Shown: positions 1-64,000 of the stretch, in pieces
Layout: each line of letters starts with the position of its first letter
Numbering within the stretch: position 1 is the first letter of the stretch
Assembly (NCBI GenBank): GCA_938003925.1
Contig: CALKWQ010000023.1
Span: 82,885-146,884 of the forward strand
Origin: an uncultured bacterium
GTDB taxonomy: Bacteria > Patescibacteriota > Patescibacteriia > Patescibacteriales > UBA12465
Length of the DNA stretch: 64,000 nt
Reading direction: 5' to 3'
Made by a program: the position numbers and the translations under genes
The notes under the pieces: model-generated
Told to the model about the DNA's origin: nothing
The model's database searches: none
Seen by the model: only the letters and a program-made list of their open reading frames with translations

Positions 1-1
1 T

Positions 2-874
2 CCTTTGTCAGTAGATACATTGGCTTTGTATTATAATCGCGATTTATTAAATAATGCCGGCATTACCGCCGCTCCTAAATATTGGAATAAAGAATTTCAG
101 CAGAACGTAAAAAAACTTACCAAACAAGACCCAACTCAAGGTATTATTCAGTCTGGTATTGCTCTAGGCGGCAGTAATAATATCGAAAGATACAGTGACA
201 TCTTAGCGGTATTAATGATGCAAAATGGCGCTACCATGATGGATGGCAAACAGGTGTTATTCAATGTCGTTCCGGCCGCAACTAGAGACACCAATTATAA
301 CCCCGGACTAGAGGCTTTAAGATTCTATATTGATTTTTCCAACCCAGGGAAAGAGGTTTACTCTTGGAATGACGACTTACCTAATTCTCTAGAAATGTTT
401 ATTAGCGGCAAGCTAGCCTTAATGTTTGGTTACTCATACCATTTAGCCACTATTAAAGCCCAGGCTCCCAAACTAAATTTTTCCGTCAGCACCCTACCAC
501 AAATAGAAGGCAGTCCTATGGAAATTAACTTTGCCAATTACTGGGTAGAATCGGTGTCTAAAAAAAGTTTATACCCAAACGAAGCTTGGGATTTTGTACA
601 GTTTGCCACTAAAGAAGAACAAGCTAAGACTTATTTAGAAAAAACCGATAAACCCACAGCTCTGCGCTCACTAGTAGCTACTCAACGAGAAGATAATGAA
701 ATTGGAGTCTTTGCAGCTCAGGTTCTTACCGCTAAAAGTTGGTATCGCGGCAAGAGCGTGTCCGCTGCTGAGACCGCTATTGCAGAAATGATTAATAGCG
801 CCAAACAAAGCGCTGATAAAATATTAGAAGTCATTAATACCGGGGCTGCCAAGGTGCAACAAACGGTAAACTAA
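2..874 (+). CDS. ABC-type extracellular solute-binding protein (sugar-binding family), C-terminal part; the 5' end lies outside the window
   Basis: The frame is open to the window edge, so the listed TTG at 5 is not a credible start. The sequence is typical of family-1 solute-binding proteins (LALMFGYSYH, NFANYWVESVSK). Confidence 0.6.
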   Translation, partial: PLSVDTLALYYNRDLLNNAGITAAPKYWNKEFQQNVKKLTKQDPTQGIIQSGIALGGSNNIERYSDILAVLMMQNGATMMDGKQVLFNVVPAATRDTNYNPGLEALRFYIDFSNPGKEVYSWNDDLPNSLEMFISGKLALMFGYSYHLATIKAQAPKLNFSVSTLPQIEGSPMEINFANYWVESVSKKSLYPNEAWDFVQFATKEEQAKTYLEKTDKPTALRSLVATQREDNEIGVFAAQVLTAKSWYRGKSVSAAETAIAEMINSAKQSADKILEVINTGAAKVQQTVN

Positions 875-878
875 ATTT

Positions 879-1346
879 ATGTGGAAGAAACTACTACTTA
901 GCTCAACCCTGGCTCTCGCCTTAAGCCTGAGCCTAGCCGCCCCATTAGCAGCCCAAACCGAAAACCCCGTTACTATCGTAGATACAAGCAGCCAAACTGC
1001 TGACGGAGAAAATAAGTATAATAGCGGCAGATACGACTTGAACGACATGGTGATGATTTTAGTCAGAGCTTCGCAGTGGATTTTAGGCATAGTTGGCTCT
1101 TTGGCCTTATTGATGTTTATTTATGGTGGCTTTATGTTTTTAATCTCCGCCGGCAGCAGTGAAAAGATTGGAAAAGCCAAAACTATTTTAGTTGCAGCGG
1201 TTGTTGGTTTAGCTATCGTCTTTGGCAGCTATTTAATCATTAAATTTGTTCTGTCCACAATTGGTTTTAAATGGAATTGGAACGGCAAGCCAATAGACGT
1301 TAAAGACGCTCCCACAGCAGTTATTGTTTCCGACTATTTATCATAA
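879..1346 (+). CDS. VirB2/TrbC-like small pilin (CPR T4SS-pilin-like family)
   Basis: Signal peptide (ALSLSLAAPLAAQ) followed by two TM helices flanking FLISAGSSEKIGKAKTILVAAVVGLAIV. Same architecture as the 4759-7294 paralogs. Confidence 0.6.
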   Translation: MWKKLLLSSTLALALSLSLAAPLAAQTENPVTIVDTSSQTADGENKYNSGRYDLNDMVMILVRASQWILGIVGSLALLMFIYGGFMFLISAGSSEKIGKAKTILVAAVVGLAIVFGSYLIIKFVLSTIGFKWNWNGKPIDVKDAPTAVIVSDYLS

Positions 1347-1357
1347 TCATTAACGCC

Positions 1358-2035
1358 ATGACCGGATTTATCTTTAAATCATTGGCCACAGAAGTAAGGG
1401 CGGGAGAAAAGTTAAAGGCAGCACGTTTGGAAAAAAATGTTCCCCTAGAAGACGTGGCCAAAAAATTGCATATCCGCAGTGATTATCTCCAAGCCTTGGA
1501 AAATGAAGAATACAGCCTTTTGCCGGCCGGCCTCTACGGACGCCAATTTTTAAAGGAATACTGCCAATATTTACACCTAGATCTAAAGCAAGTTTTACCC
1601 CTTACCCCGTTTGCGGATACAAAAGAAGAAAGTAATCCCTTTTCCCAAAAAATTCTTAGAAGCTGGCGTTTTCTGGTCTTTCCCAAAATTATCCGTAACA
1701 CTGTTTTTATCTTATTATTCTGTGTTTGTCTGCTTTATCTCTTAATTTACTTCCGCCGCTTAATCTCGCCGCCTAATTTAGAAGTGACATATCCCGAACG
1801 TAATTTAGTAATTAACGAAGCGCTCATCGAAGTACGCGGACAAAGTGACCCGGAAACAGAAGTTCAGATTAATAATACCGTTATTATGAGCTCTCAGGAT
1901 GGGAGTTTTATACAGGAGGTAAAACTAAAACAAGGCTTGAATAACCTAACTATTAGTGCTAAAAAGAAATATGGCCGAGAAAGCGTCATTCAGCGCCAAA
2001 TCTTGGTCGAAGACAAATATGAGCAGCCCCAATAA
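1358..2035 (+). CDS. RodZ-like membrane-anchored helix-turn-helix protein
   Basis: N-terminal XRE-type HTH (LKAARLEKNVPLEDVAKKLHIRSDYLQALE), a single TM helix, and an extracellular beta-rich tail. Confidence 0.5.
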   Translation: MTGFIFKSLATEVRAGEKLKAARLEKNVPLEDVAKKLHIRSDYLQALENEEYSLLPAGLYGRQFLKEYCQYLHLDLKQVLPLTPFADTKEESNPFSQKILRSWRFLVFPKIIRNTVFILLFCVCLLYLLIYFRRLISPPNLEVTYPERNLVINEALIEVRGQSDPETEVQINNTVIMSSQDGSFIQEVKLKQGLNNLTISAKKKYGRESVIQRQILVEDKYEQPQ

Positions 2036-2570
2036 AACCTTGCTATTTGACATAAATTTTATTTTAAATAAAATAGCACTAGGAGAAGGACAAAAGGTAG
2101 CCGAGTTAGGTTGTGGAAATTTTGGTTATTTTGTTTTTCCGGCCGCTAGATTAGTGGGTGCACGTGGTCGAATTTTTGCAGTTGATATCCTTAAAAACAC
2201 CTTGGAAGATATTAAAAAAAGAGCTCTACAGGATAACCTGCAACAGGTAGAAACCGTGTGGAGTAACTTAGAGATATTTAAAGGCACTAAAATCGAAAAT
2301 GCTAGTTTGGATAGTGTTTTATTAATTAATATTCTGCATCAGTCTGAAAAAAGAGCGGAAATTATACGTGAAGCGGTTAGAATGCTTAAAAATGGAGGTA
2401 AAATGCTAATTGTAGAGTGGAAGGGTATTGCTAGCCCCTTGGGACCCAAAACAGAAAAGAGAGTTAATAAAGAATCCCTAAAAGAAGCGGCCCCAAAATT
2501 AGGTTTATCATTAAACACTGAATTTGAGGCCGGCCCTTATCATTACGGCTTAATATTTCATAAATCATAA
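2019..2570 (+). CDS. class I SAM-dependent methyltransferase
   Basis: SAM motif I VAELGCGNFGYF. I prefer the ATG at 2019 (overlaps the upstream stop by 17 nt) to the track start at 1956, which lies inside the previous gene. Confidence 0.6.
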   Translation: MSSPNKTLLFDINFILNKIALGEGQKVAELGCGNFGYFVFPAARLVGARGRIFAVDILKNTLEDIKKRALQDNLQQVETVWSNLEIFKGTKIENASLDSVLLINILHQSEKRAEIIREAVRMLKNGGKMLIVEWKGIASPLGPKTEKRVNKESLKEAAPKLGLSLNTEFEAGPYHYGLIFHKS

Positions 2571-2574
2571 AACT

Positions 2575-2958
2575 ATGCAAAATTTACTGACCTGGCGCTT
2601 CTGGTTCAACTTACGCCCCGAACCCTTGCTGCCATTATTTACTAAGATCTTTATAGCTTGGCTCGTATTATTATTAATATTAACCATCTTTACCGCCATC
2701 AAACAGCATCGCAAAAGCCTATATAAACATTTTTGGAAAAAATCATACGCCTTCGCTGTGGGCAATTTAATTATTGGCGCGGTTTTATTTTTCTTTAGTT
2801 ATGAACGAGCCGCCTTTCTCTCCGCTCGTTTCTGGCTAGCCTTATGGTTAATCACTATGCTCTGGTGGCTGTGGCCAATTATCAAGAGCTATCGCCTAAT
2901 CCCCCTAAAAAAGAAACAGCGCGAACAGGAACAAGAATTCAAAAAATATCTGCCTTAA
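2575..2958 (+). CDS. small membrane protein, unknown function
   Basis: Four predicted TM helices and a basic C-terminus. Followed by a terminator. Confidence 0.4.
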   Translation: MQNLLTWRFWFNLRPEPLLPLFTKIFIAWLVLLLILTIFTAIKQHRKSLYKHFWKKSYAFAVGNLIIGAVLFFFSYERAAFLSARFWLALWLITMLWWLWPIIKSYRLIPLKKKQREQEQEFKKYLP

Positions 2959-2961
2959 AAT

Positions 2962-2991
2962 AAAAACCCATCTGGAAACGGATGGGTTTTT
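2962..2991 (+). terminator. intrinsic terminator
   Basis: AAAAACCCATC-loop-GATGGGTTTTT hairpin with a T run. Confidence 0.7.
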
Positions 2992-3067
2992 AGTTATATA
3001 TCTACCTCCTTAACTTTAATTTTCTACTTATAAGCTAAAAACAAAGATATAAAAAATGTTTAACACT

Positions 3068-4657
3068 CTATCGGCGCTCATAAATTAGGCTTAATTTATC
3101 ACTGAAAACTAGCTGCCATTCGGGGTTAGAGTCTAAATAAAGACGTAGCTTGTCTGAGGTTGATAAATCGTTGTCGCTAATTTGAAAAAAGAATTTTTCC
3201 CAAGCCTGGAGTGATAAACTTTTATTCTCCGCACGTAATAAAACTAAACGGATATTGTAACTGTCTAAAACCTTACCGGGATCAGTCGTTGCCGATCTCA
3301 AGACAAAATATTCTTCTAGTACAGTATGCTGACCGAATGTGGCCTGTGGCATGCGCCCGTCAATAAACACTTGTTTTTCTGGATAAGACCATAATAAGAA
3401 ACCACCCCAAGCGTATTCATTAAACAGGCGCCAGTCTTTGGTTTCCGGACGAGATTTTAAATAATCTAAGGCCGCACAAGGATACTTAATGTCACAAAAA
3501 TCTCTGATGTTGTCTTGACGCCAAGGTAAGCGCCAAAACAGTGTCACGAGCGATACCGTTAATAAAAAAACTAGCAAACTAATAACTATCTTCTTGAATA
3601 AAAGATTTATTTGCCATTTAAATTCAACTAGAGCCTGCTGTAAAATACCAGTTACTAGCGGCAATGAAGCTATAACAAAAATAGGAAAGTGTCGACGAGA
3701 TTGTAGAGACAGAACAAAGAAAACCGCCACTAGGCCGGCATCCCACCAAGAAATAAAGAGGCGGCGTGAACGCTGTTGCCAATAAAGTATAAAAATAGCA
3801 GCACTAAATGACAGATATAATATTTGTGGATAATATAAAGGAAAAACAAACTGTCCTCGCCACTCGGCAATATACTTCATATAAACAGTATTTGAATATC
3901 CCTCTAAAAAAGCATATAAACCCAGACCGTAAGGATTAACTAAAGTAGCTAACAAAGACAAGCCAAATATTATTATTAACTGAAATTTATCTTTAGTAGT
4001 AAAAGTGGGACAAGTGGCAAATTTATTAAATGGGTAGCGATGTAACCAAGGGGAGAGAAAAGTATACACCACATAAGCAGCCAATAAAACTAGGCCCAGC
4101 AAAAAACTACCATGGGCATTGGCCCACACCATAAACAATAACGGCAGGAACCATAACCAACGACGGTACTTAAAGTTGTTAGACAAAAATAAAAATAAGA
4201 GAGATAAAGCTAACAAACCAAAAGTCTGTACCCTAATCCCCAGATGTGGTTGACTAGACCAAAGGCCTGCTAACGCTAATAGCCAAAATAAAAATTTATG
4301 GCCGTCTGGACCTCCAAAAAGATCGAGCCAGCGCCGCCAGGTTAAAAATAGGGCGATTAAAGTTATGACTAGGAAGAATAAGTGCAAACTAATAAAGCCA
4401 CCGGAGTTAAAAATGGCCGTCATGGCTAAATTTAATAACCACTCATGATCTAGCCATTTTACGTCTGCAAAAGCATAATTATAATAATTAAGATGGGGCG
4501 CCTGGGCGTCGTTAATAATGTCTTGGCCGACACGTAAATGCCAGCCTAAATCAACATCTGAATACGACAAAGAATTAGCTAGCAACAACCAAGCTAAAAT
4601 CAAGGCTAACAGGATTGGTAAAACCGCTCTTGACAGTTTATATAGTTTATTACTCAT
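3068..4657 (-). CDS. large polytopic membrane protein, possibly a GT-C-type glycosyltransferase
   Basis: 529 aa with at least 12 TM helices, an acidic motif in the first loop (YSDVDLGWH) and a soluble C-terminal domain. The function is only a guess. Confidence 0.4.
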   Translation of the reverse strand: MSNKLYKLSRAVLPILLALILAWLLLANSLSYSDVDLGWHLRVGQDIINDAQAPHLNYYNYAFADVKWLDHEWLLNLAMTAIFNSGGFISLHLFFLVITLIALFLTWRRWLDLFGGPDGHKFLFWLLALAGLWSSQPHLGIRVQTFGLLALSLLFLFLSNNFKYRRWLWFLPLLFMVWANAHGSFLLGLVLLAAYVVYTFLSPWLHRYPFNKFATCPTFTTKDKFQLIIIFGLSLLATLVNPYGLGLYAFLEGYSNTVYMKYIAEWRGQFVFPLYYPQILYLSFSAAIFILYWQQRSRRLFISWWDAGLVAVFFVLSLQSRRHFPIFVIASLPLVTGILQQALVEFKWQINLLFKKIVISLLVFLLTVSLVTLFWRLPWRQDNIRDFCDIKYPCAALDYLKSRPETKDWRLFNEYAWGGFLLWSYPEKQVFIDGRMPQATFGQHTVLEEYFVLRSATTDPGKVLDSYNIRLVLLRAENKSLSLQAWEKFFFQISDNDLSTSDKLRLYLDSNPEWQLVFSDKLSLIYERR

Positions 4658-4705
4658 ATTTTTATTCTAACACACCCCTAATTGTTTGTCTTCTACGCTT
4701 GATTG

Positions 4706-4714
4706 TGGTAAAAT
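4706..4714 (+). promoter_or_regulatory. extended -10 promoter element (TGgTAAAAT) for the first pilin gene
   Basis: TGGTAAAAT lies about 45 nt upstream of the ATG at 4759. A strong SD (GAGAGGTGG) lies at 4742-4750. Confidence 0.35.
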
Positions 4715-4758
4715 AAAAACATCATTTAAATTATCAACAACTAGAGAGGTGGTGAATT

Positions 4759-5127
4759 ATGAATAAAAAAATCGTAAAAAACTTATTAGCTTTCGGCATC
4801 TTAGCTGTCTTAGCTGTACCCGCTGTGGCTTTAGCGCAAATCGATGTCGGCTTAAATGAAATTGACAACGAAATTTCTTTAGGCAACACCGATCCTAGAA
4901 CTACCGTGGCTAGATTAATCAACTTCGCTATGCTCTTCTTGGGTATTATCGCAGTGGTTATTATCTTAGCTGGTGGCTTTAAATGGATGACCGCCGGCGG
5001 TAACGAGGACAAAGTTGGAGAAGCCCAGAAGCTTATGAGTGCTGGTGTAATCGGCTTAGTTATCGTTCTATCTGCTTGGGGTATCGCCAACTTCGTCTTA
5101 AGTCGTTTGCTAACCGCAACCTCTTAA
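4759..5127 (+). CDS. VirB2/TrbC-like small pilin, paralog 1
   Basis: Signal peptide ending ALAQ. Motif FKWMTAGGNEDKVGEAQKLMSAGVIGLVIVLSAW between two TM helices. Confidence 0.65.
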   Translation: MNKKIVKNLLAFGILAVLAVPAVALAQIDVGLNEIDNEISLGNTDPRTTVARLINFAMLFLGIIAVVIILAGGFKWMTAGGNEDKVGEAQKLMSAGVIGLVIVLSAWGIANFVLSRLLTATS

Positions 5128-5252
5128 TACCTTTCTAGAATCGATTTTGGAAAAGTGCGGCCCTTGTGTAAACAGGGGCCACCGCCCTGGATATCAGTAA
5201 TTACTGGTGTACAGAGCGGTATCTGTGTAGAAACCAAATCAATTATAAAATT

Positions 5253-5651
5253 ATGCTTTGCTCTAAAATAGCTAGAAGCGTATCCTTTTTTATCTTAACT
5301 AGCCTGCTGACAGCTGGTTTTTTTAGTATCGCCCCTACAGCTTCGGCAGACGATGATTACGGGCTAACGACCAGCGCTGGTAAAGTTAGCGCCTTCTCTA
5401 ATCAAATAGCTAATTATAATGACAATTTCTTAAGCACTCGTGCAGGTGTGATTATTGGCATAATTTTATCATTTGTCGGAGTTATCTTTTTAGTGCTCAT
5501 GATTTATGCTGGCTTAATGTGGATGACAGCCCAAGGCAATCAAGAAAGAGTAAACAAAGCGAAAGACCTAATGATTAATGCGGTTATTGGTTTAATCATC
5601 GTCATGGCTGCTTATGCTATTACTTCTTTTGTCGGCCAAAGATTAACTTAA
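5253..5651 (+). CDS. VirB2/TrbC-like small pilin, paralog 2
   Basis: LMWMTAQGNQERVNKAKDLMINAVIGLIIVMAAY; signal peptide; two TM helices. Confidence 0.65.
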   Translation: MLCSKIARSVSFFILTSLLTAGFFSIAPTASADDDYGLTTSAGKVSAFSNQIANYNDNFLSTRAGVIIGIILSFVGVIFLVLMIYAGLMWMTAQGNQERVNKAKDLMINAVIGLIIVMAAYAITSFVGQRLT

Positions 5652-5658
5652 TATTTCT

Positions 5659-6045
5659 ATGACCTTGCGCAAGCTGATTATTAGCACCTTCATGATGTTT
5701 GCCTTAATCTTTCCCATGAGTGGTGTCTTTGCTCAAACCTATAATTTTAACCAGAACAGTGGCCTTAACCATACCAGCAACACTGCCGGTTTTAATAGCA
5801 CTGACACCAGTCTAGAAAGATATATTACCATTATTATTAATATTATTCTTTCTTTATTGGGTGTAGTGTTTTTAGGTTTAATGATTTACGGCGGCATCGT
5901 GTGGATGACCGCTCAAGGCAATGAAGATAAGGTAAAAAAAGCCAAAGAGTTAATTACAGAAGCTGTTATTGGTTTAATTATTGTACTAGCTGCTTACGCT
6001 ATTACCTACTTTGTCCTTAAGTTAACTAGCGGCTCCTTGGTTTAA
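5659..6045 (+). CDS. VirB2/TrbC-like small pilin, paralog 3
   Basis: IVWMTAQGNEDKVKKAKELITEAVIGLIIVLAAY. 7-nt gap to the previous gene. Confidence 0.65.
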   Translation: MTLRKLIISTFMMFALIFPMSGVFAQTYNFNQNSGLNHTSNTAGFNSTDTSLERYITIIINIILSLLGVVFLGLMIYGGIVWMTAQGNEDKVKKAKELITEAVIGLIIVLAAYAITYFVLKLTSGSLV

Positions 6046-6054
6046 AAAATAAAA

Positions 6055-6444
6055 ATGACTAAAAATACTAAAAACCAATCTATTTTCTGGTCCACCTTAT
6101 CAATACTGTCTTTATTGCCAACAACAGCCTGGGCGGCCAACCTTCAGGATGCTTTTAAAAATGATAATTCTCCTCTAAAGGTGGCGGCTATCGGTGGTGG
6201 CATTTATCGTGAAGGCGTTATGCTAGAATCCATAGCCGGACAAATTATCACTGGCATTTTCTCTTTTTTGGGTATTATTTTTGTTGCTTTTACCATCTAT
6301 GGCGGCTTTCTCTACATGAATGCGCGTGGTAATGAGGAACAAACAAAAAAGGCCACCTCTATTATTACCCAAGCTTTAATCGGCTTAGTAATAATCTTAG
6401 CCGCCTACGCCATCACTTATTTTATTTTTAAATTCTTTGTCTAA
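6055..6444 (+). CDS. VirB2/TrbC-like small pilin, paralog 4
   Basis: FLYMNARGNEEQTKKATSIITQALIGLVIILAAY. Confidence 0.65.
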   Translation: MTKNTKNQSIFWSTLSILSLLPTTAWAANLQDAFKNDNSPLKVAAIGGGIYREGVMLESIAGQIITGIFSFLGIIFVAFTIYGGFLYMNARGNEEQTKKATSIITQALIGLVIILAAYAITYFIFKFFV

Positions 6445-6453
6445 TCATCTAGT

Positions 6454-6888
6454 ATGAAATTCAAAAACTTCAAGCCAGTAGCCACTCTTTTCGTTCTTAC
6501 TTTAGTGATGATTTTGCCTTATTTTGTGTTCGCCCAAGAAGCGCAAACCAACGGACAAGTCATTAACACTACCGGCCCCGCCAATCCCATCAACATGTTA
6601 CAAAATGTAGCCACCGGCAACAGCGGTCCTTATGGCTCTACCGATGAAAACACTTTGCCGACCATTTTGGGCTATATAATTAATGGCGCTTTAAGTTTAT
6701 TAGGTATCATCTTTATCGTCCTAATGGTCTTAGCTGGCTATAACTGGATGATGGCTTCCGGTAATGAGCAAAGAGTAGAAGAGGCTAAAGATACGATTAA
6801 ACGCGCTATCATTGGTCTAGTAATTGTCTTGGGATCATGGGCTATTTGGAACTTTATCTTATCCAATATCATTGAAAGACTAAAATAA
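6454..6888 (+). CDS. VirB2/TrbC-like small pilin, paralog 5
   Basis: YNWMMASGNEQRVEEAKDTIKRAIIGLVIVLGSW. Confidence 0.65.
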   Translation: MKFKNFKPVATLFVLTLVMILPYFVFAQEAQTNGQVINTTGPANPINMLQNVATGNSGPYGSTDENTLPTILGYIINGALSLLGIIFIVLMVLAGYNWMMASGNEQRVEEAKDTIKRAIIGLVIVLGSWAIWNFILSNIIERLK

Positions 6889-6889
6889 T

Positions 6890-7294
6890 ATGCGCACCCT
6901 CAAACATCTCATTGCCACTATCGCTTTAATCCTAATACCTCTAACTAGCGTTTGGGCTCAGACTGCTAGTAATACCCTAGTTGATACTATTAATAAGCCT
7001 ACTCAAACCATGCTCACCAAATCTGGTTTGGGTAATTTTTCCTTAGGAGTAGTGATTAAAATTGTAATTCAAGGCGCCTTAAGCCTGCTCGGTATTGTTT
7101 TCTTAGTTATTATTGTCTTCGCTGGCTATCGTTGGATGACTGCTGCCGGCAATGAGGATTCCATCAAGAAATCTCAAGACATGATTAAGCGCGCTATCAT
7201 TGGTCTGGTAATTATTTTTATGGCCTACGGTATCACCTATTTTGTCTTCCGCATGTTGCCATTTAGCGGCGGCGGCCAACCACCAGTTGGCTAA
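6890..7294 (+). CDS. VirB2/TrbC-like small pilin, paralog 6
   Basis: YRWMTAAGNEDSIKKSQDMIKRAIIGLVIIFMAY. 1-nt gap to paralog 5. Confidence 0.65.
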   Translation: MRTLKHLIATIALILIPLTSVWAQTASNTLVDTINKPTQTMLTKSGLGNFSLGVVIKIVIQGALSLLGIVFLVIIVFAGYRWMTAAGNEDSIKKSQDMIKRAIIGLVIIFMAYGITYFVFRMLPFSGGGQPPVG

Positions 7295-7313
7295 AATGAT
7301 TTAAATTTACCTA

Positions 7314-7348
7314 AGAAAAAAGACCTGGCTGAAAGTCAGGTCTTTTTT
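7314..7348. terminator. bidirectional intrinsic terminator between convergent genes
   Basis: AAAAAAGACCTG-loop-CAGGTCTTTTTT. Confidence 0.75.
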
Positions 7349-7367
7349 AGAGTAGTAGAGGTAGGCA

Positions 7368-8090
7368 TTAGTTGCCATACTGTACTGCTCTAAAATCGTA
7401 GGCATTGGTACCAGCGTCATCATAGTAGATGGTGTTGGGCATACCGCCAGGCTTGGTTATGCATTTGGAACCATATTGACTCTCAAATATAACCGTGTAT
7501 TGTCCGGGAATAGTGAATTTAAATTCCTTTTGTGTTGGGGCCCTTTGCGAGCCTGCCGGGAGAATGATTTCGCGGTAGAAATTACCGGGGCCTTTAACCT
7601 TGGCGGTTACAGGATTACCCCAGTAATTCATGAGAATGCCCGTGAAGCGCTCAGAGGACTGATTCCCACTATTATCATCCATCGTGCGGACAATGGCGTA
7701 GGCCGTAGCAGCCTCGGTGATATCACGAGCATTGCCCGCGAAGTACATTTGCTCATCGTCTAAAGTAGAGCGAACAAGCAGGGAATCCTTATAGGCTTCC
7801 AGTTTTTTAACTGAGGCCAGCAAGGCAATTCTCTGTTCTTTAGCTTCATTCATGCGGTCTGTAGCTTCCAGTGAATTTGATCGAGACCAAAACATAAACT
7901 CGCGGTCTAACTCTTTCAGATTGTCTTTTTTTTGCTCAATTTGTTCATTGAGCAATTCAATCTTCTTTTCGATATCAGCCTGACGAGGTTGACCAATGTA
8001 GAATTCGCCACCGCGACGGTTTTGAGTTTGAGCATAAGCGCCACTGGCCATGAAAATGGCTACAATTAAAGAAAAAACAAATGTTTTCAT
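7368..8090 (-). CDS. secreted protein of unknown function (signal peptide plus coiled-coil N-terminal half)
   Basis: N-terminal MKTFVFSLIVAIFMASGAYAQ signal peptide and a heptad-rich region (EKKIELLNEQIEQKKDNLKELD). I recognise no family. Confidence 0.4.
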   Translation of the reverse strand: MKTFVFSLIVAIFMASGAYAQTQNRRGGEFYIGQPRQADIEKKIELLNEQIEQKKDNLKELDREFMFWSRSNSLEATDRMNEAKEQRIALLASVKKLEAYKDSLLVRSTLDDEQMYFAGNARDITEAATAYAIVRTMDDNSGNQSSERFTGILMNYWGNPVTAKVKGPGNFYREIILPAGSQRAPTQKEFKFTIPGQYTVIFESQYGSKCITKPGGMPNTIYYDDAGTNAYDFRAVQYGN

Positions 8091-8220
8091 GATGATATGG
8101 TTTTTAGATTTAATGAACTTTTTTACTATTCTTAGAGAAAAGGATAAAATCCTTCACTTAGAACTCTATATTGTATCACTTTTTTAGATATATGTCAATA
8201 ACTTATCCCCAGCCCCTCTC

Positions 8221-8249
8221 TTGACTTATAAATCAGGCTGTGGTATAAA
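8221..8249 (+). promoter_or_regulatory. sigma70-type promoter (TTGACT-17-TATAAA)
   Basis: The hexamers and the 17-nt spacer are read directly from the sequence. Confidence 0.5.
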
Positions 8250-8259
8250 GGTAGGTCGC

Positions 8260-8304
8260 AAAAATCCCTGCTTGTCATTATCACTAATACCGTAGGGATT
8301 TTTT
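8260..8304 (+). promoter_or_regulatory. terminator-like hairpin inside the 5' leader of the 3D-domain gene
   Basis: AAAAATCCCT pairs with AGGGATTTTT across a 24-nt loop, followed by a T run, 25 nt before the ATG at 8330. Confidence 0.4.
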
Positions 8305-8329
8305 GTTTGAGTAAATAAACCACGCTAAT

Positions 8330-8947
8330 ATGAAAATAATCAAAATCAGCGAGGACTTAGTGCCTCTTAGTAGACGCCAGCGCACTGTCTTAGCTTTAAT
8401 CATTGCCTGCGTCTTCCAGTTTATCTTTTTTTTCGCTCCGGTCTTAGCAGCAGAAGCAGTGGGGCAAGATGATACTGTCATCAAGATGAGCTCTACCAGT
8501 AAAGGAGCAGCTGATCCGATTGTAGCTGATTTAATCCAAGCAGCTCAAGCCCAAGCAGAAACTAATATCTCCAACGAAGTAGTCTTAGCAGAGGAGTCTG
8601 CAGTAGTGACAGATACAAAAACTACAGTTACTGTACTACGCACCAGCACTCATACCATGACCGCCTATAACTCTGATCCCGCCCAAACTGACGATACGCC
8701 TTGTATCACGGCTAACGGTTTCAATGTCTGTGAACATGGGGTAGAGGATACTATTGCGGCTAATTTCCTTAAATTTGGTACTAAGGTTAGAATTCCTGAA
8801 TTATACGGTGACCGCATTTTTGTAGTCCGCGACCGCATGAATAAGCGTTACAGTGACCGGGTAGATATCTGGATGAAAGAAAAAGTTGATGCCCGCAAGT
8901 TCGGCGTTAAAGTAGCTAAAATAGAGATAGTAGAAGTGACTAATTAA
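8330..8947 (+). CDS. 3D-domain (MltA/RlpA-like double-psi beta-barrel) cell-wall protein
   Basis: TMTAYNSDPAQTDDTPCITANG ... VVRDRMNKRYSDRVDIWM matches the conserved three-Asp 3D domain. N-terminal TM anchor. Confidence 0.7.
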   Translation: MKIIKISEDLVPLSRRQRTVLALIIACVFQFIFFFAPVLAAEAVGQDDTVIKMSSTSKGAADPIVADLIQAAQAQAETNISNEVVLAEESAVVTDTKTTVTVLRTSTHTMTAYNSDPAQTDDTPCITANGFNVCEHGVEDTIAANFLKFGTKVRIPELYGDRIFVVRDRMNKRYSDRVDIWMKEKVDARKFGVKVAKIEIVEVTN

Positions 8948-8965
8948 CAATTTTCAAAAGCTTAT

Positions 8966-9004
8966 AAAAACACCCGCGACCAAATCTGGCCGCGGGTGTT
9001 TTGT
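8966..9004. terminator. bidirectional intrinsic terminator
   Basis: CACCCGCGACCA-AATC-TGGCCGCGGGTG flanked by A and T runs. Confidence 0.75.
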
Positions 9005-9015
9005 GGTTGTTAATT

Positions 9016-11424
9016 TTAGAATAAAAAGGAGAGAAAACCCCGACGACGCAGACCCTTTTCTTTCTTCTTCAAATTAATGGTGGTAGGAATCACCGTATCA
9101 GGAATTAAAGAAATACTATCAATGCCTTCAGCCATTAAAAATTCGGCAAATTCAGGGAAGTCGCTCGGACCCTGGCCGCAAATACCAACTTTACGCTTGC
9201 GTTTTTTAGCAATAGCGATTAAATTACGAATCATAATTTTAACAGCCTCGTTCTTTTCATTGGAAACACCTTCAATCTTGAGGCTACCGCCAGAATCACG
9301 ATCAATGCCAAGCACTAACTGGGTTAGATCATTAGAGCCAATAGAAAAACCGTCAAAAACATCACAGAATTTATCAGCTAAAATGATATTAGCAGGAATT
9401 TCCGCCATCATATAAATCTGCAGACCATTAACTCCACGCTTTAGACCATTTTTAGCCATGATTTCTTGAACCTTTTTACCCTCTTCCACTGTGCGGCAAA
9501 AAGGAATCATAATCTTAAGATTGGTCAGACCATAATCATCGCGGACACGCTTCATAGCCTTACATTCCAGATTAAAAGCTGGAACAAATTGTTTAGCATA
9601 ATAGCGACTAGCACCGCGCCAACCAATCATCGGGTTAGATTCAATGGGCTCAAACTCACGACCGCCAATTAAATTGGCATACTCGTTGGTTTTGAAATCA
9701 GACAAGCGCACAATCACGTCCTTAGGATGAAAAGCAGCAGCAATAATAGCCACACCCTGAGCTAAACGATCTACAAAATACTGGGCCTTGTTTTCATAGC
9801 CAACTGTTAGTTCCTCAATTTGTTTTTTAGCTTCTTTATCTTGAAGGTTGGGATAATTAATAAGGGCTAGAGGATGAATTTTAATGTAGTTATTGATAAT
9901 AAACTCCAGACGGGCTAAACCCACACCATCATTAGGGATAAAAGACTGTGCAAAAGCCAGTTCAGGCTCACCCACATTCATCATAATTTTAGTCTTGGGG
10001 CGCTTCAAATCCTTAATGTCTGTACTTAATACTTTAAAGGGTAGTTTAGACTCATAAACAAAACCTTCCTCGCCTTCAGCACAACTCACGGTAACGCTCT
10101 GACCAGTTTTAATAATGCTGGAACCTCGGTTGGTGCCAACTACGCAAGGAATACCCAACTCTCTAGAAACAATAGCAGCATGGCAAGTACGACCGCCTTT
10201 ATCGGTAACAATAGCAGAAGCAATTTTCATAATAGGTTCCCAATCTGGATCAGTCATGTCTGTTACCAACACTTCGCCTGGTTTAAAGCTATGAATTTCT
10301 TTAACTTCCATAATCCGGCGCACCTTACCAGCACCAATCTTATTGCCGACACTCTGGCCTTTAATCAGTATCTTGCCCTTTTTCTGTAAACGATATTCTT
10401 CAATAACATTTAGATTGCGAACGCTCTGCACCGTCTCTGGTCGAGCCTGAATAATATACAATTGTTGATCGCGACCATCTAAAGCCCATTCAATATCCAT
10501 GGCTCTTCCGTAATGCTCTTCAATAATCATGCCCCATTTAGCCAGCTGCTTAACTTGAGCGTCGGTAATGGAGGCCGCGTGACGATCTTGAGCAGAAACG
10601 GGTATATTTTTAACTGGTGATTTGCCACCGCGGTTATAAATCATTTTAACTGCTTTTTTACCAATAGAACGAGAAATAATAGCCAAGGTTGGTTTAAATA
10701 CATAAAACTCATCTGGATTGACTCGGCCCTGTACAATATTTTCCCCTAGGCCATAAATGGAATTAATTAGCACCGTATTACGGAAACCTGACTCGGTATC
10801 AATGGTAAACATTACTCCAGACGAGCCCAAATCTGAACGCACCATTTTTTGTACCCCCACCGACAAAGCAATCGAAAAATGGTCAAAACCCTTGTCCTCG
10901 CGGTAAGAAATAGCTCTATCAGTGAACAAAGAAGCAATGCATTTTTTCACCGCTAGTAATAATTCTTTTTCTCCTACTATATTTAAAAAGGTTTCCTGCT
11001 GGCCAGCAAAAGAAGCATCGGGTAAATCTTCAGCCGTAGCGCTAGAACGCACAGCTACATCCAAAGACTTGCTATTATTTTCTGCAGACAAACGCTTATA
11101 AGCTGCAGCAATTTCTTTCTTAAAATCTGCAGGTAACTGTACGGCTAAGATTTCCGCACGCACGCGTTTGCCGTGAGCCATTAAATTGCGAGTGTCTTTG
11201 GTGTCTAAATCTTTTAAGATGTCCTTAATTCTCTGTTTTAAACCGGTACTTTCTAAAAAATAATTGTAGGCCTCGGCGGTGGTAGCAAAACCATTAGGAA
11301 CTTTAATGCCTTGGTCTTTTAGTTTACGGTACATTTCGCCCAAAGAGGCGTTTTTCCCTCCGACTGAAGGCACATCCTTAATGGACAGCTCTTCAAAAAA
11401 ACGAACGAACACGGGCTTAGTCAT
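9016..11424 (-). CDS. ppsA: phosphoenolpyruvate synthase (pyruvate, water dikinase)
   Basis: 802 aa. N-terminal VPSVGGKNASLGEMY, phospho-His domain GGRTCHAAIVSRELGIPCVVG, C-terminal PEP-utilising TIM barrel. Confidence 0.92.
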   Translation of the reverse strand: MTKPVFVRFFEELSIKDVPSVGGKNASLGEMYRKLKDQGIKVPNGFATTAEAYNYFLESTGLKQRIKDILKDLDTKDTRNLMAHGKRVRAEILAVQLPADFKKEIAAAYKRLSAENNSKSLDVAVRSSATAEDLPDASFAGQQETFLNIVGEKELLLAVKKCIASLFTDRAISYREDKGFDHFSIALSVGVQKMVRSDLGSSGVMFTIDTESGFRNTVLINSIYGLGENIVQGRVNPDEFYVFKPTLAIISRSIGKKAVKMIYNRGGKSPVKNIPVSAQDRHAASITDAQVKQLAKWGMIIEEHYGRAMDIEWALDGRDQQLYIIQARPETVQSVRNLNVIEEYRLQKKGKILIKGQSVGNKIGAGKVRRIMEVKEIHSFKPGEVLVTDMTDPDWEPIMKIASAIVTDKGGRTCHAAIVSRELGIPCVVGTNRGSSIIKTGQSVTVSCAEGEEGFVYESKLPFKVLSTDIKDLKRPKTKIMMNVGEPELAFAQSFIPNDGVGLARLEFIINNYIKIHPLALINYPNLQDKEAKKQIEELTVGYENKAQYFVDRLAQGVAIIAAAFHPKDVIVRLSDFKTNEYANLIGGREFEPIESNPMIGWRGASRYYAKQFVPAFNLECKAMKRVRDDYGLTNLKIMIPFCRTVEEGKKVQEIMAKNGLKRGVNGLQIYMMAEIPANIILADKFCDVFDGFSIGSNDLTQLVLGIDRDSGGSLKIEGVSNEKNEAVKIMIRNLIAIAKKRKRKVGICGQGPSDFPEFAEFLMAEGIDSISLIPDTVIPTTINLKKKEKGLRRRGFLSFLF

Positions 11425-11528
11425 AAATATTATTTTAAAATTTTATTTTTATAAAATTATATTCCCATTATAGCACATTCTTTACTTTATCATAATAATA
11501 CCATAATATAATAAATGAGGAATAATTG

Positions 11529-11610
11529 GCGGGCGTGGCGGAATTGGTAGACGCACTTGGCTTAGGACCAAGCGGGGCAACCCTTGAGAGTTCGAGTCTC
11601 TCCGCCCGCA
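11529..11610 (+). tRNA. tRNA-Leu (anticodon UAG), long variable arm
   Basis: Hand fold: acceptor GCGGGCG/CGCCCGC, anticodon stem CTTGG/CCAAG, loop CTTAGGA. CCA not encoded. Confidence 0.85.
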
Positions 11611-11626
11611 CTTTTTATTAATCACC

Positions 11627-12436
11627 ATGATTAATTTCTTGCACTCTTATTGGCCACAGCCAATACTGCTAACAATGGGCCCGATTACCATACATTGGTA
11701 CGGTCTCTTTTTGGTCTTAGGGATGACGGCCGGCATTGCTGTAGCCTGGCGATTTAGTCGCTGGCACCAATTGGAACCGGAGCAAATTTTAGACCTATCT
11801 TTATGGCTAATTATTGGCGGCATACTAGGCGCCAGAATATATGAGATTTTTTTAGAAGCCCCCTATTACTTCCAGCACCCACTAGCGATGTTTAAGTTTT
11901 GGGAAGGCGGGTTAGCCATACATGGAGCGATTATTGGCGGCTTTTTAGCTTTATATCTATTTGCCAAAAGATATCATCTGTCCGTACTTACTTTAATGGC
12001 TCTAGTCGTTCCTGGATTAGCCTTAGGACAAGCTATTGGTCGCTGGGGCAACTGGTTTAATCAAGAATTATTTGGACTGCCCACTGATTTACCCTGGGGC
12101 ATACCTATTAGTTTAAACAATCGCCCCTTAGCTTATGCAGCTTATGACTTTTTTCACCCCACTTTCCTATACGAAAGTATTGGCTGTCTAATAATATTTA
12201 TCGCCTTGCTAACCCTAAGTTACTATTGGCACGAACGACTTAATCAGCGCCGGCTAGTAATTATTGTGTCTAGTTACTTATTAGGCTACGCCGCGCTACG
12301 CTTCGGTTTAGAGCTAATCAAAATAGATATCACGCCGATGTTGTGGGGATTGCGCTGGCCTCAATGGGCCAGCATTATTCTAGTTTTAATCAGTCTTATT
12401 TGGTTATTAAAAAATTTTAAAAATAAAGCCGTATGA
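11627..12436 (+). CDS. lgt: prolipoprotein diacylglyceryl transferase
   Basis: GPITIHWYGL, GARIYE, GGLAIHGAIIGG, GRWGNWFNQELFG motifs. Confidence 0.9.
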   Translation: MINFLHSYWPQPILLTMGPITIHWYGLFLVLGMTAGIAVAWRFSRWHQLEPEQILDLSLWLIIGGILGARIYEIFLEAPYYFQHPLAMFKFWEGGLAIHGAIIGGFLALYLFAKRYHLSVLTLMALVVPGLALGQAIGRWGNWFNQELFGLPTDLPWGIPISLNNRPLAYAAYDFFHPTFLYESIGCLIIFIALLTLSYYWHERLNQRRLVIIVSSYLLGYAALRFGLELIKIDITPMLWGLRWPQWASIILVLISLIWLLKNFKNKAV

Positions 12437-13614
12437 TTTTTGGATTATTAAGCAAAGCAGATCGCAAGAAAAACCTCATTATCCTCTATATATTAGGAGC
12501 GATTTTAGCTATGGCCAATGCTTTGCCAGCCTATGTCCAATCCAATTTTCTGGGACAAATCATGTCACTATCTTGGGTGAGCATTTTCTTTGCCACGGCC
12601 AATTTGGTTACCGTGTTTGCCATCATTTTTTTTCCAAAAATGATTAAAAAAATAGGCAATATTGCAGCGACAAAAATAGTGCTATTTTTATTCATCTTCT
12701 CCTTATTAGGCATGAGCTTAGCTAGTCATCCAGCGGCAGTTTTTTTGGCCTTTATCCTTTTAAGTATTGCCAGCAATCTGATCTGGATTAATATGGATAT
12801 TTTAGTAGAAAGTTTTTCTGATAATTCATCTACTGGGCTAACTCGAACAATTTATTTTACCGCCATTAATTTGGGCTGGATTCTAGCTCCATCACTATCT
12901 AGCTATTTAATAAAAATCGGTGATTATTATTGGGTATTTATAGCAGCCGCTGTCTGTTTAGTCCCATTCTTAATTATTTTAATTAAAAGCCAAAAAAAAC
13001 TACGCGATCATCATCACTACAAAACCAGCCCTATTAATAAAACTATTAAAAAATTATGGCACAATAAAGATCTAAGAGGTATCTTTTTTATTGCTCTTTT
13101 GCTTAATTTGTTTTTTAGCAGCGCGGTGGTTTATATCCCGATTTATCTCCATCAAAACTTGGGTTTTTCTTGGTCGGTTTTGGGAATTATGTTCTCAGTC
13201 ATGCTTATTCCTTTCCTATTATTTGAAATACCAGCTGGCTGGCTAGCGGATAAATATCTCGGAGAAAAAGAGATATTGGCTACTGGTGTTGGCATTATTG
13301 TGTTAGCCTCTTTTTTATTCTTTGCAATAAAGTCTACCAATCCCTGGCTGTGGGGCTCATTGTTATTTCTAAGCCGAGTAGGAGCTGCTTTAGTAGAAGC
13401 CATGAGGGAATCTTATTTCTTTAAGATTGTCAGCGCTAAAGATGTGCATTATATCAATTTTTTTCGTACTACAGCCCCACTAGGCTATCTCTTGGGAACC
13501 CTATTAGCTATGGGTGTGCTCAACTTTTACCCCCTAGAATATCTCTTTTTGTTCGTCTCGCTACTAATGGCAACCGGCTTTTTATTTATTTATATTATAA
13601 AGGATAGCAAGTAG
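12433..13614 (+). CDS. MFS transporter
   Basis: 12-TM profile and a 4-nt ATGA overlap with lgt. Substrate unknown. Confidence 0.6.
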   Translation: MIFGLLSKADRKKNLIILYILGAILAMANALPAYVQSNFLGQIMSLSWVSIFFATANLVTVFAIIFFPKMIKKIGNIAATKIVLFLFIFSLLGMSLASHPAAVFLAFILLSIASNLIWINMDILVESFSDNSSTGLTRTIYFTAINLGWILAPSLSSYLIKIGDYYWVFIAAAVCLVPFLIILIKSQKKLRDHHHYKTSPINKTIKKLWHNKDLRGIFFIALLLNLFFSSAVVYIPIYLHQNLGFSWSVLGIMFSVMLIPFLLFEIPAGWLADKYLGEKEILATGVGIIVLASFLFFAIKSTNPWLWGSLLFLSRVGAALVEAMRESYFFKIVSAKDVHYINFFRTTAPLGYLLGTLLAMGVLNFYPLEYLFLFVSLLMATGFLFIYIIKDSK

Positions 13615-13667
13615 GCCTAGTTGACTACCATAAAAAAATCACTTATTATATCTCCAGTATTAACCTG

Positions 13668-13739
13668 GCGGGTATCGTATAGTGGTTATTACCTAAGGTT
13701 TCCAACCTTATGAGAGGGGTTCGATTCCCCTTACCCGCT
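13668..13739 (+). tRNA. tRNA-Gly (anticodon UCC)
   Basis: Acceptor GCGGGTA/TACCCGC, anticodon stem TAAGG/CCTTA, loop TTTCCAA. Confidence 0.85.
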
Positions 13740-13745
13740 CTCTAT

Positions 13746-13775
13746 AAAAACAGCCGCTTCTAGCGGCTGTTTTTT
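13746..13775. terminator. bidirectional intrinsic terminator
   Basis: AAAAACAGCCGC-TTCTA-GCGGCTGTTTTTT. Confidence 0.75.
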
Positions 13776-14475
13776 AATATTTACCAAATTCATAATTAAC
13801 TATTTTTCTGCGTATCGGCCCGCGCACTAAAAAATATAAACCCCCGCGAAACCACTTCCAAAGAACCTTAAACACACCCTCTTTCTCTAGCCGCCGTACA
13901 GAAAAATATAGATAACAGGAAGTAATCATGCGATATTTTCCTATTTTGGAAAGGCGTTTAATATAATCATAATCTTCACCAATAAAAATACTCTCGTCAA
14001 AGCCTTTAATCTTTCGATGTGCCTCTATAGCGGCCATAATACCTACGCCAACTGAAGCTGGAAAAAAATATTGCCCCACAAAACAAACAGATTGATAACA
14101 GGCTTCAAATAAACGGTAAAGCGCGCGGCGTGAGTTAAAGTGTAAATAGAAACCGGCAGAGTTTAAATGGCGTCTTTTAAATTCCTCATAAGCAGCCGGC
14201 AAAAAATTATCTGGCAGGACCGTGTCGGCATCTAAAAACATTAACACATCGCCTTTAGCCTCTTGTGCTCCTCGATTACGCTGACGAGCGGGTGATCTTT
14301 TCTGATCTTGGACAAAGACGCAACCATAATCACTGGCCACTGACTCCGTTTTATCCTCTGAAACACCATCAGAAACAATAATTTCATAATCAGAAAACTT
14401 TTGTTTTTTAATAGACTCTAACAGTAAGGGGAGATATTTTTCTTCATTTAGCGTGGGGATGATAATAGAAAGCAT
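13774..14475 (-). CDS. family 2 glycosyltransferase
   Basis: LSIIIPTLNEEKYLP and MFLDADT (DxD) motifs. The ATG at 14475 sits 1 nt after the upstream stop, so I prefer it to the longer track ORF. Confidence 0.75.
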   Translation of the reverse strand: MLSIIIPTLNEEKYLPLLLESIKKQKFSDYEIIVSDGVSEDKTESVASDYGCVFVQDQKRSPARQRNRGAQEAKGDVLMFLDADTVLPDNFLPAAYEEFKRRHLNSAGFYLHFNSRRALYRLFEACYQSVCFVGQYFFPASVGVGIMAAIEAHRKIKGFDESIFIGEDYDYIKRLSKIGKYRMITSCYLYFSVRRLEKEGVFKVLWKWFRGGLYFLVRGPIRRKIVNYEFGKY

Positions 14476-14476
14476 A

Positions 14477-15481
14477 TTATTTAAATAAAGTGCGGGCCAA
14501 CTCCCAAAAACTTGGATCACCATGTTTATATTGCCAATACCACCACTCCACCCCCCAAAGATAGGCCTTCTTAAATTTGGTATCTAATGCGTACTGCAAA
14601 TTATCACGGAACTGTTGGAGACTAAAAGAATAATCAGACTCACTCTTAGATAAATAGATAATTTTCCCTTGCGGCACCCAGGGCTCAGCTTGTAATTCTG
14701 CAATAATGCACTTATCCTTAGGAATCCCCACCAAACTAGCTTTAAAACCATAAAACCAAGGAGGAATAGGATAGCGCATATAGCCAATTACTTTATTCCA
14801 AATCACCCGATAAACTGTCGTGCCAAAAATATCACCATACTTAGCCTCTTTACGCCACATATTTAACTCCCCCGGGCCAGAAACTATCACTGGACGTTTA
14901 TCTAAAGACTTTACCAAAGCAACCTCCTTCGCAAAAAAAGCTTCATCACTTGGCGGGCAGATACCAAAAGTATTGAGAAAGGGCTCATTCTCTACCTGCC
15001 AATATAAAATTGCCGGATTATCTTGATAACGCTTGACTGTCTTCTCTAACATTAATAAAGTATCTTTCTGAATATCTGCAATACTTTCCTGATTAGTCCA
15101 AGCCGGCGCATGACATTCTGGCCAGCGCGGGAGGCGCCAGCCAATATTAATTACAAATTTCACGTTACGCTTTGCTCCTTCTGAAATCATGAAGTCATAG
15201 TCACTGTAATCAAAAAAACCTTTTTCGGCCTCAATCTCATCCCAATAAATTGGTAGTCGTAAATGCTCCACTTGCAGGTCGTCTAAAATAGCAAAGTATA
15301 ATTCACGCCAATTTAACCCTATTTCTGTAGCATACTTTTTAGAGAAAGTTACGCCAAAAAAATCTGGGTGGTGCTCAATATTATGACCAGCCAAGTGATT
15401 GCGAAAAATTTTCATAAATAAAACCAGGCTAACTATAATTACTATTAAAACTAATCCGGTTATTTTTAGAGATAACTTCAT
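14477..15481 (-). CDS. membrane-anchored clan GH-A glycoside hydrolase (GH5-like TIM barrel)
   Basis: N-terminal TM helix and WQVENEPF (the NEP catalytic acid/base motif of clan A). Confidence 0.5.
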   Translation of the reverse strand: MKLSLKITGLVLIVIIVSLVLFMKIFRNHLAGHNIEHHPDFFGVTFSKKYATEIGLNWRELYFAILDDLQVEHLRLPIYWDEIEAEKGFFDYSDYDFMISEGAKRNVKFVINIGWRLPRWPECHAPAWTNQESIADIQKDTLLMLEKTVKRYQDNPAILYWQVENEPFLNTFGICPPSDEAFFAKEVALVKSLDKRPVIVSGPGELNMWRKEAKYGDIFGTTVYRVIWNKVIGYMRYPIPPWFYGFKASLVGIPKDKCIIAELQAEPWVPQGKIIYLSKSESDYSFSLQQFRDNLQYALDTKFKKAYLWGVEWWYWQYKHGDPSFWELARTLFK

Positions 15482-16419
15482 AGTGATAAAAAATATAAAC
15501 CCAAACTGATAATAAGAATGGCTAGCGCCTTCTGTGCTAAAGATGGCCCGGAAATATCTTCTTTCATAATCTTAGGCGCTACTAAAGAAATAATTGCCCC
15601 CAAAATAATAATCCAAGCATATTGAACTCCTTGCAAAGCATTAACAACAGCTACCGGACCTAGAAAAACGGCATAATTTTGCAAAACAAAGCCTAAAGAA
15701 CCGAGTAATTGATTACCAACCACCAGGCTTTGATTGCGTTTACGTCTGGGATTATGGGTAAATAAAGCTTTAATTTCCCTCCGTGCTCGCGGAGAAAACA
15801 GAATAAACATCGCCGCCAAAGCTGCCCCCAGTCGAGTCCACAAAAAAGTACTTAAAAATGGTTGTGTTTGGTAAGCCAGTTTGCTACCTACAAAAAAAAT
15901 GGCGTAAGCCAAACCTGAGCCAAAAGCCAACACGATACTTAACCAAGACGCACGCTGCTGTAATTGCAACGAAGCAGATAATTTTTGCCAAAAGTTTTGT
16001 CTTTTGTTGGGTAAAAAAGCAACTACCGCCACACCAACAATCAAAAAGATAATGGCAACAATTTGGTTACTAGAAAATTTATCTCCTAAAACTAAAAAAG
16101 ACAATGGTAAAGAAAAAATCGGAGTAGAACCACCAATAATCACCAACGAACGGGAAGCCTCTCCTCGACGCAAGGACGCATATAACAACATTAAAGCTAC
16201 AGCAAACACCAGGCCTAACAACAGATTTAATAATAACCCACTAATACCCGGCCAAGACAAAAACCAAGGAGCTCCTAAAAACACCACCGCCCCCATGACA
16301 CAAGCGATAAAAGTATAAGCGCGAGCGCTTCCTAAAACTTTTTCTACCAAAAACTTGTCAATAAGATTAGCTATGGCTAATAAAAAATAGGCGATCAGGG
16401 CAACTAAAAACCAATCCAT
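15478..16419 (-). CDS. EamA/DMT-family transporter
   Basis: 10-TM duplicated architecture and an ATGA overlap with the downstream gene. Confidence 0.55.
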   Translation of the reverse strand: MDWFLVALIAYFLLAIANLIDKFLVEKVLGSARAYTFIACVMGAVVFLGAPWFLSWPGISGLLLNLLLGLVFAVALMLLYASLRRGEASRSLVIIGGSTPIFSLPLSFLVLGDKFSSNQIVAIIFLIVGVAVVAFLPNKRQNFWQKLSASLQLQQRASWLSIVLAFGSGLAYAIFFVGSKLAYQTQPFLSTFLWTRLGAALAAMFILFSPRARREIKALFTHNPRRKRNQSLVVGNQLLGSLGFVLQNYAVFLGPVAVVNALQGVQYAWIIILGAIISLVAPKIMKEDISGPSLAQKALAILIISLGLYFLSL

Positions 16420-16422
16420 AAA

Positions 16423-17700
16423 TTAAGAGTTTAAAAATATTGCTTTTTCTATATTGACGACGCCGTCATGTGTAGCGTTTAAATAAGCGCTTAGAGCTGC
16501 TCTGGCTAATCGCCCATCAAGACGCCAGTCTAACAACCATTCGGCTACAAATTTAGGATTTAGACTATCTAAACCGGCGCCAATTGATAATAACCAATCT
16601 CTATTAAACACCTCCTGAGAACCAACCGGCTCAGACATAATAATAGGCAAGCCTAATCCGGCATAAAAACTCAACTCTGAAGGCTTGGTCCATAAGACAT
16701 CTGTGCTACGTAAACAAAGGTTAAATAAACGGAAATATTCCATCTTCTGAGGATGATAAACAATCTGAACGTGGCTGTGGTTGGATAAATCTAAGCGTTT
16801 AACTTCCTCATTAAAATAAGTATTTACATCCTTCCTGCTGCCGGCCACTAAGTTTAATCTAACTTTTTTTTCTTTAATCATCGGGCTCAGCTGCTCTAAA
16901 ATCAAAGCGCCTAATTCGCGCTGGGCGCCGGCACCACCAACTGCAAAAGTTACGGTAAACGGACGGTTGGCTTCATCTGGTAAATCAATAAAATTTTTCA
17001 GTAGTTCTGAGTAGCTATTACGAAAAGACTTGACTGGATCCAAGATGTTCAACCTAAGCCCTAAATCTTGCCTTAAAATATGATCATTCTCTCCAATATT
17101 TTCTGAGGGCAAAGGGAATCCGGTAATTTTAATATTAGAAGCCCGGACACCATATAAGCGTAGACGATCGTACACTCGCTGGTTAGAAACTAAATAAATA
17201 ATGCGGCTATTTTTAGGATCTATAGGGGCCCAGGCTCGCGACACGTCAGCATCACAGGTGATACAATAAATATCCCCCTGATAATGATAATACTCGGCAC
17301 AATAAGCTGCCACAAAAAAAGTGGTTACCAGCGGCAGTGGTTCACGATTCAAGACTTCTATAAGTTTTCGTCCCACCCCCCTTTTTACAGCTTTAAAAAA
17401 TATTTTTTGCTGTATAGTCAGAGCTGAAAGATCTCGACGAGGATAAAAATCATCAATTTTTTGAAAGGCATCCATAGCCTTAAACACTAACTCGCCTAAA
17501 CCGGGGATGCGTTTGAAATAAGAAATTTTTTCGTAAGATTTTTGACTGTTTAACCAGTAAGCTTTTTCCCAATCTTCAATGCCCTCATAAGTATTAAGGT
17601 TAATGGAGCCATCTCTGCTAAGATTAAGTAGCGGATAAGCAGCACGTTGGTGCCCATAGCCCATATCAGCGGCAATCAAATGAATCTTGCGGTTATTCAT
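16423..17700 (-). CDS. putative GT-B glycosyltransferase (MGDG-synthase/MurG-like N-terminus)
   Basis: The N-terminal IHLIAADMGYGHQRAA resembles the GxGH nucleotide-sugar loop of GT28-type enzymes. The rest is unrecognised. Confidence 0.35.
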   Translation of the reverse strand: MNNRKIHLIAADMGYGHQRAAYPLLNLSRDGSINLNTYEGIEDWEKAYWLNSQKSYEKISYFKRIPGLGELVFKAMDAFQKIDDFYPRRDLSALTIQQKIFFKAVKRGVGRKLIEVLNREPLPLVTTFFVAAYCAEYYHYQGDIYCITCDADVSRAWAPIDPKNSRIIYLVSNQRVYDRLRLYGVRASNIKITGFPLPSENIGENDHILRQDLGLRLNILDPVKSFRNSYSELLKNFIDLPDEANRPFTVTFAVGGAGAQRELGALILEQLSPMIKEKKVRLNLVAGSRKDVNTYFNEEVKRLDLSNHSHVQIVYHPQKMEYFRLFNLCLRSTDVLWTKPSELSFYAGLGLPIIMSEPVGSQEVFNRDWLLSIGAGLDSLNPKFVAEWLLDWRLDGRLARAALSAYLNATHDGVVNIEKAIFLNS

Positions 17701-17740
17701 AAAAAAATAAAAAGTTAAATTCTCTTCTATATTATACTAT

Positions 17741-17770
17741 AAAAAAATCGCCCCTGAAAGGGCGATTTAT
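17741..17770 (-). terminator. intrinsic terminator of trxB
   Basis: AAATCGCCC-loop-GGGCGATTT, with a T run on the minus strand. Confidence 0.7.
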
Positions 17771-17771
17771 T

Positions 17772-18704
17772 TTATTTAGAAGTAGTAATTTGAGGGGCGC
17801 CAGCTCCTTGTATATATTGATAAGCATATAGGGCCGCTGCGGTTGCCTGCCCCATGGCAATAGTAATTTGTTTAAACTCGCTTTGTACCACATCTCCTGC
17901 AGCAAACAAGCCTGGAGTAGAGGTCATAAATTTTTCATCAACCAATATCTGTGCTTGTTCATTACGTTGAACAAAATCTGCCACCAAGTCAGTACTGGCA
18001 ATGCGTCCAATTTCTACAAACACGCCATCTAAGGGCAAGGTTATAGTTTCTCCAACCTGATTTTGATAAACTAAGGCCTCGACTTTTTCTTGGCCTTGAA
18101 TCGATTGGAGTTGGGCCTGAGTAATAATTTCAATATTTTCTCTAGCTCTAACTTCAGCCACTAAAGAATCAAAAGCCTTAAAGGTTGCACTCCTAGCTAC
18201 TAGATAAACTTTAGAGGCAATCTTAGACATCACCTCGGCAGCATCAAAGGCGGAATTGCCACTGCCAACCACAGCTACAACCTTATTTCTAAACAAGGGT
18301 CCATCGCAATTAGCACAGTAAGACACCCCCTTACCGCTAAGCTCGACTTCACCAGGAATAGCCAGGCGACGAGGAGCTAAGCCCATGGCAATAATTACTG
18401 TTTTACTCTCATATTGCTCTTGATCGGTGAAAACCAAGAAAGTGCCATCCTCTTTTTTTTCTAATCTTTTTACTTCTTGATTCTTAATCTCTGCTCCAGA
18501 AGCAAGCACATGATCATTAAAACGAGTAATAAGCTCGAAATTACTAATACTATTAAAACCTGGATAATTTTCAATTTCTCCTGCCCAGATAATTTGACCA
18601 CCAGGCTCTTTGCCGATGATTAGGGTTTTCATTTCTCTGCGTGCTGCATAAATAGCAGCGGTAATACCAGCTGGGCCTTGCCCAATAATGATTGTGTCGT
18701 ACAT
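17772..18704 (-). CDS. trxB: thioredoxin-disulfide reductase
   Basis: FAD motif IIIGQGPAGITAAIYAAR, redox-active CANCDG, NADPH motif VVGSGNSAFDAA. Confidence 0.9.
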   Translation of the reverse strand: MYDTIIIGQGPAGITAAIYAARREMKTLIIGKEPGGQIIWAGEIENYPGFNSISNFELITRFNDHVLASGAEIKNQEVKRLEKKEDGTFLVFTDQEQYESKTVIIAMGLAPRRLAIPGEVELSGKGVSYCANCDGPLFRNKVVAVVGSGNSAFDAAEVMSKIASKVYLVARSATFKAFDSLVAEVRARENIEIITQAQLQSIQGQEKVEALVYQNQVGETITLPLDGVFVEIGRIASTDLVADFVQRNEQAQILVDEKFMTSTPGLFAAGDVVQSEFKQITIAMGQATAAALYAYQYIQGAGAPQITTSK

Positions 18705-18845
18705 AAAAAAATAATATTTTTAATTTGGTGAGAGACTATCATTATACTATTACTAAGCACAAAAAGCAAAAAGAGATATTTTATTAAATATTAGCCAATA
18801 AATATTATGATAAACCAATTTTATCTAATATTTAACAATAATAAT

Positions 18846-18955
18846 TGTTCTACGCAGAACATTATTACACATTAAACCCTGCTTTAGCTATTTGTTCTAC
18901 GTAGAACATTATTACACATTAAACCCCGCTTTAGCTATTTGTTCTACGTAGAACA
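18846..18955. repeat. 47-bp tandem direct repeat (2.3 units), each unit starting with a parS-like 16-bp palindrome
   Basis: Palindromes at 18846-18861 (TGTTCTACGCAGAACA, 1 mismatch), 18893-18908 and 18940-18955 (both perfect TGTTCTACGTAGAACA). Spacing is exactly 47 bp. Confidence 0.9.
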
Positions 18956-19030
18956 CCAGATAATCATTTACATTAGACAATTATTCAAAAATAAATACGG
19001 AGATTTAAAAATACTTATTAGTTGTAATAA

Positions 19031-19056
19031 TTTTTTGTTCTACGTAGAACAAAAAA
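19031..19056. repeat. parS-like palindrome, copy 4, embedded in a perfect 26-bp palindrome
   Basis: TTTTTTGTTCTACGTAGAACAAAAAA, with the core at 19036-19051. Confidence 0.9.
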
Positions 19057-19158
19057 TTCTACTGGAGTTAATAAATTTAAAAAATTATTTACCTTTATTT
19101 TATAATACATAGAAACTACTATTTATTAAATTAATATAATCAAAAATGTAATAAATTT

Positions 19159-19174
19159 TGTTCTAGACGGAACA
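19159..19174. repeat. degenerate parS-like copy 5
   Basis: TGTTCTAGACGGAACA: the outer arms are conserved and the centre is diverged. Confidence 0.5.
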
Positions 19175-19225
19175 ATTATTAAAAAATAAAAGCAGAGACA
19201 AGATTATCCTAGACTTAAAAAATAA

Positions 19226-19252
19226 TAACAAAAAACTGGCTTACGCCAGTTC
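19226..19252 (-). terminator. intrinsic terminator downstream of tRNA-Ala
   Basis: The minus strand reads AACTGGC-GTAA-GCCAGTT followed by TTTTT. Confidence 0.7.
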
Positions 19253-19258
19253 TGAATG

Positions 19259-19332
19259 TGGACCATAAGGGACTTGAACCCTTGACCTCTTCCATGCCAT
19301 GGAAGCGCTCTAGCCAACTGAGCTAATGGCCC
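19259..19332 (-). tRNA. tRNA-Ala (anticodon GGC)
   Basis: Acceptor GGGCCAT with a G3:U70 pair, anticodon stem CTTCC/GGAAG, 7-nt loop ATGGCAT giving GGC. Confidence 0.75.
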
Positions 19333-19337
19333 AAAAT

Positions 19338-19353
19338 TGTTCTACGTAGAACA
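19338..19353. repeat. parS-like palindrome, copy 6, 5 nt upstream of the tRNA-Ala 5' end
   Basis: Perfect TGTTCTACGTAGAACA. Confidence 0.9.
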
Positions 19354-19434
19354 AATATAAATATTTTTTATCTACTATATAATAACTTATTTTCTAAAAA
19401 AGTCAATAACAATAAAAAAGAATCTTTGTCAATA

Positions 19435-19509
19435 ATGGTGCCCTCGCCAGGAATCGAACCTGGATTTAGAACTTAGGAGATTCTTGTTTTATCCATTAAA
19501 CTACAAGGG
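19435..19509 (-). tRNA. tRNA-Arg (anticodon CCU), CCA encoded
   Basis: Acceptor GCCCTTG/CGAGGGC, anticodon stem AGAAT/GTTCT, loop CTCCTAA, T arm CCAGG-TTCGATT-CCTGG. Confidence 0.8.
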
Positions 19510-19595
19510 CGAGGTTAAGATAATAATAGCCGAAAAAAAAGATTTTGACAACCCTCGTCAATCTATTTTTTATTATAATAACATTAAATAAATTT

Positions 19596-19624
19596 TTGAC
19601 AAAGATGAAAATATATACTAAAAT
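19596..19624 (+). promoter_or_regulatory. sigma70-type promoter (TTGACA-17-TAAAAT) for the bactofilin gene
   Basis: Read directly from the sequence. Confidence 0.5.
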
Positions 19625-19702
19625 AAAATCAGTAAAATATTTAAGTAATTTCATTAAATATCAGTCTTAAAATTAAAAATCTGTCCCGATGGAGGAGGCG
19701 GA

Positions 19703-20116
19703 TTGTTTAAATTTATGTTTAATAAGGACAACAAATTAGAAAAATTCAAAGACGCTGAAACTATTATTGGCGCTTCCATTAAAGTTAAAGGCAATTTTAA
19801 TGGTCAAGGAGATATTGTAATTGAGGGCATGCTTGAGGGCTCACTTAAAACCGAAGCTAATGTTTTTATTGGTGAAAAAGCAAAAGTAAACGCCAATATT
19901 GAAGCTAGTGAAGCAATGATTAGTGGAGAAATAAGCGGTAATATAAAGATAAAAAAATATTTAGCTATTGGAAAAACAGCTAAGATTGGTGGAGATGTGC
20001 AGTGTGGCGAAATCTCTATCGAGCGCGGCGCCTCTATTACCGGACAAATCTTGGTCGCCACAGATGAAGTTAAAAAGAATGACAATAAAAAAATCAGACC
20101 TGAAGAAGAGGCCTAA
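19703..20116 (+). CDS. bactofilin (polymer-forming cytoskeletal protein)
   Basis: Beta-helical repeat pattern IKVKGNFNGQGDIVIEGMLEGSLKTEANVFIGEKAKVNANIEA... A TTG start sits 7 nt after the GGAGGAGG SD. Confidence 0.8.
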   Translation: MFKFMFNKDNKLEKFKDAETIIGASIKVKGNFNGQGDIVIEGMLEGSLKTEANVFIGEKAKVNANIEASEAMISGEISGNIKIKKYLAIGKTAKIGGDVQCGEISIERGASITGQILVATDEVKKNDNKKIRPEEEA

Positions 20117-20133
20117 TAGCTGCGGCTTTATTT

Positions 20134-20877
20134 ATGAATGCTTACATTTACGATGATTTTCTCAATAAAAGCCGTTATCGCCGCGCTTTAAATAAGGTTG
20201 AAATTCGCCTAACAGATCTCGGATTAAATGGTAAGATTATTCGTTTGGGCGCAATTAAAAACGTCAAGGAAGTTATCCAAACAGAAATTAAAAATGGGAT
20301 TAAGAATATAATTGCTGTTGGAAACAACGAAACTGCCAATAAGGTCATCAGCGCGATGATAACTAATAAAACTTACGGATTTTTTCAAAAAGATATCCTG
20401 TTTTCTATTATCCCAATCGGTGATAATAACTCAATTGCAGCCTCTTTTGGCATTAAAAAAGAAGATGATGCGTGCAACATTTTGCTTGCCAGACGAATTA
20501 AAAAAATAGACATAGCTTTAGCGGGTAATAACATCTTTCTAAACAAAGCTGAATTAGTAAGTGATAATGCTCAAATTAAGATTGGCGAAGATTACGTTTT
20601 AGAATTAACCAAAAAAACCAAAGTAAAAATAGTCAACCTCAACGATGACGCTGATCTTGTTTATAAAGAACGAATTGACCCCTGTGATAATCTTTTAAAC
20701 CTGGTGATTAATAACCGCGGCATTGATAACACTTTTATCACTAGTAGTGATATCCGCGTCTCTGGAGAGGGCCAATTAATTTTAGACGAATCTGTTAGCG
20801 TCCCCCTACCTACAGATGTTGGTATTATTTCTGAAAAAATCAACATTATCGTGGGAAAAGATAGAAGCTTTAATTAA
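20134..20877 (+). CDS. diacylglycerol/lipid-kinase-like protein with a degenerate catalytic loop
   Basis: The layout and IIAVGNNETANKVISAM resemble the GGDGT loop region of the DAGK_cat fold, but the glycines and Asp are replaced. Confidence 0.3.
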   Translation: MNAYIYDDFLNKSRYRRALNKVEIRLTDLGLNGKIIRLGAIKNVKEVIQTEIKNGIKNIIAVGNNETANKVISAMITNKTYGFFQKDILFSIIPIGDNNSIAASFGIKKEDDACNILLARRIKKIDIALAGNNIFLNKAELVSDNAQIKIGEDYVLELTKKTKVKIVNLNDDADLVYKERIDPCDNLLNLVINNRGIDNTFITSSDIRVSGEGQLILDESVSVPLPTDVGIISEKINIIVGKDRSFN

Positions 20878-20903
20878 AAAAACCGGGTTGACCCGGTTTT
20901 TTG
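20877..20903. terminator. bidirectional intrinsic terminator
   Basis: AAAAAACCGGGTTGACCCGGTTTTTT. Confidence 0.7.
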
Positions 20904-20918
20904 TTTTTTTATATTATT

Positions 20919-21659
20919 TTATTTAATAACCTCACCCTCTACCACTGAGGTTGTTTTTTGAGTGCGAGCAATGAGCGTTTGTTGTAATACGGTTAAAAGG
21001 GTCATGACTAACCAATACATGGTTAAGCCGCCGGGCAAGGTAACGCCTATAAAAACAGTTAAGGCCGGCATAAAATAAAGCATTTGCTTATTCATGATTG
21101 CCGACATACTATCCTCCTTGGTAGCATTGGTATCTTTTTGAACTTTTTTGGCCATCATCATCTTGGCTTGCCAAAATTGAGCCGCTCCAGCCATAACAGC
21201 TAAATAAATATTGGGCTTGGAAAGATCGAGAAAGCCCAAAAAAACACTGTTAATTACTTCTGGTCGCTGAATAAAAGGATACACCAATTCCAAATGTTTA
21301 CTCAAACCATCTCTAAAAACCTGATAAACAGCAATAAAGAAAGGCAATTGTAGTAATAAGGGTAAGCAAGAAGAAAAAGGGTTAACCTTGTGCTCTTTGT
21401 ATATGTCCATAAGGGCTCTGCCCATTTCCTGTTGCTTGTCTTTATATTGTACCTTTAGTTCTTCAATTTTGGGTTGTAACTCTTGTAGGGCCTTCTGGGA
21501 TTGAATTGATTTACGAGACAGCGGCCATAAAATTAATTTAATCAAAACGGTCAGCAAAATAATAGCCACCCCTAAATCTTGTAAAGAGATAGTATTATAA
21601 AGAAAAACCAAAAGATTTAAAATTGGCTGATAAAAAATGACTTGAAATAAGTGATACAT
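20919..21659 (-). CDS. yidC: membrane protein insertase YidC (short form)
   Basis: PILNLLVFLYN, KPNPFSSCLPLLLQLPFFIAVYQ-type motifs and conserved synteny with rnpA. Confidence 0.85.
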   Translation of the reverse strand: MYHLFQVIFYQPILNLLVFLYNTISLQDLGVAIILLTVLIKLILWPLSRKSIQSQKALQELQPKIEELKVQYKDKQQEMGRALMDIYKEHKVNPFSSCLPLLLQLPFFIAVYQVFRDGLSKHLELVYPFIQRPEVINSVFLGFLDLSKPNIYLAVMAGAAQFWQAKMMMAKKVQKDTNATKEDSMSAIMNKQMLYFMPALTVFIGVTLPGGLTMYWLVMTLLTVLQQTLIARTQKTTSVVEGEVIK

Positions 21660-21663
21660 AGTT

Positions 21664-21921
21664 TTATTTTAAGGGGTCGTGCCCACCCTTATTAAAAGGA
21701 TTGCAGCGCAATATACGCCAGGCAGTCTTTAACCCACCTTTAATGGGTCCGTATTTAGTAATAGCTTCGATACCGTAGTTAGAACAAGTAGGATAAAAAC
21801 GACAAAATCCGTGAGGATAAAAAAATTTAAGAGGACCGTGGTCGAAAGAAAGGGTTTTTTGATACAACCTGATTAAAGCGATAAAAATAAGTCCAAAGAA
21901 TTGGGAAAAATACCGCCACAT
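21664..21921 (-). CDS. yidD: membrane protein insertion efficiency factor YidD
   Basis: [15 protein letters not shown]...RILRCNPF motif. I prefer the ATG at 21921 to the longer track ORF that overlaps rnpA. Confidence 0.8.
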
Positions 21922-21925
21922 ATCT

Positions 21926-22264
21926 TTATTTTTTTCTAATTTTAGAAAAAATATTTTCAAAATCAGCTTCAACGTCAACCAGTTTAGCTGTTTTAATTAA
22001 GGGTAGAGCAATTATAACACAATCGGCAAAAAAAGGTAATTTTTTGACTTTTCTTTCTAGGGCGGTAAAGACTAGCCGTTTGAGTCGGTGACGATTGACC
22101 GCACTTTTATCTATTTTTAAACCTAAAATTAAACCAAAACGAGAATAATCCAAATCGTTTTTAATAATTTTAACGCCTAAAAACCGCCCGTATATACTAC
22201 GGCCGGTTTTAAAAACTCTTTCAAAATCTTTATTTAGGTAAATTTTCTTAACTCTTGGCAACAT
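21926..22264 (-). CDS. rnpA: ribonuclease P protein component
   Basis: Basic 112-aa protein ([10 protein letters not shown]) located between rpmH and yidD. Confidence 0.8.
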
Positions 22265-22278
22265 GGCGGCTTAGCCAA

Positions 22279-22416
22279 CTATTTAGACAAAACCTCGCGT
22301 CCTTTGTCGCGACGACGCTTCAAAACATCACGACCATCTTTAGTACTCATGCGCTTAAGAAATCCGTGTTTTTTTGAGGCTCTTTTCTTGTTTGGTTGGT
22401 ACGTTCTTTTAGGCAT
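22279..22416 (-). CDS. rpmH: 50S ribosomal protein L34 (below the ORF-track size cutoff)
   Basis: My translation: [45 protein letters not shown]. Confidence 0.9.
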
Positions 22417-22533
22417 AATTTGGTATTTATTAAACAATTATAACTAACATAACACTAATTTTTTAAAAGGTCAATATTTTGAGACTTAAACTTATGCACC
22501 TATTATAAACACCTTGTAAACACTGCTTTGTCT

Positions 22534-22561
22534 TGTGGATAGCCTTTTTATCCCCTATAAT
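22534..22561 (+). promoter_or_regulatory. inverted pair of DnaA-box-like 9-mers abutting a TATAAT -10 upstream of dnaA
   Basis: TGTGGATAG (22534-22542, 8/9 to TGTGGATAA), TTATCCCCT (22548-22556, 7/9) and TATAAT (22556-22561). Confidence 0.5.
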
Positions 22562-22582
22562 AAAAGCATATATATTTACCTT

Positions 22583-23974
22583 ATGAATAATGAACAAATT
22601 TGGCAAGCGACTTTAGGAGAGTTAGAAATTAATTTATCTAGAGTTAATTTTGTTACTTGGTTTAAAGATACTTTTTTAGCTTCTTTTGAAAATGGGCGCG
22701 CTATTGTTTGTGTTCCTAATGCTTTTGTAAAAAAGTGGTTAGAAGAAAAATACCACAAGAACATTGTTAACTCTTTAGAAAATATTACGAAACAAAAATT
22801 ACAAGAGATTATCTATAAAATTGAATTACATCGTCCTGAAAAATCTAATTATGCCCAAAATCCAACAACAGAAAATATACCCCAAACAAACGTACAAGCT
22901 GAAGCAACCATTAAACCCTCAACCAACACCAATACTACTAACCGCTTTGGTCTAAACCCAAAATATGTATTTGAGAACTTTGTGGTTGGGCGTGGTAATG
23001 AATTAGCGCACGCAGCTTGTCGAGCGGTAGTTAATAATCTCGGCAAGGCTTATAACCCCCTCTTCATATATGGTGGCGTTGGTTTAGGAAAAACCCACCT
23101 ACTCCAAGCCATTGGTAACGAAGTGGCAAAGCATAACGATAAAATACTATATACCACCAGTGAAAAATTCACCAACAACTATATTCAGGCAGTGCAAACA
23201 GGTAAAGCTAAAGATTTTAAAAACATGTACCGCAATGTTGATTTACTTTTGGTTGATGATGTGCAGTTTATGGGCGGGAAAGATGGCACACAAGAAGAAT
23301 TTTTTCATACTTTTAACGAGCTTCAGCAGGGAGACAAGCAAATTGTTATGACTTCAGATCGTCCCCCAAAATCTATTCCCGCTATTGAAAAAAGGTTAAT
23401 TTCTCGTTTTGAATCAGGCATGGTGGCTGATGTGGGTAAACCAGACGTAGAAACAAAGATAGCAATTTTAGAAAAAAAATCTCTAGAAAAAAGTTTTCCC
23501 TTAGATAAAGATGTTTTAATTTATATAGCTAATAATGTCCAAAACAATATTCGTGAGTTAGAGGGTGCCCTAAATAAAGTGGTGGTAATCCATCAATTAA
23601 ATAATTCCGTCCCAACTCTTAAAAGTGTAAAAAATGCTCTTAGCGATTATGTTTCTAGTTTGCAGGTTAAATCTTTGAGTCCTAAGGATATTATTGAAGC
23701 TGTGGCCAGATTTTATGATGTTAATATTAAGGATTTAATTGGTAATAGCCGTCGTAAAGAATTGGTTGGCCCCAGACAGGCCGCTATTTATTTGATAAGA
23801 GAGGAGCTTAACACCTCTTATCCCAGTATCGGCCAAGAAATGGGTGGCCGCGATCACACCACCGCCATGCACGCCTACAATAAAATTCTAAACGAGATTA
23901 AGGAGAATGAAAATGAAAAGCTAAAACAAGAGCTGGAGTCTATCAAACAATTATTTACAAGCTCCCCGTATTAA
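22583..23974 (+). CDS. dnaA: chromosomal replication initiator DnaA
   Basis: Walker A GGVGLGKTHL, LLVDDVQF, the AAA+ sensor and the C-terminal DNA-binding RDHTTAMHA. The track GTG at 22535 lies inside a DnaA box, so I use the ATG at 22583. Confidence 0.93.
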   Translation: MNNEQIWQATLGELEINLSRVNFVTWFKDTFLASFENGRAIVCVPNAFVKKWLEEKYHKNIVNSLENITKQKLQEIIYKIELHRPEKSNYAQNPTTENIPQTNVQAEATIKPSTNTNTTNRFGLNPKYVFENFVVGRGNELAHAACRAVVNNLGKAYNPLFIYGGVGLGKTHLLQAIGNEVAKHNDKILYTTSEKFTNNYIQAVQTGKAKDFKNMYRNVDLLLVDDVQFMGGKDGTQEEFFHTFNELQQGDKQIVMTSDRPPKSIPAIEKRLISRFESGMVADVGKPDVETKIAILEKKSLEKSFPLDKDVLIYIANNVQNNIRELEGALNKVVVIHQLNNSVPTLKSVKNALSDYVSSLQVKSLSPKDIIEAVARFYDVNIKDLIGNSRRKELVGPRQAAIYLIREELNTSYPSIGQEMGGRDHTTAMHAYNKILNEIKENENEKLKQELESIKQLFTSSPY

Positions 23975-24236
23975 TGTGGAAGATGTGTGTATAAATTACA
24001 AAAAACTGATGATAACCATGTGATTAAACGACTAATAATAAGTTCAGAAAACGGACTATTAACACAACCCCATTCAATATTAACAAAACAATCTTGTGGT
24101 TTGCCCCGTTAATTAATAGTTTAAAACACAGGCAAATATATTTAATAATAGCTAATAAAAAGCTTAAAAAATTTTTCTCCACAAGCATTATTATTACTAT
24201 TATTAAAATATATATAAATTATATAATATAATAAAT
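23975..24236. other. putative oriC (dnaA-dnaN intergenic region: DnaA-box-like 9-mers plus an AT-only unwinding stretch)
   Basis: TGTGGAAGA 23975-23983, TGTGTATAA 23986-23994 (8/9), TGTGGTTTG 24095-24103, TTCTCCACA 24175-24183 (8/9). 24187-24236 consists of A and T only. Confidence 0.6.
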
Positions 24237-25358
24237 ATGAAGTTTATATGTTTGCAAGATAATTTAAAAAAGGGGTTGGCTCTGGTTAGTCATATAAATA
24301 ATAAGAATATAAACTTACCGATTTTAAATAATATTCTATTTAAAGCAAATGATGGCGGAGTAGAGTTGATTAGCACCAATTTAGAGATAGGTATCACCCA
24401 CCAACTTCGTGGCAAGGTAGAGGAAATTGGAGAATTTACGGTTGATGCTAAAATTATCAGTGATTATGCCAACCTACTACCAGAAGAAAAGGTTGAGCTT
24501 AAAGAAGTTGACAGTGAAATATCTTTAAAGTGTGGTAATTATAAGACCAAAATAAAAGGAGAGTCTTCTAAGGAGTTTCCACTGATACCCGTTATAGATC
24601 GCGGTAATTTCTGTGAGTTTAATATTTTTGATTTTAAAAAGGCTTTAAGTAGTGTTGCTTTTGCGGTTGCTAATAATGACAACCGCCTGGAGTTGTCTGG
24701 TGTCTCTTTTATTTTTAGTGATAATATTTTAACCCTAGCTGCTACTGATAGTTATCGTTTGGCTGAGAGAAAGATTGTGATTAAGGGTGGTAATATTAAC
24801 AACAGTCAACTAATTGTGCCGTCTCGCACCATCCAGGAAGTTTTAAGAATAATTTCAAATTTCAGCGCCGATGCTCAAACTATTGAATCTGATATTGTTA
24901 AGATTTATGTTTCCGATAATCAAATTTTATTCTCTTTAGATTCGGTGGAAATTATATCGCGCTTAATTAGTGGTCAATACCCCGATTACAGACAAATTAT
25001 TCCAGATAAGTATAAAACTGAAGTGGTTTTGAGAAGGCAGGATTTAATTAGGGCTATTAAAGCCTCGTCCATTTTTTCTAAAACTGGTATTTATGATATT
25101 TCTCTGGTTTTAAAAAAGTCTTTGGTTAATGTTTATTCCTCTTCCGGCCAGAGTGGTGAGAGCTCTATTGATTTAAGCGCTGAAGTTAATGGGGATGATA
25201 ATGATATTACTATTAATTATCGTTATCTTTTGGATGGTTTGAATATTATTGAAAGCGAGCTTGTTAATTTAAGAGTAATTAATAACAACACTCCTTGCGC
25301 TCTATCTTCCCCAGAAGATGAAAACTATCTCTATATAGTAATGCCTATTAGAAATTAG
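24237..25358 (+). CDS. dnaN: DNA polymerase III beta sliding clamp
   Basis: 373 aa; LTLAATDSYRLAE and SGQYPDYRQIIP motifs; located after dnaA. Confidence 0.9.
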   Translation: MKFICLQDNLKKGLALVSHINNKNINLPILNNILFKANDGGVELISTNLEIGITHQLRGKVEEIGEFTVDAKIISDYANLLPEEKVELKEVDSEISLKCGNYKTKIKGESSKEFPLIPVIDRGNFCEFNIFDFKKALSSVAFAVANNDNRLELSGVSFIFSDNILTLAATDSYRLAERKIVIKGGNINNSQLIVPSRTIQEVLRIISNFSADAQTIESDIVKIYVSDNQILFSLDSVEIISRLISGQYPDYRQIIPDKYKTEVVLRRQDLIRAIKASSIFSKTGIYDISLVLKKSLVNVYSSSGQSGESSIDLSAEVNGDDNDITINYRYLLDGLNIIESELVNLRVINNNTPCALSSPEDENYLYIVMPIRN

Positions 25359-25375
25359 AGTTATTTTACTTTATT

Positions 25376-25405
25376 AAAAAGAGCCGCTAATTAGCGGCTC
25401 TTTCT
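25376..25405. terminator. bidirectional intrinsic terminator
   Basis: AAAAAGAGCCGCTA-AT-TAGCGGCTCTTTCT. Confidence 0.7.
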
Positions 25406-25418
25406 GTTATTTGTTTTA

Positions 25419-27935
25419 TCAGTTTCTAATTAAATTAAAATTTACAGTTTTTTCTTGGCAATTTCCAACATCATCACATGCTGTTACTTTAATTTTATGA
25501 TATCCATTTTCAAGTCCATCTAGGGCGACATTTATTTCGCTGTCCAGGTTATTACTGATTAAAGCCGACTCATTAATAAAATATTTAATTGACTTAACAC
25601 CACGAGGAGCTGAGCTAATTATTTTTACCGGCAAAATATTTTGGTTGACAATATCGCCCTCTAAGGGTGTTTGTATTTCTATGGTTGGTCTATTTTCCTC
25701 TTTAATGAGCTCCGAATTATTTATTAATTCTTCGTTTGATGATTGTTGATTTTTTTCAGCCCAAGATTTTATAGCCTCTTCCCAAGCATTAAATTGCGGG
25801 TCTTGACTGGGATCTTCTGGTTCTGGTCCTAAGGGGTCTGTGCGATCAACATAAAAAAGTATGCTGTGGTGATTGAAAACTTCCGTTTCCACTTTTAACT
25901 CTTCGGGAGTATCTGTGCCCGCGGGCAAACCTGTTTCTTTGTTAATAATTATTTTTTTGGAATAACTAATTTCTCCATCAATAGCCGCCTTGCCAGTCTT
26001 TTCTCCGGACCAAGGATTAAATGTTTCTATTGGTCCATCACCCAAAGACCTTTTCATAAATTCATTCCAAATAGGAGCCGCCACCACACTACCATCGGCA
26101 CCGGTGCTCATTTTAGAGTTGTCGGTGTTACCCACCCAAACGCCGGCCACTAATGATGGAGTATAACCAATAGTCCAGGCATCCTTGTAGTCGTTTGTGG
26201 TGCCCGTCTTAGCTGCGACGGGCCTGTTTCCGAGGGTGAGCCAGTTTTTGGCACCAAAGACGAAGGTGCGGGCCTCATTGTCGCTTAAAACACTATTTAT
26301 CATTTGGGCGGTTTTAGTAGTTAGGGCCCTACTCTCCTTGGCTTGATATTCCTCCAACACCCTGCCGTCTTTGTCCTCAATTTTTAAAATAATAGCTAGC
26401 TGATTTACTTTACCCTCACGAGCAAAAGCGCTATAAGCATTAACATGCTCTATCATTTTTATTTCTCCACCACCTAAAACTAAAGACAAGCCAAAACGAT
26501 TACGGTCGCTTAAGGTGCTATAACCAAGGTTTTCAGCTAGGTTAATCACTTGATTTATGCCAGCTAAATATATAGCCTTTACAGCTGGAATATTAAGTGA
26601 TCCAGCCAGGGCTTGACGAATGCTAATCGGTCCATGTTCTTGGCCATCATAATTATGAGGTATATATGGTTCGGCGGAGCCTGTAGAAAAGTTAGTTACC
26701 ACGTCATATAGTTTGGTGTCTGGAGTATAGCCCTGTTCAAATAAAGCAGCATAAACAATAGGCTTCATAGATGATCCTGGTTGTCTGGGTCTATCAGTGA
26801 CGTTTACTTGACCATCAATGGTGTCATCAAAGTAATTACGTGAGCCTACCATTGCTAACACTTGTCCAGTTTTTGGATCAATGGCAGTTAGGGCGGCATT
26901 ATTGGCATTATATTTTTCTTGGTAATTAGCTGTTTTTTCTTGAATAACCTCCTCGGCTATCTTTTGCTTGTCCCAATCAATTGTGGTGTATATTTTTAGC
27001 CCACCCCTTTCTACCTCGGTTTCGCCATATTTTTCCGAGAGAATATCTTTAACCATCATGACGAAGTGAGGGGCGGTAATGCTAGTTTCAGCTCTTTCAA
27101 ATTTTAACTCAAAACTCTTGGCGGCATCTTTTTCCGCTTCAGATATATAACCCTGTTCAGACATTACATCTAAGATATAATCTTTTCTGCCCATTAAAAT
27201 ATCCTGGTTAGAACCATAGGGCGAATAACGGCTAGGCGCTTGAGGTAGGGCGGCCAATAGAGCTGCTTCTGCTAAGTTTACCTCTCGAACACTCTTGCCA
27301 AAAAACTTTTGGCTAGCAGCCTCAACTCCATAGGCATTAGATCCATAAGGTATTTCATTAAGGTACATTTGCAGGATTTCATCTTTGCTAAACTTTTTTT
27401 CAATACGCTGAGCTAGTACGATTTCTTTGATTTTTCGGACATAGCTTTTTTCTGAACTCAAGATAGCATTTTTTACAAATTGCTGAGTCAGAGTGGAGCC
27501 ACCCGCTTTGCGGTTATAGAGTACATTAGTAACTAGCGTTCTAAACATTGCCCACAAACTAAAACCACCGTGTTTGTAAAAATTCTTATCTTCAATCGCT
27601 ACGGTAGCGTGTTTTACGTGGTCTGGGATTTCCTCAAGACTAATTAGGGTCCTTTTCTCTTCGCCGTGAATTTCATATAAGATGTGTTCACCGCTGCGAT
27701 CGTATATTTTTGTGCTCTGGGCAACTTCTCGGTCAATTAATTGGTTGGGCTTAGGCAGGTCACGCGATATCCAAGCTAGTACAATTAAGGCAGACAACAA
27801 ACCCAAGGCTGCCATAATCACTATAATTAGAAACAACCTTTGTTTTAAATTTTTTTTCTTCTTTTTGGACTCAGGCTTGTCTCGCCAAAACTCAGCCTTA
27901 GGAGCAGAGACGGTTTTTAGCTTAGGTATGGGCAT
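25419..27935 (-). CDS. class A penicillin-binding protein (glycosyltransferase plus transpeptidase) with a C-terminal Ig-like extension
   Basis: GT51 motifs ATVAIEDKNFYKHGG and GGSTLTQQ. Transpeptidase motifs SSMKP (SxxK), SLN and KTGTT. Confidence 0.9.
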   Translation of the reverse strand: MPIPKLKTVSAPKAEFWRDKPESKKKKKNLKQRLFLIIVIMAALGLLSALIVLAWISRDLPKPNQLIDREVAQSTKIYDRSGEHILYEIHGEEKRTLISLEEIPDHVKHATVAIEDKNFYKHGGFSLWAMFRTLVTNVLYNRKAGGSTLTQQFVKNAILSSEKSYVRKIKEIVLAQRIEKKFSKDEILQMYLNEIPYGSNAYGVEAASQKFFGKSVREVNLAEAALLAALPQAPSRYSPYGSNQDILMGRKDYILDVMSEQGYISEAEKDAAKSFELKFERAETSITAPHFVMMVKDILSEKYGETEVERGGLKIYTTIDWDKQKIAEEVIQEKTANYQEKYNANNAALTAIDPKTGQVLAMVGSRNYFDDTIDGQVNVTDRPRQPGSSMKPIVYAALFEQGYTPDTKLYDVVTNFSTGSAEPYIPHNYDGQEHGPISIRQALAGSLNIPAVKAIYLAGINQVINLAENLGYSTLSDRNRFGLSLVLGGGEIKMIEHVNAYSAFAREGKVNQLAIILKIEDKDGRVLEEYQAKESRALTTKTAQMINSVLSDNEARTFVFGAKNWLTLGNRPVAAKTGTTNDYKDAWTIGYTPSLVAGVWVGNTDNSKMSTGADGSVVAAPIWNEFMKRSLGDGPIETFNPWSGEKTGKAAIDGEISYSKKIIINKETGLPAGTDTPEELKVETEVFNHHSILFYVDRTDPLGPEPEDPSQDPQFNAWEEAIKSWAEKNQQSSNEELINNSELIKEENRPTIEIQTPLEGDIVNQNILPVKIISSAPRGVKSIKYFINESALISNNLDSEINVALDGLENGYHKIKVTACDDVGNCQEKTVNFNLIRN

Positions 27936-27936
27936 A

Positions 27937-28848
27937 TTATTGACGATAATATTTAGCAGCTGCTTCTGGCAGGATTTGATTAATAATTAAACCTGATCCT
28001 AGCTCTACCCCTGCCCAAATACTTGATCGCGGCTGAATTTTTAGATAAAAATGTTGGTGCTGATTAGCAATATCGTTGTGGGTGAAAAAATTAAAGTCAT
28101 AGTCTAACCCTTTTAATTTTAAAGCAATCAGTTTTAAGGCTCTTGCCAATGAACTAATCTCGGTTGCTGATAATAAGCTTATATTATCTACGTGTCTACG
28201 AGTGGTAATCCAAGCCTCATAAGGAAACTCGCTGGCAAAGGGACAAAAAGCTATAATTTTCTGATCTTGAGTGATTAGGCGTAAACCCCGAGATTCATCT
28301 AGGCCTAGCTGGCAATAAGGGCATTTATTATTTTTCAATTGATAGGCTAATATTCTATTTCTTTCTTCAATTATATCTGGAGGCAGAATAGAGGAGGCAA
28401 AAACTTGAGAATGTATGTGTCTTAAAGAAGCTCCGGCGGCGCGACCTTGGTTTTTGAAACACAAAATATAGTTTATTTTTTTGTCTTTAGTTAATTTTTG
28501 GCTACGTAGTTGAAATAATTTTAACACTGACTCTATTTGTTTCAGACTGAGGTTGCAAAAATCTTCTTGGTGCTCATCGCTATCAATAATTATTTCCTGA
28601 TAACCATAGGCTTGCTTGTTTTTAACTGATAAGGCGGGGAAAATATTATTAATTGCTGCAACTCGCCAATTACCTTTGTTGGGTAGTTGTTGCAGGATTT
28701 TGTTTTTAGGTAGGTTGTGTGTGCAAAAAGGACAGGCAGAGTCTGCTTTTGGCTTTTTGGTGTCATTGGGCCTCTTATTTCTAGCCGGTGCAAAAATAAT
28801 GCTACGGCCGTTAAGTGGGTTATATCTAGTTTCAGCTTTTTTTTCCAT
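27937..28848 (-). CDS. galT: galactose-1-phosphate uridylyltransferase-like HIT-family nucleotidyltransferase
   Basis: Zinc-knuckle CPFC and active site RHIHSQV (the HxHxQ pattern of the GalT branch). Confidence 0.6.
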   Translation of the reverse strand: MEKKAETRYNPLNGRSIIFAPARNKRPNDTKKPKADSACPFCTHNLPKNKILQQLPNKGNWRVAAINNIFPALSVKNKQAYGYQEIIIDSDEHQEDFCNLSLKQIESVLKLFQLRSQKLTKDKKINYILCFKNQGRAAGASLRHIHSQVFASSILPPDIIEERNRILAYQLKNNKCPYCQLGLDESRGLRLITQDQKIIAFCPFASEFPYEAWITTRRHVDNISLLSATEISSLARALKLIALKLKGLDYDFNFFTHNDIANQHQHFYLKIQPRSSIWAGVELGSGLIINQILPEAAAKYYRQ

Positions 28849-28996
28849 ATTTTTAATTAAATAACAATCATATTATATCAGATTTCTAGATAAACAAAAA
28901 ACGCGCTTTGGGCGCGTTTTTCCAGTTCTATCTGACAAGTATTTTACCAGATGTTGAAAATTTGTCAAATACGATATAATGTGAAAGTATAATTAT

Positions 28997-29767
28997 ATGA
29001 TTAGCAGTAACCAAAACCCACTAATAAAAAATATCGTGCGTTTACGAAAGACCAGATCACGCAAACAGCAGGATCTAGTAATCATCGATGGCCTTAGAGA
29101 AATCTTGGTTGCCTTTGATTATGGTTTTGAATTTGTAGAGATTATTCATTGCCCGGAATTAAGCTCTGAAACCTGGTCTCAGGCCCCCTTAGAACCAATT
29201 ACGGTTACCACTCCAGTGTTTAGCAAAATCGCTTACGCCGACAACCCCAATGGTTGGCTGGCTCTAGTGCGCCCTCGTTATCAACAATTATCCGATTTAA
29301 AGATGAAAGCCAATCCCTTAATATTAGTTTTAGAGGCGGTAGAGAAGCCAGGAAATTTAGGGGCGATGTTACGCACCGCCTACGCCGCTAAAGTGGATGC
29401 GGTTATTTTAAATAAATTACAAACCGACCTCTATAATCCTAATGTCATAAAAGCTAGTTCCGGACACGTGTTTAGCGACCAAGTAGTTATCGCAGACGTG
29501 GAAGAAACCTGGGCTTGGTTGAAAGATCATGGGGTAAGAATTTTTGCCACCAATATTAAAGCAGCTAAAAACTATACCCAAGTCGATTGGTCTTCATCGG
29601 CCGCTATTGTGATGGGCACCGAGGCTAGTGGGCTTAGCGATTTTTGGAAGAAAAAAGCAGACGAAAATATCATCATCCCGATGCAATCAGGTATAGACTC
29701 GCTGAACGTTTCTGTGAGTGCGGCGGTTTTAGTTTTTGAGGCTAGGCGCCAACGAGATTTAAAGTAA
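28997..29767 (+). CDS. TrmH/SpoU-family RNA 2'-O-methyltransferase
   Basis: LVLEAVEKPGNLGAMLRTA, MGTEASGLS and IPMQSGIDSLNVSVSAAV SPOUT motifs. Confidence 0.8.
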   Translation: MISSNQNPLIKNIVRLRKTRSRKQQDLVIIDGLREILVAFDYGFEFVEIIHCPELSSETWSQAPLEPITVTTPVFSKIAYADNPNGWLALVRPRYQQLSDLKMKANPLILVLEAVEKPGNLGAMLRTAYAAKVDAVILNKLQTDLYNPNVIKASSGHVFSDQVVIADVEETWAWLKDHGVRIFATNIKAAKNYTQVDWSSSAAIVMGTEASGLSDFWKKKADENIIIPMQSGIDSLNVSVSAAVLVFEARRQRDLK

Positions 29768-29826
29768 TATCAGCTAATTTGACAGTCAGTGTTTTATCTT
29801 GTATTATCAGAATATTGTAAAAATAT

Positions 29827-29898
29827 GCGCCCATAGTTCAACGGATAGAACACCAGCCTTCTAAGCTGGATACGTAGGTTCGATTCCTACTGGGCGTA
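29827..29898 (+). tRNA. tRNA-Arg (anticodon UCU)
   Basis: Acceptor GCGCCCA/TGGGCGT, anticodon stem CCAGC/GCTGG, loop CTTCTAA. Confidence 0.8.
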
Positions 29899-29929
29899 CT
29901 TGTTAGAGAATATTAATCAATTATTATAT

Positions 29930-30118
29930 ATGGAAAATAAGAAGAAAGCGGCCGTTTCCGCTTTAAAAAAGACGATGGCCACAGCTATTAAGCCTAAGGT
30001 AGTTAAGAAAGCTCCGGTAGCTAAGAAAAAAACCAGAGAAGAAATTGAAGAGATGTTTGCTTTCAGTTTTGGTTGCGATTGTAGCTCTTGCGGTCATCAT
30101 TGTGGCGATCACAAGTAG
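29930..30118 (+). CDS. small Lys-rich protein with a C-terminal Cys/His cluster (possible metal-binding peptide)
   Basis: MENKKKAAVSALKK...KKKTREEIEEMFAFSFGCDCSSCGHHCGDHK. The track TTG at 29900 starts 1 nt after the tRNA, so I prefer the ATG at 29930. Confidence 0.4.
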   Translation: MENKKKAAVSALKKTMATAIKPKVVKKAPVAKKKTREEIEEMFAFSFGCDCSSCGHHCGDHK

Positions 30119-30141
30119 TCTTAAGTAATTAAGACGATAAT

Positions 30142-30213
30142 GGTGCCTATGGTGTAGTGGTAACACAGCAGGTTGTGGTCCTGTTATTTCGGGTTCGATT
30201 CCCGATAGGCACC
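30142..30213 (+). tRNA. tRNA-His (anticodon GUG) with encoded G-1 and C73
   Basis: G-1, acceptor GTGCCTA/TAGGCAC, D stem GTGT/ACAC, anticodon stem GCAGG/CCTGT, loop TTGTGGT. Confidence 0.85.
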
Positions 30214-30230
30214 CCCAAAGGGAATGTATA

Positions 30231-30264
30231 AAAATAACTCTAATATTAGAGTTATTTTTATTTT
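30231..30264 (+). terminator. type-A hairpin/terminator (left end of cassette 1)
   Basis: AAAATAACTCTA-ATAT-TAGAGTTATTTT followed by a T run. Near-identical copy at 31550-31584. Confidence 0.75.
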
Positions 30265-30299
30265 AGACTAGCTAGACCCCTAACGGGAAGACAAACTAA

Positions 30300-30328
30300 T
30301 TGACAGAAGATGATAAAGGTTATATAAA
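30300..30328 (+). promoter_or_regulatory. cassette 1 promoter (TTGACA-17-TATAAA)
   Basis: Read directly. Homologous promoter at 31619-31647. Confidence 0.55.
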
Positions 30329-30372
30329 TATATAAAATTAATTTTCGCAGTAGTAACTTAAAATCAATAATC

Positions 30373-30762
30373 ATGAAAAAAATTGCGGTAATCATAGATT
30401 CTAAATCTATAAGATTGTCTCTCGGTAAACTATTGAAGTGGAGGGGTTTTGATGTTTTCTTTTTTGAGAGCGAAAAGGATACAAAAGAACAGATTAAGCA
30501 TATCGATGTTCTTATTATTGATCCTTTTATACCCACTGAGTATTTAAACAACCCTAATTTTCCAGTAAGTCGAGGGTATGAAGCTGGCGTGTATTTAATA
30601 AAAGAATGTCAGAAAATTAATCCGGGGCTTGATGTGTTGATATATTCATCAATTTCTGTAGAAGGCATAAAACTAGCTGGATTATCGGAACTTATTGCAA
30701 AAAAAAGCATGATTATGCCGGAAAAATTTGAAGACATATTAGAAAGGATTACGACGGGCTAA
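30373..30762 (+). CDS. stand-alone CheY-like receiver domain protein (divergent)
   Basis: IAVIIDS near the N-terminus, DVLIIDPFIP (phospho-acceptor Asp position), and a beta-alpha alternation of receiver length (129 aa). Confidence 0.45.
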   Translation: MKKIAVIIDSKSIRLSLGKLLKWRGFDVFFFESEKDTKEQIKHIDVLIIDPFIPTEYLNNPNFPVSRGYEAGVYLIKECQKINPGLDVLIYSSISVEGIKLAGLSELIAKKSMIMPEKFEDILERITTG

Positions 30763-30777
30763 GTAACTCAAAAAGCT

Positions 30778-30810
30778 AAAGCCTGTGATTTTACATCGCA
30801 GGCTTTTTTA
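30778..30810 (+). terminator. intrinsic terminator of the cassette 1 gene
   Basis: GCCTGTGAT-TTTAC-ATCGCAGGC followed by TTTTTT. Confidence 0.75.
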
Positions 30811-30815
30811 TATCA

Positions 30816-30869
30816 ATTTACCAAATATTCCATCAAAACAGTTTTCCAAGTTTTGCGTTTAGCCACCCC
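30816..30869 (+). repeat. 54-nt junction repeat R, copy a
   Basis: ATTTACCAAATATTCCATCAAAACAGTTTTCCAAGTTTTGCGTTTAGCCACCCC. The last 10 nt match the tRNA-His 3' end at 9/10. Confidence 0.9.
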
Positions 30870-30875
30870 AGTTGG

Positions 30876-30903
30876 AAAAGACGAGTCTAAAAGCTCGTTT
30901 TTC
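30876..30903 (+). terminator. type-B hairpin/terminator (left end of cassette 2)
   Basis: ACGAG-TCTAAAAG-CTCGT followed by TTTTT. Copy at 32100-32128. Confidence 0.55.
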
Positions 30904-30954
30904 TGTTATATAATGGCAAAAATATGGTTTGCGAGAATTGACAATCTGAATTAA

Positions 30955-30983
30955 TTGACAAAAGACAATTAATATGATATACT
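30955..30983 (+). promoter_or_regulatory. cassette 2 promoter (TTGACA-17-TATACT)
   Basis: Read directly. A second TTGACA lies at 30938. Confidence 0.55.
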
Positions 30984-31092
30984 CTTATGTTATATAGTTC
31001 ATTCACAAGAAATAATAAGGTTAATTATCAAGTTTATTATAATTAGTAGATTTAACAATTAATCTTATTATTTAACATAAATATAAATAAAA

Positions 31093-31251
31093 ATGGAATT
31101 ATCATTAATTATCCTGGCAAACATAAGCTCAGGGTTTACTTTGTATTTTGCTATCAAAAAGCAAACCAAAAAAACATGGATTGCTTGGACTTTTACAGTC
31201 GTCTTTATCCTGGCTGTATTAGGACTACAAACACTTGGACTGCGATGGTAA
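31093..31251 (+). CDS. 52-aa two-TM membrane peptide (below the track cutoff)
   Basis: My translation: MELSLIILANISSGFTLYFAIKKQTKKTWIAWTFTVVFILAVLGLQTLGLRW. Promoter upstream and terminator downstream. Confidence 0.45.
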   Translation: MELSLIILANISSGFTLYFAIKKQTKKTWIAWTFTVVFILAVLGLQTLGLRW

Positions 31252-31276
31252 ATTTAATGACCTCCTCCCCGCACTC

Positions 31277-31306
31277 AAAAAGCTATCCTAATCGGATAGC
31301 TTTTTT
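31277..31306 (+). terminator. intrinsic terminator
   Basis: AGCTATCC-TAATC-GGATAGCT followed by TTTTTT. Confidence 0.75.
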
Positions 31307-31440
31307 CATACGGGGTTTCCTTTCGGGTCACGCTTCGCGTTAAGGCCTCCGCAATACTACGGGCGTCATTCATCCCCGCACTCGCGCTCCCGCTTCGCGG
31401 TTCGCCAATGAATACTCGTGCGGGGTTTCCTGACTATTTA
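31307..31440. other. GC-rich island with interleaved direct and inverted repeats (candidate structured RNA or recombination scar)
   Basis: CCCCGCACTC twice (31267, 31374), CGGGGTTTCCT twice (31311, 31421), CGCTTCGCG twice (31331, 31391). GTGCGGGG (31418) is complementary to both CCCCGCAC copies. Confidence 0.4.
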
Positions 31441-31447
31441 AAAACAC

Positions 31448-31480
31448 GTCCTGAATATTAAATTAATTCAGGACTTTTTA
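31448..31480. terminator. intrinsic terminator preceding R copy b
   Basis: GTCCTGAAT-loop-ATTCAGGAC followed by TTTTT. Confidence 0.7.
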
Positions 31481-31534
31481 ATTTACCAAATAATCTATCA
31501 AAAAAGTTTTCCAAGTTTTGCACTTAGCCACCCC
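31481..31534 (+). repeat. 54-nt junction repeat R, copy b
   Basis: 5 differences from copy a over 54 nt. Ends in TTAGCCACCCC. Confidence 0.9.
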
Positions 31535-31549
31535 TAAAGGGAATGTATG

Positions 31550-31584
31550 AAAATAACTCTAATATTAGAGTTATTTTTATTTTA
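31550..31584 (+). terminator. type-A hairpin/terminator (left end of cassette 3)
   Basis: Same hairpin as 30231-30264. Confidence 0.75.
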
Positions 31585-31618
31585 GACTAGCTAAACCACC
31601 AATGGGAAGACAAACTAA

Positions 31619-31647
31619 TTGACAAAATTAAATCAATGTGTTATAGT
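31619..31647 (+). promoter_or_regulatory. cassette 3 promoter (TTGACA-17-TATAGT)
   Basis: Read directly. Confidence 0.55.
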
Positions 31648-31741
31648 GTTTTGTTACACAGTTCATTTACAAATAACAATTAGGTTAATTATCAAGTTTA
31701 TTATAATTAATAGATTTAATAATTAACCTAAATTAGTAATA

Positions 31742-31981
31742 ATGGAAACACAAGAAAAAAAAGCCGATGGCATTGGCCCAGGCACGGCAGTAATCATTTT
31801 TATTGGGTTGGTTATTTGGGGTTCGATAGAATCCAAATATATGCCCTTGAAAGGGTTTAGATCGCTTTTCGATAACACCTGGATGTTAATCGAAGAAGTG
31901 TTTCTCCCGGCACTGCTGATCTCAATAATAGCGGGAATTTTTATTTCCCTGGCGGCCCACCTGATATACAGGGAGTTATAA
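31742..31981 (+). CDS. 79-aa two-TM membrane protein, unknown function
   Basis: Track ORF with two hydrophobic helices. Preceded by the shared leader and followed by a terminator. Confidence 0.5.
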   Translation: METQEKKADGIGPGTAVIIFIGLVIWGSIESKYMPLKGFRSLFDNTWMLIEEVFLPALLISIIAGIFISLAAHLIYREL

Positions 31982-32005
31982 TTTTTACTGCTAAAAGTTT
32001 TTGTT

Positions 32006-32034
32006 AAAGGAGCTAAGAAATTAGCTCTTTTTTA
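32006..32034 (+). terminator. intrinsic terminator of the cassette 3 gene
   Basis: GAGCTAA-GAAA-TTAGCTC followed by TTTTTT. Confidence 0.7.
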
Positions 32035-32039
32035 TATCA

Positions 32040-32093
32040 ATTTACCAAACATTCAATCAAAATAGTTTTCCAAGTTTTGTAGTTAGTTACCCC
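32040..32093 (+). repeat. 54-nt junction repeat R, copy c
   Basis: 8 differences from copy a. Ends in TTAGTTACCCC. Confidence 0.9.
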
Positions 32094-32099
32094 AGCTGG

Positions 32100-32128
32100 A
32101 AAAGACGAGTCTAAAAGCTCGTTTTTTT
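32100..32128 (+). terminator. type-B hairpin/terminator (left end of cassette 4)
   Basis: Same hairpin as 30876-30903. Confidence 0.55.
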
Positions 32129-32202
32129 GTTATATAAGAGAGAAAATATGGTTTGCCAAAATAATTTATTGACATTTTTAGATGATTTGTTAAAGTATAA
32201 TC

Positions 32203-32313
32203 CTTCCAATCAGTGTAGGATAAAACCGAACAACGAGGCGCAAGTGGGCGCCTACAAGAGTTTAAAAAACTTAGAGACTGATTGCCATAGAGATCTTAAT
32301 TGATCTCTTTTTA
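32203..32313 (+). ncRNA. candidate small RNA (promoter-to-terminator unit); the alternative reading is a 51-aa ORF at 32148-32303
   Basis: TTGACA at 32169 with TAAAGT/TATAAT 16-21 nt later. Outer stem CAATCAG (32207) / CTGATTG (32278) encloses the GC hairpin AGGCGC-AAGTGG-GCGCCT (32236-32253). Terminator AGAGATC-TTAATT-GATCTCT followed by TTTTT (32289-32313). Confidence 0.3.
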
Positions 32314-32319
32314 TTTATT

Positions 32320-32373
32320 TAAAATCAAATACTCCATCAAAATAGTTTTCCAAGTTTTGCGATTAGCCGCCCA
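32320..32373 (+). repeat. 54-nt junction repeat R, copy d (most diverged)
   Basis: The core ATCAAAATAGTTTTCCAAGTTTTGCGATTAGCCGCCC is conserved and the 5' part has diverged. Confidence 0.8.
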
Positions 32374-32378
32374 TCAAG

Positions 32379-32407
32379 AATAACCCAATTTTAAAGGGTT
32401 ATTTTTA
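32379..32407 (+). terminator. type-C hairpin/terminator after R copy d (possibly the ancestral tRNA-His terminator)
   Basis: AATAACCC-loop-GGGTTATT followed by TTTT. Confidence 0.65.
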
Positions 32408-32472
32408 TTAGTATTAATATAGTTTATATCTTTTTTGTGGATGGGGTATAATGAAGGTGTAAATAGTAAAAT

Positions 32473-32838
32473 ATGAATAAATCAATATATAAAAAATTTT
32501 TAGTCTTATGTTTTTTAATTTGTGTTTTGTTTTTTTGGGGGGCTGTATTAAGTCCAGATTTTAACATAAGGAAAGGCGTTGCGCTTATTATTTTAGACAT
32601 GAGCAAAGAGGAGTTGGCCAAAACGTATGAGAAAGATAATACTTTTTGCTTGATTGATAGCGACTGCGTCATCCAGGAGGACTGTTATTGCTGTACTGGC
32701 AATATGGCTGTAAATAAGTATAATTATAAGAATGTTGGTTGTGATAAAAATAGAGCAATCTGTGAAGCTATTTGTCCTCCTCAAGAATTATCGTGTGCAC
32801 ACAATATATGTGTTTTGAAAGATTTAACCCATTACTAA
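32473..32838 (+). CDS. small secreted Cys-rich protein (12 Cys in the C-terminal 75 aa)
   Basis: N-terminal hydrophobic signal/anchor followed by CLIDSDCVIQEDCYCCTG...CDKNRAICEAICPPQELSCAHNIC. Confidence 0.5.
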   Translation: MNKSIYKKFLVLCFLICVLFFWGAVLSPDFNIRKGVALIILDMSKEELAKTYEKDNTFCLIDSDCVIQEDCYCCTGNMAVNKYNYKNVGCDKNRAICEAICPPQELSCAHNICVLKDLTHY

Positions 32839-32870
32839 TTTTTAGATAAATCATATTTCTAGATCAATTT

Positions 32871-33431
32871 ATGATTAGATTAAATACGGATAACGATTAT
32901 CAAATCAGAAAAATAACGCCAGACGATATTTTGGCTCTGCACAAAATATATTTTTTAGCTTGGTTGGACACCTATCCTAATGATGAATTTCATATCACAA
33001 AAGAGGATATTATTTATAAATATGAGCAAAGACTGACTCCGGAAAAAATCCAGGAAGGTAAAGAGAAGATTTTGCGCACAACAGAAAATGAACTCAAATT
33101 GCTTTTAGAGTATAAGGGAGAAATTGTGGCTCTTTGTAATGTGGTCAAAGAACAGGAATATAATCAGCTTCAGGCTATCTATGTCTTGCCCGAATATCAA
33201 GGTTTAGGACTGGGACCAGCTCTTTGGTTTGAGGCCAAGAAATTTTTAGATGCAAATAAAAACACCATCGTTCACGTAGCTTCATATAATAATCGGGCTA
33301 TTAGATTTTACGAAAAACTGGGATTTATAAGTACAGATAAGGTTTTTAGTGATGAAAAATTTAAAATGCGAAATGGTGCTATTATTCCAGAACTAGAAAT
33401 GATAAGGCCGGCTGAAAATAGACTACATTAA
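32871..33431 (+). CDS. GNAT-family N-acetyltransferase
   Basis: Acetyl-CoA motif A: QAIYVLPEYQGLGLGPALW ... NNRAIRFYEKLGF. Confidence 0.8.
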   Translation: MIRLNTDNDYQIRKITPDDILALHKIYFLAWLDTYPNDEFHITKEDIIYKYEQRLTPEKIQEGKEKILRTTENELKLLLEYKGEIVALCNVVKEQEYNQLQAIYVLPEYQGLGLGPALWFEAKKFLDANKNTIVHVASYNNRAIRFYEKLGFISTDKVFSDEKFKMRNGAIIPELEMIRPAENRLH

Positions 33432-33581
33432 CCTGTCCATCATCATCTATTGAGTGAATGTTTTTTCTGACGTTGTGCTGTTAAAAATTTTAGGTGCCTG
33501 ATTCTGGGCTTATTGCCTGGGTTTTTATTTATTTGATATTTTTAGAAAATCAGGTAATATGGGTTTATAAGTTATAAAATT

Positions 33582-34430
33582 ATGTGTGCAAAAAAATCTT
33601 ATAATCTCGGCGGACAAAAGGAATTATTAACCATATACGAGTCCGACCAAGCCCTTAGTTTGGAGCAAGTTGAAGATTTAGAGGGTCCAGTTAATCCGGA
33701 TAAAAAACTGGAGCTGCCAGACCTGTCTAAGGTGCGGGAGGTTTTACGTGAGTCCGGTTGGGAATTGATTGGTGATCGAGAATCATGTAGCGGTGGCGCC
33801 TTTGGCCCAATTTTTAAGTTAAAAGTTCGAGAGATGACTAGTGGTAAAGAGCTGTTTTTAATGGAAAGAACCTTTACAGAGATGCAAGATATTGAGCGCC
33901 GTTTTGGTTTGGTGGAAATAGAATCTGTTCCTTCCAGTCATAATAATCTTGATTCAGAGCCTAGGTACGAATTAATTAATCAGTCAGATCACCACCAAGA
34001 TAAATTAATTATAGACTATCTTTATAATGAGGCTAGAGCCCTAAAAGAGTTACAAGCAGTTAAGGGTGTACCCAAATTTTACGGGGCGGTTTATGATGAC
34101 CTTAACGGTTCAATCCTAACTGAATTTATTGATGGCCCTGATTTAAGCATGATTGTTTTACGAGGCAAACAGGCAATTATTGAATGGAATGTGCCGGAGC
34201 TATTAGAGAAGGTTAAAAAAATTTATACCGCTGCCGCTGAGGCTGGATTTATTCACCATAATCCAGTTGGAGCTACTATCATGATTGGCCCAGATCGTGA
34301 ACCTTATTTGGCAGACTGGTATCTCTATGCTCAAGGCAGGATTGATGCTGAGAGCCCCATTAGAGATAAGTATTTACAAGGATTACGCGACATCGAAGAA
34401 TTTGAAAAGATGCTACTAACAGCAGAGTAA
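33582..34430 (+). CDS. divergent protein-kinase-like fold protein (catalytic loop HHN instead of HRD)
   Basis: Gly-rich loop SGGAFGPIFKLKV, alpha-C Glu in EARALKEL, hinge LTEFIDGPDL, catalytic-loop position FIHHNPVGATIM, and DFG position LADW. Confidence 0.45.
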   Translation: MCAKKSYNLGGQKELLTIYESDQALSLEQVEDLEGPVNPDKKLELPDLSKVREVLRESGWELIGDRESCSGGAFGPIFKLKVREMTSGKELFLMERTFTEMQDIERRFGLVEIESVPSSHNNLDSEPRYELINQSDHHQDKLIIDYLYNEARALKELQAVKGVPKFYGAVYDDLNGSILTEFIDGPDLSMIVLRGKQAIIEWNVPELLEKVKKIYTAAAEAGFIHHNPVGATIMIGPDREPYLADWYLYAQGRIDAESPIRDKYLQGLRDIEEFEKMLLTAE

Positions 34431-34437
34431 AGAGGAA

Positions 34438-34475
34438 TAAAAAATAAACCCAGTTATGAAAACACTGGGTTTATA
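34438..34475. terminator. bidirectional terminator between convergent genes
   Basis: AAACCCAGT-loop-ACTGGGTTT with A and T runs on both sides. Confidence 0.65.
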
Positions 34476-35133
34476 GTTTTTGCACGCTATTTTTAATATC
34501 ACGCCTCACGGCCTCCAGGCTGAAATCTGAAAAATTAATAGCCGGACCTATGTGTAGAGATATTTTTTTACCTCTTTTGATCTTTTGCCACTTGAAGCCG
34601 ATATTAATAGGCATAACTTCGTTCATACCATTGATGCGAATAGGTATAACGACCGGCTTATAGCCGATAACAACACTGGCTGGGCCATAACGGCAATCAC
34701 CAATTTGGCCGTCGCGGCTGCGAGTGCCTTCAAAGAATAGCAATAGATTGCTGTGTCGCAAAATGTTTTCATATTCTTTGATTTTTAAATTTGCCTCACT
34801 AAGACCGCAATGACGATAGGCTGGGATAGTCTTTAGAAAAAAACAAAACCAGCGTCGACTTGGTTTCTGAAAAAAATTTTCCCACGCAGCCGCGTTCCAG
34901 GGAATGCGGTGATAGTGTTTAATGACATCCCAGGGGCTAAATAAAGCATAGCCTATCAGTAGAGAGTCAATTAGGCTTTGATGATTAGATAGCAAGAGAA
35001 TACCAGTTCCTGGTGGTAAATTTTCTTTGCCAATAATGGTGGTATGGTTTCTCACCCTAAATAACCACCAGCCCAAAAGCCAAAATATCATCAGTAACAG
35101 GGGGCTAATCAAGTATTGTGTTATTTTTTTCAT
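34471..35133 (-). CDS. plsC: 1-acyl-sn-glycerol-3-phosphate acyltransferase
   Basis: NHQSLIDS (HX4D motif) and FFEGTRSRDG motif. N-terminal TM helix. Confidence 0.8.
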   Translation of the reverse strand: MKKITQYLISPLLLMIFWLLGWWLFRVRNHTTIIGKENLPPGTGILLLSNHQSLIDSLLIGYALFSPWDVIKHYHRIPWNAAAWENFFQKPSRRWFCFFLKTIPAYRHCGLSEANLKIKEYENILRHSNLLLFFEGTRSRDGQIGDCRYGPASVVIGYKPVVIPIRINGMNEVMPINIGFKWQKIKRGKKISLHIGPAINFSDFSLEAVRRDIKNSVQKL

Positions 35134-35269
35134 GGTTTGTTGTTTTAAGGTTCTGACTCTATTTTAGACAGCTTTGTTAGTTTTAGCAACTGAGCACGCA
35201 TATTTGTTGAATGTGATATAATTATTAGGGATTAATCCGATTACATAATTTATAAGTAGATTCTTGCAT

Positions 35270-36394
35270 ATGAAAATAAAAGTATTAGCCATTATTGTTT
35301 TTATCTCTATTTTTGCAGCTTTTATCCCCGCGGCAGGAGTGCTGGCCGCTGATTCGGAGAATGTTAAGGCTAAAGTATTAAGAATATTGGATGAAAAAAG
35401 CTTAGTTAGGGAAAACGGTGCTGTGGTTATTCAACAAGATGTAGAATTAATGAGTTTGAGCGGTAGCCTTCAGGGTCAAACTTTGATTTATAGGGGTATT
35501 AGCGAAGTAGATTTAGTTTCTAGTCGAACCTACACTCCAGGAGACTTGGTGTTTGTCAATATTGATCAAAATGAAGCTGGCGAGCAAGTAGTTTATATTA
35601 CCGATTATGTGCGTGAGCGTGGCTTGCTCTGGCTGTTTATTCTCTTTGCAATCGTGGTTTTGATAGTTGGGGGTCGTATTGGTTGGCGCTCCTTGTTAGC
35701 TTTAGCTATTAGCTTTTTATTGATTATGAAGCTTTTAGCACCCTTAATTTTAAGTGGCTATAATCCTCTGGTGGTTGGCCCAGTCATTACCTTTTTAATC
35801 TTAATTACTTTAGTTTACATTACTGATGGTTTTAATCGCAAAGCTCACATTGCTATCTTAAGCATATTCTCTGCTCTGATTATTACTTTTTTGCTATCCT
35901 GGTTGTTTGTTAAGTTAACACAATTAAGTGGTACCGCCAGCGAAGAAGTTATTTTTCTAATTGGCGACAATATTAAAGCAATTAATTTCCAGGGATTATT
36001 GTTGGCCGCTATCATTATTGGCGCCCTGGGTGTTTTAGATGATATTGCTATTGGTCAAATTGAAGCGGTGGAGCAATTGATTATTAATAATCCCACTCAA
36101 AGCAGATCGCGCTTATTCATGTCGGCGATTACGATTGGCAGGGCTCACTTGGGCGCTATCATAAACACCTTATTTCTAGCTTACGTTGGTGCTTCTCTGC
36201 CTTTAATTTTGCTTTTTAACGTCAAAAGCGAGCCCTTCGTTTCTTTCTCTCAGGTTATTAACCACGAAGAGATTGCCACCGAAATCGTACGTTCTTTGGT
36301 TGGTGTTATTGGTTTGTGTTTAACCATGCCCATTGCCACTATTTTAGCTGTTTGGCTATTATTTAATAAAAAAAGAGTGGCAAAAATGACCTAA
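35270..36394 (+). CDS. YibE/F-like polytopic membrane protein
   Basis: Signal peptide, an extracellular beta-rich domain, then 7 or more TM helices with VLDDIAIGQ. Family assignment is from memory only. Confidence 0.4.
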   Translation: MKIKVLAIIVFISIFAAFIPAAGVLAADSENVKAKVLRILDEKSLVRENGAVVIQQDVELMSLSGSLQGQTLIYRGISEVDLVSSRTYTPGDLVFVNIDQNEAGEQVVYITDYVRERGLLWLFILFAIVVLIVGGRIGWRSLLALAISFLLIMKLLAPLILSGYNPLVVGPVITFLILITLVYITDGFNRKAHIAILSIFSALIITFLLSWLFVKLTQLSGTASEEVIFLIGDNIKAINFQGLLLAAIIIGALGVLDDIAIGQIEAVEQLIINNPTQSRSRLFMSAITIGRAHLGAIINTLFLAYVGASLPLILLFNVKSEPFVSFSQVINHEEIATEIVRSLVGVIGLCLTMPIATILAVWLLFNKKRVAKMT

Positions 36395-36489
36395 TTAGAA
36401 TCTTGTTGTTTGTATTACTATTTTTTAATGAAACAAGCTATAATTAAAATAAGAGGTTAAAGCTTAGAAACTGCGGCTAATTATAACTT

Positions 36490-37212
36490 ATGAGACAAAT
36501 ATTTAAGTGGCGGAAAATATTTTTTGGCTTGTTAGCCGTAGATTTTATTTTAATAGCATCTATTCCTTGGTTGATTCGCGGCCCCTTATGGCTGGCAACC
36601 GAAGAGACTATTGAAGTAATGGCGTTAGCCTGTCTCCTTTCCTTAGCCTACGCGGTTAATTTTTTGTATTTACGGGAATTTGGTCGTTTACGACGTTATC
36701 AAGTCAATTTGGAGGATCGTTTGCAAGACACTTTCAAATATATCGGCTCGGTTAATTTACAGATGGAAGAAATGAGACAAGCCTTTGCTAATTTTAAAAA
36801 ATATCCTGAAAACAAAAAAGATATACGCACGGTATTTGTTTATTTTTCCGAGAAGATTTTAGGCATGGTTAACGCCGACTGGATTATTCTGCGTATTATC
36901 GACATTAAAACTGGACGTACTTTGCGGGAAGACAAGTTTACGCGCAACAATCAAGCCATCACTTTTGGCAAGTTTGATAACCGAGATATTTTAGAGGGCA
37001 AGTGTAAGTTGGATCAATGTACCATTGTAAAATCAGACCAGGAAAACCTTAACATTAAAGCTTGCTGCATTTTATCTGCCCACTTGAATAATAAGGATCA
37101 AGAATTTTTTGTACGCTCCATGATTAATCAACTAGAAATGCTATTTATAGTTTTTTCTTCTTTAAATAAAGAACAAAAAATCAGACCTAAAAATATTAAG
37201 TCTGAAGCATAA
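36490..37212 (+). CDS. membrane-anchored protein of unknown function
   Basis: Two N-terminal TM helices and a soluble domain of about 170 aa. No motif recognised. Confidence 0.35.
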   Translation: MRQIFKWRKIFFGLLAVDFILIASIPWLIRGPLWLATEETIEVMALACLLSLAYAVNFLYLREFGRLRRYQVNLEDRLQDTFKYIGSVNLQMEEMRQAFANFKKYPENKKDIRTVFVYFSEKILGMVNADWIILRIIDIKTGRTLREDKFTRNNQAITFGKFDNRDILEGKCKLDQCTIVKSDQENLNIKACCILSAHLNNKDQEFFVRSMINQLEMLFIVFSSLNKEQKIRPKNIKSEA

Positions 37213-37234
37213 AATTTTTTTCTGGATATTATTT

Positions 37235-37266
37235 AAAAAAGGGTCCGCATAAACGAACCCTTTTTA
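37235..37266. terminator. bidirectional terminator
   Basis: AAAAAAGGGTCCG-CATAAA-CGAACCCTTTTT (one mismatch in the stem). Confidence 0.55.
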
Positions 37267-37276
37267 ATTTATATCA

Positions 37277-38647
37277 TTAGCATTGTTCAATTAACTTTAA
37301 AATTTCATCTCGCCTAACGGCCATCACGTCAGGACTATTAGCTTCTAAATTGAGACGAACTTTATCTTCGGTATTAGAGCCACGGACATTAAACCAAAAG
37401 TCCTGATAACTGATACTGATACCATCTAGCAGGCTAATGGTTCCATCCTGGTATTTGTTTTTAAGCAATTCAAATACCTTTTCTTTGTCTTTAACTGCGC
37501 GATTAATTTCGCCCGAGTGGCTGTAGCGTCTATAGGGCTGAATAAATTCAGCAACGCTCATGTTGGTTTGAGAAAATAGCATCAGTAATTTACCAATCAT
37601 AATCATAGGCATTTCGAAACAACCAATCTCTAGATTTAGAAAAAAATGCCCCGAGGATTCGCCCGCAAAATAAGCATTTTCTGAAAGCATTTGCTCTTTA
37701 ATTAGCGAGTGTCCTACGCGAGTAGGAATGGGAATGCCGCCAGCCTCAGTGATTAAATCAGTTGTGATTTTGCCCGGTCTCACGTCGTAACATATTTTAC
37801 TGCCAGGGCGTTCTTGTAGAAATATTTGGGCTAGTAGGCCACGAATAATAGCAGGATCAATTAGTTGCCCTAGGTTATCCACAAAAAAGACGCGATCTCC
37901 GTCACCATCAGTTGCAATACCCAAATCGGCTTGGTTTTTTATAACGGCGGCTTGTAATTGTTGCAGATTTTCGGATTTTAGCGGGTCGGCTTCGTGTGCC
38001 GGAAAAGACCCATCTAAAGTAAAATTGATTTTTTCCAGACTAATCGGCAAGACACTCTCTAGTAGCTCCAGGTACTGAGACCCCATGCTGTTGGCGGCAT
38101 CAGCTACAATTCTTAATGGTTTAATTAACTCTGGCTTAATGAAGTCAAGATCGTGTTGTAATTGAGCTTCAGCGGCATTGTGCAGTAAACTAATTTTGCC
38201 CACAGTGTTTGGCGCCTCTTTTATTTCCAATAGGTGATCGCGGAGCCAATTAATACCACTGTCACCACTAATGGGTCGGCTTTTAGTTCTTACTAATTTA
38301 AAACCGTTCCATTCCTTGGGGTTGTGCGAGGCTGACACCATAATACCGCCATCTGCTTGCTGTTTGGAAACAGTAAAGTAGAAGGCAGGAGTAGAAATTA
38401 GTCCGGCATCAATTACTTCAGCTCCTGCCGCCATTAGGCCCTGAACTAAATATTCACTGAGCGCGGGAGAGCTAAGGCGCATATCGCGGGCAACCACAAT
38501 TTTCAGTGGTCTATCATCAGGGCAATCGCCGTCTTGTCGGCGCAGAGCTACAAAAGCTTGTCCTAATTCAGTGGCAAACTCTAAGTCAAAATCTTGATTA
38601 AAAATACCTCTTAGATCGTAAGCTTTAAAAATAGCAGGATTAAACAT
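37277..38647 (-). CDS. phosphomannomutase/phosphoglucomutase
   Basis: Active-site Ser loop GIMVSASHNPKEWNGFK, Mg loop ATDGDGDRVFF, sugar loop GESSGH. Confidence 0.88.
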   Translation of the reverse strand: MFNPAIFKAYDLRGIFNQDFDLEFATELGQAFVALRRQDGDCPDDRPLKIVVARDMRLSSPALSEYLVQGLMAAGAEVIDAGLISTPAFYFTVSKQQADGGIMVSASHNPKEWNGFKLVRTKSRPISGDSGINWLRDHLLEIKEAPNTVGKISLLHNAAEAQLQHDLDFIKPELIKPLRIVADAANSMGSQYLELLESVLPISLEKINFTLDGSFPAHEADPLKSENLQQLQAAVIKNQADLGIATDGDGDRVFFVDNLGQLIDPAIIRGLLAQIFLQERPGSKICYDVRPGKITTDLITEAGGIPIPTRVGHSLIKEQMLSENAYFAGESSGHFFLNLEIGCFEMPMIMIGKLLMLFSQTNMSVAEFIQPYRRYSHSGEINRAVKDKEKVFELLKNKYQDGTISLLDGISISYQDFWFNVRGSNTEDKVRLNLEANSPDVMAVRRDEILKLIEQC

Positions 38648-38674
38648 AAGCTTTAATTTATATTTTATAGTGAT

Positions 38675-39805
38675 TTATTGGCGGCGCAGGTAAAGAATAA
38701 AGGCGCCCACTCCCATACTAATTGCTGCTAAGGATAATAACCAGCCGGCATAAGGTAGCGCAAAGAGTAAATAGGCAATAATAATGCCGCCAATCATCGC
38801 TAAATATAAGTTGTTAGTAATTGGTTGTTTTTTGGCTACAGTCTTAAGGAGAAATTGCCCGATGAAAATAGCGCCAACCACCTCTCCCATCCATAAAGAC
38901 ATTAACCATAGCCCCAGTAAGACCAAAGATAGCGGCAAACCAATCACAGTAATCATTAGTAAGATGGCTACGACTGGTATAATTAAGACTAAAATCAGTC
39001 CCCAAATAAGGCTGGTTAGAGTTTTTTCTTGAGCCGTATGATACATACCCATTAGGATATTTTTCCCTGGACCGATTAAAATGAGGCCGACCAAGATGGC
39101 GGCTAGCATATTATATAGAAAGGGCCAGATGCGATCAGAAGTTTTATTGTTCTGAGTGGAAGGCTCTAGTTGTTTAATTTCCCCGGTTACCGTAGCTCCG
39201 TCTTCTAATTCTAATTTACCGTTGGCCTGGTAATAAAGGTGTCCACTAATCTTAGCGCTGGGCGTGAGAGTAATATTTTGTGTTCGTTGGCTGCCGCGAA
39301 AATTAAAATCTTTACCAATACTACCAGCCACTAACAGATAGTCACTGCTGCCGTAAACACTGCCCCCAACTGTGCCCATAATTTCTGTACTGGCAGCACC
39401 GCTTAAGACATCCCAACCAATTTTAGCTTCAGGCCCCAAAATTATAGTGTTGCCAATAAAATTGACGTTTCTGGCCACCTGACCCTGAATATTAGCACTA
39501 TTGGCAGCAACACGAACATTGCCATTAATTTCACCGTTAACAGTAATAGTTTGAGCAGCGGCGATTAAATCGCCATCTAGGCGACCATTGATAGTAATGG
39601 TTTGAGCTGCAGCGATTAAGTCGCCTTTGATTTCTCCATCAACTGTGATATTGTTGCTGGCGGCATAGAGATTGCCCTCAATAGTTTCGTTGGCGGACAA
39701 ATAAATGTTTTCTCCCGATTTAACTTCAGCCGCTTGAGTTAGATGGGGCCAAAATAGGATAAGAGCGGCTGTTAGCATCAATAATTGGTTAATTTTTTTG
39801 GTCAT
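38675..39805 (-). CDS. exported bactofilin-like beta-helix repeat protein fused to a C-terminal multi-TM domain
   Basis: Signal peptide (LTQAAEV), tandem repeats GDLIAAAQTITINGRLDGDLIAAAQTITVNGEINGNVRVAA, then 5-6 TM helices. Confidence 0.55.
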   Translation of the reverse strand: MTKKINQLLMLTAALILFWPHLTQAAEVKSGENIYLSANETIEGNLYAASNNITVDGEIKGDLIAAAQTITINGRLDGDLIAAAQTITVNGEINGNVRVAANSANIQGQVARNVNFIGNTIILGPEAKIGWDVLSGAASTEIMGTVGGSVYGSSDYLLVAGSIGKDFNFRGSQRTQNITLTPSAKISGHLYYQANGKLELEDGATVTGEIKQLEPSTQNNKTSDRIWPFLYNMLAAILVGLILIGPGKNILMGMYHTAQEKTLTSLIWGLILVLIIPVVAILLMITVIGLPLSLVLLGLWLMSLWMGEVVGAIFIGQFLLKTVAKKQPITNNLYLAMIGGIIIAYLLFALPYAGWLLSLAAISMGVGAFILYLRRQ

Positions 39806-39861
39806 AATGATAAAAATAAGAAATATTTGCTATAATAGTATCAATATTATATCCCAAAATT

Positions 39862-41442
39862 ATGTTAGAAGCAATTCAGGAGCTGATTAAAGAAGCTTCG
39901 CTTTCGGTTAATAGTCGTGATTCCTTATCAGCTTTAAAACGAGTAATTAGCAAGAAATATCGCATAGATTCTTTGTTGAATTCCGATATCATCTTGGAAT
40001 ACAAGCGACTACTGTCTCTGCGGCAGATTAAACCTTGCCCGGAGTTAGAATATTTACTGCGTAAACGTTCGGTGCGGACCATGTCCGGGATCGCTCCAGT
40101 GGCAGTGTTAACCAAACCCTATCCCTGTCCAGGAACCTGTGCCTATTGTCCCAGAGAAAAAGAAGTTCCTGTTAGTTATCTGGCTAACGAGCCGGCGGTT
40201 ATGCGGGCTATTCGCTGCCAGTATCACCCCTATACTCAAGTAGCCGCACGTTTGCGTGCCCTAGAAAATAATGGTCATCAACCAACTAAGATTGAAATTA
40301 TTGTCATTGGCGGCACCTGGAGTTATTTACCGCAGAAATATAAATACTGGTATATTTTGAATTGTTTTAAAGCGGCTAATGATTATCGAGCTAAGGGTGA
40401 ACTATCATCTGGTAAGTATTCTCAACGATTAAAACTCTCGGTTTTAAAAGAGTTGCTAAAATTAGAACAAAAAAAGAATGAAAGCTCACGTTATCGCATT
40501 ATTGGTTTAACTCTAGAGACCCGCCCCGATTACATTAATCAGCAGGAGGTAGAAGAAATGAGAGTTTTGGGCTGTACTCGGGTAGAAATGGGGGTGCAGG
40601 CGCTAAGTGATGATATTTTACGTTTGAATAAGCGTGGACACGGCGTTAAAGAAATTGCTCAGGCCACGCAGCTGCTCAAAAGCTATGGCTTTAAAATTAC
40701 TTATCACTTGATGCCTGCTCTGCCAGGCTCTACTCCAAATTTAGACCTGAAGATGTTTAAGCAATTATTTACCGATGAACGTTTTCAGCCTGATCAGATT
40801 AAGTTTTATCCTACGGTAGTTACTCAAGGCAGCTTGTTGTATAAGTGGTATAAGCAGGGTAAGTATAAGCCTTATTCCGATCGCGCTTTACAAAATTTAA
40901 TTGTAAAGTGCAAAACAGTAGTACCAAGGTATGTACGCATTATTCGTTTAATTAGAGATATTCCTGCTGAGTCAATTATTGCTGGTAATAAGATTACTAA
41001 TTTACGGCAGATTATGCAGCAGCGTGGAGTTAAGTGTAATTGTATTCGTTGTCGTGAAGCCAAAGAAGAGCAAATCCGGGACTATCGTCTTAATGTTGAG
41101 GCTTATGCCGCTTCTGGTGGGCACGAGTATTTCATTAGTGCTGATAGTTTGGATGGGCGAGTTTTGTATGGATTTTGCCGCTTACGCTTAGATAAAAACG
41201 GTCCGATTGCCCCAGCCTTGATTCGCGAGCTTCATGTTTACGGAGAGCTTATGCCCGTCGGTAGCGGCACCAGGGTGCAACATCGCGGTTTAGGTAAGGA
41301 GTTATTGGCACAAGCTGAAAGCATGGCTAGTGAGGCGGGCGCTAAAAAAATAGCGGTGATTTCTGGCATCGGCGTGAGGGGGTATTATCGTAAATTAGCC
41401 TATCGTCAGCGAGGTAACTATCTGTATAAATCGTTGTTGTAG
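39862..41442 (+). CDS. Elp3-type radical SAM/GNAT tRNA-modification enzyme
   Basis: Radical SAM cluster CPGTCAYCP, Elp3-like central region (TLETRPDY, RVEMGVQ) and a C-terminal GNAT motif QHRGLGKELLAQAE. Confidence 0.8.
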   Translation: MLEAIQELIKEASLSVNSRDSLSALKRVISKKYRIDSLLNSDIILEYKRLLSLRQIKPCPELEYLLRKRSVRTMSGIAPVAVLTKPYPCPGTCAYCPREKEVPVSYLANEPAVMRAIRCQYHPYTQVAARLRALENNGHQPTKIEIIVIGGTWSYLPQKYKYWYILNCFKAANDYRAKGELSSGKYSQRLKLSVLKELLKLEQKKNESSRYRIIGLTLETRPDYINQQEVEEMRVLGCTRVEMGVQALSDDILRLNKRGHGVKEIAQATQLLKSYGFKITYHLMPALPGSTPNLDLKMFKQLFTDERFQPDQIKFYPTVVTQGSLLYKWYKQGKYKPYSDRALQNLIVKCKTVVPRYVRIIRLIRDIPAESIIAGNKITNLRQIMQQRGVKCNCIRCREAKEEQIRDYRLNVEAYAASGGHEYFISADSLDGRVLYGFCRLRLDKNGPIAPALIRELHVYGELMPVGSGTRVQHRGLGKELLAQAESMASEAGAKKIAVISGIGVRGYYRKLAYRQRGNYLYKSLL

Positions 41443-41447
41443 TAAAG

Positions 41448-41476
41448 TTGTGTTTTTTGGTTGCTTAAATTATAAT
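41448..41476 (+). promoter_or_regulatory. promoter (TTGTGT-17-TATAAT) of the one-carbon operon leader
   Basis: Read directly. Confidence 0.45.
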
Positions 41477-41574
41477 GATAAAGCTATGTTAATCACTAAG
41501 AACATCACCACTTGGTCTAGTTTTGTAAAAATTAATTTTTCCTCTCGTTAGGCTGGGGGCGTTTTTTGGTAATG

Positions 41575-41600
41575 AAGCGCTCTTGGGGCGCTTTTTTTTA
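41575..41600 (+). terminator. leader terminator 26 nt upstream of the CofE-like gene
   Basis: AAGCGC-TCTTGGG-GCGCTT followed by a T run of 8. Confidence 0.6.
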
Positions 41601-41626
41601 ATTTATTTCTAATTAACAGTGCTGTT

Positions 41627-42358
41627 ATGAATATAACAACTATTAAAACTAGTATCTTTAAAGTCAATCAGGATTTATTGGCTTTTTTAACCGCCAATCT
41701 ACCAACTCTCAACGACGGGGATATAGTTGTAGTAACTTCCAAGATTGTTGCCTTGGCTGAAGGACGGATAGTTAGTAAAAACTCGGGAGTCACCAAAGAG
41801 GAAATCATTAAACAAGAGTCCTCTTTTGTTTTGCCCACTAAATATGTGCGACTTACCGTTAAGGACGGAGCTGTTATGGCTAGTGCTGGTATTGATGAAA
41901 GCAATGCCCAAGATTGTTTTATTCTGCTGCCAGCTGATAGCTTTTTGGTTGCTAATCAAATTCGTCATTATTTACTGCAACAGCGACAATTAAAGCGGCT
42001 GGGTGTAATTATTACCGATAGTCGTTCTCTGCCGCTCAGGGCTGGTATTGCGGGCGTAGCTCTAGGTTATGCTGGCTTTGGTGGTCTAAGAGATTATCGT
42101 GGTTGTCCAGATATTTTTGGAAGACCGTTGCATTTTTCCAGAGTTAATTTAGCCGATAGTTTAGCTGCGGCTGCTGTTTTGTGTATGGGTGAAGCCGATG
42201 AACGCCAGCCTTTGGCTGTTATTAGTGAGGCTCCTGTAATTTATTGTGAGCAGGTGGATCGTCACGAGCTCTGGATTGATCCTAATGAAGATATCTATGC
42301 GCCTTTATTTAAAAATTATCCGGCGGCTAGTTTTGACAAAAACAAGCCCCTAAACTAA
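41627..42358 (+). CDS. CofE-family gamma-glutamyl ligase-like protein
   Basis: VVVTSKIVALAEGR and SAGIDESNA (the family's AGIDxSN motif). Confidence 0.7.
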   Translation: MNITTIKTSIFKVNQDLLAFLTANLPTLNDGDIVVVTSKIVALAEGRIVSKNSGVTKEEIIKQESSFVLPTKYVRLTVKDGAVMASAGIDESNAQDCFILLPADSFLVANQIRHYLLQQRQLKRLGVIITDSRSLPLRAGIAGVALGYAGFGGLRDYRGCPDIFGRPLHFSRVNLADSLAAAAVLCMGEADERQPLAVISEAPVIYCEQVDRHELWIDPNEDIYAPLFKNYPAASFDKNKPLN

Positions 42359-42368
42359 GATTAGATAT

Positions 42369-43610
42369 ATGGAAACAAACATTTTTCAAGGTCAAGATCC
42401 AGTGGTGGCTGATATCATTAGACGGGAGGAGCAGCGGCAAAATGAAGAATTAGAGCTAATCGCTTCTGAAAATTATGCTTCCGTGGCGGTGCGATCAGTG
42501 CTTGCCTCGGCTTTAACTAATAAATACAGCGAGGGTTATCCGGGCAAACGTTATTATGGAGGCAATGTTGTTATTGATGAGATGGAAACTTTGGCGATTG
42601 ACCGCGCTAAAAAGTTATTTACAGCCGAACACGTTAATATCCAACCCTTGTCTGGTTCCCCGGCGAATGCAGCGGTTTATATGGCTTTTTTGGAACCGGG
42701 AGACAAGGTTTTGGGCTTGCGCTTGGATCATGGCGGACATTTATCTCACGGCCATAGTGTAAATTTTTCTGGTCGTCTTTATAATTTTGTGCAGTATGGA
42801 GTCAATCCAACTACAGGGATTATTGACATGGAAGAAGTGCGGCGGGTAGCTTTAGCTGAAAAACCAAAAATGATTGTGGCTGGTTTTAGTGCTTATTCTC
42901 GTGAGATAGATTGGGCTGGTTTTAAGGCGATCGCTGATGAAGTTGGTGCGTACACCTTTGCTGATATTGCTCATATCGCTGGCTTAATTGCGGGCAAACA
43001 ACTGTCTAACCCTGTACCTTTCTTTGATGTTGTATCTACTACTACCCACAAGACGCTACGTGGACCAAGAGGAGCAATTATTATGTGTAAAGAGCAGTAT
43101 GCTAAACAAGTTGATCGGGCTGTTTTTCCGGGCATGCAGGGAGGCCCTCATGACAACGTGACTGCGGCTAAAGCGGTGGCTTTTGGGGAGGCTATTCTGC
43201 CCGAATTTGAAAACTATGCTCGCCAAGTAATTAAAAACGCCCAAGCCTTAGCCACCGCGCTAATAGCTAGGGGTTATAAAATAGTATCTGGCGGTACCGA
43301 TAATCATTTGTTAGTTTTAGATCTATCGCCACTAGGTTTGGCCGGGAAGGAAGTAGAAAAAGTTTTGGAAGCAATCGGTATTTCTGTTTCTCGCTCCACT
43401 ATTCCTAATGATCCTAATCCCCCTATGAATCCTTCTGGTATTCGTTTGGGCACACCAGCTATTACCACCAGGGGGATGCAAACAGTAGAAATGGAAGGCT
43501 TAGCAAAAATAATTGATGAAGCCATTAAATATCGAGACCAGTTGGATAAATTGGCGCTATTAAAACAAGAGGTGATGTCGCTTTGTCAGCGCTTCCCTAT
43601 TCCAGCTTAA
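42369..43610 (+). CDS. glyA: serine hydroxymethyltransferase
   Basis: LIASENY and the PLP-Lys motif TTTHKTLRGPRG. Confidence 0.95.
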   Translation: METNIFQGQDPVVADIIRREEQRQNEELELIASENYASVAVRSVLASALTNKYSEGYPGKRYYGGNVVIDEMETLAIDRAKKLFTAEHVNIQPLSGSPANAAVYMAFLEPGDKVLGLRLDHGGHLSHGHSVNFSGRLYNFVQYGVNPTTGIIDMEEVRRVALAEKPKMIVAGFSAYSREIDWAGFKAIADEVGAYTFADIAHIAGLIAGKQLSNPVPFFDVVSTTTHKTLRGPRGAIIMCKEQYAKQVDRAVFPGMQGGPHDNVTAAKAVAFGEAILPEFENYARQVIKNAQALATALIARGYKIVSGGTDNHLLVLDLSPLGLAGKEVEKVLEAIGISVSRSTIPNDPNPPMNPSGIRLGTPAITTRGMQTVEMEGLAKIIDEAIKYRDQLDKLALLKQEVMSLCQRFPIPA

Positions 43611-43613
43611 ACT

Positions 43614-44456
43614 ATGAACAAGAACCATATCATTGACGGTCGCCAAATAGCTGAGCTTATTAAAGACGAAATTACTCTTAATATTTTTAAAGACCTCCCT
43701 CGTCGCCCTAGTTTGGCTATTATTCTTGTGGGCCAGCGTCCAGATTCGGAAATTTACGTAGCTCTTAAAGAGCGTGAGGCCAAAAAGGTTGGCATCGACA
43801 CCCATCTTTATCGTCTAGAAGAAAACAGTTCAGAGGATGACTTATTGGGAGTGATTAATTTTCTAAATAATGATCCAGAGGTGGACGCTATTTTATTACA
43901 ATTACCTTTGCCAGACAAGTTCAATGCTGACAAGATGATTGCGGCTATTAATCCCAGTAAAGATGCAGATGGTTTTCATCCAGAACATCCAGACTACATC
44001 CTGTCTCCAGTGATTGCGGCTGTTGATTTCATTATTCATGATTATAAGGTTGCTGGTCGGGCCTGTGTTTTCTATCGTTCAGAGGTGTTTGGTCAGTCTC
44101 TTAGAAAACACTTAGAAAATCACGGTTTATTAGTTGATCTCTTGCCAGTAGCTGAAACAGAAGACCCTTGTCATAATCGGAATCTACAGCAAAGCTTTAG
44201 CGAGATTAGCCGCCAAGCCGATATAGTGATTACTGCTTTAGGATTGCCTGAGTTTTTAAATCAAACATATTTAAAAAACGGCGCAGTCGTTGTAGATGTT
44301 GGCATTACTAAAGTTGGCGACAAGGTGGTGGGCGACGTAGATTTTGCTGGTGTCTTACCAGTGGCTGCCGCTATTACTCCTGTTCCGGGCGGTATTGGCC
44401 CAATGACAATTGCTTTTTTGTTTAAGAATGTGTGGGAAATTTATCGACGACGCTAA
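43614..44456 (+). CDS. folD: bifunctional methylene-THF dehydrogenase/methenyl-THF cyclohydrolase
   Basis: LAIILVG..PDSEIYV, LLQLPLP and PVPGGIGPMT motifs. Confidence 0.9.
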   Translation: MNKNHIIDGRQIAELIKDEITLNIFKDLPRRPSLAIILVGQRPDSEIYVALKEREAKKVGIDTHLYRLEENSSEDDLLGVINFLNNDPEVDAILLQLPLPDKFNADKMIAAINPSKDADGFHPEHPDYILSPVIAAVDFIIHDYKVAGRACVFYRSEVFGQSLRKHLENHGLLVDLLPVAETEDPCHNRNLQQSFSEISRQADIVITALGLPEFLNQTYLKNGAVVVDVGITKVGDKVVGDVDFAGVLPVAAAITPVPGGIGPMTIAFLFKNVWEIYRRR

Positions 44457-44522
44457 CATAAAGCATCATTAATTATAATCAGTTTATAGCCATGCCCGCA
44501 TGGCTTTACTGGTCTTTAGGAG

Positions 44523-46280
44523 ATGGATAACAGAAAACAACAACTGATTGAATTGCTCAAAATTCATTTTGCTTATAACTCTTTTCGTCCCGGTCAAGAG
44601 AAAGCGATTGATGCTATTTTGGCCGGCAAAGACACGGTAGTGGTTTTGCCAACCGGTGGTGGCAAATCTTTGATTTTCCAGTTGCCATCTTTAGTTCTGG
44701 AAGGCGTGACTTTGGTTGTTTCTCCGCTTATCGCTCTAATGAAAGATCAGGTTGATTCTCTAGAAAGGGTGGGTATCCCTGCCACATTTATTAACTCTTC
44801 TGTATCTTTGAGCGAGACGGCACAGCGTTTGGCTAAATTAAAGGCAGGTGCCTATCGTCTCGTTTATATTGCTCCAGAAAGGTTTTACAATACTGCTTTT
44901 GTGGCGGAGTTAAAAAATTTAAAGATTGCTTTGTTTGCTATTGATGAGGCTCATTGTATTAGTCAGTGGGGCCACGATTTTCGTCCCAGTTACTTACGCT
45001 TAAAAGACGCTGTTAAATTATGCGGCCGACCTCCAGTGGTCGCACTGACCGCTACGGCTACTCCTGAGGTGAGGACTGATATTGCCCGACAACTAGGCTT
45101 ATCTGATTACGAGTTGATAATTAGCGGTTTTGCTCGTCCTAATTTACAGTTAGCGGCCGTCATGGCTAACAATGGAAGAAAGTTAGAGTATATTCTAGAC
45201 GCTGTACGTAGCCAAGATGGCGGCTCTGGTATTATTTACGTGGGCACACGTTCTAAGGCCGATGAGATTGTAGAGTTTTTATCTGACTATGATGTTGCTG
45301 CTGTTGCATATCATGCTGGCATGGATAGTGATAGTCGTGCCTGGGTTCAAGATCAATTTATGCAAGGCAAAGCTCAGGTGGTAGTAGCTACTAATGCTTT
45401 TGGTTTAGGGATTAACAAAAAAGATATTCGCTTTGTAATCCATCATGACTTGCCTGGGACCTTAGAAGCTTATTATCAAGAGGCCGGCAGGGCTGGTCGG
45501 GATGGTTTAACTAGTTTTTGTCTATTATTTTATTCCCCTTCCGATCGTTATTTACAGGAATTTTTTATTCAAGGAGATAATCCTAGCCCCAATTTAGTTA
45601 AAGACGTCTTTCGTTTTTTATTAGCCGCTCAAGATAATAATCCAGAGGGGGAAACTTCGGTTCTAATCACCTATACGGAACTAGCTAAACATTTATCAGA
45701 GCCAGCTCCCGATATGGCTATTGGCACCGCAATTAAAATTCTAGAAAAAGAAGGTTATGTTTCTCGTCCCAATGAACGCACCACTAATACTTTCATCAAA
45801 CTTAAAGCTTCTTGGGAAGAAACTCTAAAGGCTATTAGTCCGCGAGCCAAGGTACAACTAGTCGTGGCAGAAAAGTTGCAACTACGCTTTGGTCATGAAA
45901 TAGAGTCTGGTTGGCAATTTATAGCAGAAGATATCGCCATTATTTTACAACTAAAAAAGGAAGTGCTTAATCGAGTAATCAAAAAAATGGCAGAACAAGA
46001 ACTGATTGAATACCGTCCGCCCTTTAAAGGTACGGAGATTAGAATTTTAAAGTTTAGCGATCCTGATGATTTAGCTTTAGATTTTAGAGCCTTAGAGTTA
46101 AAGGCCGAACGAGCTTATGGCAAGCTAGACGAAATGGAGGCTTATGTTTATTCTCATGATTGTCGCCAGCAGTATATTTTAAAATATTTTGGCGAAACCG
46201 ACGCCAAACCTTGTGGTCGCTGTGACAATTGTTTAAAAGTTAATAAATTGCCATCACATAATTATCTGGGCGAATATTGA
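44523..46280 (+). CDS. recQ: ATP-dependent DNA helicase RecQ
   Basis: FRPGQ, PTGGGKS, DEAHCISQWGHDFRP, and the Zn-binding C-terminal CRQ...CGRCDNC. Confidence 0.92.
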   Translation: MDNRKQQLIELLKIHFAYNSFRPGQEKAIDAILAGKDTVVVLPTGGGKSLIFQLPSLVLEGVTLVVSPLIALMKDQVDSLERVGIPATFINSSVSLSETAQRLAKLKAGAYRLVYIAPERFYNTAFVAELKNLKIALFAIDEAHCISQWGHDFRPSYLRLKDAVKLCGRPPVVALTATATPEVRTDIARQLGLSDYELIISGFARPNLQLAAVMANNGRKLEYILDAVRSQDGGSGIIYVGTRSKADEIVEFLSDYDVAAVAYHAGMDSDSRAWVQDQFMQGKAQVVVATNAFGLGINKKDIRFVIHHDLPGTLEAYYQEAGRAGRDGLTSFCLLFYSPSDRYLQEFFIQGDNPSPNLVKDVFRFLLAAQDNNPEGETSVLITYTELAKHLSEPAPDMAIGTAIKILEKEGYVSRPNERTTNTFIKLKASWEETLKAISPRAKVQLVVAEKLQLRFGHEIESGWQFIAEDIAIILQLKKEVLNRVIKKMAEQELIEYRPPFKGTEIRILKFSDPDDLALDFRALELKAERAYGKLDEMEAYVYSHDCRQQYILKYFGETDAKPCGRCDNCLKVNKLPSHNYLGEY

Positions 46281-46284
46281 TTAT

Positions 46285-46980
46285 ATGAAACCCCGGCGTT
46301 TAAAAGAATTAAAACAATTAGTCGCTTCCTCTTATGAGGTAACCGCTAAACATTTTGATGCTACTCGCTCTAAAACGGCGGCGGTTGATTTTTTGTGGGC
46401 CGCCAATCAGATTGGTCCTGATGACGAAGTGCTTGACGCCGGTTGCGGCAATGGGCGTCTACTGAACTATAATAATATTGAGCCGGAGAAGTATTTAGGT
46501 CTAGATCAGAGCTCCGTTCTGGTCGATTTAGCCGCTAAGCGTTATCCGCAACACCACTTTATCCACCAGTCATTAGATGATTTGTCTAAATTGCCGGCAG
46601 ACAGCTTTTCCGTTATTTTTTGTTCGGCAGTGATTATGCATTTACCCGGCAAAAGAGAGCGACGCCGAGTGCTGCAAGAATTTCTTCGTTTAAGCCATCA
46701 CAGGGGCAGGTTGATTATTAGTTTTTGGAAAATGGAAAACCGATATCGCCGCGAGTTGTGGCTAACTAGATGGCGCAAACTATCCGGTCGTCATCCTTAC
46801 GGTTGGCGAGATTTAATTTTTCCCTGGCGCGATGCTCAGGGTAATGAGTTGTGTCCTCGTTATTATCATGTTTTTACTAAACGCAGCTTTAAAAGAGAGT
46901 TAAATAGAGCCGGCTGGAAGATTGAAGCGACTAGAGATGATCGCTTTAATTATTGGGCTATAGCGCGTAAAGGACAGTGA
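46285..46980 (+). CDS. class I SAM-dependent methyltransferase
   Basis: VLDAGCGNGRLL motif I. Confidence 0.65.
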   Translation: MKPRRLKELKQLVASSYEVTAKHFDATRSKTAAVDFLWAANQIGPDDEVLDAGCGNGRLLNYNNIEPEKYLGLDQSSVLVDLAAKRYPQHHFIHQSLDDLSKLPADSFSVIFCSAVIMHLPGKRERRRVLQEFLRLSHHRGRLIISFWKMENRYRRELWLTRWRKLSGRHPYGWRDLIFPWRDAQGNELCPRYYHVFTKRSFKRELNRAGWKIEATRDDRFNYWAIARKGQ

Positions 46981-47033
46981 TGCTGATTAAAAAAGGAATA
47001 AAAATACCAAATTGGTTGCGATAGGCTCAACTC

Positions 47034-47063
47034 TTGACACCCCCTGGGGGTGTATGCTAAGAT
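47034..47063 (+). promoter_or_regulatory. promoter (TTGACA-18-TAAGAT) with an embedded 17-bp G/C-tract palindrome, putative CsoR-type operator
   Basis: ACACCCCCTGGGGGTGT at 47037-47053 fills the -35/-10 spacer. Confidence 0.55.
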
Positions 47064-47070
47064 GCTTAAT

Positions 47071-47316
47071 ATGAAAACCTCAGAGCAAAGAATTAATATT
47101 ATCATCGGTCAATTAGAGGGTATTAAAAGAATGTTGGCACAAGCACCTGATGATTGTTTTGGCCTTTTAACTCAAATGAAGGCGGTAAAATCAGCTTTAT
47201 CCTCTTTGACTGAACAAGTATTATCTTCAGAGCTTGACCGTTGTTTGAGCGACCATTTGTCAACTGAGCGTCGCCGGAAGATGGAGGTTTTATTTAAAGA
47301 AGTGCTTAAAAAATAA
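47071..47316 (+). CDS. CsoR/RcnR/FrmR-family metal- or persulfide-sensing repressor
   Basis: RINIIIGQLEGIKRML....DCFGLLTQMKAVKSAL matches the family helix pattern. The track GTG at 47050 lies inside the operator, so I use the ATG at 47071. Confidence 0.7.
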   Translation: MKTSEQRINIIIGQLEGIKRMLAQAPDDCFGLLTQMKAVKSALSSLTEQVLSSELDRCLSDHLSTERRRKMEVLFKEVLKK

Positions 47317-47335
47317 TAATTAACTAAATAAATTT

Positions 47336-47665
47336 ATGAGCAAAGCAATGGATTTAGTAAAAAGTAATTTTGAAGCCGAAGTCTTAAAAAGCGAAATTCC
47401 AGTTTTAGTAGATTTTTGGGCTCCTTGGTGTATGCCTTGTCGTATGATGGCCCCTATTTTGGATGAATTAGCTGGCGCCTTGGAAGGCAAAATCAAAATT
47501 GCTAAAGTTGATACCGAAAACCCTGAAAATCAAAGCTTGGCGATGGAATATCAAATCCAGAGCATCCCTAACATGAAGCTATTCAAGGGCGGTCAAGTGG
47601 TAGACGAATTTATTGGTATGCGCAGCCAAGAAGCTTTGCGCCAAGACTTAGAAAAATATCTATAA
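47336..47665 (+). CDS. trxA: thioredoxin (active site WCMPC)
   Basis: VLVDFWAPWCMPCRMMAP and SIPNMKLFKGG. Confidence 0.88.
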   Translation: MSKAMDLVKSNFEAEVLKSEIPVLVDFWAPWCMPCRMMAPILDELAGALEGKIKIAKVDTENPENQSLAMEYQIQSIPNMKLFKGGQVVDEFIGMRSQEALRQDLEKYL

Positions 47666-47729
47666 TTTCTAGCAGTTAGCGGCCGTTTTAAATAAGCGGC
47701 CGCTTTGTTTAGTCTTAACTTTTAAATAT

Positions 47730-48959
47730 ATGAGTATCGTTCAAGATAATTTAGAACGCTTGCGTGATGTCGCTAATTTAGATGGTATTAGCGCAGCTGA
47801 TTTAGAGTTAATTAGTCAGCCGGCACGTGTTCGTCAGGCTGACTTAGAGGTGCAGGGCAAGACTTACCCTGCCTGGCGCATTCTGTATAGTCAAGATCTT
47901 GGTCCTGGTAAGGGTGGAATTCGTTTTCATCCTGAAGTTAATGAAGATGAAGTTCAATCCTTGGCTTTTTGGATGGCTCTTAAAAATTCTTTGGCCGACA
48001 TTCCTTACGGTGGGGCTAAGGGCGGTGTACGCTTTGATCCTAAAGCGGCTAGCCCTTCCGAATTAGAGGCGGTAAGTCGGGCTTATGCTCAAGTTTTTCA
48101 TGACGTTTTAGGTCAAGATAAAGACATACCCGCTCCAGATGTCTACACCAATGGACAAACGATGGCCTGGATTTTAGATGAGTATGAAAAAATTGTCGGA
48201 CACCATGAGCCTGGTATGATTACTGGCAAGCCAGTAGAACTAGGTGGTATAAAATTACGTTCTGACGCTACCGCTCAAGGCGCTTATTTTATTGCCCAGG
48301 AAACCTTTAAGCAATTTTTGCCAGAACGAGAAGCGCATACTGTTAAAGTGGCTGTACAGGGTTTTGGCAACGCTGGTCTATTTATGGCAGAGAAATTAGC
48401 TGCCGATAATTATCAGATTGTTGCTGTATCTGATAGCAAGGGCGGTGTCTACGATTCTAATGGTTTGGATATTCCGGCCCTGTCTGCTTTTAAGGAGGCT
48501 GGTAACAACGTGAGTAATTATAGCAGTGGACAGGCTATTAGCAATGAACAATTATTAGAGTTAGATGTGGATGTTTTAATTTTGGCTGCTTTAGAAAATC
48601 AGATTACTGCAAATAATGCCAACCAGATTAAAGCCCAGTATATTTTGGAGCTAGCTAATGGACCCATTAATTTAGCAGCCGATCGGATTTTAGATGCGGC
48701 TGGTAAAATTATCGTGCCTGATATTTTAACTAATTCCGGCGGTGTAATTGTCAGTTATTTTGAGTGGGCGCAAAATCGTACCGGACAGATTTTAGACGAT
48801 GATTACCTCAAGGGTTTGTTGGAAAAAAAGATGCGGAGTAATTGGCAGCGGGTCTTTAATCTCTATCGGGAAAAAAATAATATCAGTTTGCGTCAGTCGG
48901 CCTACATCTTGGCTGTGCGTCGTATTTTAGCGGCCAAGCATTGGCGGGGACAAAAATAA
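47730..48959 (+). CDS. gdhA: Glu/Leu/Phe/Val-family dehydrogenase, most likely glutamate dehydrogenase
   Basis: GPGKGGIRFHP, catalytic PYGGAKGG, and Rossmann VAVQGFGNAG. Confidence 0.85.
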   Translation: MSIVQDNLERLRDVANLDGISAADLELISQPARVRQADLEVQGKTYPAWRILYSQDLGPGKGGIRFHPEVNEDEVQSLAFWMALKNSLADIPYGGAKGGVRFDPKAASPSELEAVSRAYAQVFHDVLGQDKDIPAPDVYTNGQTMAWILDEYEKIVGHHEPGMITGKPVELGGIKLRSDATAQGAYFIAQETFKQFLPEREAHTVKVAVQGFGNAGLFMAEKLAADNYQIVAVSDSKGGVYDSNGLDIPALSAFKEAGNNVSNYSSGQAISNEQLLELDVDVLILAALENQITANNANQIKAQYILELANGPINLAADRILDAAGKIIVPDILTNSGGVIVSYFEWAQNRTGQILDDDYLKGLLEKKMRSNWQRVFNLYREKNNISLRQSAYILAVRRILAAKHWRGQK

Positions 48960-48970
48960 TCTAGTCTAAC

Positions 48971-49000
48971 AAAAAACGCCCTGTCAAAGGGCGTTTTTTT
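48971..49000. terminator. bidirectional terminator
   Basis: AAAAAACGCCCT-GTCAA-AGGGCGTTTTTTT. Confidence 0.8.
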
Positions 49001-49013
49001 ATGATTCCGGTAT

Positions 49014-50030
49014 TTAGTTGCAAGCAGCGGCTGAATTAGCGGCAGTCGCATTGAAGTTGAAGCCAAATCCAGGTGTTGGGGATTGGTTGTTGAGTTGCTG
49101 GCTGCAAGTCTCGGGTGTTTCATTAAAAGCAGCACAGATGGTAGCTAAAAGTGAAGCCGAGTCACGCCCGCTAGAAACTTCTTTGCCGTTAATGATTAAG
49201 GTTGGTGATCCGCCGACACCGTATTTAGTGTTATCAGCCTTATTAACGTTAAATCCGGGAAAACTTCCTCTCCAATCAGTCTTACTGGCATAGTTTTCGC
49301 TGACTTTAAATTCCTTATCAGTTTTACTTACACAGTTATTAATTTTACCCTTGTCTGCTACTTGACTCAAACATTCTGCACCCTTGCCTTCGGCCAAGAA
49401 ACACTGCAGATAAGCGGTTAATTTTTCTGGCTGTTCTTTTTGAATGCAGTACTGCACCAAATTTTCATCTAACTCTTGTTTCTCGTGCATGGCGTAGTCG
49501 TTAAATTTCAGAGAAAAATCAATTTTATTACCCAAGGTTTCTAGCACAGGTAATAACCCTTTTTCCATCTGGGTACCATAAGGGCAGTAGCTCATTACAA
49601 ATAATTCTACTACGGGTTTGTCGTTTTTAGGGATGTCGGCCGGCACTACAGGAGCATTAGCTTGCCCGCCGGTAGCTGCCGCCTGTTCTTGAGCAGTTTG
49701 TTCCATGTCAATAGCTTGAGGAAAGAAGAGCTTGCCATCTTTGCTGACATAGGACTCTACTGGACTTTCGGTGCCAATATCTATTTTCATCTTGTAAAGG
49801 TCATATTCTTCCGAAGTTTCGGTGATGCTGGCCTTACTGCCGCTAGGCATTAAAAAATTATTAATGAAATCTTCTGATTTAGCCTTGGCTTCATCAACAC
49901 TGATTTCCTTATAATTATTTTTGCTTGGAATAAACAAGATTACCAGCGCAATTGCTATCACCACTAAAATGGCGGCAGCGATGCCCATGGCTTTCTTATT
50001 TTTAAAAAACCGCTTACACATTTTATTCAT
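49014..50030 (-). CDS. membrane-anchored thioredoxin-fold (DsbA-like) protein with a CPYG motif
   Basis: N-terminal TM helix, FVMSYCPYGTQ, and the cis-Pro loop VGGSPTLIING. Confidence 0.5.
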   Translation of the reverse strand: MNKMCKRFFKNKKAMGIAAAILVVIAIALVILFIPSKNNYKEISVDEAKAKSEDFINNFLMPSGSKASITETSEEYDLYKMKIDIGTESPVESYVSKDGKLFFPQAIDMEQTAQEQAAATGGQANAPVVPADIPKNDKPVVELFVMSYCPYGTQMEKGLLPVLETLGNKIDFSLKFNDYAMHEKQELDENLVQYCIQKEQPEKLTAYLQCFLAEGKGAECLSQVADKGKINNCVSKTDKEFKVSENYASKTDWRGSFPGFNVNKADNTKYGVGGSPTLIINGKEVSSGRDSASLLATICAAFNETPETCSQQLNNQSPTPGFGFNFNATAANSAAACN

Positions 50031-50094
50031 ATTATTATTTAGTTATTTTTTCTATATTGAATAATTATAGAAAATTATGACTTTAAAGTCAAAG

Positions 50095-50871
50095 TTATTT
50101 TAGTTGTTTTAAGACAGTTTCTAGTTCTAATGGCAGTCCAATGCTAAATTCCTTCTTTTCCCCGGCTAGATTGTGAAAACTAAGATGTTGGGCGACCAAA
50201 AAGATACGTCCTAGGGCAGTTTTTTTGTTTTTCACTTTAGTCTTGGGCGTACCATATAAATCATCTCCAAGTAAGGGGTGTCCATAGGCAGCCAGGTGAA
50301 CCCGAATTTGATGGGTGCGTCCAGTTTTAATCCTAACTTTTAATAGGCTTAAGTGAGGCCATTTTTTAACCACCACAAATTTTGTCAGAGCCTCCCTAGA
50401 TTTATTTCGTGCTTTTAGATTGCCTAAGTCTCGGTTAGAGGGCTTGTTTTTCTCGGTTCCAGCACTAACAGGCAAGGCTGCCATTTTGTGTCCAGACTTA
50501 GCGCGCACAATTGGAAACACAATTTCTCCCTCTTCTTTTTTGATAGCACCGTGAACTAGGGCGGAGTATTCTTTTTTGATGGTGCGATTTTTAAATTGCT
50601 TTTTTAAATTTTGGAAGGATTCATTATTTTTGGCAATTACCATCAACCCGCTAGCCTCTTTATCTAAGCGATGGACGATGCCGGGTCTTTTTTCTTCCTC
50701 GCCAACGCCGGCTAATTGAGGATAGGCAGTTAAGAGATAGTCAGCTAAAGTTGTTTCATTGGTACTTTCAGCTTCGTGAACTATTAATCCGGCCGGTTTA
50801 TTAATAACCAAGACCTCCTCATCTTCAAAAATAATTTCAATATTGCCATGTGGTGTTTTAATGTTGGTCAT
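50095..50871 (-). CDS. RluA-family pseudouridine synthase (no S4 domain)
   Basis: HRLDKEASGLMV and GRTHQIRVHLA. Confidence 0.85.
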   Translation of the reverse strand: MTNIKTPHGNIEIIFEDEEVLVINKPAGLIVHEAESTNETTLADYLLTAYPQLAGVGEEEKRPGIVHRLDKEASGLMVIAKNNESFQNLKKQFKNRTIKKEYSALVHGAIKKEEGEIVFPIVRAKSGHKMAALPVSAGTEKNKPSNRDLGNLKARNKSREALTKFVVVKKWPHLSLLKVRIKTGRTHQIRVHLAAYGHPLLGDDLYGTPKTKVKNKKTALGRIFLVAQHLSFHNLAGEKKEFSIGLPLELETVLKQLK

Positions 50872-50873
50872 AG

Positions 50874-52310
50874 TTATTTTTTATTAAGCATTAAGTTAAT
50901 GTCTTCCTTGGTAAATACACGTAGTATCCAGAGGCAGAAGCTGTAAAAAAACGCCGCGAGCATAATGCTAGCTAAGAGGCCGATGGTGGAGGCTGTAAAC
51001 TGCTTGGGCCACAACCACAGACCAACACCCATAATTCCTGAGGCTATCAAAGCTTTAATTAAACCGCTCCAGTTTAAGCGAAAAGGTAGATGGCGATAAA
51101 TAAAAACAGTAGAGAGTACAGCAATAGCTAGTTCGCTATAAATAGTAACAGCAGCAGCTCCAAAATAAGAAAAACGTGGTATCAGTAGTAGATAAGCGGC
51201 CAAAGAGCTGAGTCCGGTAAAGACATACATCCAGATAACCTTTTTTTGTGCTTTAATGGCAATTACTGCGTGTGCCATCATATTGCCTAAGAAGATGGCT
51301 GCTACCGCTATTATTAATACGCGTAAAATAAGACCGGCTTCCAAAAAATCGGGACCTGCTACCAGCACGATAATTTCGTCTGCTAAAAATTGCGTACCTA
51401 TTACTAATGGAATGGCTGCTATAGCTAGGGCGTCAAATGATTTTTGTAGAATGCGGTTAAATTTTATTTGGTCGTGATTTTGCCAAGCACTAACTAGTAG
51501 GGGCAAAATAATACCAGCAAACATAAACGGCAAAGAACTTAGCACGTCAACAATCTTATAAGCAGCGCCATATAAGCCAACTTCGGATGAACTTTTTAGT
51601 AGGGATAAAATCAAGGTGTCGGCTCGCAGATAAATTAGATTGAAGGCGATAGTTATAGCTAGTGGCCAGGAGAGTTTAATAATTTGTTGCCATTGTTGCC
51701 AATTAAATAATGGTACAATGCGTGCAAAACGGCGCGCAAACCAAAAATGCAGACCAAAACTAGTCAGACTAGCCATGGAAGTGGTTATGAGCATGCCGTT
51801 TATGCCCCATTTCTGCTGGATGGACAACACTACGCCAGCAATTAGCACCAAGCGACTCAAAGTTTCCGCCCAGGCGGATTTATCCATACGCAGTCGATTC
51901 TGGAACAAGCCGGTCATTATCTGATTTAAAGCGGTAAAAATAAAAGAAGCTGAGGCTAGCATCACGCCAAGTTTAATGCCGGAACTATAATTGAAAAACA
52001 GCACTGTGAGTGGGGCTAGGCCGATAAAGATTAGAGCAGAAACTAGACGTAGACCAAATAGATTGCCTAAAATTTCTGGTTCTTTTTCTGGTTCGCTATT
52101 GATCATTTGCACCGTTACTAAAGTGAGTCCCAGGTCGGCTATAATTGCAAAAAAAGACAAGAAAGTAATGACGGTGGTATACTCCCCAAAGCCGGCTTGT
52201 CCTAATTCGCGCGTCATTAGCGCAAAAGCAGTCAAATTTAAAGCGGTTGCCGCCACTTTGCCGATTACCTGCACTAAGGTGTTATGAAAAATTTTACGCT
52301 GCAAACTCAT
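50874..52310 (-). CDS. MOP-superfamily oligosaccharide/lipid II flippase (Wzx/MurJ-like)
   Basis: 478 aa with about 14 TM helices and a typical N-terminus (NTLVQVIGKVAATALNL). Confidence 0.6.
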   Translation of the reverse strand: MSLQRKIFHNTLVQVIGKVAATALNLTAFALMTRELGQAGFGEYTTVITFLSFFAIIADLGLTLVTVQMINSEPEKEPEILGNLFGLRLVSALIFIGLAPLTVLFFNYSSGIKLGVMLASASFIFTALNQIMTGLFQNRLRMDKSAWAETLSRLVLIAGVVLSIQQKWGINGMLITTSMASLTSFGLHFWFARRFARIVPLFNWQQWQQIIKLSWPLAITIAFNLIYLRADTLILSLLKSSSEVGLYGAAYKIVDVLSSLPFMFAGIILPLLVSAWQNHDQIKFNRILQKSFDALAIAAIPLVIGTQFLADEIIVLVAGPDFLEAGLILRVLIIAVAAIFLGNMMAHAVIAIKAQKKVIWMYVFTGLSSLAAYLLLIPRFSYFGAAAVTIYSELAIAVLSTVFIYRHLPFRLNWSGLIKALIASGIMGVGLWLWPKQFTASTIGLLASIMLAAFFYSFCLWILRVFTKEDINLMLNKK

Positions 52311-52369
52311 AATTTTCTTGTTTTTTCGGGAAAGATTTTATATAATGATTATATCATAACATAAACTAT

Positions 52370-52810
52370 ATGCGCATTGCTACGAAAAAATCTTGGTTAC
52401 TGATTGCTGGTTTAACGTTAAGTTTATTACAGCTCAGTTTTGTCTTAGTAACGACACCGGTAGGAGCCCAAGAGAATCATTTGCTGCAAAGCCAGGAAGG
52501 CTTTCAAAATAACGAAATCCAATCCGCTTTTACCAATGAGGAGCCAGAAGATATAAGAGTGACAGTTGTACGAATCATTAATATAGTGTTGTCTGTTGTT
52601 GGGGTGGTGTTTTTAATCTTAATTGTTCTGGCAGGCTTTAAATATATGACCGCCGCTGGCAACGAAGACCAGGTAAGTACGGCTGTTAAGCAGATTACCC
52701 AAGCAGTTATTGGTTTTGTGATTATCGCTTCCGCTTGGGGCGTCAGTTATTTTATCTTGCTCCGTATCAGCGCAGCTGCTAGTGGTGCCACTAATTATTT
52801 GTATTTCTAA
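52370..52810 (+). CDS. VirB2/TrbC-like small pilin, dispersed paralog
   Basis: FKYMTAAGNEDQVSTAVKQITQAVIGFVIIASAW. Confidence 0.65.
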   Translation: MRIATKKSWLLIAGLTLSLLQLSFVLVTTPVGAQENHLLQSQEGFQNNEIQSAFTNEEPEDIRVTVVRIINIVLSVVGVVFLILIVLAGFKYMTAAGNEDQVSTAVKQITQAVIGFVIIASAWGVSYFILLRISAAASGATNYLYF

Positions 52811-52816
52811 GCTATT

Positions 52817-52845
52817 TTGACAAAATATTCAAGTTTTGTTATAGT
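52817..52845 (+). promoter_or_regulatory. near-consensus promoter (TTGACA-17-TATAGT) upstream of nusA
   Basis: Read directly. Confidence 0.45.
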
Positions 52846-52853
52846 ATTTAAGT

Positions 52854-52885
52854 AAAGCTAATTGTGATAAACAATTAGCTTTTTC
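52854..52885 (+). terminator. intrinsic terminator (pilin gene terminator and/or nusA leader attenuator)
   Basis: AGCTAATTG-TGATAAA-CAATTAGCT followed by TTTT. Confidence 0.65.
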
Positions 52886-52972
52886 TCTATCCGTGTCGCC
52901 GTTTTGGTGTGCGCGGTCGTAAATAAATTTTTTGCTTAAGCTTTTAAGGCTATAAAAGCAGTTGTTAACATT

Positions 52973-54253
52973 ATGTCTGACCTAACTAACGCCATTAAAC
53001 AAGTGTGTGAAGAAAAAAACCTTGACTATCAAGCAGTGGTAAATACGATAGAGTTGGCTTTGGCTGCTGCTTATCGTAAGGATTACGGAGAAAAAAATCA
53101 AAATATTAAAGTTATTTTTGACCCGAACACAGCTACTTCGGAAATTTATGATGTGAAAACGGTGGTGGAAAACTTACCAGCCCAAGAAGAAGAAGAGATG
53201 CTGCGCCGTTTGAGCGATCCTGACTATAAGCGCGAAGAGAAGGAAGATCGCCGTGAAGAGCCGGTTGCGGAGGGGGAGGAGAAAGAACGTAAATTTAATC
53301 CCAAGACGGACATCCAGTTAAAAGAGGCGATGATTATGAAGCATGGCGCCCAAATTGGCGAAGAAATTATGACCGAGCTGCCAATTCCAGAAAGTTATGG
53401 TCGCATGGCTGCGCAAACAGCTAAACAAGTTATCATCCAAAAGTTAAGAGAGATGGAAAGAGACATGGTTTTGAATGAATTTAAAGATAAAGAAAAAGAA
53501 GTGGTTGGCGGCGTAGTGCAGCGTCGCGAGGGTCGCTTAGTGTTTGTTGATCTAGGTAAGGCTATTGGTATTTTGCCTTCAGAAGAGCAGATTTTTACTG
53601 AATATTATCGCCCCGGTGAGCGCGTTAAAGTTTATATTAAAGAAGTGCGCGAGGGCCACAAAGGACCGGAAATAATTTTATCTCGCCGCAGCGAAGAAAT
53701 TTTGAAAAAAATCTTTTATTTAGAAATACCGGAGGTTGCTAATGGTTTGGTGGAAATTAAGGCGGTGGCTCGTGAGGCTGGCTCTCGTTCTAAGGTGGCT
53801 ATTTATACAGAGGCGGAAAATGTTGACCCGGTTGGTTCTTGTGTTGGCCAGCGCGGCGCTCGCATCCAAACAATTATTAGCGAATTGGGCGGAGAGAAGG
53901 TTGATATTATTGAATATAGTGAAGATCCGGCTAAATTTATTGCTAATGCCTTAGCACCAGCTAAGACTCTCAGTATCGAATTACACGAAGCTGAACATAA
54001 AGCGATTGTAAAAGTCAGTTCTGATAAATTATCTTTAGCTATTGGTAAGAGTGGTCAGAATGTGCGTTTAGCCGCTCATCTCACTGGTTGGAAAATTGAT
54101 ATCATTGAATCTGCAGAAGATGGTGAAAAGAAAGTAGCTGATAGTGAGGCTGGCGAAATTATAGCAGAAGCAGCTTCTAAAGAAACGGCTGATGTTAATA
54201 ACGAAGATATTGATGCGACTGAAGAGGCTACTAATCATGAAGAAAAAGCATAA
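52973..54253 (+). CDS. nusA: transcription termination/antitermination factor NusA
   Basis: S1 domain (VVQRREGRLVFVDLG), KH domains (GSCVGQRGARIQ and AIGKSGQNVRLA), and an acidic tail. Confidence 0.92.
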   Translation: MSDLTNAIKQVCEEKNLDYQAVVNTIELALAAAYRKDYGEKNQNIKVIFDPNTATSEIYDVKTVVENLPAQEEEEMLRRLSDPDYKREEKEDRREEPVAEGEEKERKFNPKTDIQLKEAMIMKHGAQIGEEIMTELPIPESYGRMAAQTAKQVIIQKLREMERDMVLNEFKDKEKEVVGGVVQRREGRLVFVDLGKAIGILPSEEQIFTEYYRPGERVKVYIKEVREGHKGPEIILSRRSEEILKKIFYLEIPEVANGLVEIKAVAREAGSRSKVAIYTEAENVDPVGSCVGQRGARIQTIISELGGEKVDIIEYSEDPAKFIANALAPAKTLSIELHEAEHKAIVKVSSDKLSLAIGKSGQNVRLAAHLTGWKIDIIESAEDGEKKVADSEAGEIIAEAASKETADVNNEDIDATEEATNHEEKA

Positions 54254-54309
54254 TTTTTTAGCCCCAACCTTACTGGAGGGTGAGCGTCGGGGTAATTAAT
54301 AATATTTAT

Positions 54310-56337
54310 ATGATCACGAATCTCTTAATCATCGGCAGTGCTGTTGCTGCCATAGTTTATGGCTTGATCGCTGTGATGTTTGTCTTGCGCTTGCCTGCTG
54401 GCAATGAAAAAATGCAAGAAATCGCTGCCGCTATTCAGGCCGGCGCCAAGGCTTTCTTAAATCGCCAGTATAAAGCGGTTGGCTTGGTGGCTTTGGTATT
54501 ATTTTTTGTGATTGGTCTAGTTCCTTCTTTGGGTTGGATGACAGCCTTAGCTTTTATTATCGGTGCACTTTTATCTGCTCTAACTGGTTACATTGGTATG
54601 TTTGTTAGTGTGCGGGCTAATGTGCGCACGGCCGAAGCAGCTCGAGGCGGATTACAAAAAGCTCTGACTGTGGCGGTGAGAGGTGGCAGTGTCACAGGTA
54701 TGCTTGTTGTCGGCTTGGCTTTATTAGGTACAGCTGGTTTCTATTTTGCCACTGGCGATTTACATGCCTTAGTGGGCTTTGCTTTTGGCGGCTCCTTAAT
54801 CTCAATTTTTGCACGTTTAGGTGGTGGTATTTATACTAAAGCTGCTGACGTCGGCGCTGATTTAATTGGTAAGGTTGAGGCTGGTATTCCGGAAGACGAT
54901 CCTCGTAACCCAGCTGTAATTGCTGATAATGTTGGTGATAATGTTGGTGATTGCGCAGGTATGGCAGCTGATTTATTTGAAACCTATGCTGTAACCTCCA
55001 TTGCAGCCATGTTGTTAGGCTCTTTGACCTTCGCAGTGGGCGGAGCGATGGATTCTAAAAATATTATCTTATTTCCCTTAGTGCTAGGCGCGGTATCAAT
55101 TATCGCTTCTATTATCGGTATTTTCTTTATTCGCTTAGGGAAGAATAAGAATATCATGCAGGCTTTATATAAAGGCTTGATTGCTGCTGGCGTTTTATCC
55201 GCTATAGCTTTTTATCCGCTCACCAAGATGTTTGTAAGTGATCCAGCTGTGAGTTTGAAAATTTATTTAGCTAGTTTAATAGGTTTAGCTGTTACTGGCT
55301 TATTGGTTGTGATTACAGAGTATTATACTTCTACCGCCTTCGCCCCAGTTAAGGGCATTGCGGAAGCCTCTAAAACAGGACATGGTACTAATGTTATTGC
55401 CGGCTTGGCAGTATCTATGAAGTCAACGGCCTGGCCAATTGTTGTAATCGTAGCTGCTATTTTAGGAGCTTTTTCTCTGGCCGGTTTATACGGCATTGCT
55501 ATCGCCGCGATGGCGATGTTGTCGATGGCTGGCATCATTGTGACTATTGATGCTTATGGCCCTATTACCGATAATGCCGGCGGTATTGCTGAAATGGCCA
55601 ATTTAGGCGAGGATGTTCGCAATATTACCGATCCTTTAGATGCTGTGGGTAATACTACTAAAGCGGTGACCAAGGGTTATGCTATCGGTTCCGCCGCTTT
55701 AGCGGCGTTGGTATTATTTGCCGACTTTACTTTTAAGATTACTGATTTAGGTGGTAGCGCAGAGTTCTTAATCAATAATCCTTTTGTTTTGGCTGGTTTA
55801 TTTTTAGGCGGCCTCTTGCCTTACCTCTTCGGAGCTATGGCGATGAAAGCCGTTGGTAGAGCCGCAGGTTCAGTGGTGGAAGATGTGCGCGCTCAGTTTA
55901 AAGAAAAGACCGGTATTATGGATGGCACAGAAAAACCAGACTATGGCCGCACCGTAGACATTGTCACCAAAGCCGCTATTAAAGAAATGATTCTACCGGC
56001 TTTAATTCCCGTCATCGCTCCTATTGTCGTCGGTCTAGGTTTTAACTTCTTTGGCCGCGGTCACGGAGTGGAAGCTTTGGGCGGCCTACTGGTTGGTTCT
56101 ATTGTTACCGGTATTTTCGTAGCCGTTTCCATGACTTCAGGTGGTGGCGCTTGGGATAATGCTAAGAAATATATTGAACTTGGTTATTTTGGCGGCAAAG
56201 GCTCTGATGCTCATAAAGCTGCTGTAACTGGGGATACCGTGGGCGATCCTTATAAGGATACTGCCGGGCCGGCGATTAATCCGATGATTAAAGTCTTAAA
56301 CATTGTGGCTTTGTTAATTATTGGTTTACTCATTTAA
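54310..56337 (+). CDS. hppA: membrane-bound proton- or sodium-translocating pyrophosphatase
   Basis: [19 protein letters not shown] and [21 protein letters not shown]. The ATG at 54310 gives the usual N-terminus. Confidence 0.93.
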
Positions 56338-56573
56338 ACTTTCAGTAGTTACACTATAAAAGCGTCGGTGTTTAAGCCGGCGCTTTTTTGTTGATTAATT
56401 GTTTAACTAAGTCACGCATTTAATGGCTAAATAACACCGTTTATTGGTTGTTTTAGGGATATGGTTAGTTTTAAGTCAAGCTTGCGTTTTCTAAAAAAAC
56501 TGCTAAAATATAATAAATAAAGGAAAAAAATCAAGCGAGCCCACCATAGCTCGTTTATAATTGTTTAAAGATT

Positions 56574-57884
56574 ATGCAAGTTATTAAAAAGGATTTAGAA
56601 AAATCACAAGTAGAATTAGTTGTTGTGCTAGAATTTGACGAATTTAAGCCATATATTGAAAAAGGTGCTCAGCATGTTTCTGAGCACGTAAAAATCGAAG
56701 GCTTTCGTGCAGGCAAAGTGCCCTATGAAATCTTAAAACAAAAAGTTGGAGAAATCAGTATTTTAGAGGAAGCAGCTCATATTGCTATTCGCAAGACTAT
56801 TGATCAGGTTTTTGCTAAGGAATTAGCTGGTCGGCAACCAGTAGGTCAGCCAAATGTAGAGATTACCAAGTTGGCGCCAGAAAATCCTTTGGAATATAAA
56901 GTAACCGTAGCCTTATTGCCCACAGTCGCCCTAGGTGAATATAAAAATTTAAATATTAAGCGAGAGACACCAGCAGTTAGCGAAGAGGATATAGAAAAAA
57001 CTCTGAAAGAAATTGCAGATATGCGTGCCAAGGAGAGCTTAAGCGCCGAAGCGGCTAAAGCGGGCGATAAGTTAATTTTAAATATTAATCTGAGCGTGGA
57101 TAAAGTGCCGATTGAAGGTGGTCAGGCGCAGGAAGTGACTGTAATGCTGGGCAAGGAGTATATGGTTACTGGTTTTGACGAAAAAATGATCGGGATTAAA
57201 CAGGGTGAAACTAGAGAATTTGAGTTGTTATATCCAGCTACTCATCACCAAGCCAATTTAGCCGGTAAGATGGTTAGTTTTACCGTCACCGCCACTTCCG
57301 TCTATCAGCGAGACTTACCTAAAATTGATGATGAGTTGGCTAAAGAGATGCACTTCAAAGACGTGGCTGACTTAAAGGATGCTATTAAAAAAAATATTTT
57401 AGCCGATCGCGAGCGTCAAGCTGATATTAAAGCCGAATTAAAGATGTTGGAAGCGATTGCTGATAAGGCTAAGTTTGGTGATATTCCCGACACTTTATTG
57501 ACCAGCGAAACTGATAATATGATGGCTGAGTTAGAGCGTAATATTACTAATCAAGGTGGTAATTTTGCTGATTACCTCAAACACCTAAAAAAGAACGAAG
57601 CTGAATTACGTCTAGAGTTGTCACCGAATGCAGTTAAGAGAATTAAGACAGCCTTGATTATCAGGGAGGTTGGTTTAATGGAAAAAGTAGTTATTACTCC
57701 GGAGGCTATGGCCGAAAAGTTAAGCGGTTTAAAGAAGATGTATGCTCAAAACAAAGAAGCTTTAGAGCAGTTTAGTAAACCAGAATACTTGCGCCATTTA
57801 GAAAATATGATGTTCAACGATCAAGTCGTTGCTCAGCTAAAATCATGGAATTATGCCGACGCTGGCAAACAATCGCAGAGCTAG
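56574..57884 (+). CDS. tig: trigger factor
   Basis: N-terminal ribosome-binding GFRAGKVP motif, a central FKBP-like region and a C-terminal arm domain. Confidence 0.88.
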   Translation: MQVIKKDLEKSQVELVVVLEFDEFKPYIEKGAQHVSEHVKIEGFRAGKVPYEILKQKVGEISILEEAAHIAIRKTIDQVFAKELAGRQPVGQPNVEITKLAPENPLEYKVTVALLPTVALGEYKNLNIKRETPAVSEEDIEKTLKEIADMRAKESLSAEAAKAGDKLILNINLSVDKVPIEGGQAQEVTVMLGKEYMVTGFDEKMIGIKQGETREFELLYPATHHQANLAGKMVSFTVTATSVYQRDLPKIDDELAKEMHFKDVADLKDAIKKNILADRERQADIKAELKMLEAIADKAKFGDIPDTLLTSETDNMMAELERNITNQGGNFADYLKHLKKNEAELRLELSPNAVKRIKTALIIREVGLMEKVVITPEAMAEKLSGLKKMYAQNKEALEQFSKPEYLRHLENMMFNDQVVAQLKSWNYADAGKQSQS

Positions 57885-58320
57885 TTTTGATTACGACCTA
57901 TTAGAGAATTACGAGGCCGGCGTGGTTTTGTTAGGCCATGAAGCTAAATCAGCCAAAGCTGGCCACGTTAGTCTCAGTGGCGCTTATATAAGTATTCGCG
58001 AAGGCCAACATGGGCCAGAACTCTGGTTGTTAAACACTCACATTTCACTTTACCTTTTTACTGGCCAACTCTTGGACTATAATCCGCTCCGCGAAAGAAA
58101 ACTATTACTAAAAAAGAGTGAAATCTTACATTTGGTCGGTAAAATACAGGAAAAAGGCTTGACATTGATTCCGGTTAAAATGTATACTAAACGCAGTTTC
58201 GTGAAGTTGGAGTTCGCTTTGGCAAGAGGTAAAAAGAAATATGATAAGCGCGAATCCATCAAGAAAAGAGAGTTAGATAGACAACTGAGAACTTTAACAA
58301 AGCGTAGTGTTTTGAGATAA
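57853..58320 (+). CDS. smpB: SsrA-binding protein SmpB
   Basis: NRRASFDYDLLENYEAGVVLLGHEAKS and a basic tail. Confidence 0.9.
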   Translation: MPTLANNRRASFDYDLLENYEAGVVLLGHEAKSAKAGHVSLSGAYISIREGQHGPELWLLNTHISLYLFTGQLLDYNPLRERKLLLKKSEILHLVGKIQEKGLTLIPVKMYTKRSFVKLEFALARGKKKYDKRESIKKRELDRQLRTLTKRSVLR

Positions 58321-58322
58321 CC

Positions 58323-58709
58323 GGGGATGCCGGGCATCGATAATAACGACTGCTTCTAGATATTCAAGACGGGTTTTGGTTAGACCGTAAAAATAATCTA
58401 AAAACATAAATGTCAAAAATCTTGACAGGGCGTTTACTTGGAAAGTTCCGAGTTTCGCTCCCGTTATGGCTTAATTAAAAAATAGCCGTAGCCATCAGAC
58501 CGGAGAGGCTTCAGCTCCGTCAACTGGTGTTATAATTTGAAGCTTGGTTATCACCGGCCCTCTCCTGGTGTTAGCGAGACAACGAGAGGTGACTGATACC
58601 GCTTTTGCCTGGTTTTAGACGATATCGGCGACACTAATTAAATCGGGATAATTTTGTAAAAGTATCTAGGGGCACTTATTAGACATGGGTTCAACTCCCA
58701 TCATCTCCA
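58323..58709 (+). ncRNA. ssrA: tmRNA (SsrA)
   Basis: 5' GGGGATG pairs with 3' CATCTCC (including G3:U70). T arm GGGTTCAACTCCC. Candidate tag frame 58430-58474, GCG...TAA, encodes AFTWKVPSFAPVMA. Starts 3 nt after smpB. Confidence 0.85.
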
Positions 58710-58718
58710 CACAAATAA

Positions 58719-58802
58719 GCCGCGGTGGCGGAACTGGTAGACGCGCTGGACTTAAAATCCAGTTGTAGAGATACAGTGCGGGTTCGATTCCCGCCCGCGG
58801 CA
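58719..58802 (+). tRNA. tRNA-Leu (anticodon UAA), long variable arm
   Basis: Acceptor GCCGCGG/CCGCGGC, anticodon stem CTGGA/TCCAG, loop CTTAAAA. Confidence 0.85.
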
Positions 58803-58885
58803 CTCTTATTTTTAAGTTTTTTACTTAAAACAGCAGAGAGGCCTTGCCTTGAAGAAAAATATTTGCTATATAAAGTATAGCTTTT

Positions 58886-58957
58886 GCGGGTATCGTATAA
58901 TGGTTATTATGCAACCTTGCCATGGTTGAGAAAGGGGTTCGATTCCCCTTACCCGCT
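58886..58957 (+). tRNA. tRNA-Gly (anticodon GCC)
   Basis: Acceptor GCGGGTA/TACCCGC, anticodon stem CAACC/GGTTG, loop TTGCCAT. Confidence 0.85.
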
Positions 58958-59052
58958 CATTGGAGTATAAAAACGGCCCTAGGGGCTGTTTTTATTTGAC
59001 TTTTTTTAATTTTTCCGCTATAAATAGCTATATAAATAATAACTTTTTAACC

Positions 59053-59607
59053 ATGCGCATTAAATTCCATCGCGTTGAGCAGAAAGAAAAAAAATTCTTT
59101 AAGTCTAACACTCAAATTCGTTCCGAACAGGTTTTTTTAATTGATGAAACTGGTGAAAATGTTGGCGTGATGGATACCAGGGAAGCGATTGCTCGCGCCA
59201 AAGAGCTGGATTTAGACTTAGTGGAAGTTAATCCTAAGGCTGATCCGCCGGTTGCTAAAATTGTTGATCTTGGTCAGTTAAAATATGAGCACGAGAAGAA
59301 GTTGCATCGCCAGAAGGTGATGCAAAAGAAGATAGACACCAAGGTTATTCGTCTGTCTTTTCGTATTAGTGAACATGATTTTGGTTTTCGTTTGGCTCAA
59401 GCAGAAAAGTTTTTATCTAAAGAAAATAAAATTAAAGTGGAGTTGATTTTAAGAGGTCGTGAACGTCAATACCCACAGAAAGCCAGAGAAATTATTGACA
59501 GCTTTGTGGCTCAACTTCGCCAAAAACCAGATTTAGTAATTGAGGTGGAGCAGACCTTGACAAATCAAGGAGGAAGATTTACTATAGTGTTGGTAAATAA
59601 GAAATAA
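59053..59607 (+). CDS. infC: translation initiation factor IF-3
   Basis: IRSEQVFLIDETGENVGVM, LDLVEV and KVIRLSFRISEHD. The track start at 58960 overlaps the tRNA terminator, so I use the ATG at 59053. The exact start is uncertain because IF-3 genes often use atypical start codons. Confidence 0.85.
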   Translation: MRIKFHRVEQKEKKFFKSNTQIRSEQVFLIDETGENVGVMDTREAIARAKELDLDLVEVNPKADPPVAKIVDLGQLKYEHEKKLHRQKVMQKKIDTKVIRLSFRISEHDFGFRLAQAEKFLSKENKIKVELILRGRERQYPQKAREIIDSFVAQLRQKPDLVIEVEQTLTNQGGRFTIVLVNKK

Positions 59608-59623
59608 CAATCTTTTTATCATC

Positions 59624-59647
59624 CAGGTGCTTTTCGCCTGTTTTTTT
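59624..59647 (+). terminator. terminator-like hairpin between infC and rpmI
   Basis: CAGGTG-CTTTT-CGCCTG followed by a T run of 7, 10 nt before the rpmI ATG. Confidence 0.5.
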
Positions 59648-59656
59648 ATCAAATTT

Positions 59657-59854
59657 ATGCCGAAAATCAAGACCCATCAGGCTACAGCCAAGCGTTTTCG
59701 CTTAACTGCGACCAACAAGTTGAAGAAGAGAAAGGCTGGCCAGGACCATTTCAATTCTAGGGAAAGTGGCAATACTAAGCGCACCAAGCGTTTAGACATT
59801 AATGCCGACGCTACTTTAGTAAAAACCATTAAAACTTTAACCCCGTATCGATAG
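59657..59854 (+). CDS. rpmI: 50S ribosomal protein L35
   Basis: MPKIKTHQATAKRFRLT... Confidence 0.9.
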   Translation: MPKIKTHQATAKRFRLTATNKLKKRKAGQDHFNSRESGNTKRTKRLDINADATLVKTIKTLTPYR

Positions 59855-59879
59855 GATGCGGTTTTAAGCTAATTCTTAT

Positions 59880-60227
59880 ATGCCAAGAGTAAAAAGAGGA
59901 GTCAGTCACAACAAAAAACGCCGCAAGTTGATGCAGCAGGTTAAAGGCTACAAATGGGGCCGCAAGAATTTAATCAAGCTGGCTAAGACTGCTCGGACTA
60001 AAGCCGGCGCCCATGCTTATCGTGATCGCCGTAAGAAAAAACGCGATATGCGTGCTTTGTGGCAAGTTAAGATTAATGCCTTTGTTCGCGAACACGGTTT
60101 TTCTTACTCTAAATTTATTGGTGCTTTAAAGGTGGCTAATATTACTATTGACCGCAAAATTATAGCTGATTTAGCTGTGAGCAATAAGAAAGTATTAGCT
60201 GAGATAATTGCGCGTCTTAAGAAATAA
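59880..60227 (+). CDS. rplT: 50S ribosomal protein L20
   Basis: MPRVKRGVSHNKKRRK...AYRDRRKKKR. Confidence 0.93.
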   Translation: MPRVKRGVSHNKKRRKLMQQVKGYKWGRKNLIKLAKTARTKAGAHAYRDRRKKKRDMRALWQVKINAFVREHGFSYSKFIGALKVANITIDRKIIADLAVSNKKVLAEIIARLKK

Positions 60228-60233
60228 ACCTTT

Positions 60234-60446
60234 ATGTCTTGGTTACAAATCGCACAAATTATCGTTTCCCTTCTTCTTATTGTTGTTATTTTGCTTCAGA
60301 ATCGCGGCGCTGGTCTCGGTAGTGCTTTTGGTGGTACCGGCGGCGTTTATTTGACGAAACGCGGTCTGGAAAAAAAGTTATTTACTGCTACCATTGTATT
60401 AGCAGTACTCTTTTTTGGCTTATCATTAGCCAGCATTTTGGCTTAA
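60234..60446 (+). CDS. secG: preprotein translocase subunit SecG
   Basis: 70 aa with two TM helices and LLQNRGAGLGSAFGG. Confidence 0.8.
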   Translation: MSWLQIAQIIVSLLLIVVILLQNRGAGLGSAFGGTGGVYLTKRGLEKKLFTATIVLAVLFFGLSLASILA

Positions 60447-60476
60447 AGCCAGTTCCTTCCGTTTCGTCCCCACTCT

Positions 60477-62438
60477 GTGGATTTATTGCCTCAAAAATTT
60501 AAGAATTTTTTTCAAGGAAGTTTAAAATCAATTTCCCGTTTTTTTGTTGCTCAACGCTTATTATCAGAACTAAAGCGTTTATTTGTGGATAAAGATTCTG
60601 CCAGTATGAGGGCTGATAAAAATTTGGTTTATTCCTTGGCTCCCACTAAAATTCCTCGTCAAGAGCAACTAAAGCATCTGGCTAAATTTTTAAATCCGCG
60701 AGAGAAATTAGTTTTGAAATTATCCAGCCTAGTCTTAATTCTCAGCTTGTCTTATTTGGGTTTTCGCTTTTATCAACAACACCTCGTTCTTATTCCTAAG
60801 GCGGGTGGCACCTATATTGAAGGAGTGGTAGGCTATCCCCAGACTATTAATCCATTATATGCTAGTAGTCGTGATGTGGATGCTGATTTGAGTCGACTCA
60901 TTTATTCCAGCTTGTTTAATTATGACGAACAAGGGCGCTTAGCTCCTGATTTGGTAGAGAGTTGGCAAATTCAGGACAACAACAAAACCTACATTATGTC
61001 TTTGCGTCCAGATGTTAAATGGCATAGCGGTGAAGACTTGTTGTCTGATGACGTAGTTTTTACTTTTAATCTAATCAAGACTGCTGAGTTCCGTTCTCCT
61101 TTGCGCAATACTCTTAATGGCGCAGAAATTGAAAAAATTGACGATCACACCGTTAAATTTTCTCTGTCAGAGCCTTATGCTGATTTTTTAAGTTTACTCA
61201 CTTTTGGTATTATGCCTCAGAGTGCTTGGGAGATGGTTTTGCCGGAAGCAGCGGTTTTGTCAGAATTAAATTTAAAGCCCATCGGCTCTGGTCCCTATAA
61301 GTTTGAAGCCTTAATTAAGAGTAAGGGGGGAGAGATGAAAGAATATCATTTAGTTTCTAACCCTGATTATTATGGGGCTAGTCCTTACGTTTCCGATATA
61401 ATTTTTAAATTTTTCCCCGATTATACAGAATTGGTACGCGCTTTAAATGCCAATGAAATTGATGGAGCTAGTTATGTCCCCGATGATTTAAAAAGAGATT
61501 TATTAGCTAAACATTCCCTGTCTTTGCACAGCTTGCGCCTGCCTCAGGTTAATGCCATCTTTTTTAATCGTGAAAAAAATAAAGCTTTATCCGACTTGAA
61601 AGTTAGGCAAGCTTTAGCTTATGCTATCGACCGCGAGCGCCTATTTAAAGAAGTGTTGGGGGGCGCAGCTGTTAGGGCTGATGGCCCGATTTTAGCTGAT
61701 GGTTTTGCTTACACACCCGATGACTCTAAATATAATTTAAATCGAGAGCGAGCGGAGCAATTGCTGGAAGAGAGTGGTTTTAAAAAAATTGAAGTTAGTA
61801 CAGACGCCGTTAATAGCGAGGAAACAAGTGGCGAGGTGGCTGCTATTAAGCTCACGGCAAGTTCTACTCAATTAGAACCAGTCGGTTACTGGCGAGTAGC
61901 CACCATTGATAAGAATTTTCAGCCGTTGCTGATTAAGTTATCAGTCCCAGAAAATGGTCGCTTGGACGTGGCTGAGAGCATTAAGCAAGATTGGGAGGCG
62001 ATTGGCGTTAAGGTTGTTATTAATAAAGTTAGCGCTGCCAGTATCGGCTCAGAAATGGTTGCTAGTCATAACTTTGAGGCTTTCCTCTATGGCCAGGTAG
62101 TTGGAACCGAACCGGATGTTGCTTCTTTTTGGCACTCTTCTCAAATCGGTGGACAGGGTCTCAATTTGGCTGGCTATAATAACAGCGAGGCTGACACATT
62201 ACTGACAGAGGGTCGCCAATTGGCAGATAATTTCGATCTGCGTCTAGAAAAATATAAAAAATTTCAAGAAATTATCGGCGCTGAATTGCCGGCGATTTTC
62301 TTATATTCACCCGCTTACACTTATGTCCAGGCTAAACGTGTGCGCGGCTTTAATGGCGCTGTCATTAATGAACCCAGCGATCGCCTTGCCGGTATCGGTA
62401 ATTGGTATCTGAAAACAAAGAAGCGCTTGTCCTGGTAG
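60477..62438 (+). CDS. ABC transporter substrate-binding protein, family 5 (peptide/nickel type), membrane-anchored
   Basis: TM anchor followed by GGTYIEGVVGYPQTINP, LVESW and VKWHSG, typical of SBP_bac_5. GTG start is uncertain. Confidence 0.7.
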   Translation: MDLLPQKFKNFFQGSLKSISRFFVAQRLLSELKRLFVDKDSASMRADKNLVYSLAPTKIPRQEQLKHLAKFLNPREKLVLKLSSLVLILSLSYLGFRFYQQHLVLIPKAGGTYIEGVVGYPQTINPLYASSRDVDADLSRLIYSSLFNYDEQGRLAPDLVESWQIQDNNKTYIMSLRPDVKWHSGEDLLSDDVVFTFNLIKTAEFRSPLRNTLNGAEIEKIDDHTVKFSLSEPYADFLSLLTFGIMPQSAWEMVLPEAAVLSELNLKPIGSGPYKFEALIKSKGGEMKEYHLVSNPDYYGASPYVSDIIFKFFPDYTELVRALNANEIDGASYVPDDLKRDLLAKHSLSLHSLRLPQVNAIFFNREKNKALSDLKVRQALAYAIDRERLFKEVLGGAAVRADGPILADGFAYTPDDSKYNLNRERAEQLLEESGFKKIEVSTDAVNSEETSGEVAAIKLTASSTQLEPVGYWRVATIDKNFQPLLIKLSVPENGRLDVAESIKQDWEAIGVKVVINKVSAASIGSEMVASHNFEAFLYGQVVGTEPDVASFWHSSQIGGQGLNLAGYNNSEADTLLTEGRQLADNFDLRLEKYKKFQEIIGAELPAIFLYSPAYTYVQAKRVRGFNGAVINEPSDRLAGIGNWYLKTKKRLSW

Positions 62439-62592
62439 TATTATTTACAAATCGAGCTTAATTTTTAACAGAAAAATTGTCTCTGTTAGAAATAATAGTT
62501 AAGACTCGTCTATCTCATAATTCAACGAAAATCCTAGCATTAAAGATGGCTTTGGTTATTTTTTTAATCTTTGATTTTAAGTCTCAATTCCC

Positions 62593-64000
62593 ATGATTAC
62601 TCGTTACAAGTCCGGTCTCGGTACCGGCAAAGACAGCGCTGCTAACGCGGTGGCTAAAGCGCCCATCAGGCGTCGTTTCCCTGTGCGCACCCAACAGGTT
62701 TTTCGCAAAGAAGGCTCTGAAGATTATGTTAAAGTTATTGTTTTAGGTGGCTTAGAAGAAGTTGGTCGCAACATGACTTTAATTGAATGCAACCGTGAAA
62801 TAATCATTATTGATATGGGTTTGCAGTTTCCGGAGGAAGATATGCCTGGTATTGATTATATTATACCCAACATCTCTTATCTGCGGGATAAGACAGATTG
62901 GATTAAGGGCGTGGTTATTACTCATGGTCACTACGATCACATCGGCGGCATCCCTCATATTATGGGAGAAATTGGTAATCCGCCTATGTTTACCGGTAAG
63001 TTAACGGCTGGACTGATTCGTAAGCGCCAGCAAGAGCATAAAAATGCACCTCAGCCCAAGATTAAAGAAATTGATGAAAACACCGTGTTGCAATTGGGAG
63101 CTTCTTTCCGTTTAGAATTTACTCGCGTTAATCACTCTATTCCGGACTGTTTTGCAGTTATTGCTAACACACCTTTGGGAACTATTATGCACACTGGTGA
63201 CTTTAAGATTGACTTTACCCCGGTTAATGATAAACCGGCGGATTTACAACGCATTGCCCAAATTGGTAATCGTGGCATCTTAATGTTGATGTCAGATTCC
63301 ACTGATGCAACTCATGCTGGTTATCAAATTTCTGAATCCGCCATTGGTGAAGAAATGGGAAAAATTATTGAGAAAATTGAAGGTCGTGTTATCATTGGTA
63401 CCTTCGCATCTCAAATTAGCCGTGTGCAGAAGATTTTGGAACTGGCTAAACGTTATAATCGTCGCGTCAGTTTGCAGGGTCGGAGCATGAACACTAACGT
63501 GGAGATTGCCCATCAAATCGGTTATTTAAAATTTGACCCTAAAATTTTGATTGATGATAAAGAGCTTAACTCTTTACCCGATGATAAAGTTCTAATTATT
63601 GGTACTGGCGCCCAAGGCGAGGATAATGCTTTTTTAAGTCGCGTCGTTAATGGCGAGCATCGGGTAGTCAGCCTTAAACATGGCGATACTGTGCTTTTTT
63701 CCTCCTCGGTTATTCCTGGCAATGAACGTTCTATCCAAAATTTAATGGATATGGTGGTACGTCAGGGCGCAAAAATTATTCATTATCGCATGTTAGATAT
63801 TCACGCAGGCGGACACGCCAAGCAAGAAGATCTTAAATTGATGATGCGTTTAATCAAGCCGGAATATTTCATGCCCATTGAAGCCAATCATTACATGTTA
63901 CGTGCTCATGCTGAATTAGCCGAACAGGTAGGTATTACGCCCGAAAAGATTTTTGTAGCTGATAATGGCCAGGTTGTCTTGTTTAGAAAAGATGCGCGTG
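62593..64000 (+). CDS. rnj: ribonuclease J, N-terminal ~469 aa (3' end outside window; absent from the ORF track)
   Basis: My translation from the ATG at 62593: MITRYKSG...VKVIVLGGLEEVGRNMTLIE...ITHGHYDHIGGIPH (beta-lactamase HxHxDH)...DAGGHAKQEDL. The frame is open to the window end. Confidence 0.85.
   Translation, partial: MITRYKSGLGTGKDSAANAVAKAPIRRRFPVRTQQVFRKEGSEDYVKVIVLGGLEEVGRNMTLIECNREIIIIDMGLQFPEEDMPGIDYIIPNISYLRDKTDWIKGVVITHGHYDHIGGIPHIMGEIGNPPMFTGKLTAGLIRKRQQEHKNAPQPKIKEIDENTVLQLGASFRLEFTRVNHSIPDCFAVIANTPLGTIMHTGDFKIDFTPVNDKPADLQRIAQIGNRGILMLMSDSTDATHAGYQISESAIGEEMGKIIEKIEGRVIIGTFASQISRVQKILELAKRYNRRVSLQGRSMNTNVEIAHQIGYLKFDPKILIDDKELNSLPDDKVLIIGTGAQGEDNAFLSRVVNGEHRVVSLKHGDTVLFSSSVIPGNERSIQNLMDMVVRQGAKIIHYRMLDIHAGGHAKQEDLKLMMRLIKPEYFMPIEANHYMLRAHAELAEQVGITPEKIFVADNGQVVLFRKDAR

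Follow-up and report, generated by a model that had tools for sequence, protein, structure and literature searches.

The canonical chromosomal parS, tGTTNCACGTGAAACa, is the binding site of Spo0J/ParB in bacteria such as B. subtilis and C. crescentus. In other bacteria, parS sites that are not linked to parB are common, and small genomes often lose ParB. In Myxococcus xanthus, a BacNOP-PadC scaffold positions the ParB-parS complex through the ParB-like CTPase PadC, a demonstrated protein interaction. In Bdellovibrio bacteriovorus, parS is TGTTCCACGTGGAACA; ParB binds this site specifically and in a CTP-dependent manner but does not bind the parS of Caulobacter, and the bactofilin gene bd3904 comes after parB (Kaljevic et al. 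2023, PMC10547168). The rejection of the Caulobacter site indicates that such small site differences can matter. In the ParB/Noc specificity switch, position 6 of the published numbering separates parS from NBS (Jalal et al. 2020, PMC7383237). The literature searched contained nothing on ParABS in Patescibacteria, CPR, or Parcubacteria.

The window analyzed here, i.e., the whole 64-kb stretch of DNA, contains six parS-like palindromes, of which TGTTCTACGTAGAACA is the perfect form. Like the Bdellovibrio parS TGTTCCACGTGGAACA, this is a 16-bp palindrome; the two sequences are identical at 14 of 16 positions and differ by one transition per half-site. Both are origin proximal with a bactofilin gene in the neighborhood, and the two sequences occur side by side upstream of parA in other Bdellovibrionota metagenome-assembled genomes (MAGs). 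In Bdellovibrio, two sites immediately precede parAB, whereas here there are six sites and no parAB in the window, and the bactofilin gene is paired with a DAGK-like gene, unlike the parA-parB-bd3904 arrangement. ParB binding has been demonstrated for Bdellovibrio, whereas here it is predicted.

The resemblance to canonical parS includes the dyad symmetry, the length of 16 bp, the TGTT/AACA ends, the central ACGT, the location near oriC, and probably the small number of sites per genome; the sites of the array are packed far more densely than is typical. The difference is a T instead of a C at position 6, mirrored at position 11. A match of 12 to 13 of 16 positions had been reported in the preliminary description, and the recount gave the same values, namely, 12/16 against TGTTTCACGTGAAACA and 13/16 if position 5 of the consensus is N, which places the palindrome in the parS dyad family. 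Compared with NBS, the sites keep the parS-like G at position 2 and are clustered at one locus rather than dispersed chromosome-wide; variants from a sister clade, described below, alter the base that separates parS from NBS, which is position 7 in the present numbering. As in Myxococcus, a bactofilin is tied to a chromosome-segregation centromere; unlike the PadC link, the connection here is a conserved adjacency of gene and sites, and the operon partner has a DAGK_cat fold and is not ParB-like.

Six palindromes in a non-coding region next to a bactofilin gene

Reading of the sequence and a pattern search of the 64 kb located exact copies of TGTTCTACGTAGAACA at 18893-18908, 18940-18955, 19036-19051, and 19338-19353 (sites 2, 3, 4, and 6), in line with the earlier count of four perfect copies, one copy with one mismatch, and one degenerate copy; the palindromic sites are given without a strand. 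Site 1 (18846-18861; TGTTCTACGCAGAACA) has one mismatch relative to the perfect palindrome. Site 5 (19159-19174; TGTTCTAGACGGAACA) has intact arms and a degenerate center with four central mismatches, which violates the Y8/R9 rule found in relatives. With its flanks, the dyad of site 4 reaches 30 bp (AATTTTTTGTTCTAC/GTAGAACAAAAAATT). Site 6 lies between the two tRNA genes, upstream of tRNA-Ala and 5 bp from its mature 5' end; this position is the one most often kept among relatives.

Such a cluster is not expected by chance. Searches of the window for sequences with up to three mismatches to TGTTCTACGTAGAACA gave five matches against an expectation of 0.22, and none of 100 shuffles reached five (0/100). 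With one mismatch allowed, the pattern TGTTCYNNNNRGAACA retrieved precisely the six sites in the 64 kb, against 0.48 expected, and no shuffle scored as high. The pattern search found no copies of the palindrome outside the array in the remainder of the 64-kb window. Spacings between successive site starts were 47, 47, 96, 123, and 179 bp. Sites 1 and 2 are contained in two tandem 47-bp units (18842-18935, plus strand), each consisting of a site and a spacer, that are 94% identical. This tandem repeat reflects a recent local duplication by which the array was enlarged, and it identifies tandem duplication as the way in which the array grows.

The sites are located in a 998-bp non-coding region (18705-19702) that is AT rich (approximately 32% GC) and is flanked on the left by a thioredoxin reductase-like gene, trxB (17772-18704, minus strand), and on the other side by a bactofilin gene (19715-20116, plus strand; 133 amino acids from the ATG). 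The match to PF04519 supports the earlier identification of this neighbor as a bactofilin. A possible upstream TTG start was noted at 19703, and the form that starts with ATG at 19715 is on record in the database. Two conserved landmarks in the region are the genes for tRNA-Ala(ggc) (19258-19332, minus strand) and tRNA-Arg(cct) (19436-19510, minus strand). The six sites had been described as lying in a segment with no protein gene and two tRNAs; the absence of protein genes was correct, but tRNA-Ala alone lies inside 18846-19353, and tRNA-Arg lies outside the array span in the same 998-bp region. Directly after tRNA-Ala, a hairpin resembling an intrinsic terminator (19232-19253, minus strand) divides sites 1 to 5 from the tRNA transcription unit.

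The bactofilin carries an N-terminal MFxK motif and is presumably of the membrane type, with its membrane role assumed from other bactofilins. Directly downstream is a DAGK_cat-family gene (20134-20877, plus strand; PF00781), whose product has VGNNET in place of the GGDGT nucleotide motif. This DAGK-like gene was always co-oriented with the bactofilin gene and immediately downstream of it. The order of genes downstream of the bactofilin gene is the DAGK_cat-family gene, yidC, yidD, rnpA, rpmH, dnaA, and dnaN, the classic surroundings of a bacterial replication origin.

Position of the array relative to the replication origin

The start of dnaA (22535-23974, plus strand), which defines origin proximity, is approximately 3.2 kb from the array, which the rnpA-rpmH-dnaA-dnaN cluster adjoins. 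The cumulative GC skew of the window was lowest at position 19687, bordering the array, and had a second and nearly equal trough near 23 kb. The distance to dnaA and these minima, at 19.7 and about 23 kb, agree with the earlier view of the array as origin proximal; like parS, it lies in the origin-proximal domain, and the same was true of the sites in relatives.

No DnaA boxes (TTATCCACA-like, at most one mismatch) were found within 18705-19702, the region of the palindromes, so that the cluster of DnaA boxes typical of oriC is missing there. Degenerate DnaA boxes flank dnaA, and several more are present in the dnaA-dnaN spacer (23975-24236, no strand assigned), which also holds a pure A/T tract of approximately 45 bp. 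Among relatives in which dnaA is still close by, the GC skew was lowest at the flanks of dnaA, 3 to 5 kb from the sites. On the strength of the boxes, the AT tract, and the skew minimum of the relatives, oriC was placed at dnaA, with the dnaA-dnaN spacer as its likely location. The palindromes are a separate origin-proximal element.

Occurrence of the same 16-mer beside parAB in other phyla

A scan of GTDB for the exact 16-mer, with one genome per species, gave at least 119 loci, retrieved as blocks of up to 8 kb. Among the matches listed, 31 of the 119 loci had a ParA and/or ParB homolog within 2.5 kb of the 16-mer. These loci belonged to at least four phyla and included Bdellovibrionota, Acidobacteriota (Terriglobia), Clostridia, and an Elusimicrobia MAG; in the Elusimicrobia locus (L050), an orphan ParB gene has an exact site 32 bp upstream. 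The 16-mer was usually 10 to 110 bp upstream of parA, and within the spacers it alternated with TGTTCCACGTGGAACA, often side by side; a site center of ACGT was almost invariant in the parAB-linked loci of these other phyla. In eight Bdellovibrionota loci among the matches listed, the gene order was parA-parB-bactofilin. An A-rich flank (AAW-TGTTC) was common to the Patescibacteria sites and to Acidobacteria copies, some of them upstream of parA. The same sequence therefore adjoins parAB operons in other phyla, but not in Patescibacteria.

The occurrence of the palindrome beside TGTTCCACGTGGAACA upstream of parA implies that it represents natural C/T variation at position 6 of a proven parS, and the presence of TGTTCTACGTAGAACA and TGTTCCACGTGGAACA together in one spacer implies that position 6 is simply Y for those ParBs. 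Thus, the assignment of the palindrome to the parS family gained strong support from the identical 16-mers next to parAB in Bdellovibrionota, Acidobacteriota, Clostridia, and Elusimicrobia. The mirrored TC-to-CT change, which had been taken as a sign of a co-evolved ParB, need not be one, since both forms share parAB-linked spacers. No record of the exact sequence TGTTCTACGTAGAACA was found in the literature searched; it is a variant unrecorded there yet inside the natural range of parS and is at most a mild variant. A scan of IMG/VR gave at least 120 viral contigs with a single copy each and, among the matches listed, no ParAB near the 16-mer; these contigs were uninformative for the window.

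Conservation of the sites in Patescibacteria

Approximately 19 of the 119 listed GTDB blocks were from relatives of the window, assigned to Patescibacteria by 50 to 90% protein identity and shared synteny. The window itself was judged to come from a Patescibacteria (CPR) bacterium by the nearest of these GTDB relatives among the matches listed. Among these listed matches, 1 to 11 sites were found beside the same bactofilin/DAGK-like pair; the 740-kb contig of one relative contributed one block to the matches listed. A motif-unbiased sample of at least 80 metagenome loci (990 kb) was gathered by bactofilin alignment. Across the Patescibacteria relatives, the motif generalizes to TGTTCY-N4-RGAACA, with 1 to 12 sites beside the bactofilin/DAGK-like operon. 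In the 80 listed loci, 159 of 166 (96%) TGTTCYNNNNRGAACA sites were within 1.6 kb upstream of the bactofilin gene, a zone that made up 11.5% of the 990 kb examined. At least one site was present in 62 of the 71 listed loci having enough upstream sequence; the mode was two, and most relatives had one to three. One site was nearly always located in the gap separating tRNA-Ala(ggc) from tRNA-Arg(cct) or immediately past tRNA-Ala. The concentration of sites upstream of the bactofilin gene in the listed loci indicates that this neighborhood is conserved and not accidental.

Close relatives, with bactofilins at least about 80% identical, had 4 to 12 copies with R-Y-R-Y centers (e.g., ACGT, GCGT, and ACAT), whereas more distant relatives in a sister clade (bactofilin 60 to 70% identical) had one to three copies with T-Y-R-A centers (e.g., TTAA, TCAA, and TTGA); several center variants coexisted inside single arrays. 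In still more distant classes (L088, L089, and L120), TGTTCCACGTGGAACA itself was mixed with the variant of the window in the same synteny, and one of these three loci had a 10-copy array. A second Patescibacteria group (L048, L061, L072, L104, L005, and L059) had its array in the gap between the DAGK-like gene and yidC, whose 3' ends converge. The pooled half-site consisted of an A-rich flank followed by T-G-T-T-C-Y-D-Y, and the Patescibacteria sites share a degenerate consensus, TGTTCYDYRHRGAACA, that covers the validated TGTTCCACGTGGAACA. In the relatives, the TGTTCY arms are kept, position 6 is C or T, and the center drifts in the sister clade. The array region was not colinear between close relatives, the spacers did not align, and the 16-mers alone recurred, which amounts to a phylogenetic footprint.

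The copy numbers also bear on the likeness to a plasmid centromere that the preliminary description had seen in six sites packed into 0.5 kb. As in plasmid centromeres (F sopC and iterated parS/parC), the copies are close together, within approximately 0.5 kb, and grow in tandem; unlike in plasmid centromeres, they are embedded in chromosomal core-gene synteny, have a chromosomal parS-type sequence, and form an array that no partition operon adjoins. Since the dense array is peculiar to the clade of the window and most relatives have few sites, this likeness adds little. The array was most likely enlarged in the clade of the window via tandem duplication.

Searches for ParA and ParB

The earlier observation that no parA or parB lies in the window held in all of the searches. 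Searches with phmmer using B. subtilis Spo0J and Soj and with profile hidden Markov models (HMMs) built from 19 ParB and 21 ParA sequences gave no match in the 64-kb window, and Pfam scans of the remaining open reading frames of the window identified neither protein. In the profile HMM searches, matches were considered up to an E value of 0.01 in the metagenome loci and up to an E value of 1 in the GTDB loci and the window. The genome at large had been suggested as the place to look for ParB and ParA; the portion covered, the window plus approximately 9 kb beyond it (approximately 6 kb on the right and 2.6 kb on the left), contained none; the longest contig of this genome measures 481 kb. Nor was either protein found in approximately 1.2 Mb of origin-proximal DNA from approximately 100 Patescibacteria relatives, which reached about 10 kb from the sites. 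The best 120 matches of the ParB profile in the protein database included no Patescibacteria ParB; all were from Clostridia.

Possible functions of the array

The array probably consists of origin-proximal parS-type sites that load a ParB encoded elsewhere in the genome. The palindromes are most likely ParB loading sites because the same sequence adjoins parAB operons in other phyla. A different possibility is that they are orphan centromere-like sites, whose canonical ParAB was lost, perhaps from an ancestral parS-parA-parB-bactofilin cluster like that of Bdellovibrionota, and which are read by some other DNA-binding protein or a divergent ParB-like adaptor that works with the bactofilin/DAGK-like pair. 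The lack of ParA and ParB in the window and, to a distance of about 10 kb, around the sites of approximately 100 Patescibacteria loci is consistent with such a loss, as are the order sites-(tRNAs)-bactofilin in Patescibacteria versus sites-parA-parB-bactofilin in Bdellovibrionota and the relaxed site center in the sister clade. However, canonical-type arrays with up to 10 to 12 copies are clearly selected across Patescibacteria classes, which is most simply explained by ParB; moreover, separation of parS from parB is common elsewhere, and the ParAB search reached about 10 kb from the sites. Loss of ParAB is therefore rather unlikely, and equally doubtful is a ParB-independent centromere positioned by the membrane-binding bactofilin and its pseudo-kinase-like DAGK partner in a lineage without canonical ParAB. 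Quite improbable, too, is that the palindromes form the operator of a dimeric helix-turn-helix regulator (Xre, GntR, Crp, or Rex-like) that recognizes TGTTCY half-sites separated by 4 bp and has trxB, the bactofilin operon, or the tRNA genes as candidate targets. The invariant arms and the variable central 4 bp are typical of sites for dimeric regulators, one site falls within the leader of tRNA-Ala and follows a promoter-like element, and the other sites are upstream of trxB. Nevertheless, site 6 alone is near a promoter-like element; sites 1 to 5 are located beyond a terminator, the best candidate promoter of trxB (read by eye) is >70 bp downstream of them, and the array of the second lineage lies between convergent genes, where no promoter is expected. 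Arrays of 6 to 12 sites are not operator-like, and the window and the flanks in relatives contained no conserved regulator or DNA-binding gene nearby and no sign of a regulon. Confinement to one zone, with no extra sites in the 64 kb and 96% of the sites of relatives (listed loci) in that zone, and the linkage of the identical sequence to parAB in other phyla also argue against an operator. A LexA box was set aside on the grounds that Gram-positive-type LexA boxes, GAAC-N4-GTTC, have their arms in the opposite orientation.

Two further explanations have very little to recommend them. Binding sites for an initiator or an origin regulator, as a part of the replication origin, would fit the skew minimum at the edge of the array (19687) and the AT-rich composition of the region (32% GC) but are highly improbable given that boxes with at most one mismatch are missing from 18705-19702, that the DnaA boxes and the AT tract are at dnaA and in the dnaA-dnaN spacer, that the skew minimum of relatives is 3 to 5 kb away at the dnaA flanks, and that the same 16-mer is at parA promoters in other phyla. 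It is just as hard to credit hairpins formed in RNA, terminators that act in both directions, or a short selfish repeat (REP/MITE type). The palindrome could fold into a stem of 6 bp closed by a 4-nucleotide loop, and the flanks are A rich on one side and T rich on the other; however, the stem would be weak and AT rich, and the Rfam matches in the region were the tRNAs alone. Positions 6 and 11 combined as C-G in 61 cases, T-A in 56, C-A in 32, and T-G in 24, so that mismatches were as common as wobbles; the equal frequency of C-A and T-G indicates an independent Y/R choice in each half-site and no strand-specific pairing. The palindromes thus do not behave as a structured RNA or a terminator, and a mobile repeat is contradicted by their confinement to one locus in the window and by conservation that is limited to the 16-mer.

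Proposed mechanism

As parS-type sites, the six palindromes would constitute a chromosomal centromere about 3 to 5 kb from oriC. This genome is predicted to encode a ParB that binds the array. Such a ParB-family CTPase, encoded elsewhere, would be expected to bind the sites, close as a clamp, and spread, and the ParB-marked origin region would then serve segregation and/or SMC loading. By analogy with Myxococcus, the adjoining membrane-type bactofilin and its DAGK-like partner may scaffold and position the complex. The Myxococcus-style role proposed earlier thus has the backing of the gene neighborhood, while its mechanism is an analogy. Taken together, the linkage in Patescibacteria and the gene order in Bdellovibrionota, as gene-neighborhood evidence, suggest a functional connection between bactofilin and the centromere.

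The sister-clade sites allow for more than one kind of reader. With TYRA instead of ACGT at the center, they would also suit a protein that reads the TGTTCY arms alone, and the drift of the center at the base that discriminates parS from NBS fits an evolving ParB as well as an arms-only reader.

Implications

If ParB is simply encoded elsewhere, then the locus adds a parS variant and array that had gone unrecorded but are otherwise ordinary. If the centromere were in fact independent of ParB, it would be what remains of an ancestral parS-parAB-bactofilin cluster, reduced to a minimal segregation system. The literature searched contained nothing on chromosome segregation in CPR/Patescibacteria, for which the locus supplies a concrete, conserved cis element, and the site family displays natural drift at a base whose change is known to switch specificity between ParB and Noc. 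What makes the finding interesting is the conserved linkage to bactofilin: it would extend the link between bactofilins and ParABS centromeres, known from Myxococcus and Bdellovibrio, to a third and very distant group, and the locus makes that link testable.

Other genes of the window

A second bactofilin-domain protein of 376 aa is encoded on the minus strand at 38675-39805; its signal-like N terminus and multipass membrane C-terminal half make it unlike the cytoplasmic bactofilin adjoining the parS-type sites. Seven small paralogous genes encode proteins with T4SS_pilin (PF18895) domains (879-1346, 5253-7294, and 52370-52810), and five of the seven stand in a tandem row at 5253-7294. The approximately 1.7-kb section at 30763-32472 had open reading frames of less than 80 aa only and no Rfam match.

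The palindrome in other genomes

Two GC-rich metagenome-assembled genomes (MAGs) of Acidobacteriaceae, CAVTMX01 and CAVQLZ01, carried the exact 16-mer at at least seven separate loci per genome among the matches listed (L002-L004, L045, L062, L063, L071, L082, L085, L099, L103, and L109). All of these copies were flanked by AAAAW...WTTTT, and two loci, L002 and L082, had additional tandem GTAGAACA half-sites. Among the matches listed, parA adjoined the 16-mer at only one locus per genome. The multiple loci could represent dispersed parS sites, or the 16-mer could have a second function there. The exact palindrome was also found in at least 120 viral contigs from IMG/VR (L207-L326), with one copy in each, a frequency that by a rough estimate is higher than expected by chance; near the palindrome, these contigs showed no ParA and two ParB-like matches, both of which were weak.

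Relatives and the bactofilin locus

Many metagenome contigs of relatives, including L138, L142, L144, L149, L163, L170, L179, and L183, end approximately 6.5 to 7 kb downstream of the bactofilin gene, where the GC-skew minimum is also located. The shared ends and the skew minimum together suggest that an assembly-breaking repeated element, possibly an rRNA operon, occurs at this point. Seven MAG loci (L008, L061, L072, L059, L106, L112, and L115) are titled “uncultured Gammaproteobacteria” in GenBank; their genes are 50 to 90% identical to, and syntenic with, those of the Patescibacteria window, and the labels are probably wrong.

Divergent near-consensus promoter-like elements (19596-19624 and 19523-19602) lie between the tRNA-Arg and bactofilin genes, the one directed to the bactofilin gene having the form TTGACA-17-TAAAAT and the one directed to tRNA-Arg the form TTGTCA-16/17-TATTAT. 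A related palindrome, TGTCAATATATTGACA, occupies the same position in this interval in five relatives. The bactofilin gene is always followed directly by a gene for a DAGK_cat-family protein (20134-20877 in the window), in which VGNNET replaces the GGDGT nucleotide-binding motif of lipid and NAD kinases; the proteins of relatives have VGNNxT, LGNDQT, or VGDDRT at the same position. The DAGK_cat-family protein may be a noncatalytic partner of bactofilin.

Follow-up and report, generated by a model that had tools for sequence, protein, structure and literature searches.

A miniature cassette array behind tRNA-His, probably an integration island built from a family of large serine recombinase elements of Patescibacteria

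Directly behind tRNA-His(GTG), the window analyzed in this work (the whole stretch of 64,000 nucleotides, i.e., 64 kb, from an uncultured bacterium) harbors four units, each of which carries a 55-nt repeat, hereafter R, at its end. We conclude that site-specific recombination at the tRNA-His 3' end left this array as its footprint and that the locus is probably a tRNA-His 3'-end integration island built from a Patescibacteria family of integrative elements encoding a large serine recombinase (LSR). The units of the window are LSR-less derivatives and not a complete element; indeed, neither an LSR nor any other recombinase was detected in the 64 kb (Pfam on 40 ORFs; tblastn with both serine recombinases of the related elements), and a tyrosine recombinase was found neither in the window nor in the arrays. 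The organization of the locus is the following:

30142-30217, plus strand: tRNA-His(GTG) (ARAGORN and Rfam), 3' end ..GATAGGCACCCCCA, the chromosomal attachment target
30218-30305, plus strand: type-A left end of cassette 1, with a palindromic terminator at 30228-30261 (repeat analysis)
30285-30305, plus strand: conserved block GGGAAGACAAACTAATTGACA of cassette 1, including the -35 box
30373-30762, plus strand: payload of cassette 1, a 129-aa ORF of unassigned family (ORF call, Pfam, PDB search)
30778-30806, plus strand: terminator hairpin of cassette 1 (terminator scan)
30815-30869, plus strand: R1, the right-end attachment repeat, reading antisense ..GVAKRKTWKTVLMEYLVN and then a stop (30813-30815)
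30870-30945, minus strand: type-B left end of cassette 2, a frameshifted LSR 3'-end pseudogene remnant (approximately aa 462-486)
30877-30902: bidirectional hairpin in the type-B end of cassette 2 (terminator scan)
30955-31251, plus strand: cassette 2, with promoter (30955-30983), AT-rich palindromic leader (31010-31073), and an ORF for a 52-aa membrane peptide (31093-31251)
31255-31479, plus strand: 3' region of cassette 2, GC-rich (GC 0.51) and strongly structured (folding z = -5.8), comprising two ~108-nt units (CCCCGCAC...GGGGTTTCC) as well as a terminator (31443-31479)
31480-31534, plus strand: R2 (repeat analysis, core search)
31535-31624, plus strand: type-A left end of cassette 3, with hairpin (31547-31580) and promoter block (31604-31624)
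31619-32033, plus strand: cassette 3, with promoter, leader (31680-31731), a 79-aa membrane ORF (31742-31981), and terminator (32010-32033)
32039-32093, plus strand: R3 (repeat analysis, core search)
32094-32165, minus strand: type-B left end of cassette 4, a hairpin-bearing remnant of the LSR 3' end
32169-32312, plus strand: cassette 4, with promoter (32169-32196), a structured transcript of about 115 nt, and terminator (32289-32308)
32319-32373, plus strand: R4 (repeat analysis, core search)
32374-33431, plus strand: probable decayed cassettes 5 and 6, with hairpin (32379-32407), promoter (32423-32452), two ORFs, and an R stub
32473-32838, plus strand: Cys-rich 121-aa ORF; R follows the same gene in locus L010
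approximately 32860-32871, plus strand: R stub, the first bases of R alone, fused to the GNAT start codon
32871-33431, plus strand: GNAT ORF (Pfam), an R-terminated cassette in L020/L028

The array of four R-ended units described by the initial annotation was recovered. The other copies of R are 80-91% identical to R1 and follow one another at spacings of 665, 559, and 280 nt, and the 16-mer AGTTTTCCAAGTTTTG has four exact occurrences in the 64 kb, all within R (0.18 expected by shuffling; 0/100 shuffles reach four). The two alternating types of left end proposed in that annotation were also found, type A being repeated at 87% identity (30206-30326 vs. 31525-31645) and type B at 88% (within 30803-30938 and 32027-32162), and so was a near-consensus promoter and a terminator for each unit. 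Promoter-like sites lie at 30955 (TTGACA-17-TATACT), 31619 (TTGACA-17-TATAGT), and 32169 (TTGACA-16-TAAAGT), a fourth, TTGACA-17-TATAAA at 30300, was read directly from the sequence of cassette 1, and the terminator scan returned 7 hairpins vs. 1.8 expected. A homology absent from the annotation links the promoter/leader regions of cassettes 2 and 3 (30949-31065 vs. 31613-31729, 83% identical). In all loci, the block of the type-A/D ends lies only 65-69 nt past a tRNA-His or R end, and the type-B end always terminates at GGTTTGCCA, which is the -35 box, with TATAAT 17-18 nt downstream.

Concerning the payloads, the 129-aa product of cassette 1 had been taken for a receiver domain, an assignment that we do not retain: it has no Pfam match at E<=0.01, and its best PDB sequence match is CheY with E=0.23. 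The sequence of cassette 3 is identical in an independent assembly (L056) and 97.8% identical in another (L057). Cassette 4 has no convincing ORF and no Rfam match, and its predicted transcript folds with z = -3.5; only tRNAs and tmRNA rose above threshold when R, the left ends, and the payload RNAs were compared with Rfam. The hairpin at 32379-32407, previously suggested to be the native terminator of tRNA-His, probably is not; it resembles the left terminus of a fifth cassette that has decayed, a reading we adopt because the Cys-rich gene precedes R in L010 and the window keeps an R stub.

About 30 further Patescibacteria contigs carry R, in arrays of 1 to 7 copies; arrays of this size range were seen in 15 species-representative genomes and in about 22 loci from metagenomes, all comparative data being MAG/metagenome assemblies, which break at repeats. 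The search for R in related Patescibacteria that the initial annotation had proposed thus yielded tRNA-His-linked arrays that are not REP/MITE-like. The directly adjacent 5' neighbor is tRNA-His in 17 distinct R-bearing contigs; in the Patescibacteria contigs, the arrays lie downstream of tRNA-Arg/tRNA-His wherever the upstream sequence suffices, and tRNA-His stands at the LSR junction in 9/9 loci retrieved through LSR homologues, as well as in the founding locus L028. Hence, one specific chromosomal target, tRNA-His, is found in every locus with enough sequence, and among the loci compared no R is demonstrably unlinked from it. Within the window, some 6 kb separate the array from dnaA/dnaN, and the dnaA-dnaN-PBP-SpoU neighborhood is shared with L052, L054, and L061; a SpoU-class methylase gene sits upstream but is not the target, which is tRNA-His. 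Only one Phage_integrase gene was encountered, in L062, where it is external to the element and separated from it by the tRNAs.

The recombinase lacking in the window is present in relatives, so that the earlier statement that no recombinase accompanies the units holds for the 64 kb but not for the family. In 10 loci of relatives, which are ultra-small CPR bacteria, an LSR gene directly abuts tRNA-His in antisense orientation; genes with the three LSR domains (resolvase catalytic, recombinase, zinc ribbon) flank the junction in L028, L052-54, and L058-63. L028 shows the order tRNA-His, type-B end, and antisense LSR with PF00239, PF07508, and PF13408. These full-length elements measure 7-10 kb and carry R at their far end (9.9 kb in L028, 9.7 kb in L054, 10 kb in L061, and 7.4 kb in L058-60), so that full elements and window units have defined left and right ends in common, i.e., the type-B end and R. 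A second, shorter serine recombinase (247-266 aa, without zinc ribbon) is present in every LSR element with enough sequence beyond the LSR gene. Sequence matches in the PDB were limited to two catalytic domains, one from a resolvase-family recombinase and one from the TP901-1 integrase, and the LSR/R family is absent from viral contigs.

The relationship between R, the type-B end, and the LSR gene emerges from their reading frame. With the L028 LSR as tblastn query, type-B ends were matched in the window (30858-30931) and in 15 other loci; the type-B left ends of the window correspond to the last ~25 codons of the LSR gene, and that of L035 retains 96 LSR codons. R read antisense provides the final 18 codons of the LSR plus the stop. 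Across R|B junctions the frame reads ..NELLDSSFPNGVAKRKTWKTFLMEYLVN and then a stop in 16/18 distinct cases, with the stop at the R 5' edge; it is open in 46/51 distinct R copies, vs. 0 and 1 for the other two frames. The synonymous fraction in the LSR frame of R is 0.33 vs. 0.20 expected, and two Leu codons show synonymous:non-synonymous ratios of 16:1 and 14:1. Since the LSR frame is made up of R and the B end together, the gene would span the attachment site and be split by integration. This is in agreement with the finding that 21/33 LSR homologues run past GV into GN(RT...) or ENRT..., which is what the tRNA T-arm gives when translated antisense; the R-encoded tail occurs in 0/33 of these sequences, neither they nor viral contigs yielded a circular form, and no R-LSR junction was obtained.

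The R termini bear on the origin of the repeat. The terminal sequence that the initial annotation assigned to every copy is that of R1 and R2 alone (TAGCCACCCC), R3 terminating in TAGTTACCCC and R4 in TAGCCGCCCA. The tail stays TTAGCCACCCC in hosts whose tRNA-His ends in GGCACC, GCTACC, or GGGCACC; the tRNA-like end of R is borne by the element and not left over, as a partial copy, from the host tRNA. A separate GC-rich element of about 200 nt ends instead in a 17-19-nt tRNA-His-end copy, which in L078 matches the host's own tRNA-His.

A comparison of the tRNA-His locus across strains, also envisaged previously, was informative. Over the 9238 nt that lead up to the tRNA-His end, L078 and L079 share 99.95% identity, and beyond it they are entirely different; cassettes have thus been gained or lost between near-identical strains, precisely at the final base of tRNA-His. 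L033 and L037 both contain cassette X, at 99.6% identity but with different upstream neighbors, and cassette Y occurs in four different contexts at 84-87% identity, its flanks having no other blastn similarity for the L009/L034 and L009/L018 pairs. Taken with the finding that the same left-end families come after tRNA-His, after R, and after a third tRNA-His-end copy, and with the recombinase at the junction, the L078/L079 breakpoint supports the repeated insertion at the tRNA 3' end proposed at the outset, though not the accompanying idea that each event leaves a partial copy of the host tRNA end.

On these grounds, the following mechanism can be proposed. In the circular (attP) form the two element ends would be joined, the LSR frame running through the type-B left end and R, which would supply the last 18 codons and the stop; integration would then split the gene. 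The tail of R imitates the acceptor/CCA end of tRNA-His over 10-12 nt, and each integrated unit thus brings a new tRNA-His-like far end, making tandem pile-up possible. Canonical LSRs recombine attP with attB only, and tandem accretion would therefore need the use of a pseudo-attB. We infer that the LSR of the relatives catalyzes these events and that single mini-cassettes, consisting of a left end, a promoter, one small payload, and R, move in trans. They would most likely rely on the LSR of a full-length element, by analogy with the dependence of pseudo-SCC units on Ccr. Type A is a non-coding terminator plus promoter block, and type B an LSR 3' remnant; the LSR is only assumed to be the recombinase of the type-A/D ends, because these were never seen on an LSR-bearing element. 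The crossover presumably falls in or just after CACCCC(A), its position being ambiguous and bracketed to that common block; one R (L033) bears the tRNA-type G, which would shift it further 5'. Homologous recombination also shuffles modules.

Different explanations might account for such arrays. The units could be immobile relics of serial LSR-element integrations, each of which was later stripped by deletion of its recombinase and the bulk of its cargo, with contexts varying through homologous recombination (e.g., after natural transformation) between R, left ends, and leaders. In favor of decay are the type-B ends themselves, which are frameshifted LSR pseudogene stubs, the L035 end as an intermediate, and the further erosion in the window that fused an R stub to the GNAT gene; in favor of recombination are the mosaic modules, the same leader being combined with different left ends in cassettes 2 and 3, and the tRNA-plus-array block that is 97% identical between L003 and L037 within flanks only 74% identical, which suggests block replacement. 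We nevertheless regard this explanation as unlikely: the fixed boundaries of the left ends (B at its -35 box, A/D 65-69 nt from the junction) would not result from independent random deletions, the units are regular and contain one gene each, up to 7 per array, the LSR frame is still open in most R copies, and cassette Y behaves as a single unit between four different neighbor pairs. A more doubtful proposal is that the LSR moves only B-type cassettes, the type-A/D ones being handled by the shorter serine recombinase beside it or by an enzyme linked to the GC-rich element. All that the A/D ends have in common with the 3' region of the LSR is the CCCCTNNNGGGAA motif, and they were never seen adjacent to an LSR; the shorter recombinase is a constant companion where enough sequence extends beyond the LSR gene, and a longer tRNA-His copy such as that of the GC-rich element classically marks a different integration system; however, A/D cassettes end in the R of the LSR elements, which encodes the LSR tail, A-type and B-type units alternate inside single arrays, and no further recombinase shows a consistent link to the arrays.

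Two further readings concern R itself. That it is a dispersed REP/MITE-type repeat or a conserved 3'-UTR RNA motif without any role in recombination is very improbable. R does always lie between gene end and terminator and would be co-transcribed with the cassette, but it has 0 copies elsewhere in the 64 kb, it is always linked to tRNA-His in other genomes, it has no terminal inverted repeats, significant fold, or Rfam family, and its antisense coding signature and position at LSR element ends account for its conservation. It is scarcely credible that a tyrosine integrase recombines R in folded ssDNA form, as an attC-type site, even though single-ORF cassettes in one orientation, each terminated by a repeat of about 55 nt, are what an integron-like system would offer: in 4/6 folds (3/4 copies on the plus strand) the ssDNA z of R, -0.5 to +0.6, is no better than that of shuffles, the 51 distinct copies are conserved in sequence and not in structure, the cassettes have their own promoters, and no intI lies beside any array, the recombinase at the junction being a serine enzyme. 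Integration by the LSR element family, in our opinion, remains the reading that best fits the locus.

The arrays can be compared with known systems. Integrons and CALINs, the latter being clusters of attC sites lacking an integrase, hold one-gene cassettes in a single orientation with recombination-site repeats at their ends, often with no nearby integrase, and the R array is like them in all these respects. Integron cassettes are mostly promoterless and expressed from a common Pc, the platform is attI with Pc and the tyrosine recombinase IntI, and attC is a palindrome conserved in structure; here, by contrast, a serine enzyme, a sequence-conserved and unstructured R, cassettes with their own promoter and terminator, and a tRNA 3' end as platform are found, so that the distinction from integron cassettes drawn in the initial annotation stands. 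Prochlorococcus tycheposons and the streptococcal CIME/ICE accretion involve tyrosine recombinases and kilobase-long units. They share with our locus repeated tRNA 3'-end integration, tandem arrays, partial tRNA-like repeats between units, and cargo-only units, mobilizable there in cis or in trans; they differ in that here the enzyme is an LSR, the tRNA-like repeat is just 10-12 nt long and element-borne, and the units are miniature. In the Myxococcus phage Mx8 intP and in SSV-type archaeal virus integrases, attP lies inside the frame of a tyrosine integrase. As there, the attachment site falls in the recombinase frame and integration into a tRNA gene alters the 3' end of the recombinase gene or splits it, but only the last 18 codons are displaced here, and the integrated ORF reads into antisense tRNA-His.

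The closest analogue of the R array is the SCC composite island with pseudo-SCC units of staphylococci, of which the locus looks like a miniature, recombinase-less version; it would work like one without being a member of that family. The opinion that the architecture matches no described system must accordingly be revised, as LSR elements form tandem composite islands, including recombinase-less units, at the SCC/orfX locus (PMC6243372). Like SCC/SCCmec, the elements described here use LSRs and occupy a single chromosomal site, which is the 3' terminus of a conserved gene near the replication origin, are bounded by direct repeats copying the target end, stack in tandem with some units devoid of recombinase genes, carry restriction-modification and other accessory genes, and have two serine recombinases each, as with ccrA/ccrB (PMC6243372). 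They differ in that the target is a tRNA gene and not rlmH/orfX, the recombinase-less units are single-gene units of 0.28-1.2 kb with their own terminator and promoter instead of multi-kb islands, and attP lies within the LSR gene, which integration splits; the second recombinase, a short protein, has no zinc ribbon.

Beyond this, we tentatively suggest, with somewhat less than even confidence, that the system might be a serine-recombinase counterpart of the integron, in which single-gene cassettes equipped with their own terminator and promoter are captured, stacked, and exchanged one by one at the tRNA-His 3' end by an LSR acting in trans, whose gene spans the attachment site. If this is true, the array would represent a compact, origin-proximal store of accessory and defense genes for genome-reduced CPR bacteria.

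The initial annotation described four units adjoining tRNA-His, each ending in the same repeat (R), and this description is borne out by the R copies, left ends, promoters and terminators of the array, whose main features are located in the window as follows.

Features of the tRNA-His locus in the window
29827-29899, tRNA-Arg(TCT), found by ARAGORN and Rfam
30142-30217, tRNA-His(GTG), found by ARAGORN and Rfam
30206-30326 and 31525-31645, type-A left ends of cassettes, 87% identical
within 30803-30938 and within 32027-32162, type-B left ends, 88% identical
starts at 30815, 31480, 32039 and 32319, the four R copies of 55 nt, 80-91% identity to copy 1
about 32860-32871, R stub between a Cys-rich ORF and a GNAT ORF

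The left ends alternate between types A and B, the 16-mer core of R occurs four times in 64 kb, always inside R (shuffle expectation 0.18), and cassettes 2 and 3 have in common a promoter and a palindromic leader (83% identical). The near-consensus promoters and the excess of terminator hairpins (seven found vs. 1.8 expected) support a layout in which terminator, promoter, payload, terminator and R follow one another in each unit. Two details had to be amended: TAGCCACCCC, thought to end all the R copies, does not end R3 and R4, and the payload taken for a receiver-domain protein is a 129-aa ORF without a detectable receiver domain. The array probably continues as two decayed cassettes, with the Cys-rich ORF (32473-32838) and the GNAT ORF (32871-33431). 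Rfam, run with gathering and E-value thresholds, returned only the tRNAs in this region, PADLOC gave no match for the cassette proteins, and no recombinase was found in the 64-kb window.

The window tRNA-His ends (30210-30217) in CACCCCCA, with one C more than in its relatives (CACCCCA); the encoded CCA is thus offset, and for this reason the 3' ends given by ARAGORN and Rfam disagree. Between the two tRNAs lies a lysine-rich ORF of 72 aa (29900-30118) with a C-terminal Cys/His cluster (CDCSSCGHHCGDHK) and no Pfam family; a gap of about 200-650 nt between these tRNAs is also present in the related loci L010, L011, L006, L009 and L021 (L-numbers denote the genome and metagenome loci compared with the window). 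Directly after the decayed cassettes, a 282-aa ORF (33582-34430), whose position is conserved in L011, weakly matches the PADLOC PD-T4-6 models (E = 1.3e-5) and has no Pfam match; its product may be kinase-like, with an accessory or defence function.

The scan of one genome per species with a 20-base R pattern gave 22 loci, 15 with true R copies, all in Patescibacteria MAGs, the other seven being unrelated phyla matched by chance; some 22 further true R loci came from metagenomes, and a profile search revealed arrays of one to seven R copies. In all the loci reaching far enough upstream (L028 starts with a partial tRNA-His), tRNA-Arg(TCT) and tRNA-His(GTG) lie just upstream of R and on its strand, and no locus has an R unlinked from tRNA-His. 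The segments between R copies measure 0.28-1.2 kb and carry one plus-strand ORF each, these ORFs being unrelated from segment to segment and including GNAT, methyltransferase, SET-like and HNH proteins as well as membrane peptides. R together with the next left end is 85-96% identical between genomes, compared with only about 72-76% for the flanking genes. The one match to R in the viral contigs was a chance occurrence within phage coding sequence.

The approximately 100 nt following the end of tRNA-His (..TAGGCACCCCA) belong to the same left-end families found after R (..TTAGCCACCCCA), which can be described as follows.

Left-end families
type A, a palindromic hairpin followed by CCCCTAACGGGAAGACAAACTAATTGACA
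type B, AAAAGACGAGTCTAAAAGCTCGTTTTT leading to ..GGTTTGCC
type D, the type-A promoter block combined with another hairpin

Hence, tRNA-His and R are interchangeable left partners, a finding that carries more weight than the 9/10 match to the tRNA put forward in the initial annotation. In all loci, the promoter block of types A and D occurs only 65-69 nt past a tRNA-His or R end and on that strand only, the sole exceptions being beside decayed repeats; beyond the last R of each array lies a unique terminator. The tRNA-like end of R stays near the consensus (T/A)AGCCACCC, with scattered substitutions only, despite host tRNA-His ends as different as GGCACC (L054), GGGCACC (L061 and L010) and GCTACC (L009 and L006); the tRNA-His genes of L035, L058 and L062 end identically to R. 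Since its sequence ignores the host variant, this end belongs to the element; the idea that R is a displaced host tRNA end is ruled out by the lack of any tracking of the host tRNA-His in L054, L061, L009, L006 and L010.

Next to tRNA-His, L028 has a type-B end leading into an antisense ORF of some 500 codons, whose resolvase, recombinase and zinc-ribbon domains identify it as a large serine recombinase (LSR); its sequence matches in the PDB were only the catalytic domains of a resolvase-family recombinase and the TP901-1 integrase. This ORF has no stop before the tRNA, and 21 of 33 homologous sequences (40-90% identity) run beyond GV into GN(RT...) or ENRT..., as encoded by the antisense strand of the T-arm and acceptor of the tRNA. 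All nine homologue loci fetched have tRNA-His at the LSR junction, and the dnaA-dnaN-PBP-SpoU-tRNA neighbourhood of the window recurs in L052, L054 and L061. The core of these elements comprises the LSR, a serine recombinase of 247-266 aa without zinc ribbon, an AAA_25 ATPase and small ORFs, one of them a candidate excisionase with HTH_17, while the cargo is variable (restriction-modification genes, DUF2326/MC6/SMEK genes and NYN). Their far end, 7.4-10 kb off, is marked by R (L028, L054, L058-60 and L061), with further mini-cassettes beyond it in some of them. In viral contigs, the LSR and an LSR alignment matched nothing but serine integrases of 23-25% identity.

In tblastn, the LSR matches type-B ends in the window (30858-30931) and in 15 other loci, at about residues 462-486, and L035 retains 96 LSR codons. 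At 16 of the 18 distinct junctions between R and a type-B end, the LSR frame through R reads ..NELLDSSFPNGVAKRKTWKTFLMEYLVN and then a stop, which coincides with the 5' edge of R. This frame is open in 46 of 51 distinct R copies, the other two frames in 0 and 1. The synonymous fraction in R is 0.33 vs. 0.20 expected, two Leu codons have synonymous to non-synonymous ratios of 16:1 and 14:1, and the stop codon is conserved 15:3; phylogenetic non-independence applies to all the counts in R, those of open frames included. R thus represents the final 18 codons and the stop of the LSR gene in its form with joined element ends, and integration splits this gene; the coding role accounts for how long R is and for its abrupt 5' edge. 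An attC-like site, as in integron cassettes, is ruled out, since R does not fold: no single-strand hairpin beyond chance was found in it. The right boundary of type B, GGTTTGCCA, is the antisense of the LSR W-Q-T codons and lies 17-18 nt upstream of a TATAAT box in several cassettes, a spacing at which it doubles as the predicted -35 box of the cassette gene. An 8-bp dyad (TTTTCCAA/TTGGAAAA) centred on TTAG, considered as the symmetry axis of attP, is unconserved among type-B ends because the LSR codons that coincide with its TTGG half, those from between F and GV (consensus P-N), vary among copies. In L035, a 6.5-kb block of restriction/defence type (130-6685; N6 adenine methyltransferase-like protein, DUF262/HNH protein and others) lies between tRNA-His and a single R; this locus looks like an intermediate stage of decay, with the LSR cut to a 96-codon stub.

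The best reading of these data is an LSR-mediated integration at the 3' end of tRNA-His, in which R and the left end together would form the equivalent of attP; as the end of R mimics the target, each stacked unit would again present an end resembling it. In the window, the type-B ends are frameshifted stubs, which makes its units LSR-less derivatives, and these most plausibly use an LSR supplied in trans. The regularity of their design and the constancy of their boundaries favour the view that these units are maintained and spread as functional one-gene modules. The element-borne conservation of AGCCAC puts the likely crossover in or after CACCCC(A); one R of L033 with the tRNA-type G, together with the non-conserved dyad, gives a hint of a crossover farther 5'.

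Comparison of strains and loci gave evidence of a turnover of the arrays. L078 and L079 are 99.95% identical over 9238 nt, as far as the final base of tRNA-His, and wholly different thereafter, the former having a native-looking terminator and a GC-rich element, the latter a type-D cassette. One cassette (X), 99.6% identical in L033 and L037, follows tRNA-His directly in L037 and two other cassettes in L033; another (Y, with an ORF of 73 aa) was found in four contexts, each with its own pair of neighbours, at 84-87% identity, with no other blastn similarity in its flanks in L009/L034 and L009/L018. L010 and L011 have upstream flanks 92% identical and no array content in common, and in L081 and L082 the tRNAs are present and R is absent. 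Independent assemblies of the window's strain, reached by exact-protein look-ups, break at the type-A hairpins, and a 97.8% identical strain has the same cassettes 3-4, the part covered by this comparison. A 97% identical block shared by L003 (4915-8000) and L037 (2961-6061) begins some 230 nt ahead of tRNA-His and continues across the array; the genes farther upstream are only 71-74% identical, which suggests a transfer or replacement of the whole tRNA-plus-island block.

The GC-rich element (about 200 nt) is preceded by a terminator and stands downstream of either tRNA-His or the last R (L078 9238-9500; L018 ~1066-1290; L050 ~1975-2200; L024). Its hairpin exhibits compensatory changes from locus to locus, and its 3' end is a 17-19-nt copy of the tRNA-His end (AATTCCCAGTAGGCACCC), identical to that of the host in L078; cassette left ends also follow this copy. 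It had no Rfam match in L018, L050, L024 or L078, and resembles another miniature insertion, or an ncRNA, sharing this tRNA but unrelated to the cassettes. The 3' portion of cassette 2 (window 31255-31440; GC 0.51 vs. about 0.3 nearby) consists of two units of about 108 nt (CCCCGCAC...CGGGGTTTCC), folds much better than its shuffles (z = -5.8), and has no homologue among the fetched loci and no Rfam match. The payload of cassette 4 (window 32198-32312) spans about 115 nt, is served by a promoter and a terminator of its own, and resembles a structured RNA in its predicted fold (z = -3.5); it has no Rfam match, and only its terminator has a homologue in other loci. Several unrelated cassettes for small membrane proteins have as leader a conserved promoter and a long AT-rich imperfect palindrome (AGGTTAATTATCAAGTTTATTA/TAGTAGATTTAACAATTAATCTT), which may be an operator or an RNA switch (window 30949-31073 and 31613-31731; L006 4961-5120; L011 2268-2408; L038 10869-11006; L079 after tRNA-His).

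By analogy, the closest described system is the locus of the staphylococcal cassette chromosome (SCC). At that locus, the elements are inserted by serine recombinases into the 3' end of a single gene near the origin, each unit lies between direct repeats, and tandem composite islands and pseudo-SCC units devoid of the recombinase (ccr) occur (PMC6243372). In the window, dnaA and dnaN (22535-25358) lie 5-8 kb upstream of the array, and related loci have the rpmH-rnpA-yidD-yidC cluster beside dnaA; the vicinity of dnaA and dnaN places the island next to the replication origin region, as in the SCC locus. The tRNA-His locus is not a member of the SCC family, since target, unit size and gene-spanning att site all differ. 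The likeness to integrons is limited to the logic of cassette arrays. tRNA islands such as tycheposons and CIME accretions have the tRNA-repeat logic in common with the tRNA-His locus, but rely on tyrosine recombinases.

Full-text searches of the literature turned up neither an LSR element nor a cassette array described at the tRNA-His of Patescibacteria. These organisms (CPR) have tiny genomes and, to our knowledge, little is known about the routes by which they gain and lose genes. The tRNA-His locus appears to be a widespread, dedicated, origin-adjacent site for stacking accessory genes, those at such loci encoding membrane peptides, GNAT proteins, methyltransferases, restriction-modification and other conflict systems, and small RNAs. 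If the cassettes were only relics, the family would still be one in which an LSR targets a tRNA 3' end and has its gene split by integration. The mobilisation of single cassettes, if demonstrated, would raise the interest of the locus: if the LSR does move single mini-cassettes, a naturally occurring set of short att sites, and with it a compact LSR, would be at hand for genetic tools, of which, as far as we know, almost none exist at present for CPR organisms, and the tRNA-His locus would represent a second, mechanistically independent solution to the integron problem.

Follow-up and report, generated by a model that had tools for sequence, protein, structure and literature searches.

Integron cassette arrays, CALIN arrays included, are built from attI, attC and IntI; their attC site is a folded imperfect palindrome conserved in structure, their cassettes are mostly promoterless, and their fixed site is attI, beside intI. 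The tycheposons of Prochlorococcus are tRNA-targeted integrative elements, or additive genomic islands, which insert at the 3' end of a tRNA gene, leave the tRNA intact, push older units further in, carry partial tRNA repeats at their junctions and bring accessory and defence cargo (bioRxiv 10.1101/2020.12.28.424599). The PeSL of T4-type phages are mobile regulatory cassettes, conserved terminator-plus-promoter composites that flank orphan genes in hyperplastic regions and form insulated, shufflable modules (PMC2839356, PMC4122927); they lie in phage genomes, exchange by homology at variable points and have no tie to a tRNA gene.

The locus described here lies in a window of 64,000 nt (the window being the whole stretch of DNA that was analysed), which is ordinary chromosome, with dnaA, dnaN, nusA, infC and tmRNA present. 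A repeat finder returned from it four direct copies of a 55-nt repeat, R, on the plus strand; the 24-nt core of R, ATCAAAANAGTTTTCCAAGTTTTG, occurs four times in the window and not once in 100 shuffles, and an nhmmer search of the window found no degenerate copies beyond these four. The copies punctuate an array that begins at the 3' end of a tRNA-His gene, the proposed chromosomal attachment point (attB- or attI-like). With integrons this array shares small co-oriented cassettes at one chromosomal site, each closed by an element resembling a recombination site, and the recurrence of the same cassette at varying positions and in various genomes. As with CALIN arrays, there is no integrase nearby: among the ORFs scanned, none of IntI type adjoins the array, and the upstream neighbours are TrmH and tRNA-Arg. 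Unlike attC, however, R is conserved in sequence (85-95%) and has no hairpin potential; the cassettes examined carry a promoter and a terminator of their own, and the place of attI is taken by the 3' end of a tRNA gene. The traits listed above for tycheposons all have counterparts here, including the two marks of a tRNA-targeted island, a position 3' of the tRNA and direct repeats of a tRNA 3' segment at junctions. Elements of that kind encode an integrase of their own and often replication genes as well; the units here, in contrast, are tiny (median 0.7 kb), with no integrase or replication genes in any cassette scanned, the 6.6-kb cassette of locus L059 included. The junctions carry a 54-bp sequence of their own, tRNA-like in its last 11-12 nt only, and the hosts are mostly Patescibacteria. 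PeSL-type composites also have their match, in modules of a hairpin and a TTGACA promoter that are conserved across loci and accompany mostly orphan ORFs, but this locus has in addition R, which is 54 bp long and non-regulatory, and a junction that is fixed at the 3' end of tRNA-His. Literature searches gave no earlier description of a tRNA-His/R cassette system in CPR bacteria.

The features of the array in the window are as follows; a caret marks the junction here and below.

30142-30217, plus strand: tRNA-His(GTG) gene (ARAGORN, Rfam); 3' end ..ATAGGCACC^CCC
30218-30869, plus strand: cassette 1, ending with R copy a
30230-30259, plus strand: type-A hairpin of cassette 1
30300-30305, plus strand: TTGACA of cassette 1, accompanied by the ACCCCTAACGGGAAG motif
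30373-30762, plus strand: ORF of cassette 1, 129 aa, without Pfam match
30778-30806, plus strand: terminator of cassette 1, a hairpin and T run upstream of R copy a
30815-30869, plus strand: R copy a, a cassette-end site; ends ..TTTAGCCACCCC; nhmmer 62.5 bits
30870-31534, plus strand: cassette 2, ending with R copy b
30877-30902, plus strand: type-B hairpin of cassette 2, with T run, 3' of R copy a
30955-30983, plus strand: promoter of cassette 2, a conserved leader next to it
31093-31251, plus strand: ORF of cassette 2, 52 aa
about 31255-31447: GC-rich island of cassette 2
31448-31479, plus strand: terminator of cassette 2 (hairpin 31448-31474 and T5), read from the sequence, 5' of R copy b
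31480-31534, plus strand: R copy b (repeat finder, nhmmer)
31535-32093, plus strand: cassette 3, ending with R copy c
31550-31579, plus strand: type-A hairpin of cassette 3, with T run, 3' of R copy b
31619-31647, plus strand: promoter of cassette 3, leader next to it
31742-31981, plus strand: ORF of cassette 3, 79 aa
32010-32033, plus strand: terminator of cassette 3 (hairpin 32010-32027 and T6), read from the sequence, 5' of R copy c
32039-32093, plus strand: R copy c, most diverged of the four; ..GTTAGTTACCCC (repeat finder, nhmmer)
32094-32373, plus strand: cassette 4, family F6, ending with R copy d
32101-32126, plus strand: type-B hairpin of cassette 4, with T run, 3' of R copy c
32169-32196, plus strand: promoter of cassette 4, TTGACA-16-TAAAGT
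about 110 nt ending in the next terminator, plus strand: sRNA-like cargo of cassette 4
32289-32308, plus strand: terminator of cassette 4, hairpin and T run, 5' of R copy d
32319-32373, plus strand: R copy d, with degenerate 5' end; 3' end ..ATTAGCCGCCCA (repeat finder, nhmmer)
32379-32406, plus strand: type-C hairpin with T run, 3' of R copy d; a variant of the type-A family that opens the next unit
32473-32838, plus strand: ORF of the unit after R copy d

A cassette, defined as the DNA from one junction through the end of the following R, has a constant layout: a terminator hairpin, then (in the cassettes examined) a sigma-70-like promoter, then the cargo, with R at the end. The opening hairpin belongs to family A/C/D, to family B or to another; promoters of the form TTGACA-N16-17-TATAxT occur in all four window cassettes and in the A/D-family modules; and the cargo always runs in the direction of the tRNA, comprises one gene, a few genes or a non-coding RNA, and often has its own terminator.

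Several elements within these units were recorded as observations in their own right. Cassette 4 (32169-32312) has no convincing ORF, and its promoter is predicted to give a hairpin-rich transcript of about 110 nt; the RNA region is 83-85% conserved in loci L082 and L062, and its consensus fold comprises a closing stem and three hairpins with four covarying pairs and has no Rfam match, making it a candidate small RNA that rides as cargo. A promoter and a leader of about 100 nt precede the small membrane-protein ORFs of 52 and 79 aa (30941-31092 and 31613-31741); identity is 83% between the two leaders and 74-82% between them and their counterparts in at least 10 other loci, and the leaders may be cis-regulatory 5' UTRs. 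The GC-rich island at 31255-31447 contrasts with the AT-rich DNA around it, separates the 52-aa ORF from the terminator that precedes R copy b and contains an internal inverted repeat; none of the loci compared has a homologue of it, and Rfam gave no match. Just ahead of the -35 box in the A/D-type modules stands the motif ACCCCTAACGGGAAGACAAACTAATTGACA (in the window at 30280-30305 and 31598-31624), whose first half repeats the junction sequence CACCCC^TAAAGGGAA; its counterpart in L002 and L018, TAGC(C)CACCCCTA(G/A)AGGGAA, resembles a second, nested att remnant. Between tRNA-Arg and tRNA-His lies a small Lys-rich ORF with a Cys/His-rich tail (29900-30118), without Pfam match and found in the same place in L014. 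Elsewhere in the window, five tandem ORFs of about 130 aa at 5253-7294, with repeated segments (families D2 and D7; 65-85% identity), appear to be a local paralogue family, and a 47-nt unit occurs twice in tandem with 94% identity at 18842-18935, about 320 nt from tRNA-Ala (19258-19332).

The span 30778-30905, made up of a terminator, R copy a and a second terminator, had given rise to the original observation that R is always bracketed by two terminators. For the window this was borne out, with an independent scan finding a hairpin and T run within about 10 nt upstream of all four copies and others downstream, of type B after copies a and c, type A after b and type C after d, just as had been described; these begin 6-17 nt after R. 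Among homologues the bracket is often one-sided: a terminator-like hairpin lies downstream in 68 of the 75 unique R copies examined but upstream in only 39, and in L031, L033, L034 and L014 R begins directly after the stop codon of the upstream ORF. Nor do the three downstream types lack common sequence, as had been thought, since A and C form one family, AAATAAC(Y)C(Y)..loop..(R)G(R)GTTATTTTT, and only B is unrelated. In the symmetric form AAAAATAAC..GTTATTTTT, the A/C/D hairpins fold at -5 to -19 kcal/mol and have compensatory stem variants (CTCT with AGAG, CCCT with AGGG, CCCC with GGGG, CCAG with CTGG), which together mark them as selected structures; they look like bidirectional terminators. 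The selection for hairpin structure that had been suspected is therefore upheld for this family, and its simplest reason is that each cassette opens with a terminator. The upstream hairpin would be the cargo's own, optional terminator and the downstream one the opening element of the next cassette, required because a new insert must terminate the tRNA gene or the preceding unit; R would thus sit in a transcriptionally quiet gap. The inverted repeat of 8 bp noted earlier in copies a and c, TTTTCCAA with TTGGAAAA, is exact in copy a and reaches 7 of 8 positions in copy c (CTGGAAAA). Among homologues it shows no covariation, since the type-B side varies (GTTTGAAAAAG, CTTGATGAAAAG, AAGCGGAAAAG and others) while TTTTCCAA is nearly fixed.

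The key clue was the earlier remark, which proved correct, that R stands to the hairpin as the tRNA does. A stretch of 121 nt beginning in the tRNA-His 3' end, with the type-A hairpin region, recurs after R copy b in the same register and with 87% identity (repeat family D4). More generally, R and the tRNA-His 3' end are followed by modules of the same families (A/D and B), joined at the same nucleotide, ..CACC^CC(A). By flank clustering, in which some sources are duplicates, family A/D stands 18 times after tRNA-His and 36 times after R, and family B 11 and 29 times, respectively; a small third family is joined to both at that nucleotide as well. Type B directly follows tRNA-His in L003, L014, L016, L018 and L033, type A in the window and L012, and type D in L022. 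The same join reads, for example, ..GGGCACCCCA^GTTGGAAAAGACGAG at the tRNA of L016 and ..AGCCACCCCA^GTTGGAAAAGACGAG at R copy a, and the seam sequence common to both is (G/C)CACC^CC(A).

R ends in ..TTAGCCACCCC(A) and tRNA-His in ..TAGGCACCCC(A). The R terminus, ..TTAGCCACC^CC(A), reproduces the 3' strand of the tRNA-His acceptor with its discriminator base and CCA, and in some lineages the last 11-12 nt of R equal the tRNA-His 3' end, as in L059 and L085, where tRNA-His ends in ..TAGCCACCCCA, identical to the end of R. Upstream of these final 11-12 nt R has no similarity to tRNA-His, and the two have about 8-12 nt in common. Partial tRNA-His 3' ends of 17 nt occur inside the arrays of L028, L044 and L056 and are the classical scar of tRNA-gene integration. 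A GC-rich element of about 180 nt was also seen inside tRNA-His arrays (L028, 1107-1290; also L044, L056 and L083). It is closed by GGGAAT and ATTCCC, ends in a 17-nt partial tRNA-His 3' end and has compensatory changes in 26 of 47 predicted pairs, a count from four sequences only; it has no Rfam match and resembles a mini integrative element or a structured RNA of a kind not described before.

The units between junctions behave as modules with a fixed polarity. The 67 unique cassettes measure 257-6612 bp (median, 690 bp), 62 of them contain an ORF that reaches 40 aa or more, and in all 62 the longest one is on the strand of R and the tRNA. Family F1 is the first unit behind tRNA-His in L012 and L058, but in L055 it follows an R and in L064 it is the fourth unit; family F2 follows tRNA-His in L063 and R in L056 and L049; and cassette 4 of the window (F6) recurs directly after tRNA-His in L082. 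Except in L064, homology among F1 members starts right after CACCC(C), spans the cargo and stops at the end of R, and what follows R differs from genome to genome. Members of F2 and F6 differ in their opening hairpin and are homologous from the promoter onward. The cassettes that separate the R copies show no relationship among themselves. Orphan ORFs, with many small membrane proteins, make up most of the cargo, which is otherwise accessory or defence-like (GNAT, HNH, DUF5677, DUF4236, a methyltransferase, and an EcoRI-like methylase with GmrSD in the 6.6-kb L059 cassette); several cassettes have no ORF and carry a structured RNA. One ORF-less F2 cargo (L056, 6706-6794, minus strand) matches bacterial 23S rRNA positions 2126-2215, which correspond to the L1-stalk region, with 50.4 bits, just at the gathering score; the F2 family with this 23S-like cargo is present also in L063 and L049. 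A Pfam scan of about 60 proteins from the window (most ORFs of at least 110 aa) and from array loci (8-14 kb per locus) gave no integrase or serine-recombinase match, and neither a free circular cassette nor a same-species pair of empty and occupied sites was seen.

An nhmmer profile of R found about 100 copies, 78 of them unique, in 57 sources, mostly labelled Patescibacteria. Fifteen loci with full-length R came from species-representative genomes, with labels that include Falkowbacteria, Parcubacteria, Saccharimonadales and "Patescibacteria group" MAGs, and 41 more from a metagenome scan. Within each source all R copies are on one strand, and all 33 of the 57 sources whose locus sequence includes tRNA-His have it upstream of every R and on the same strand. 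In most of the sources without tRNA-His the sequence stops close to R, at the end of the contig or locus; L054 and L068 hold an R pair with 3.8 kb of upstream DNA without tRNA-His. The upstream genes TrmH and tRNA-Arg are syntenic across R-bearing genomes. TrmH orthologues have 41-80% protein identity to that of the window (all-pairs median, 49%), and R is about 85-95% identical at the DNA level, with indels almost absent and near-invariant positions over about 40 nt. The R score does not fall significantly with distance from the tRNA (rho -0.27, p 0.13), so nothing in the arrays indicates that new cassettes always enter next to the tRNA. No true R turned up in two scans of viral contigs, and these gave no candidate for a vehicle.

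These observations support the model that R is probably an attC/attP-like recombination site at the cassette end, with tRNA-His as the chromosomal attachment site, and not a small RNA. The pattern is that of site-specific integration because unrelated left arms, tRNA and R, join the same right arms at one nucleotide, and because a short common core, strict orientation, modular units and partial tRNA repeats accompany the join. The suggestion, made at the outset as one of two, that R might be insulated in the manner of a recombination site is supported by the interchangeability of R and the tRNA-His 3' end as left partners of the same modules and from the presence of cassettes at differing array positions. 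In the mechanism that we propose, each small mobile gene cassette would finish in R, a conserved and asymmetric element of about 54 bp, and cassettes would be inserted serially, immediately 3' of the tRNA-His gene. A site-specific recombinase, presumably encoded elsewhere, would exchange strands within the CACCCC(A) core, where the exact crossover point would lie, between the R of a free cassette and either a resident R or the 3' end of tRNA-His. Insertion would leave the tRNA intact, the first hairpin of the incoming cassette would become the terminator of the tRNA, and each new unit would displace older ones downstream. The 40 or so upstream bases of R, with the tandem AAGTTTTCC AAGTTTTGC, would be a protein-binding sequence; and the system may be active at present.

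The main rival, which we think unlikely though worth serious attention, is that R is a homology linker like the PeSL of T4-type phages, in which R, terminator and promoter make up a composite of 100-170 bp and genes are shuffled by homologous recombination, for example in exchange after DNA uptake, with no need for a dedicated recombinase or a defined crossover point. PeSL combine a promoter with a stem-loop, flank ORFans and give rise to mini-circles by recombination (PMC2839356). Here too hairpin and promoter modules are conserved across genomes, with orphan genes of uniform orientation next to them; plain homologous recombination could also act through the conserved modules, 100-150 bp long, to either side of the junction, and the lack of a recombinase match among the proteins scanned fits as well. 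Such exchange would nevertheless have to account for two unrelated module families and a small third that join tRNA-His and R at the same nucleotide, although the tRNA-His/R match of 8-12 nt is too short for RecA-type exchange. The near-invariance of R over about 40 nt between genomes whose housekeeping proteins are about 49% identical points instead to sequence-specific recognition, and the 17-nt partial tRNA-His repeats likewise speak against a linker. A repeat derived from a MITE or an IS was rejected as a separate candidate, the copies within each source lying on one strand, co-oriented with tRNA-His wherever the locus sequence includes it, and their alignment lacking a terminal inverted repeat.

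That R acts as a plus-strand RNA element, either the short RNA of about 90 nt ending at the downstream terminator that was originally suggested or a 3'-UTR element of the upstream gene, is very improbable. The frequent downstream hairpin would suit it, as would the cotranscription of R with the upstream gene where the upstream terminator is missing, but half of the copies have a terminator directly upstream, and a plus-strand promoter-like site is found neither upstream of R nor inside it. A promoter-like match of 10 out of 12 on the minus strand (30816-30788) starts at the 5' edge of R copy a and reads away into the upstream terminator. Folding of R alone gave a minimum free energy of 0 to -2.5 kcal/mol (z -1.0 to +1.1) and no structure, the significant folds of longer stretches stemming from the terminator hairpins; the only proposed pairing lacks covariation, as described above, and R has no Rfam match at the gathering threshold or at E<=5. 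R is conserved as primary sequence, and an RNA would leave its interchangeability with tRNA-His unexplained. As a bacterial small RNA gene R was rejected for these reasons: the terminator is present, but the promoter, the structure and the family are not. Still less probable is a minus-strand micro-peptide of 17-18 aa, GVA[K/N]RKTW[K/Q]TFL[M/I][E/D]YL[V/I]N followed by a stop, or the relic of a gene's C-terminal end. The minus frame is open in nearly all copies, usually stops after N and has conservative replacements, with 51% of the variability on the wobble phase (permutation p = 0.014, a weak signal). The same phase, however, fits an open plus frame, for which the synonymous fraction is higher (98/296, against 84/325 on the minus strand); the GTG is directly preceded by GGG, with no spaced Shine-Dalgarno sequence or conserved start context; upstream of the junction the frame enters unrelated hairpin modules; and when 5.8 billion proteins were searched with the concatenated peptide, the yield was a single 50-aa ORF and no longer protein bearing such a tail. 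We keep the open minus frame as an unexplained detail rather than as an explanation. The least probable reading is that the R copies are decayed tRNA-His duplicates or neutral leftovers of local tandem duplication. It has in its favour the tRNA-like final 11-12 nt and the 121-nt repeat after both tRNA-His and R copy b, but the cassettes between copies are unrelated, and R is conserved between distant genomes far beyond neutral DNA. Decay from a tRNA, with the similarity confined to the last 12 nt or so, was rejected, the conservation of R across genomes largely refuting it.

A broader proposal built on the recombination-site model is more tentative than the model itself. The array may be a gene-capture platform of many Patescibacteria that is integron-like and yet built differently, in that the tRNA-His 3' end is the fixed site, R is borne by the cassette, the cassettes express and terminate themselves (some of them encoding structured RNA only), and the recombinase is unlinked. 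Were this so, the near-identity of R in the face of core-protein identity of about 49% would mean that cassettes move between distant CPR lineages.

For the reading of genomes, the case indicates that terminator-bracketed repeats can be the seams of mobile cassettes instead of RNA genes, and cassette arrays explain the frequent assembly breaks just downstream of tRNA-His. For the new genetic systems in Patescibacteria, the tRNA-His site would also be a neutral place of integration that already exists. Reports of mobile elements in CPR bacteria, whose genomes are very small, are few; with a conserved site for cassettes behind tRNA-His, these organisms would have a concrete means of exchanging accessory and defence genes.
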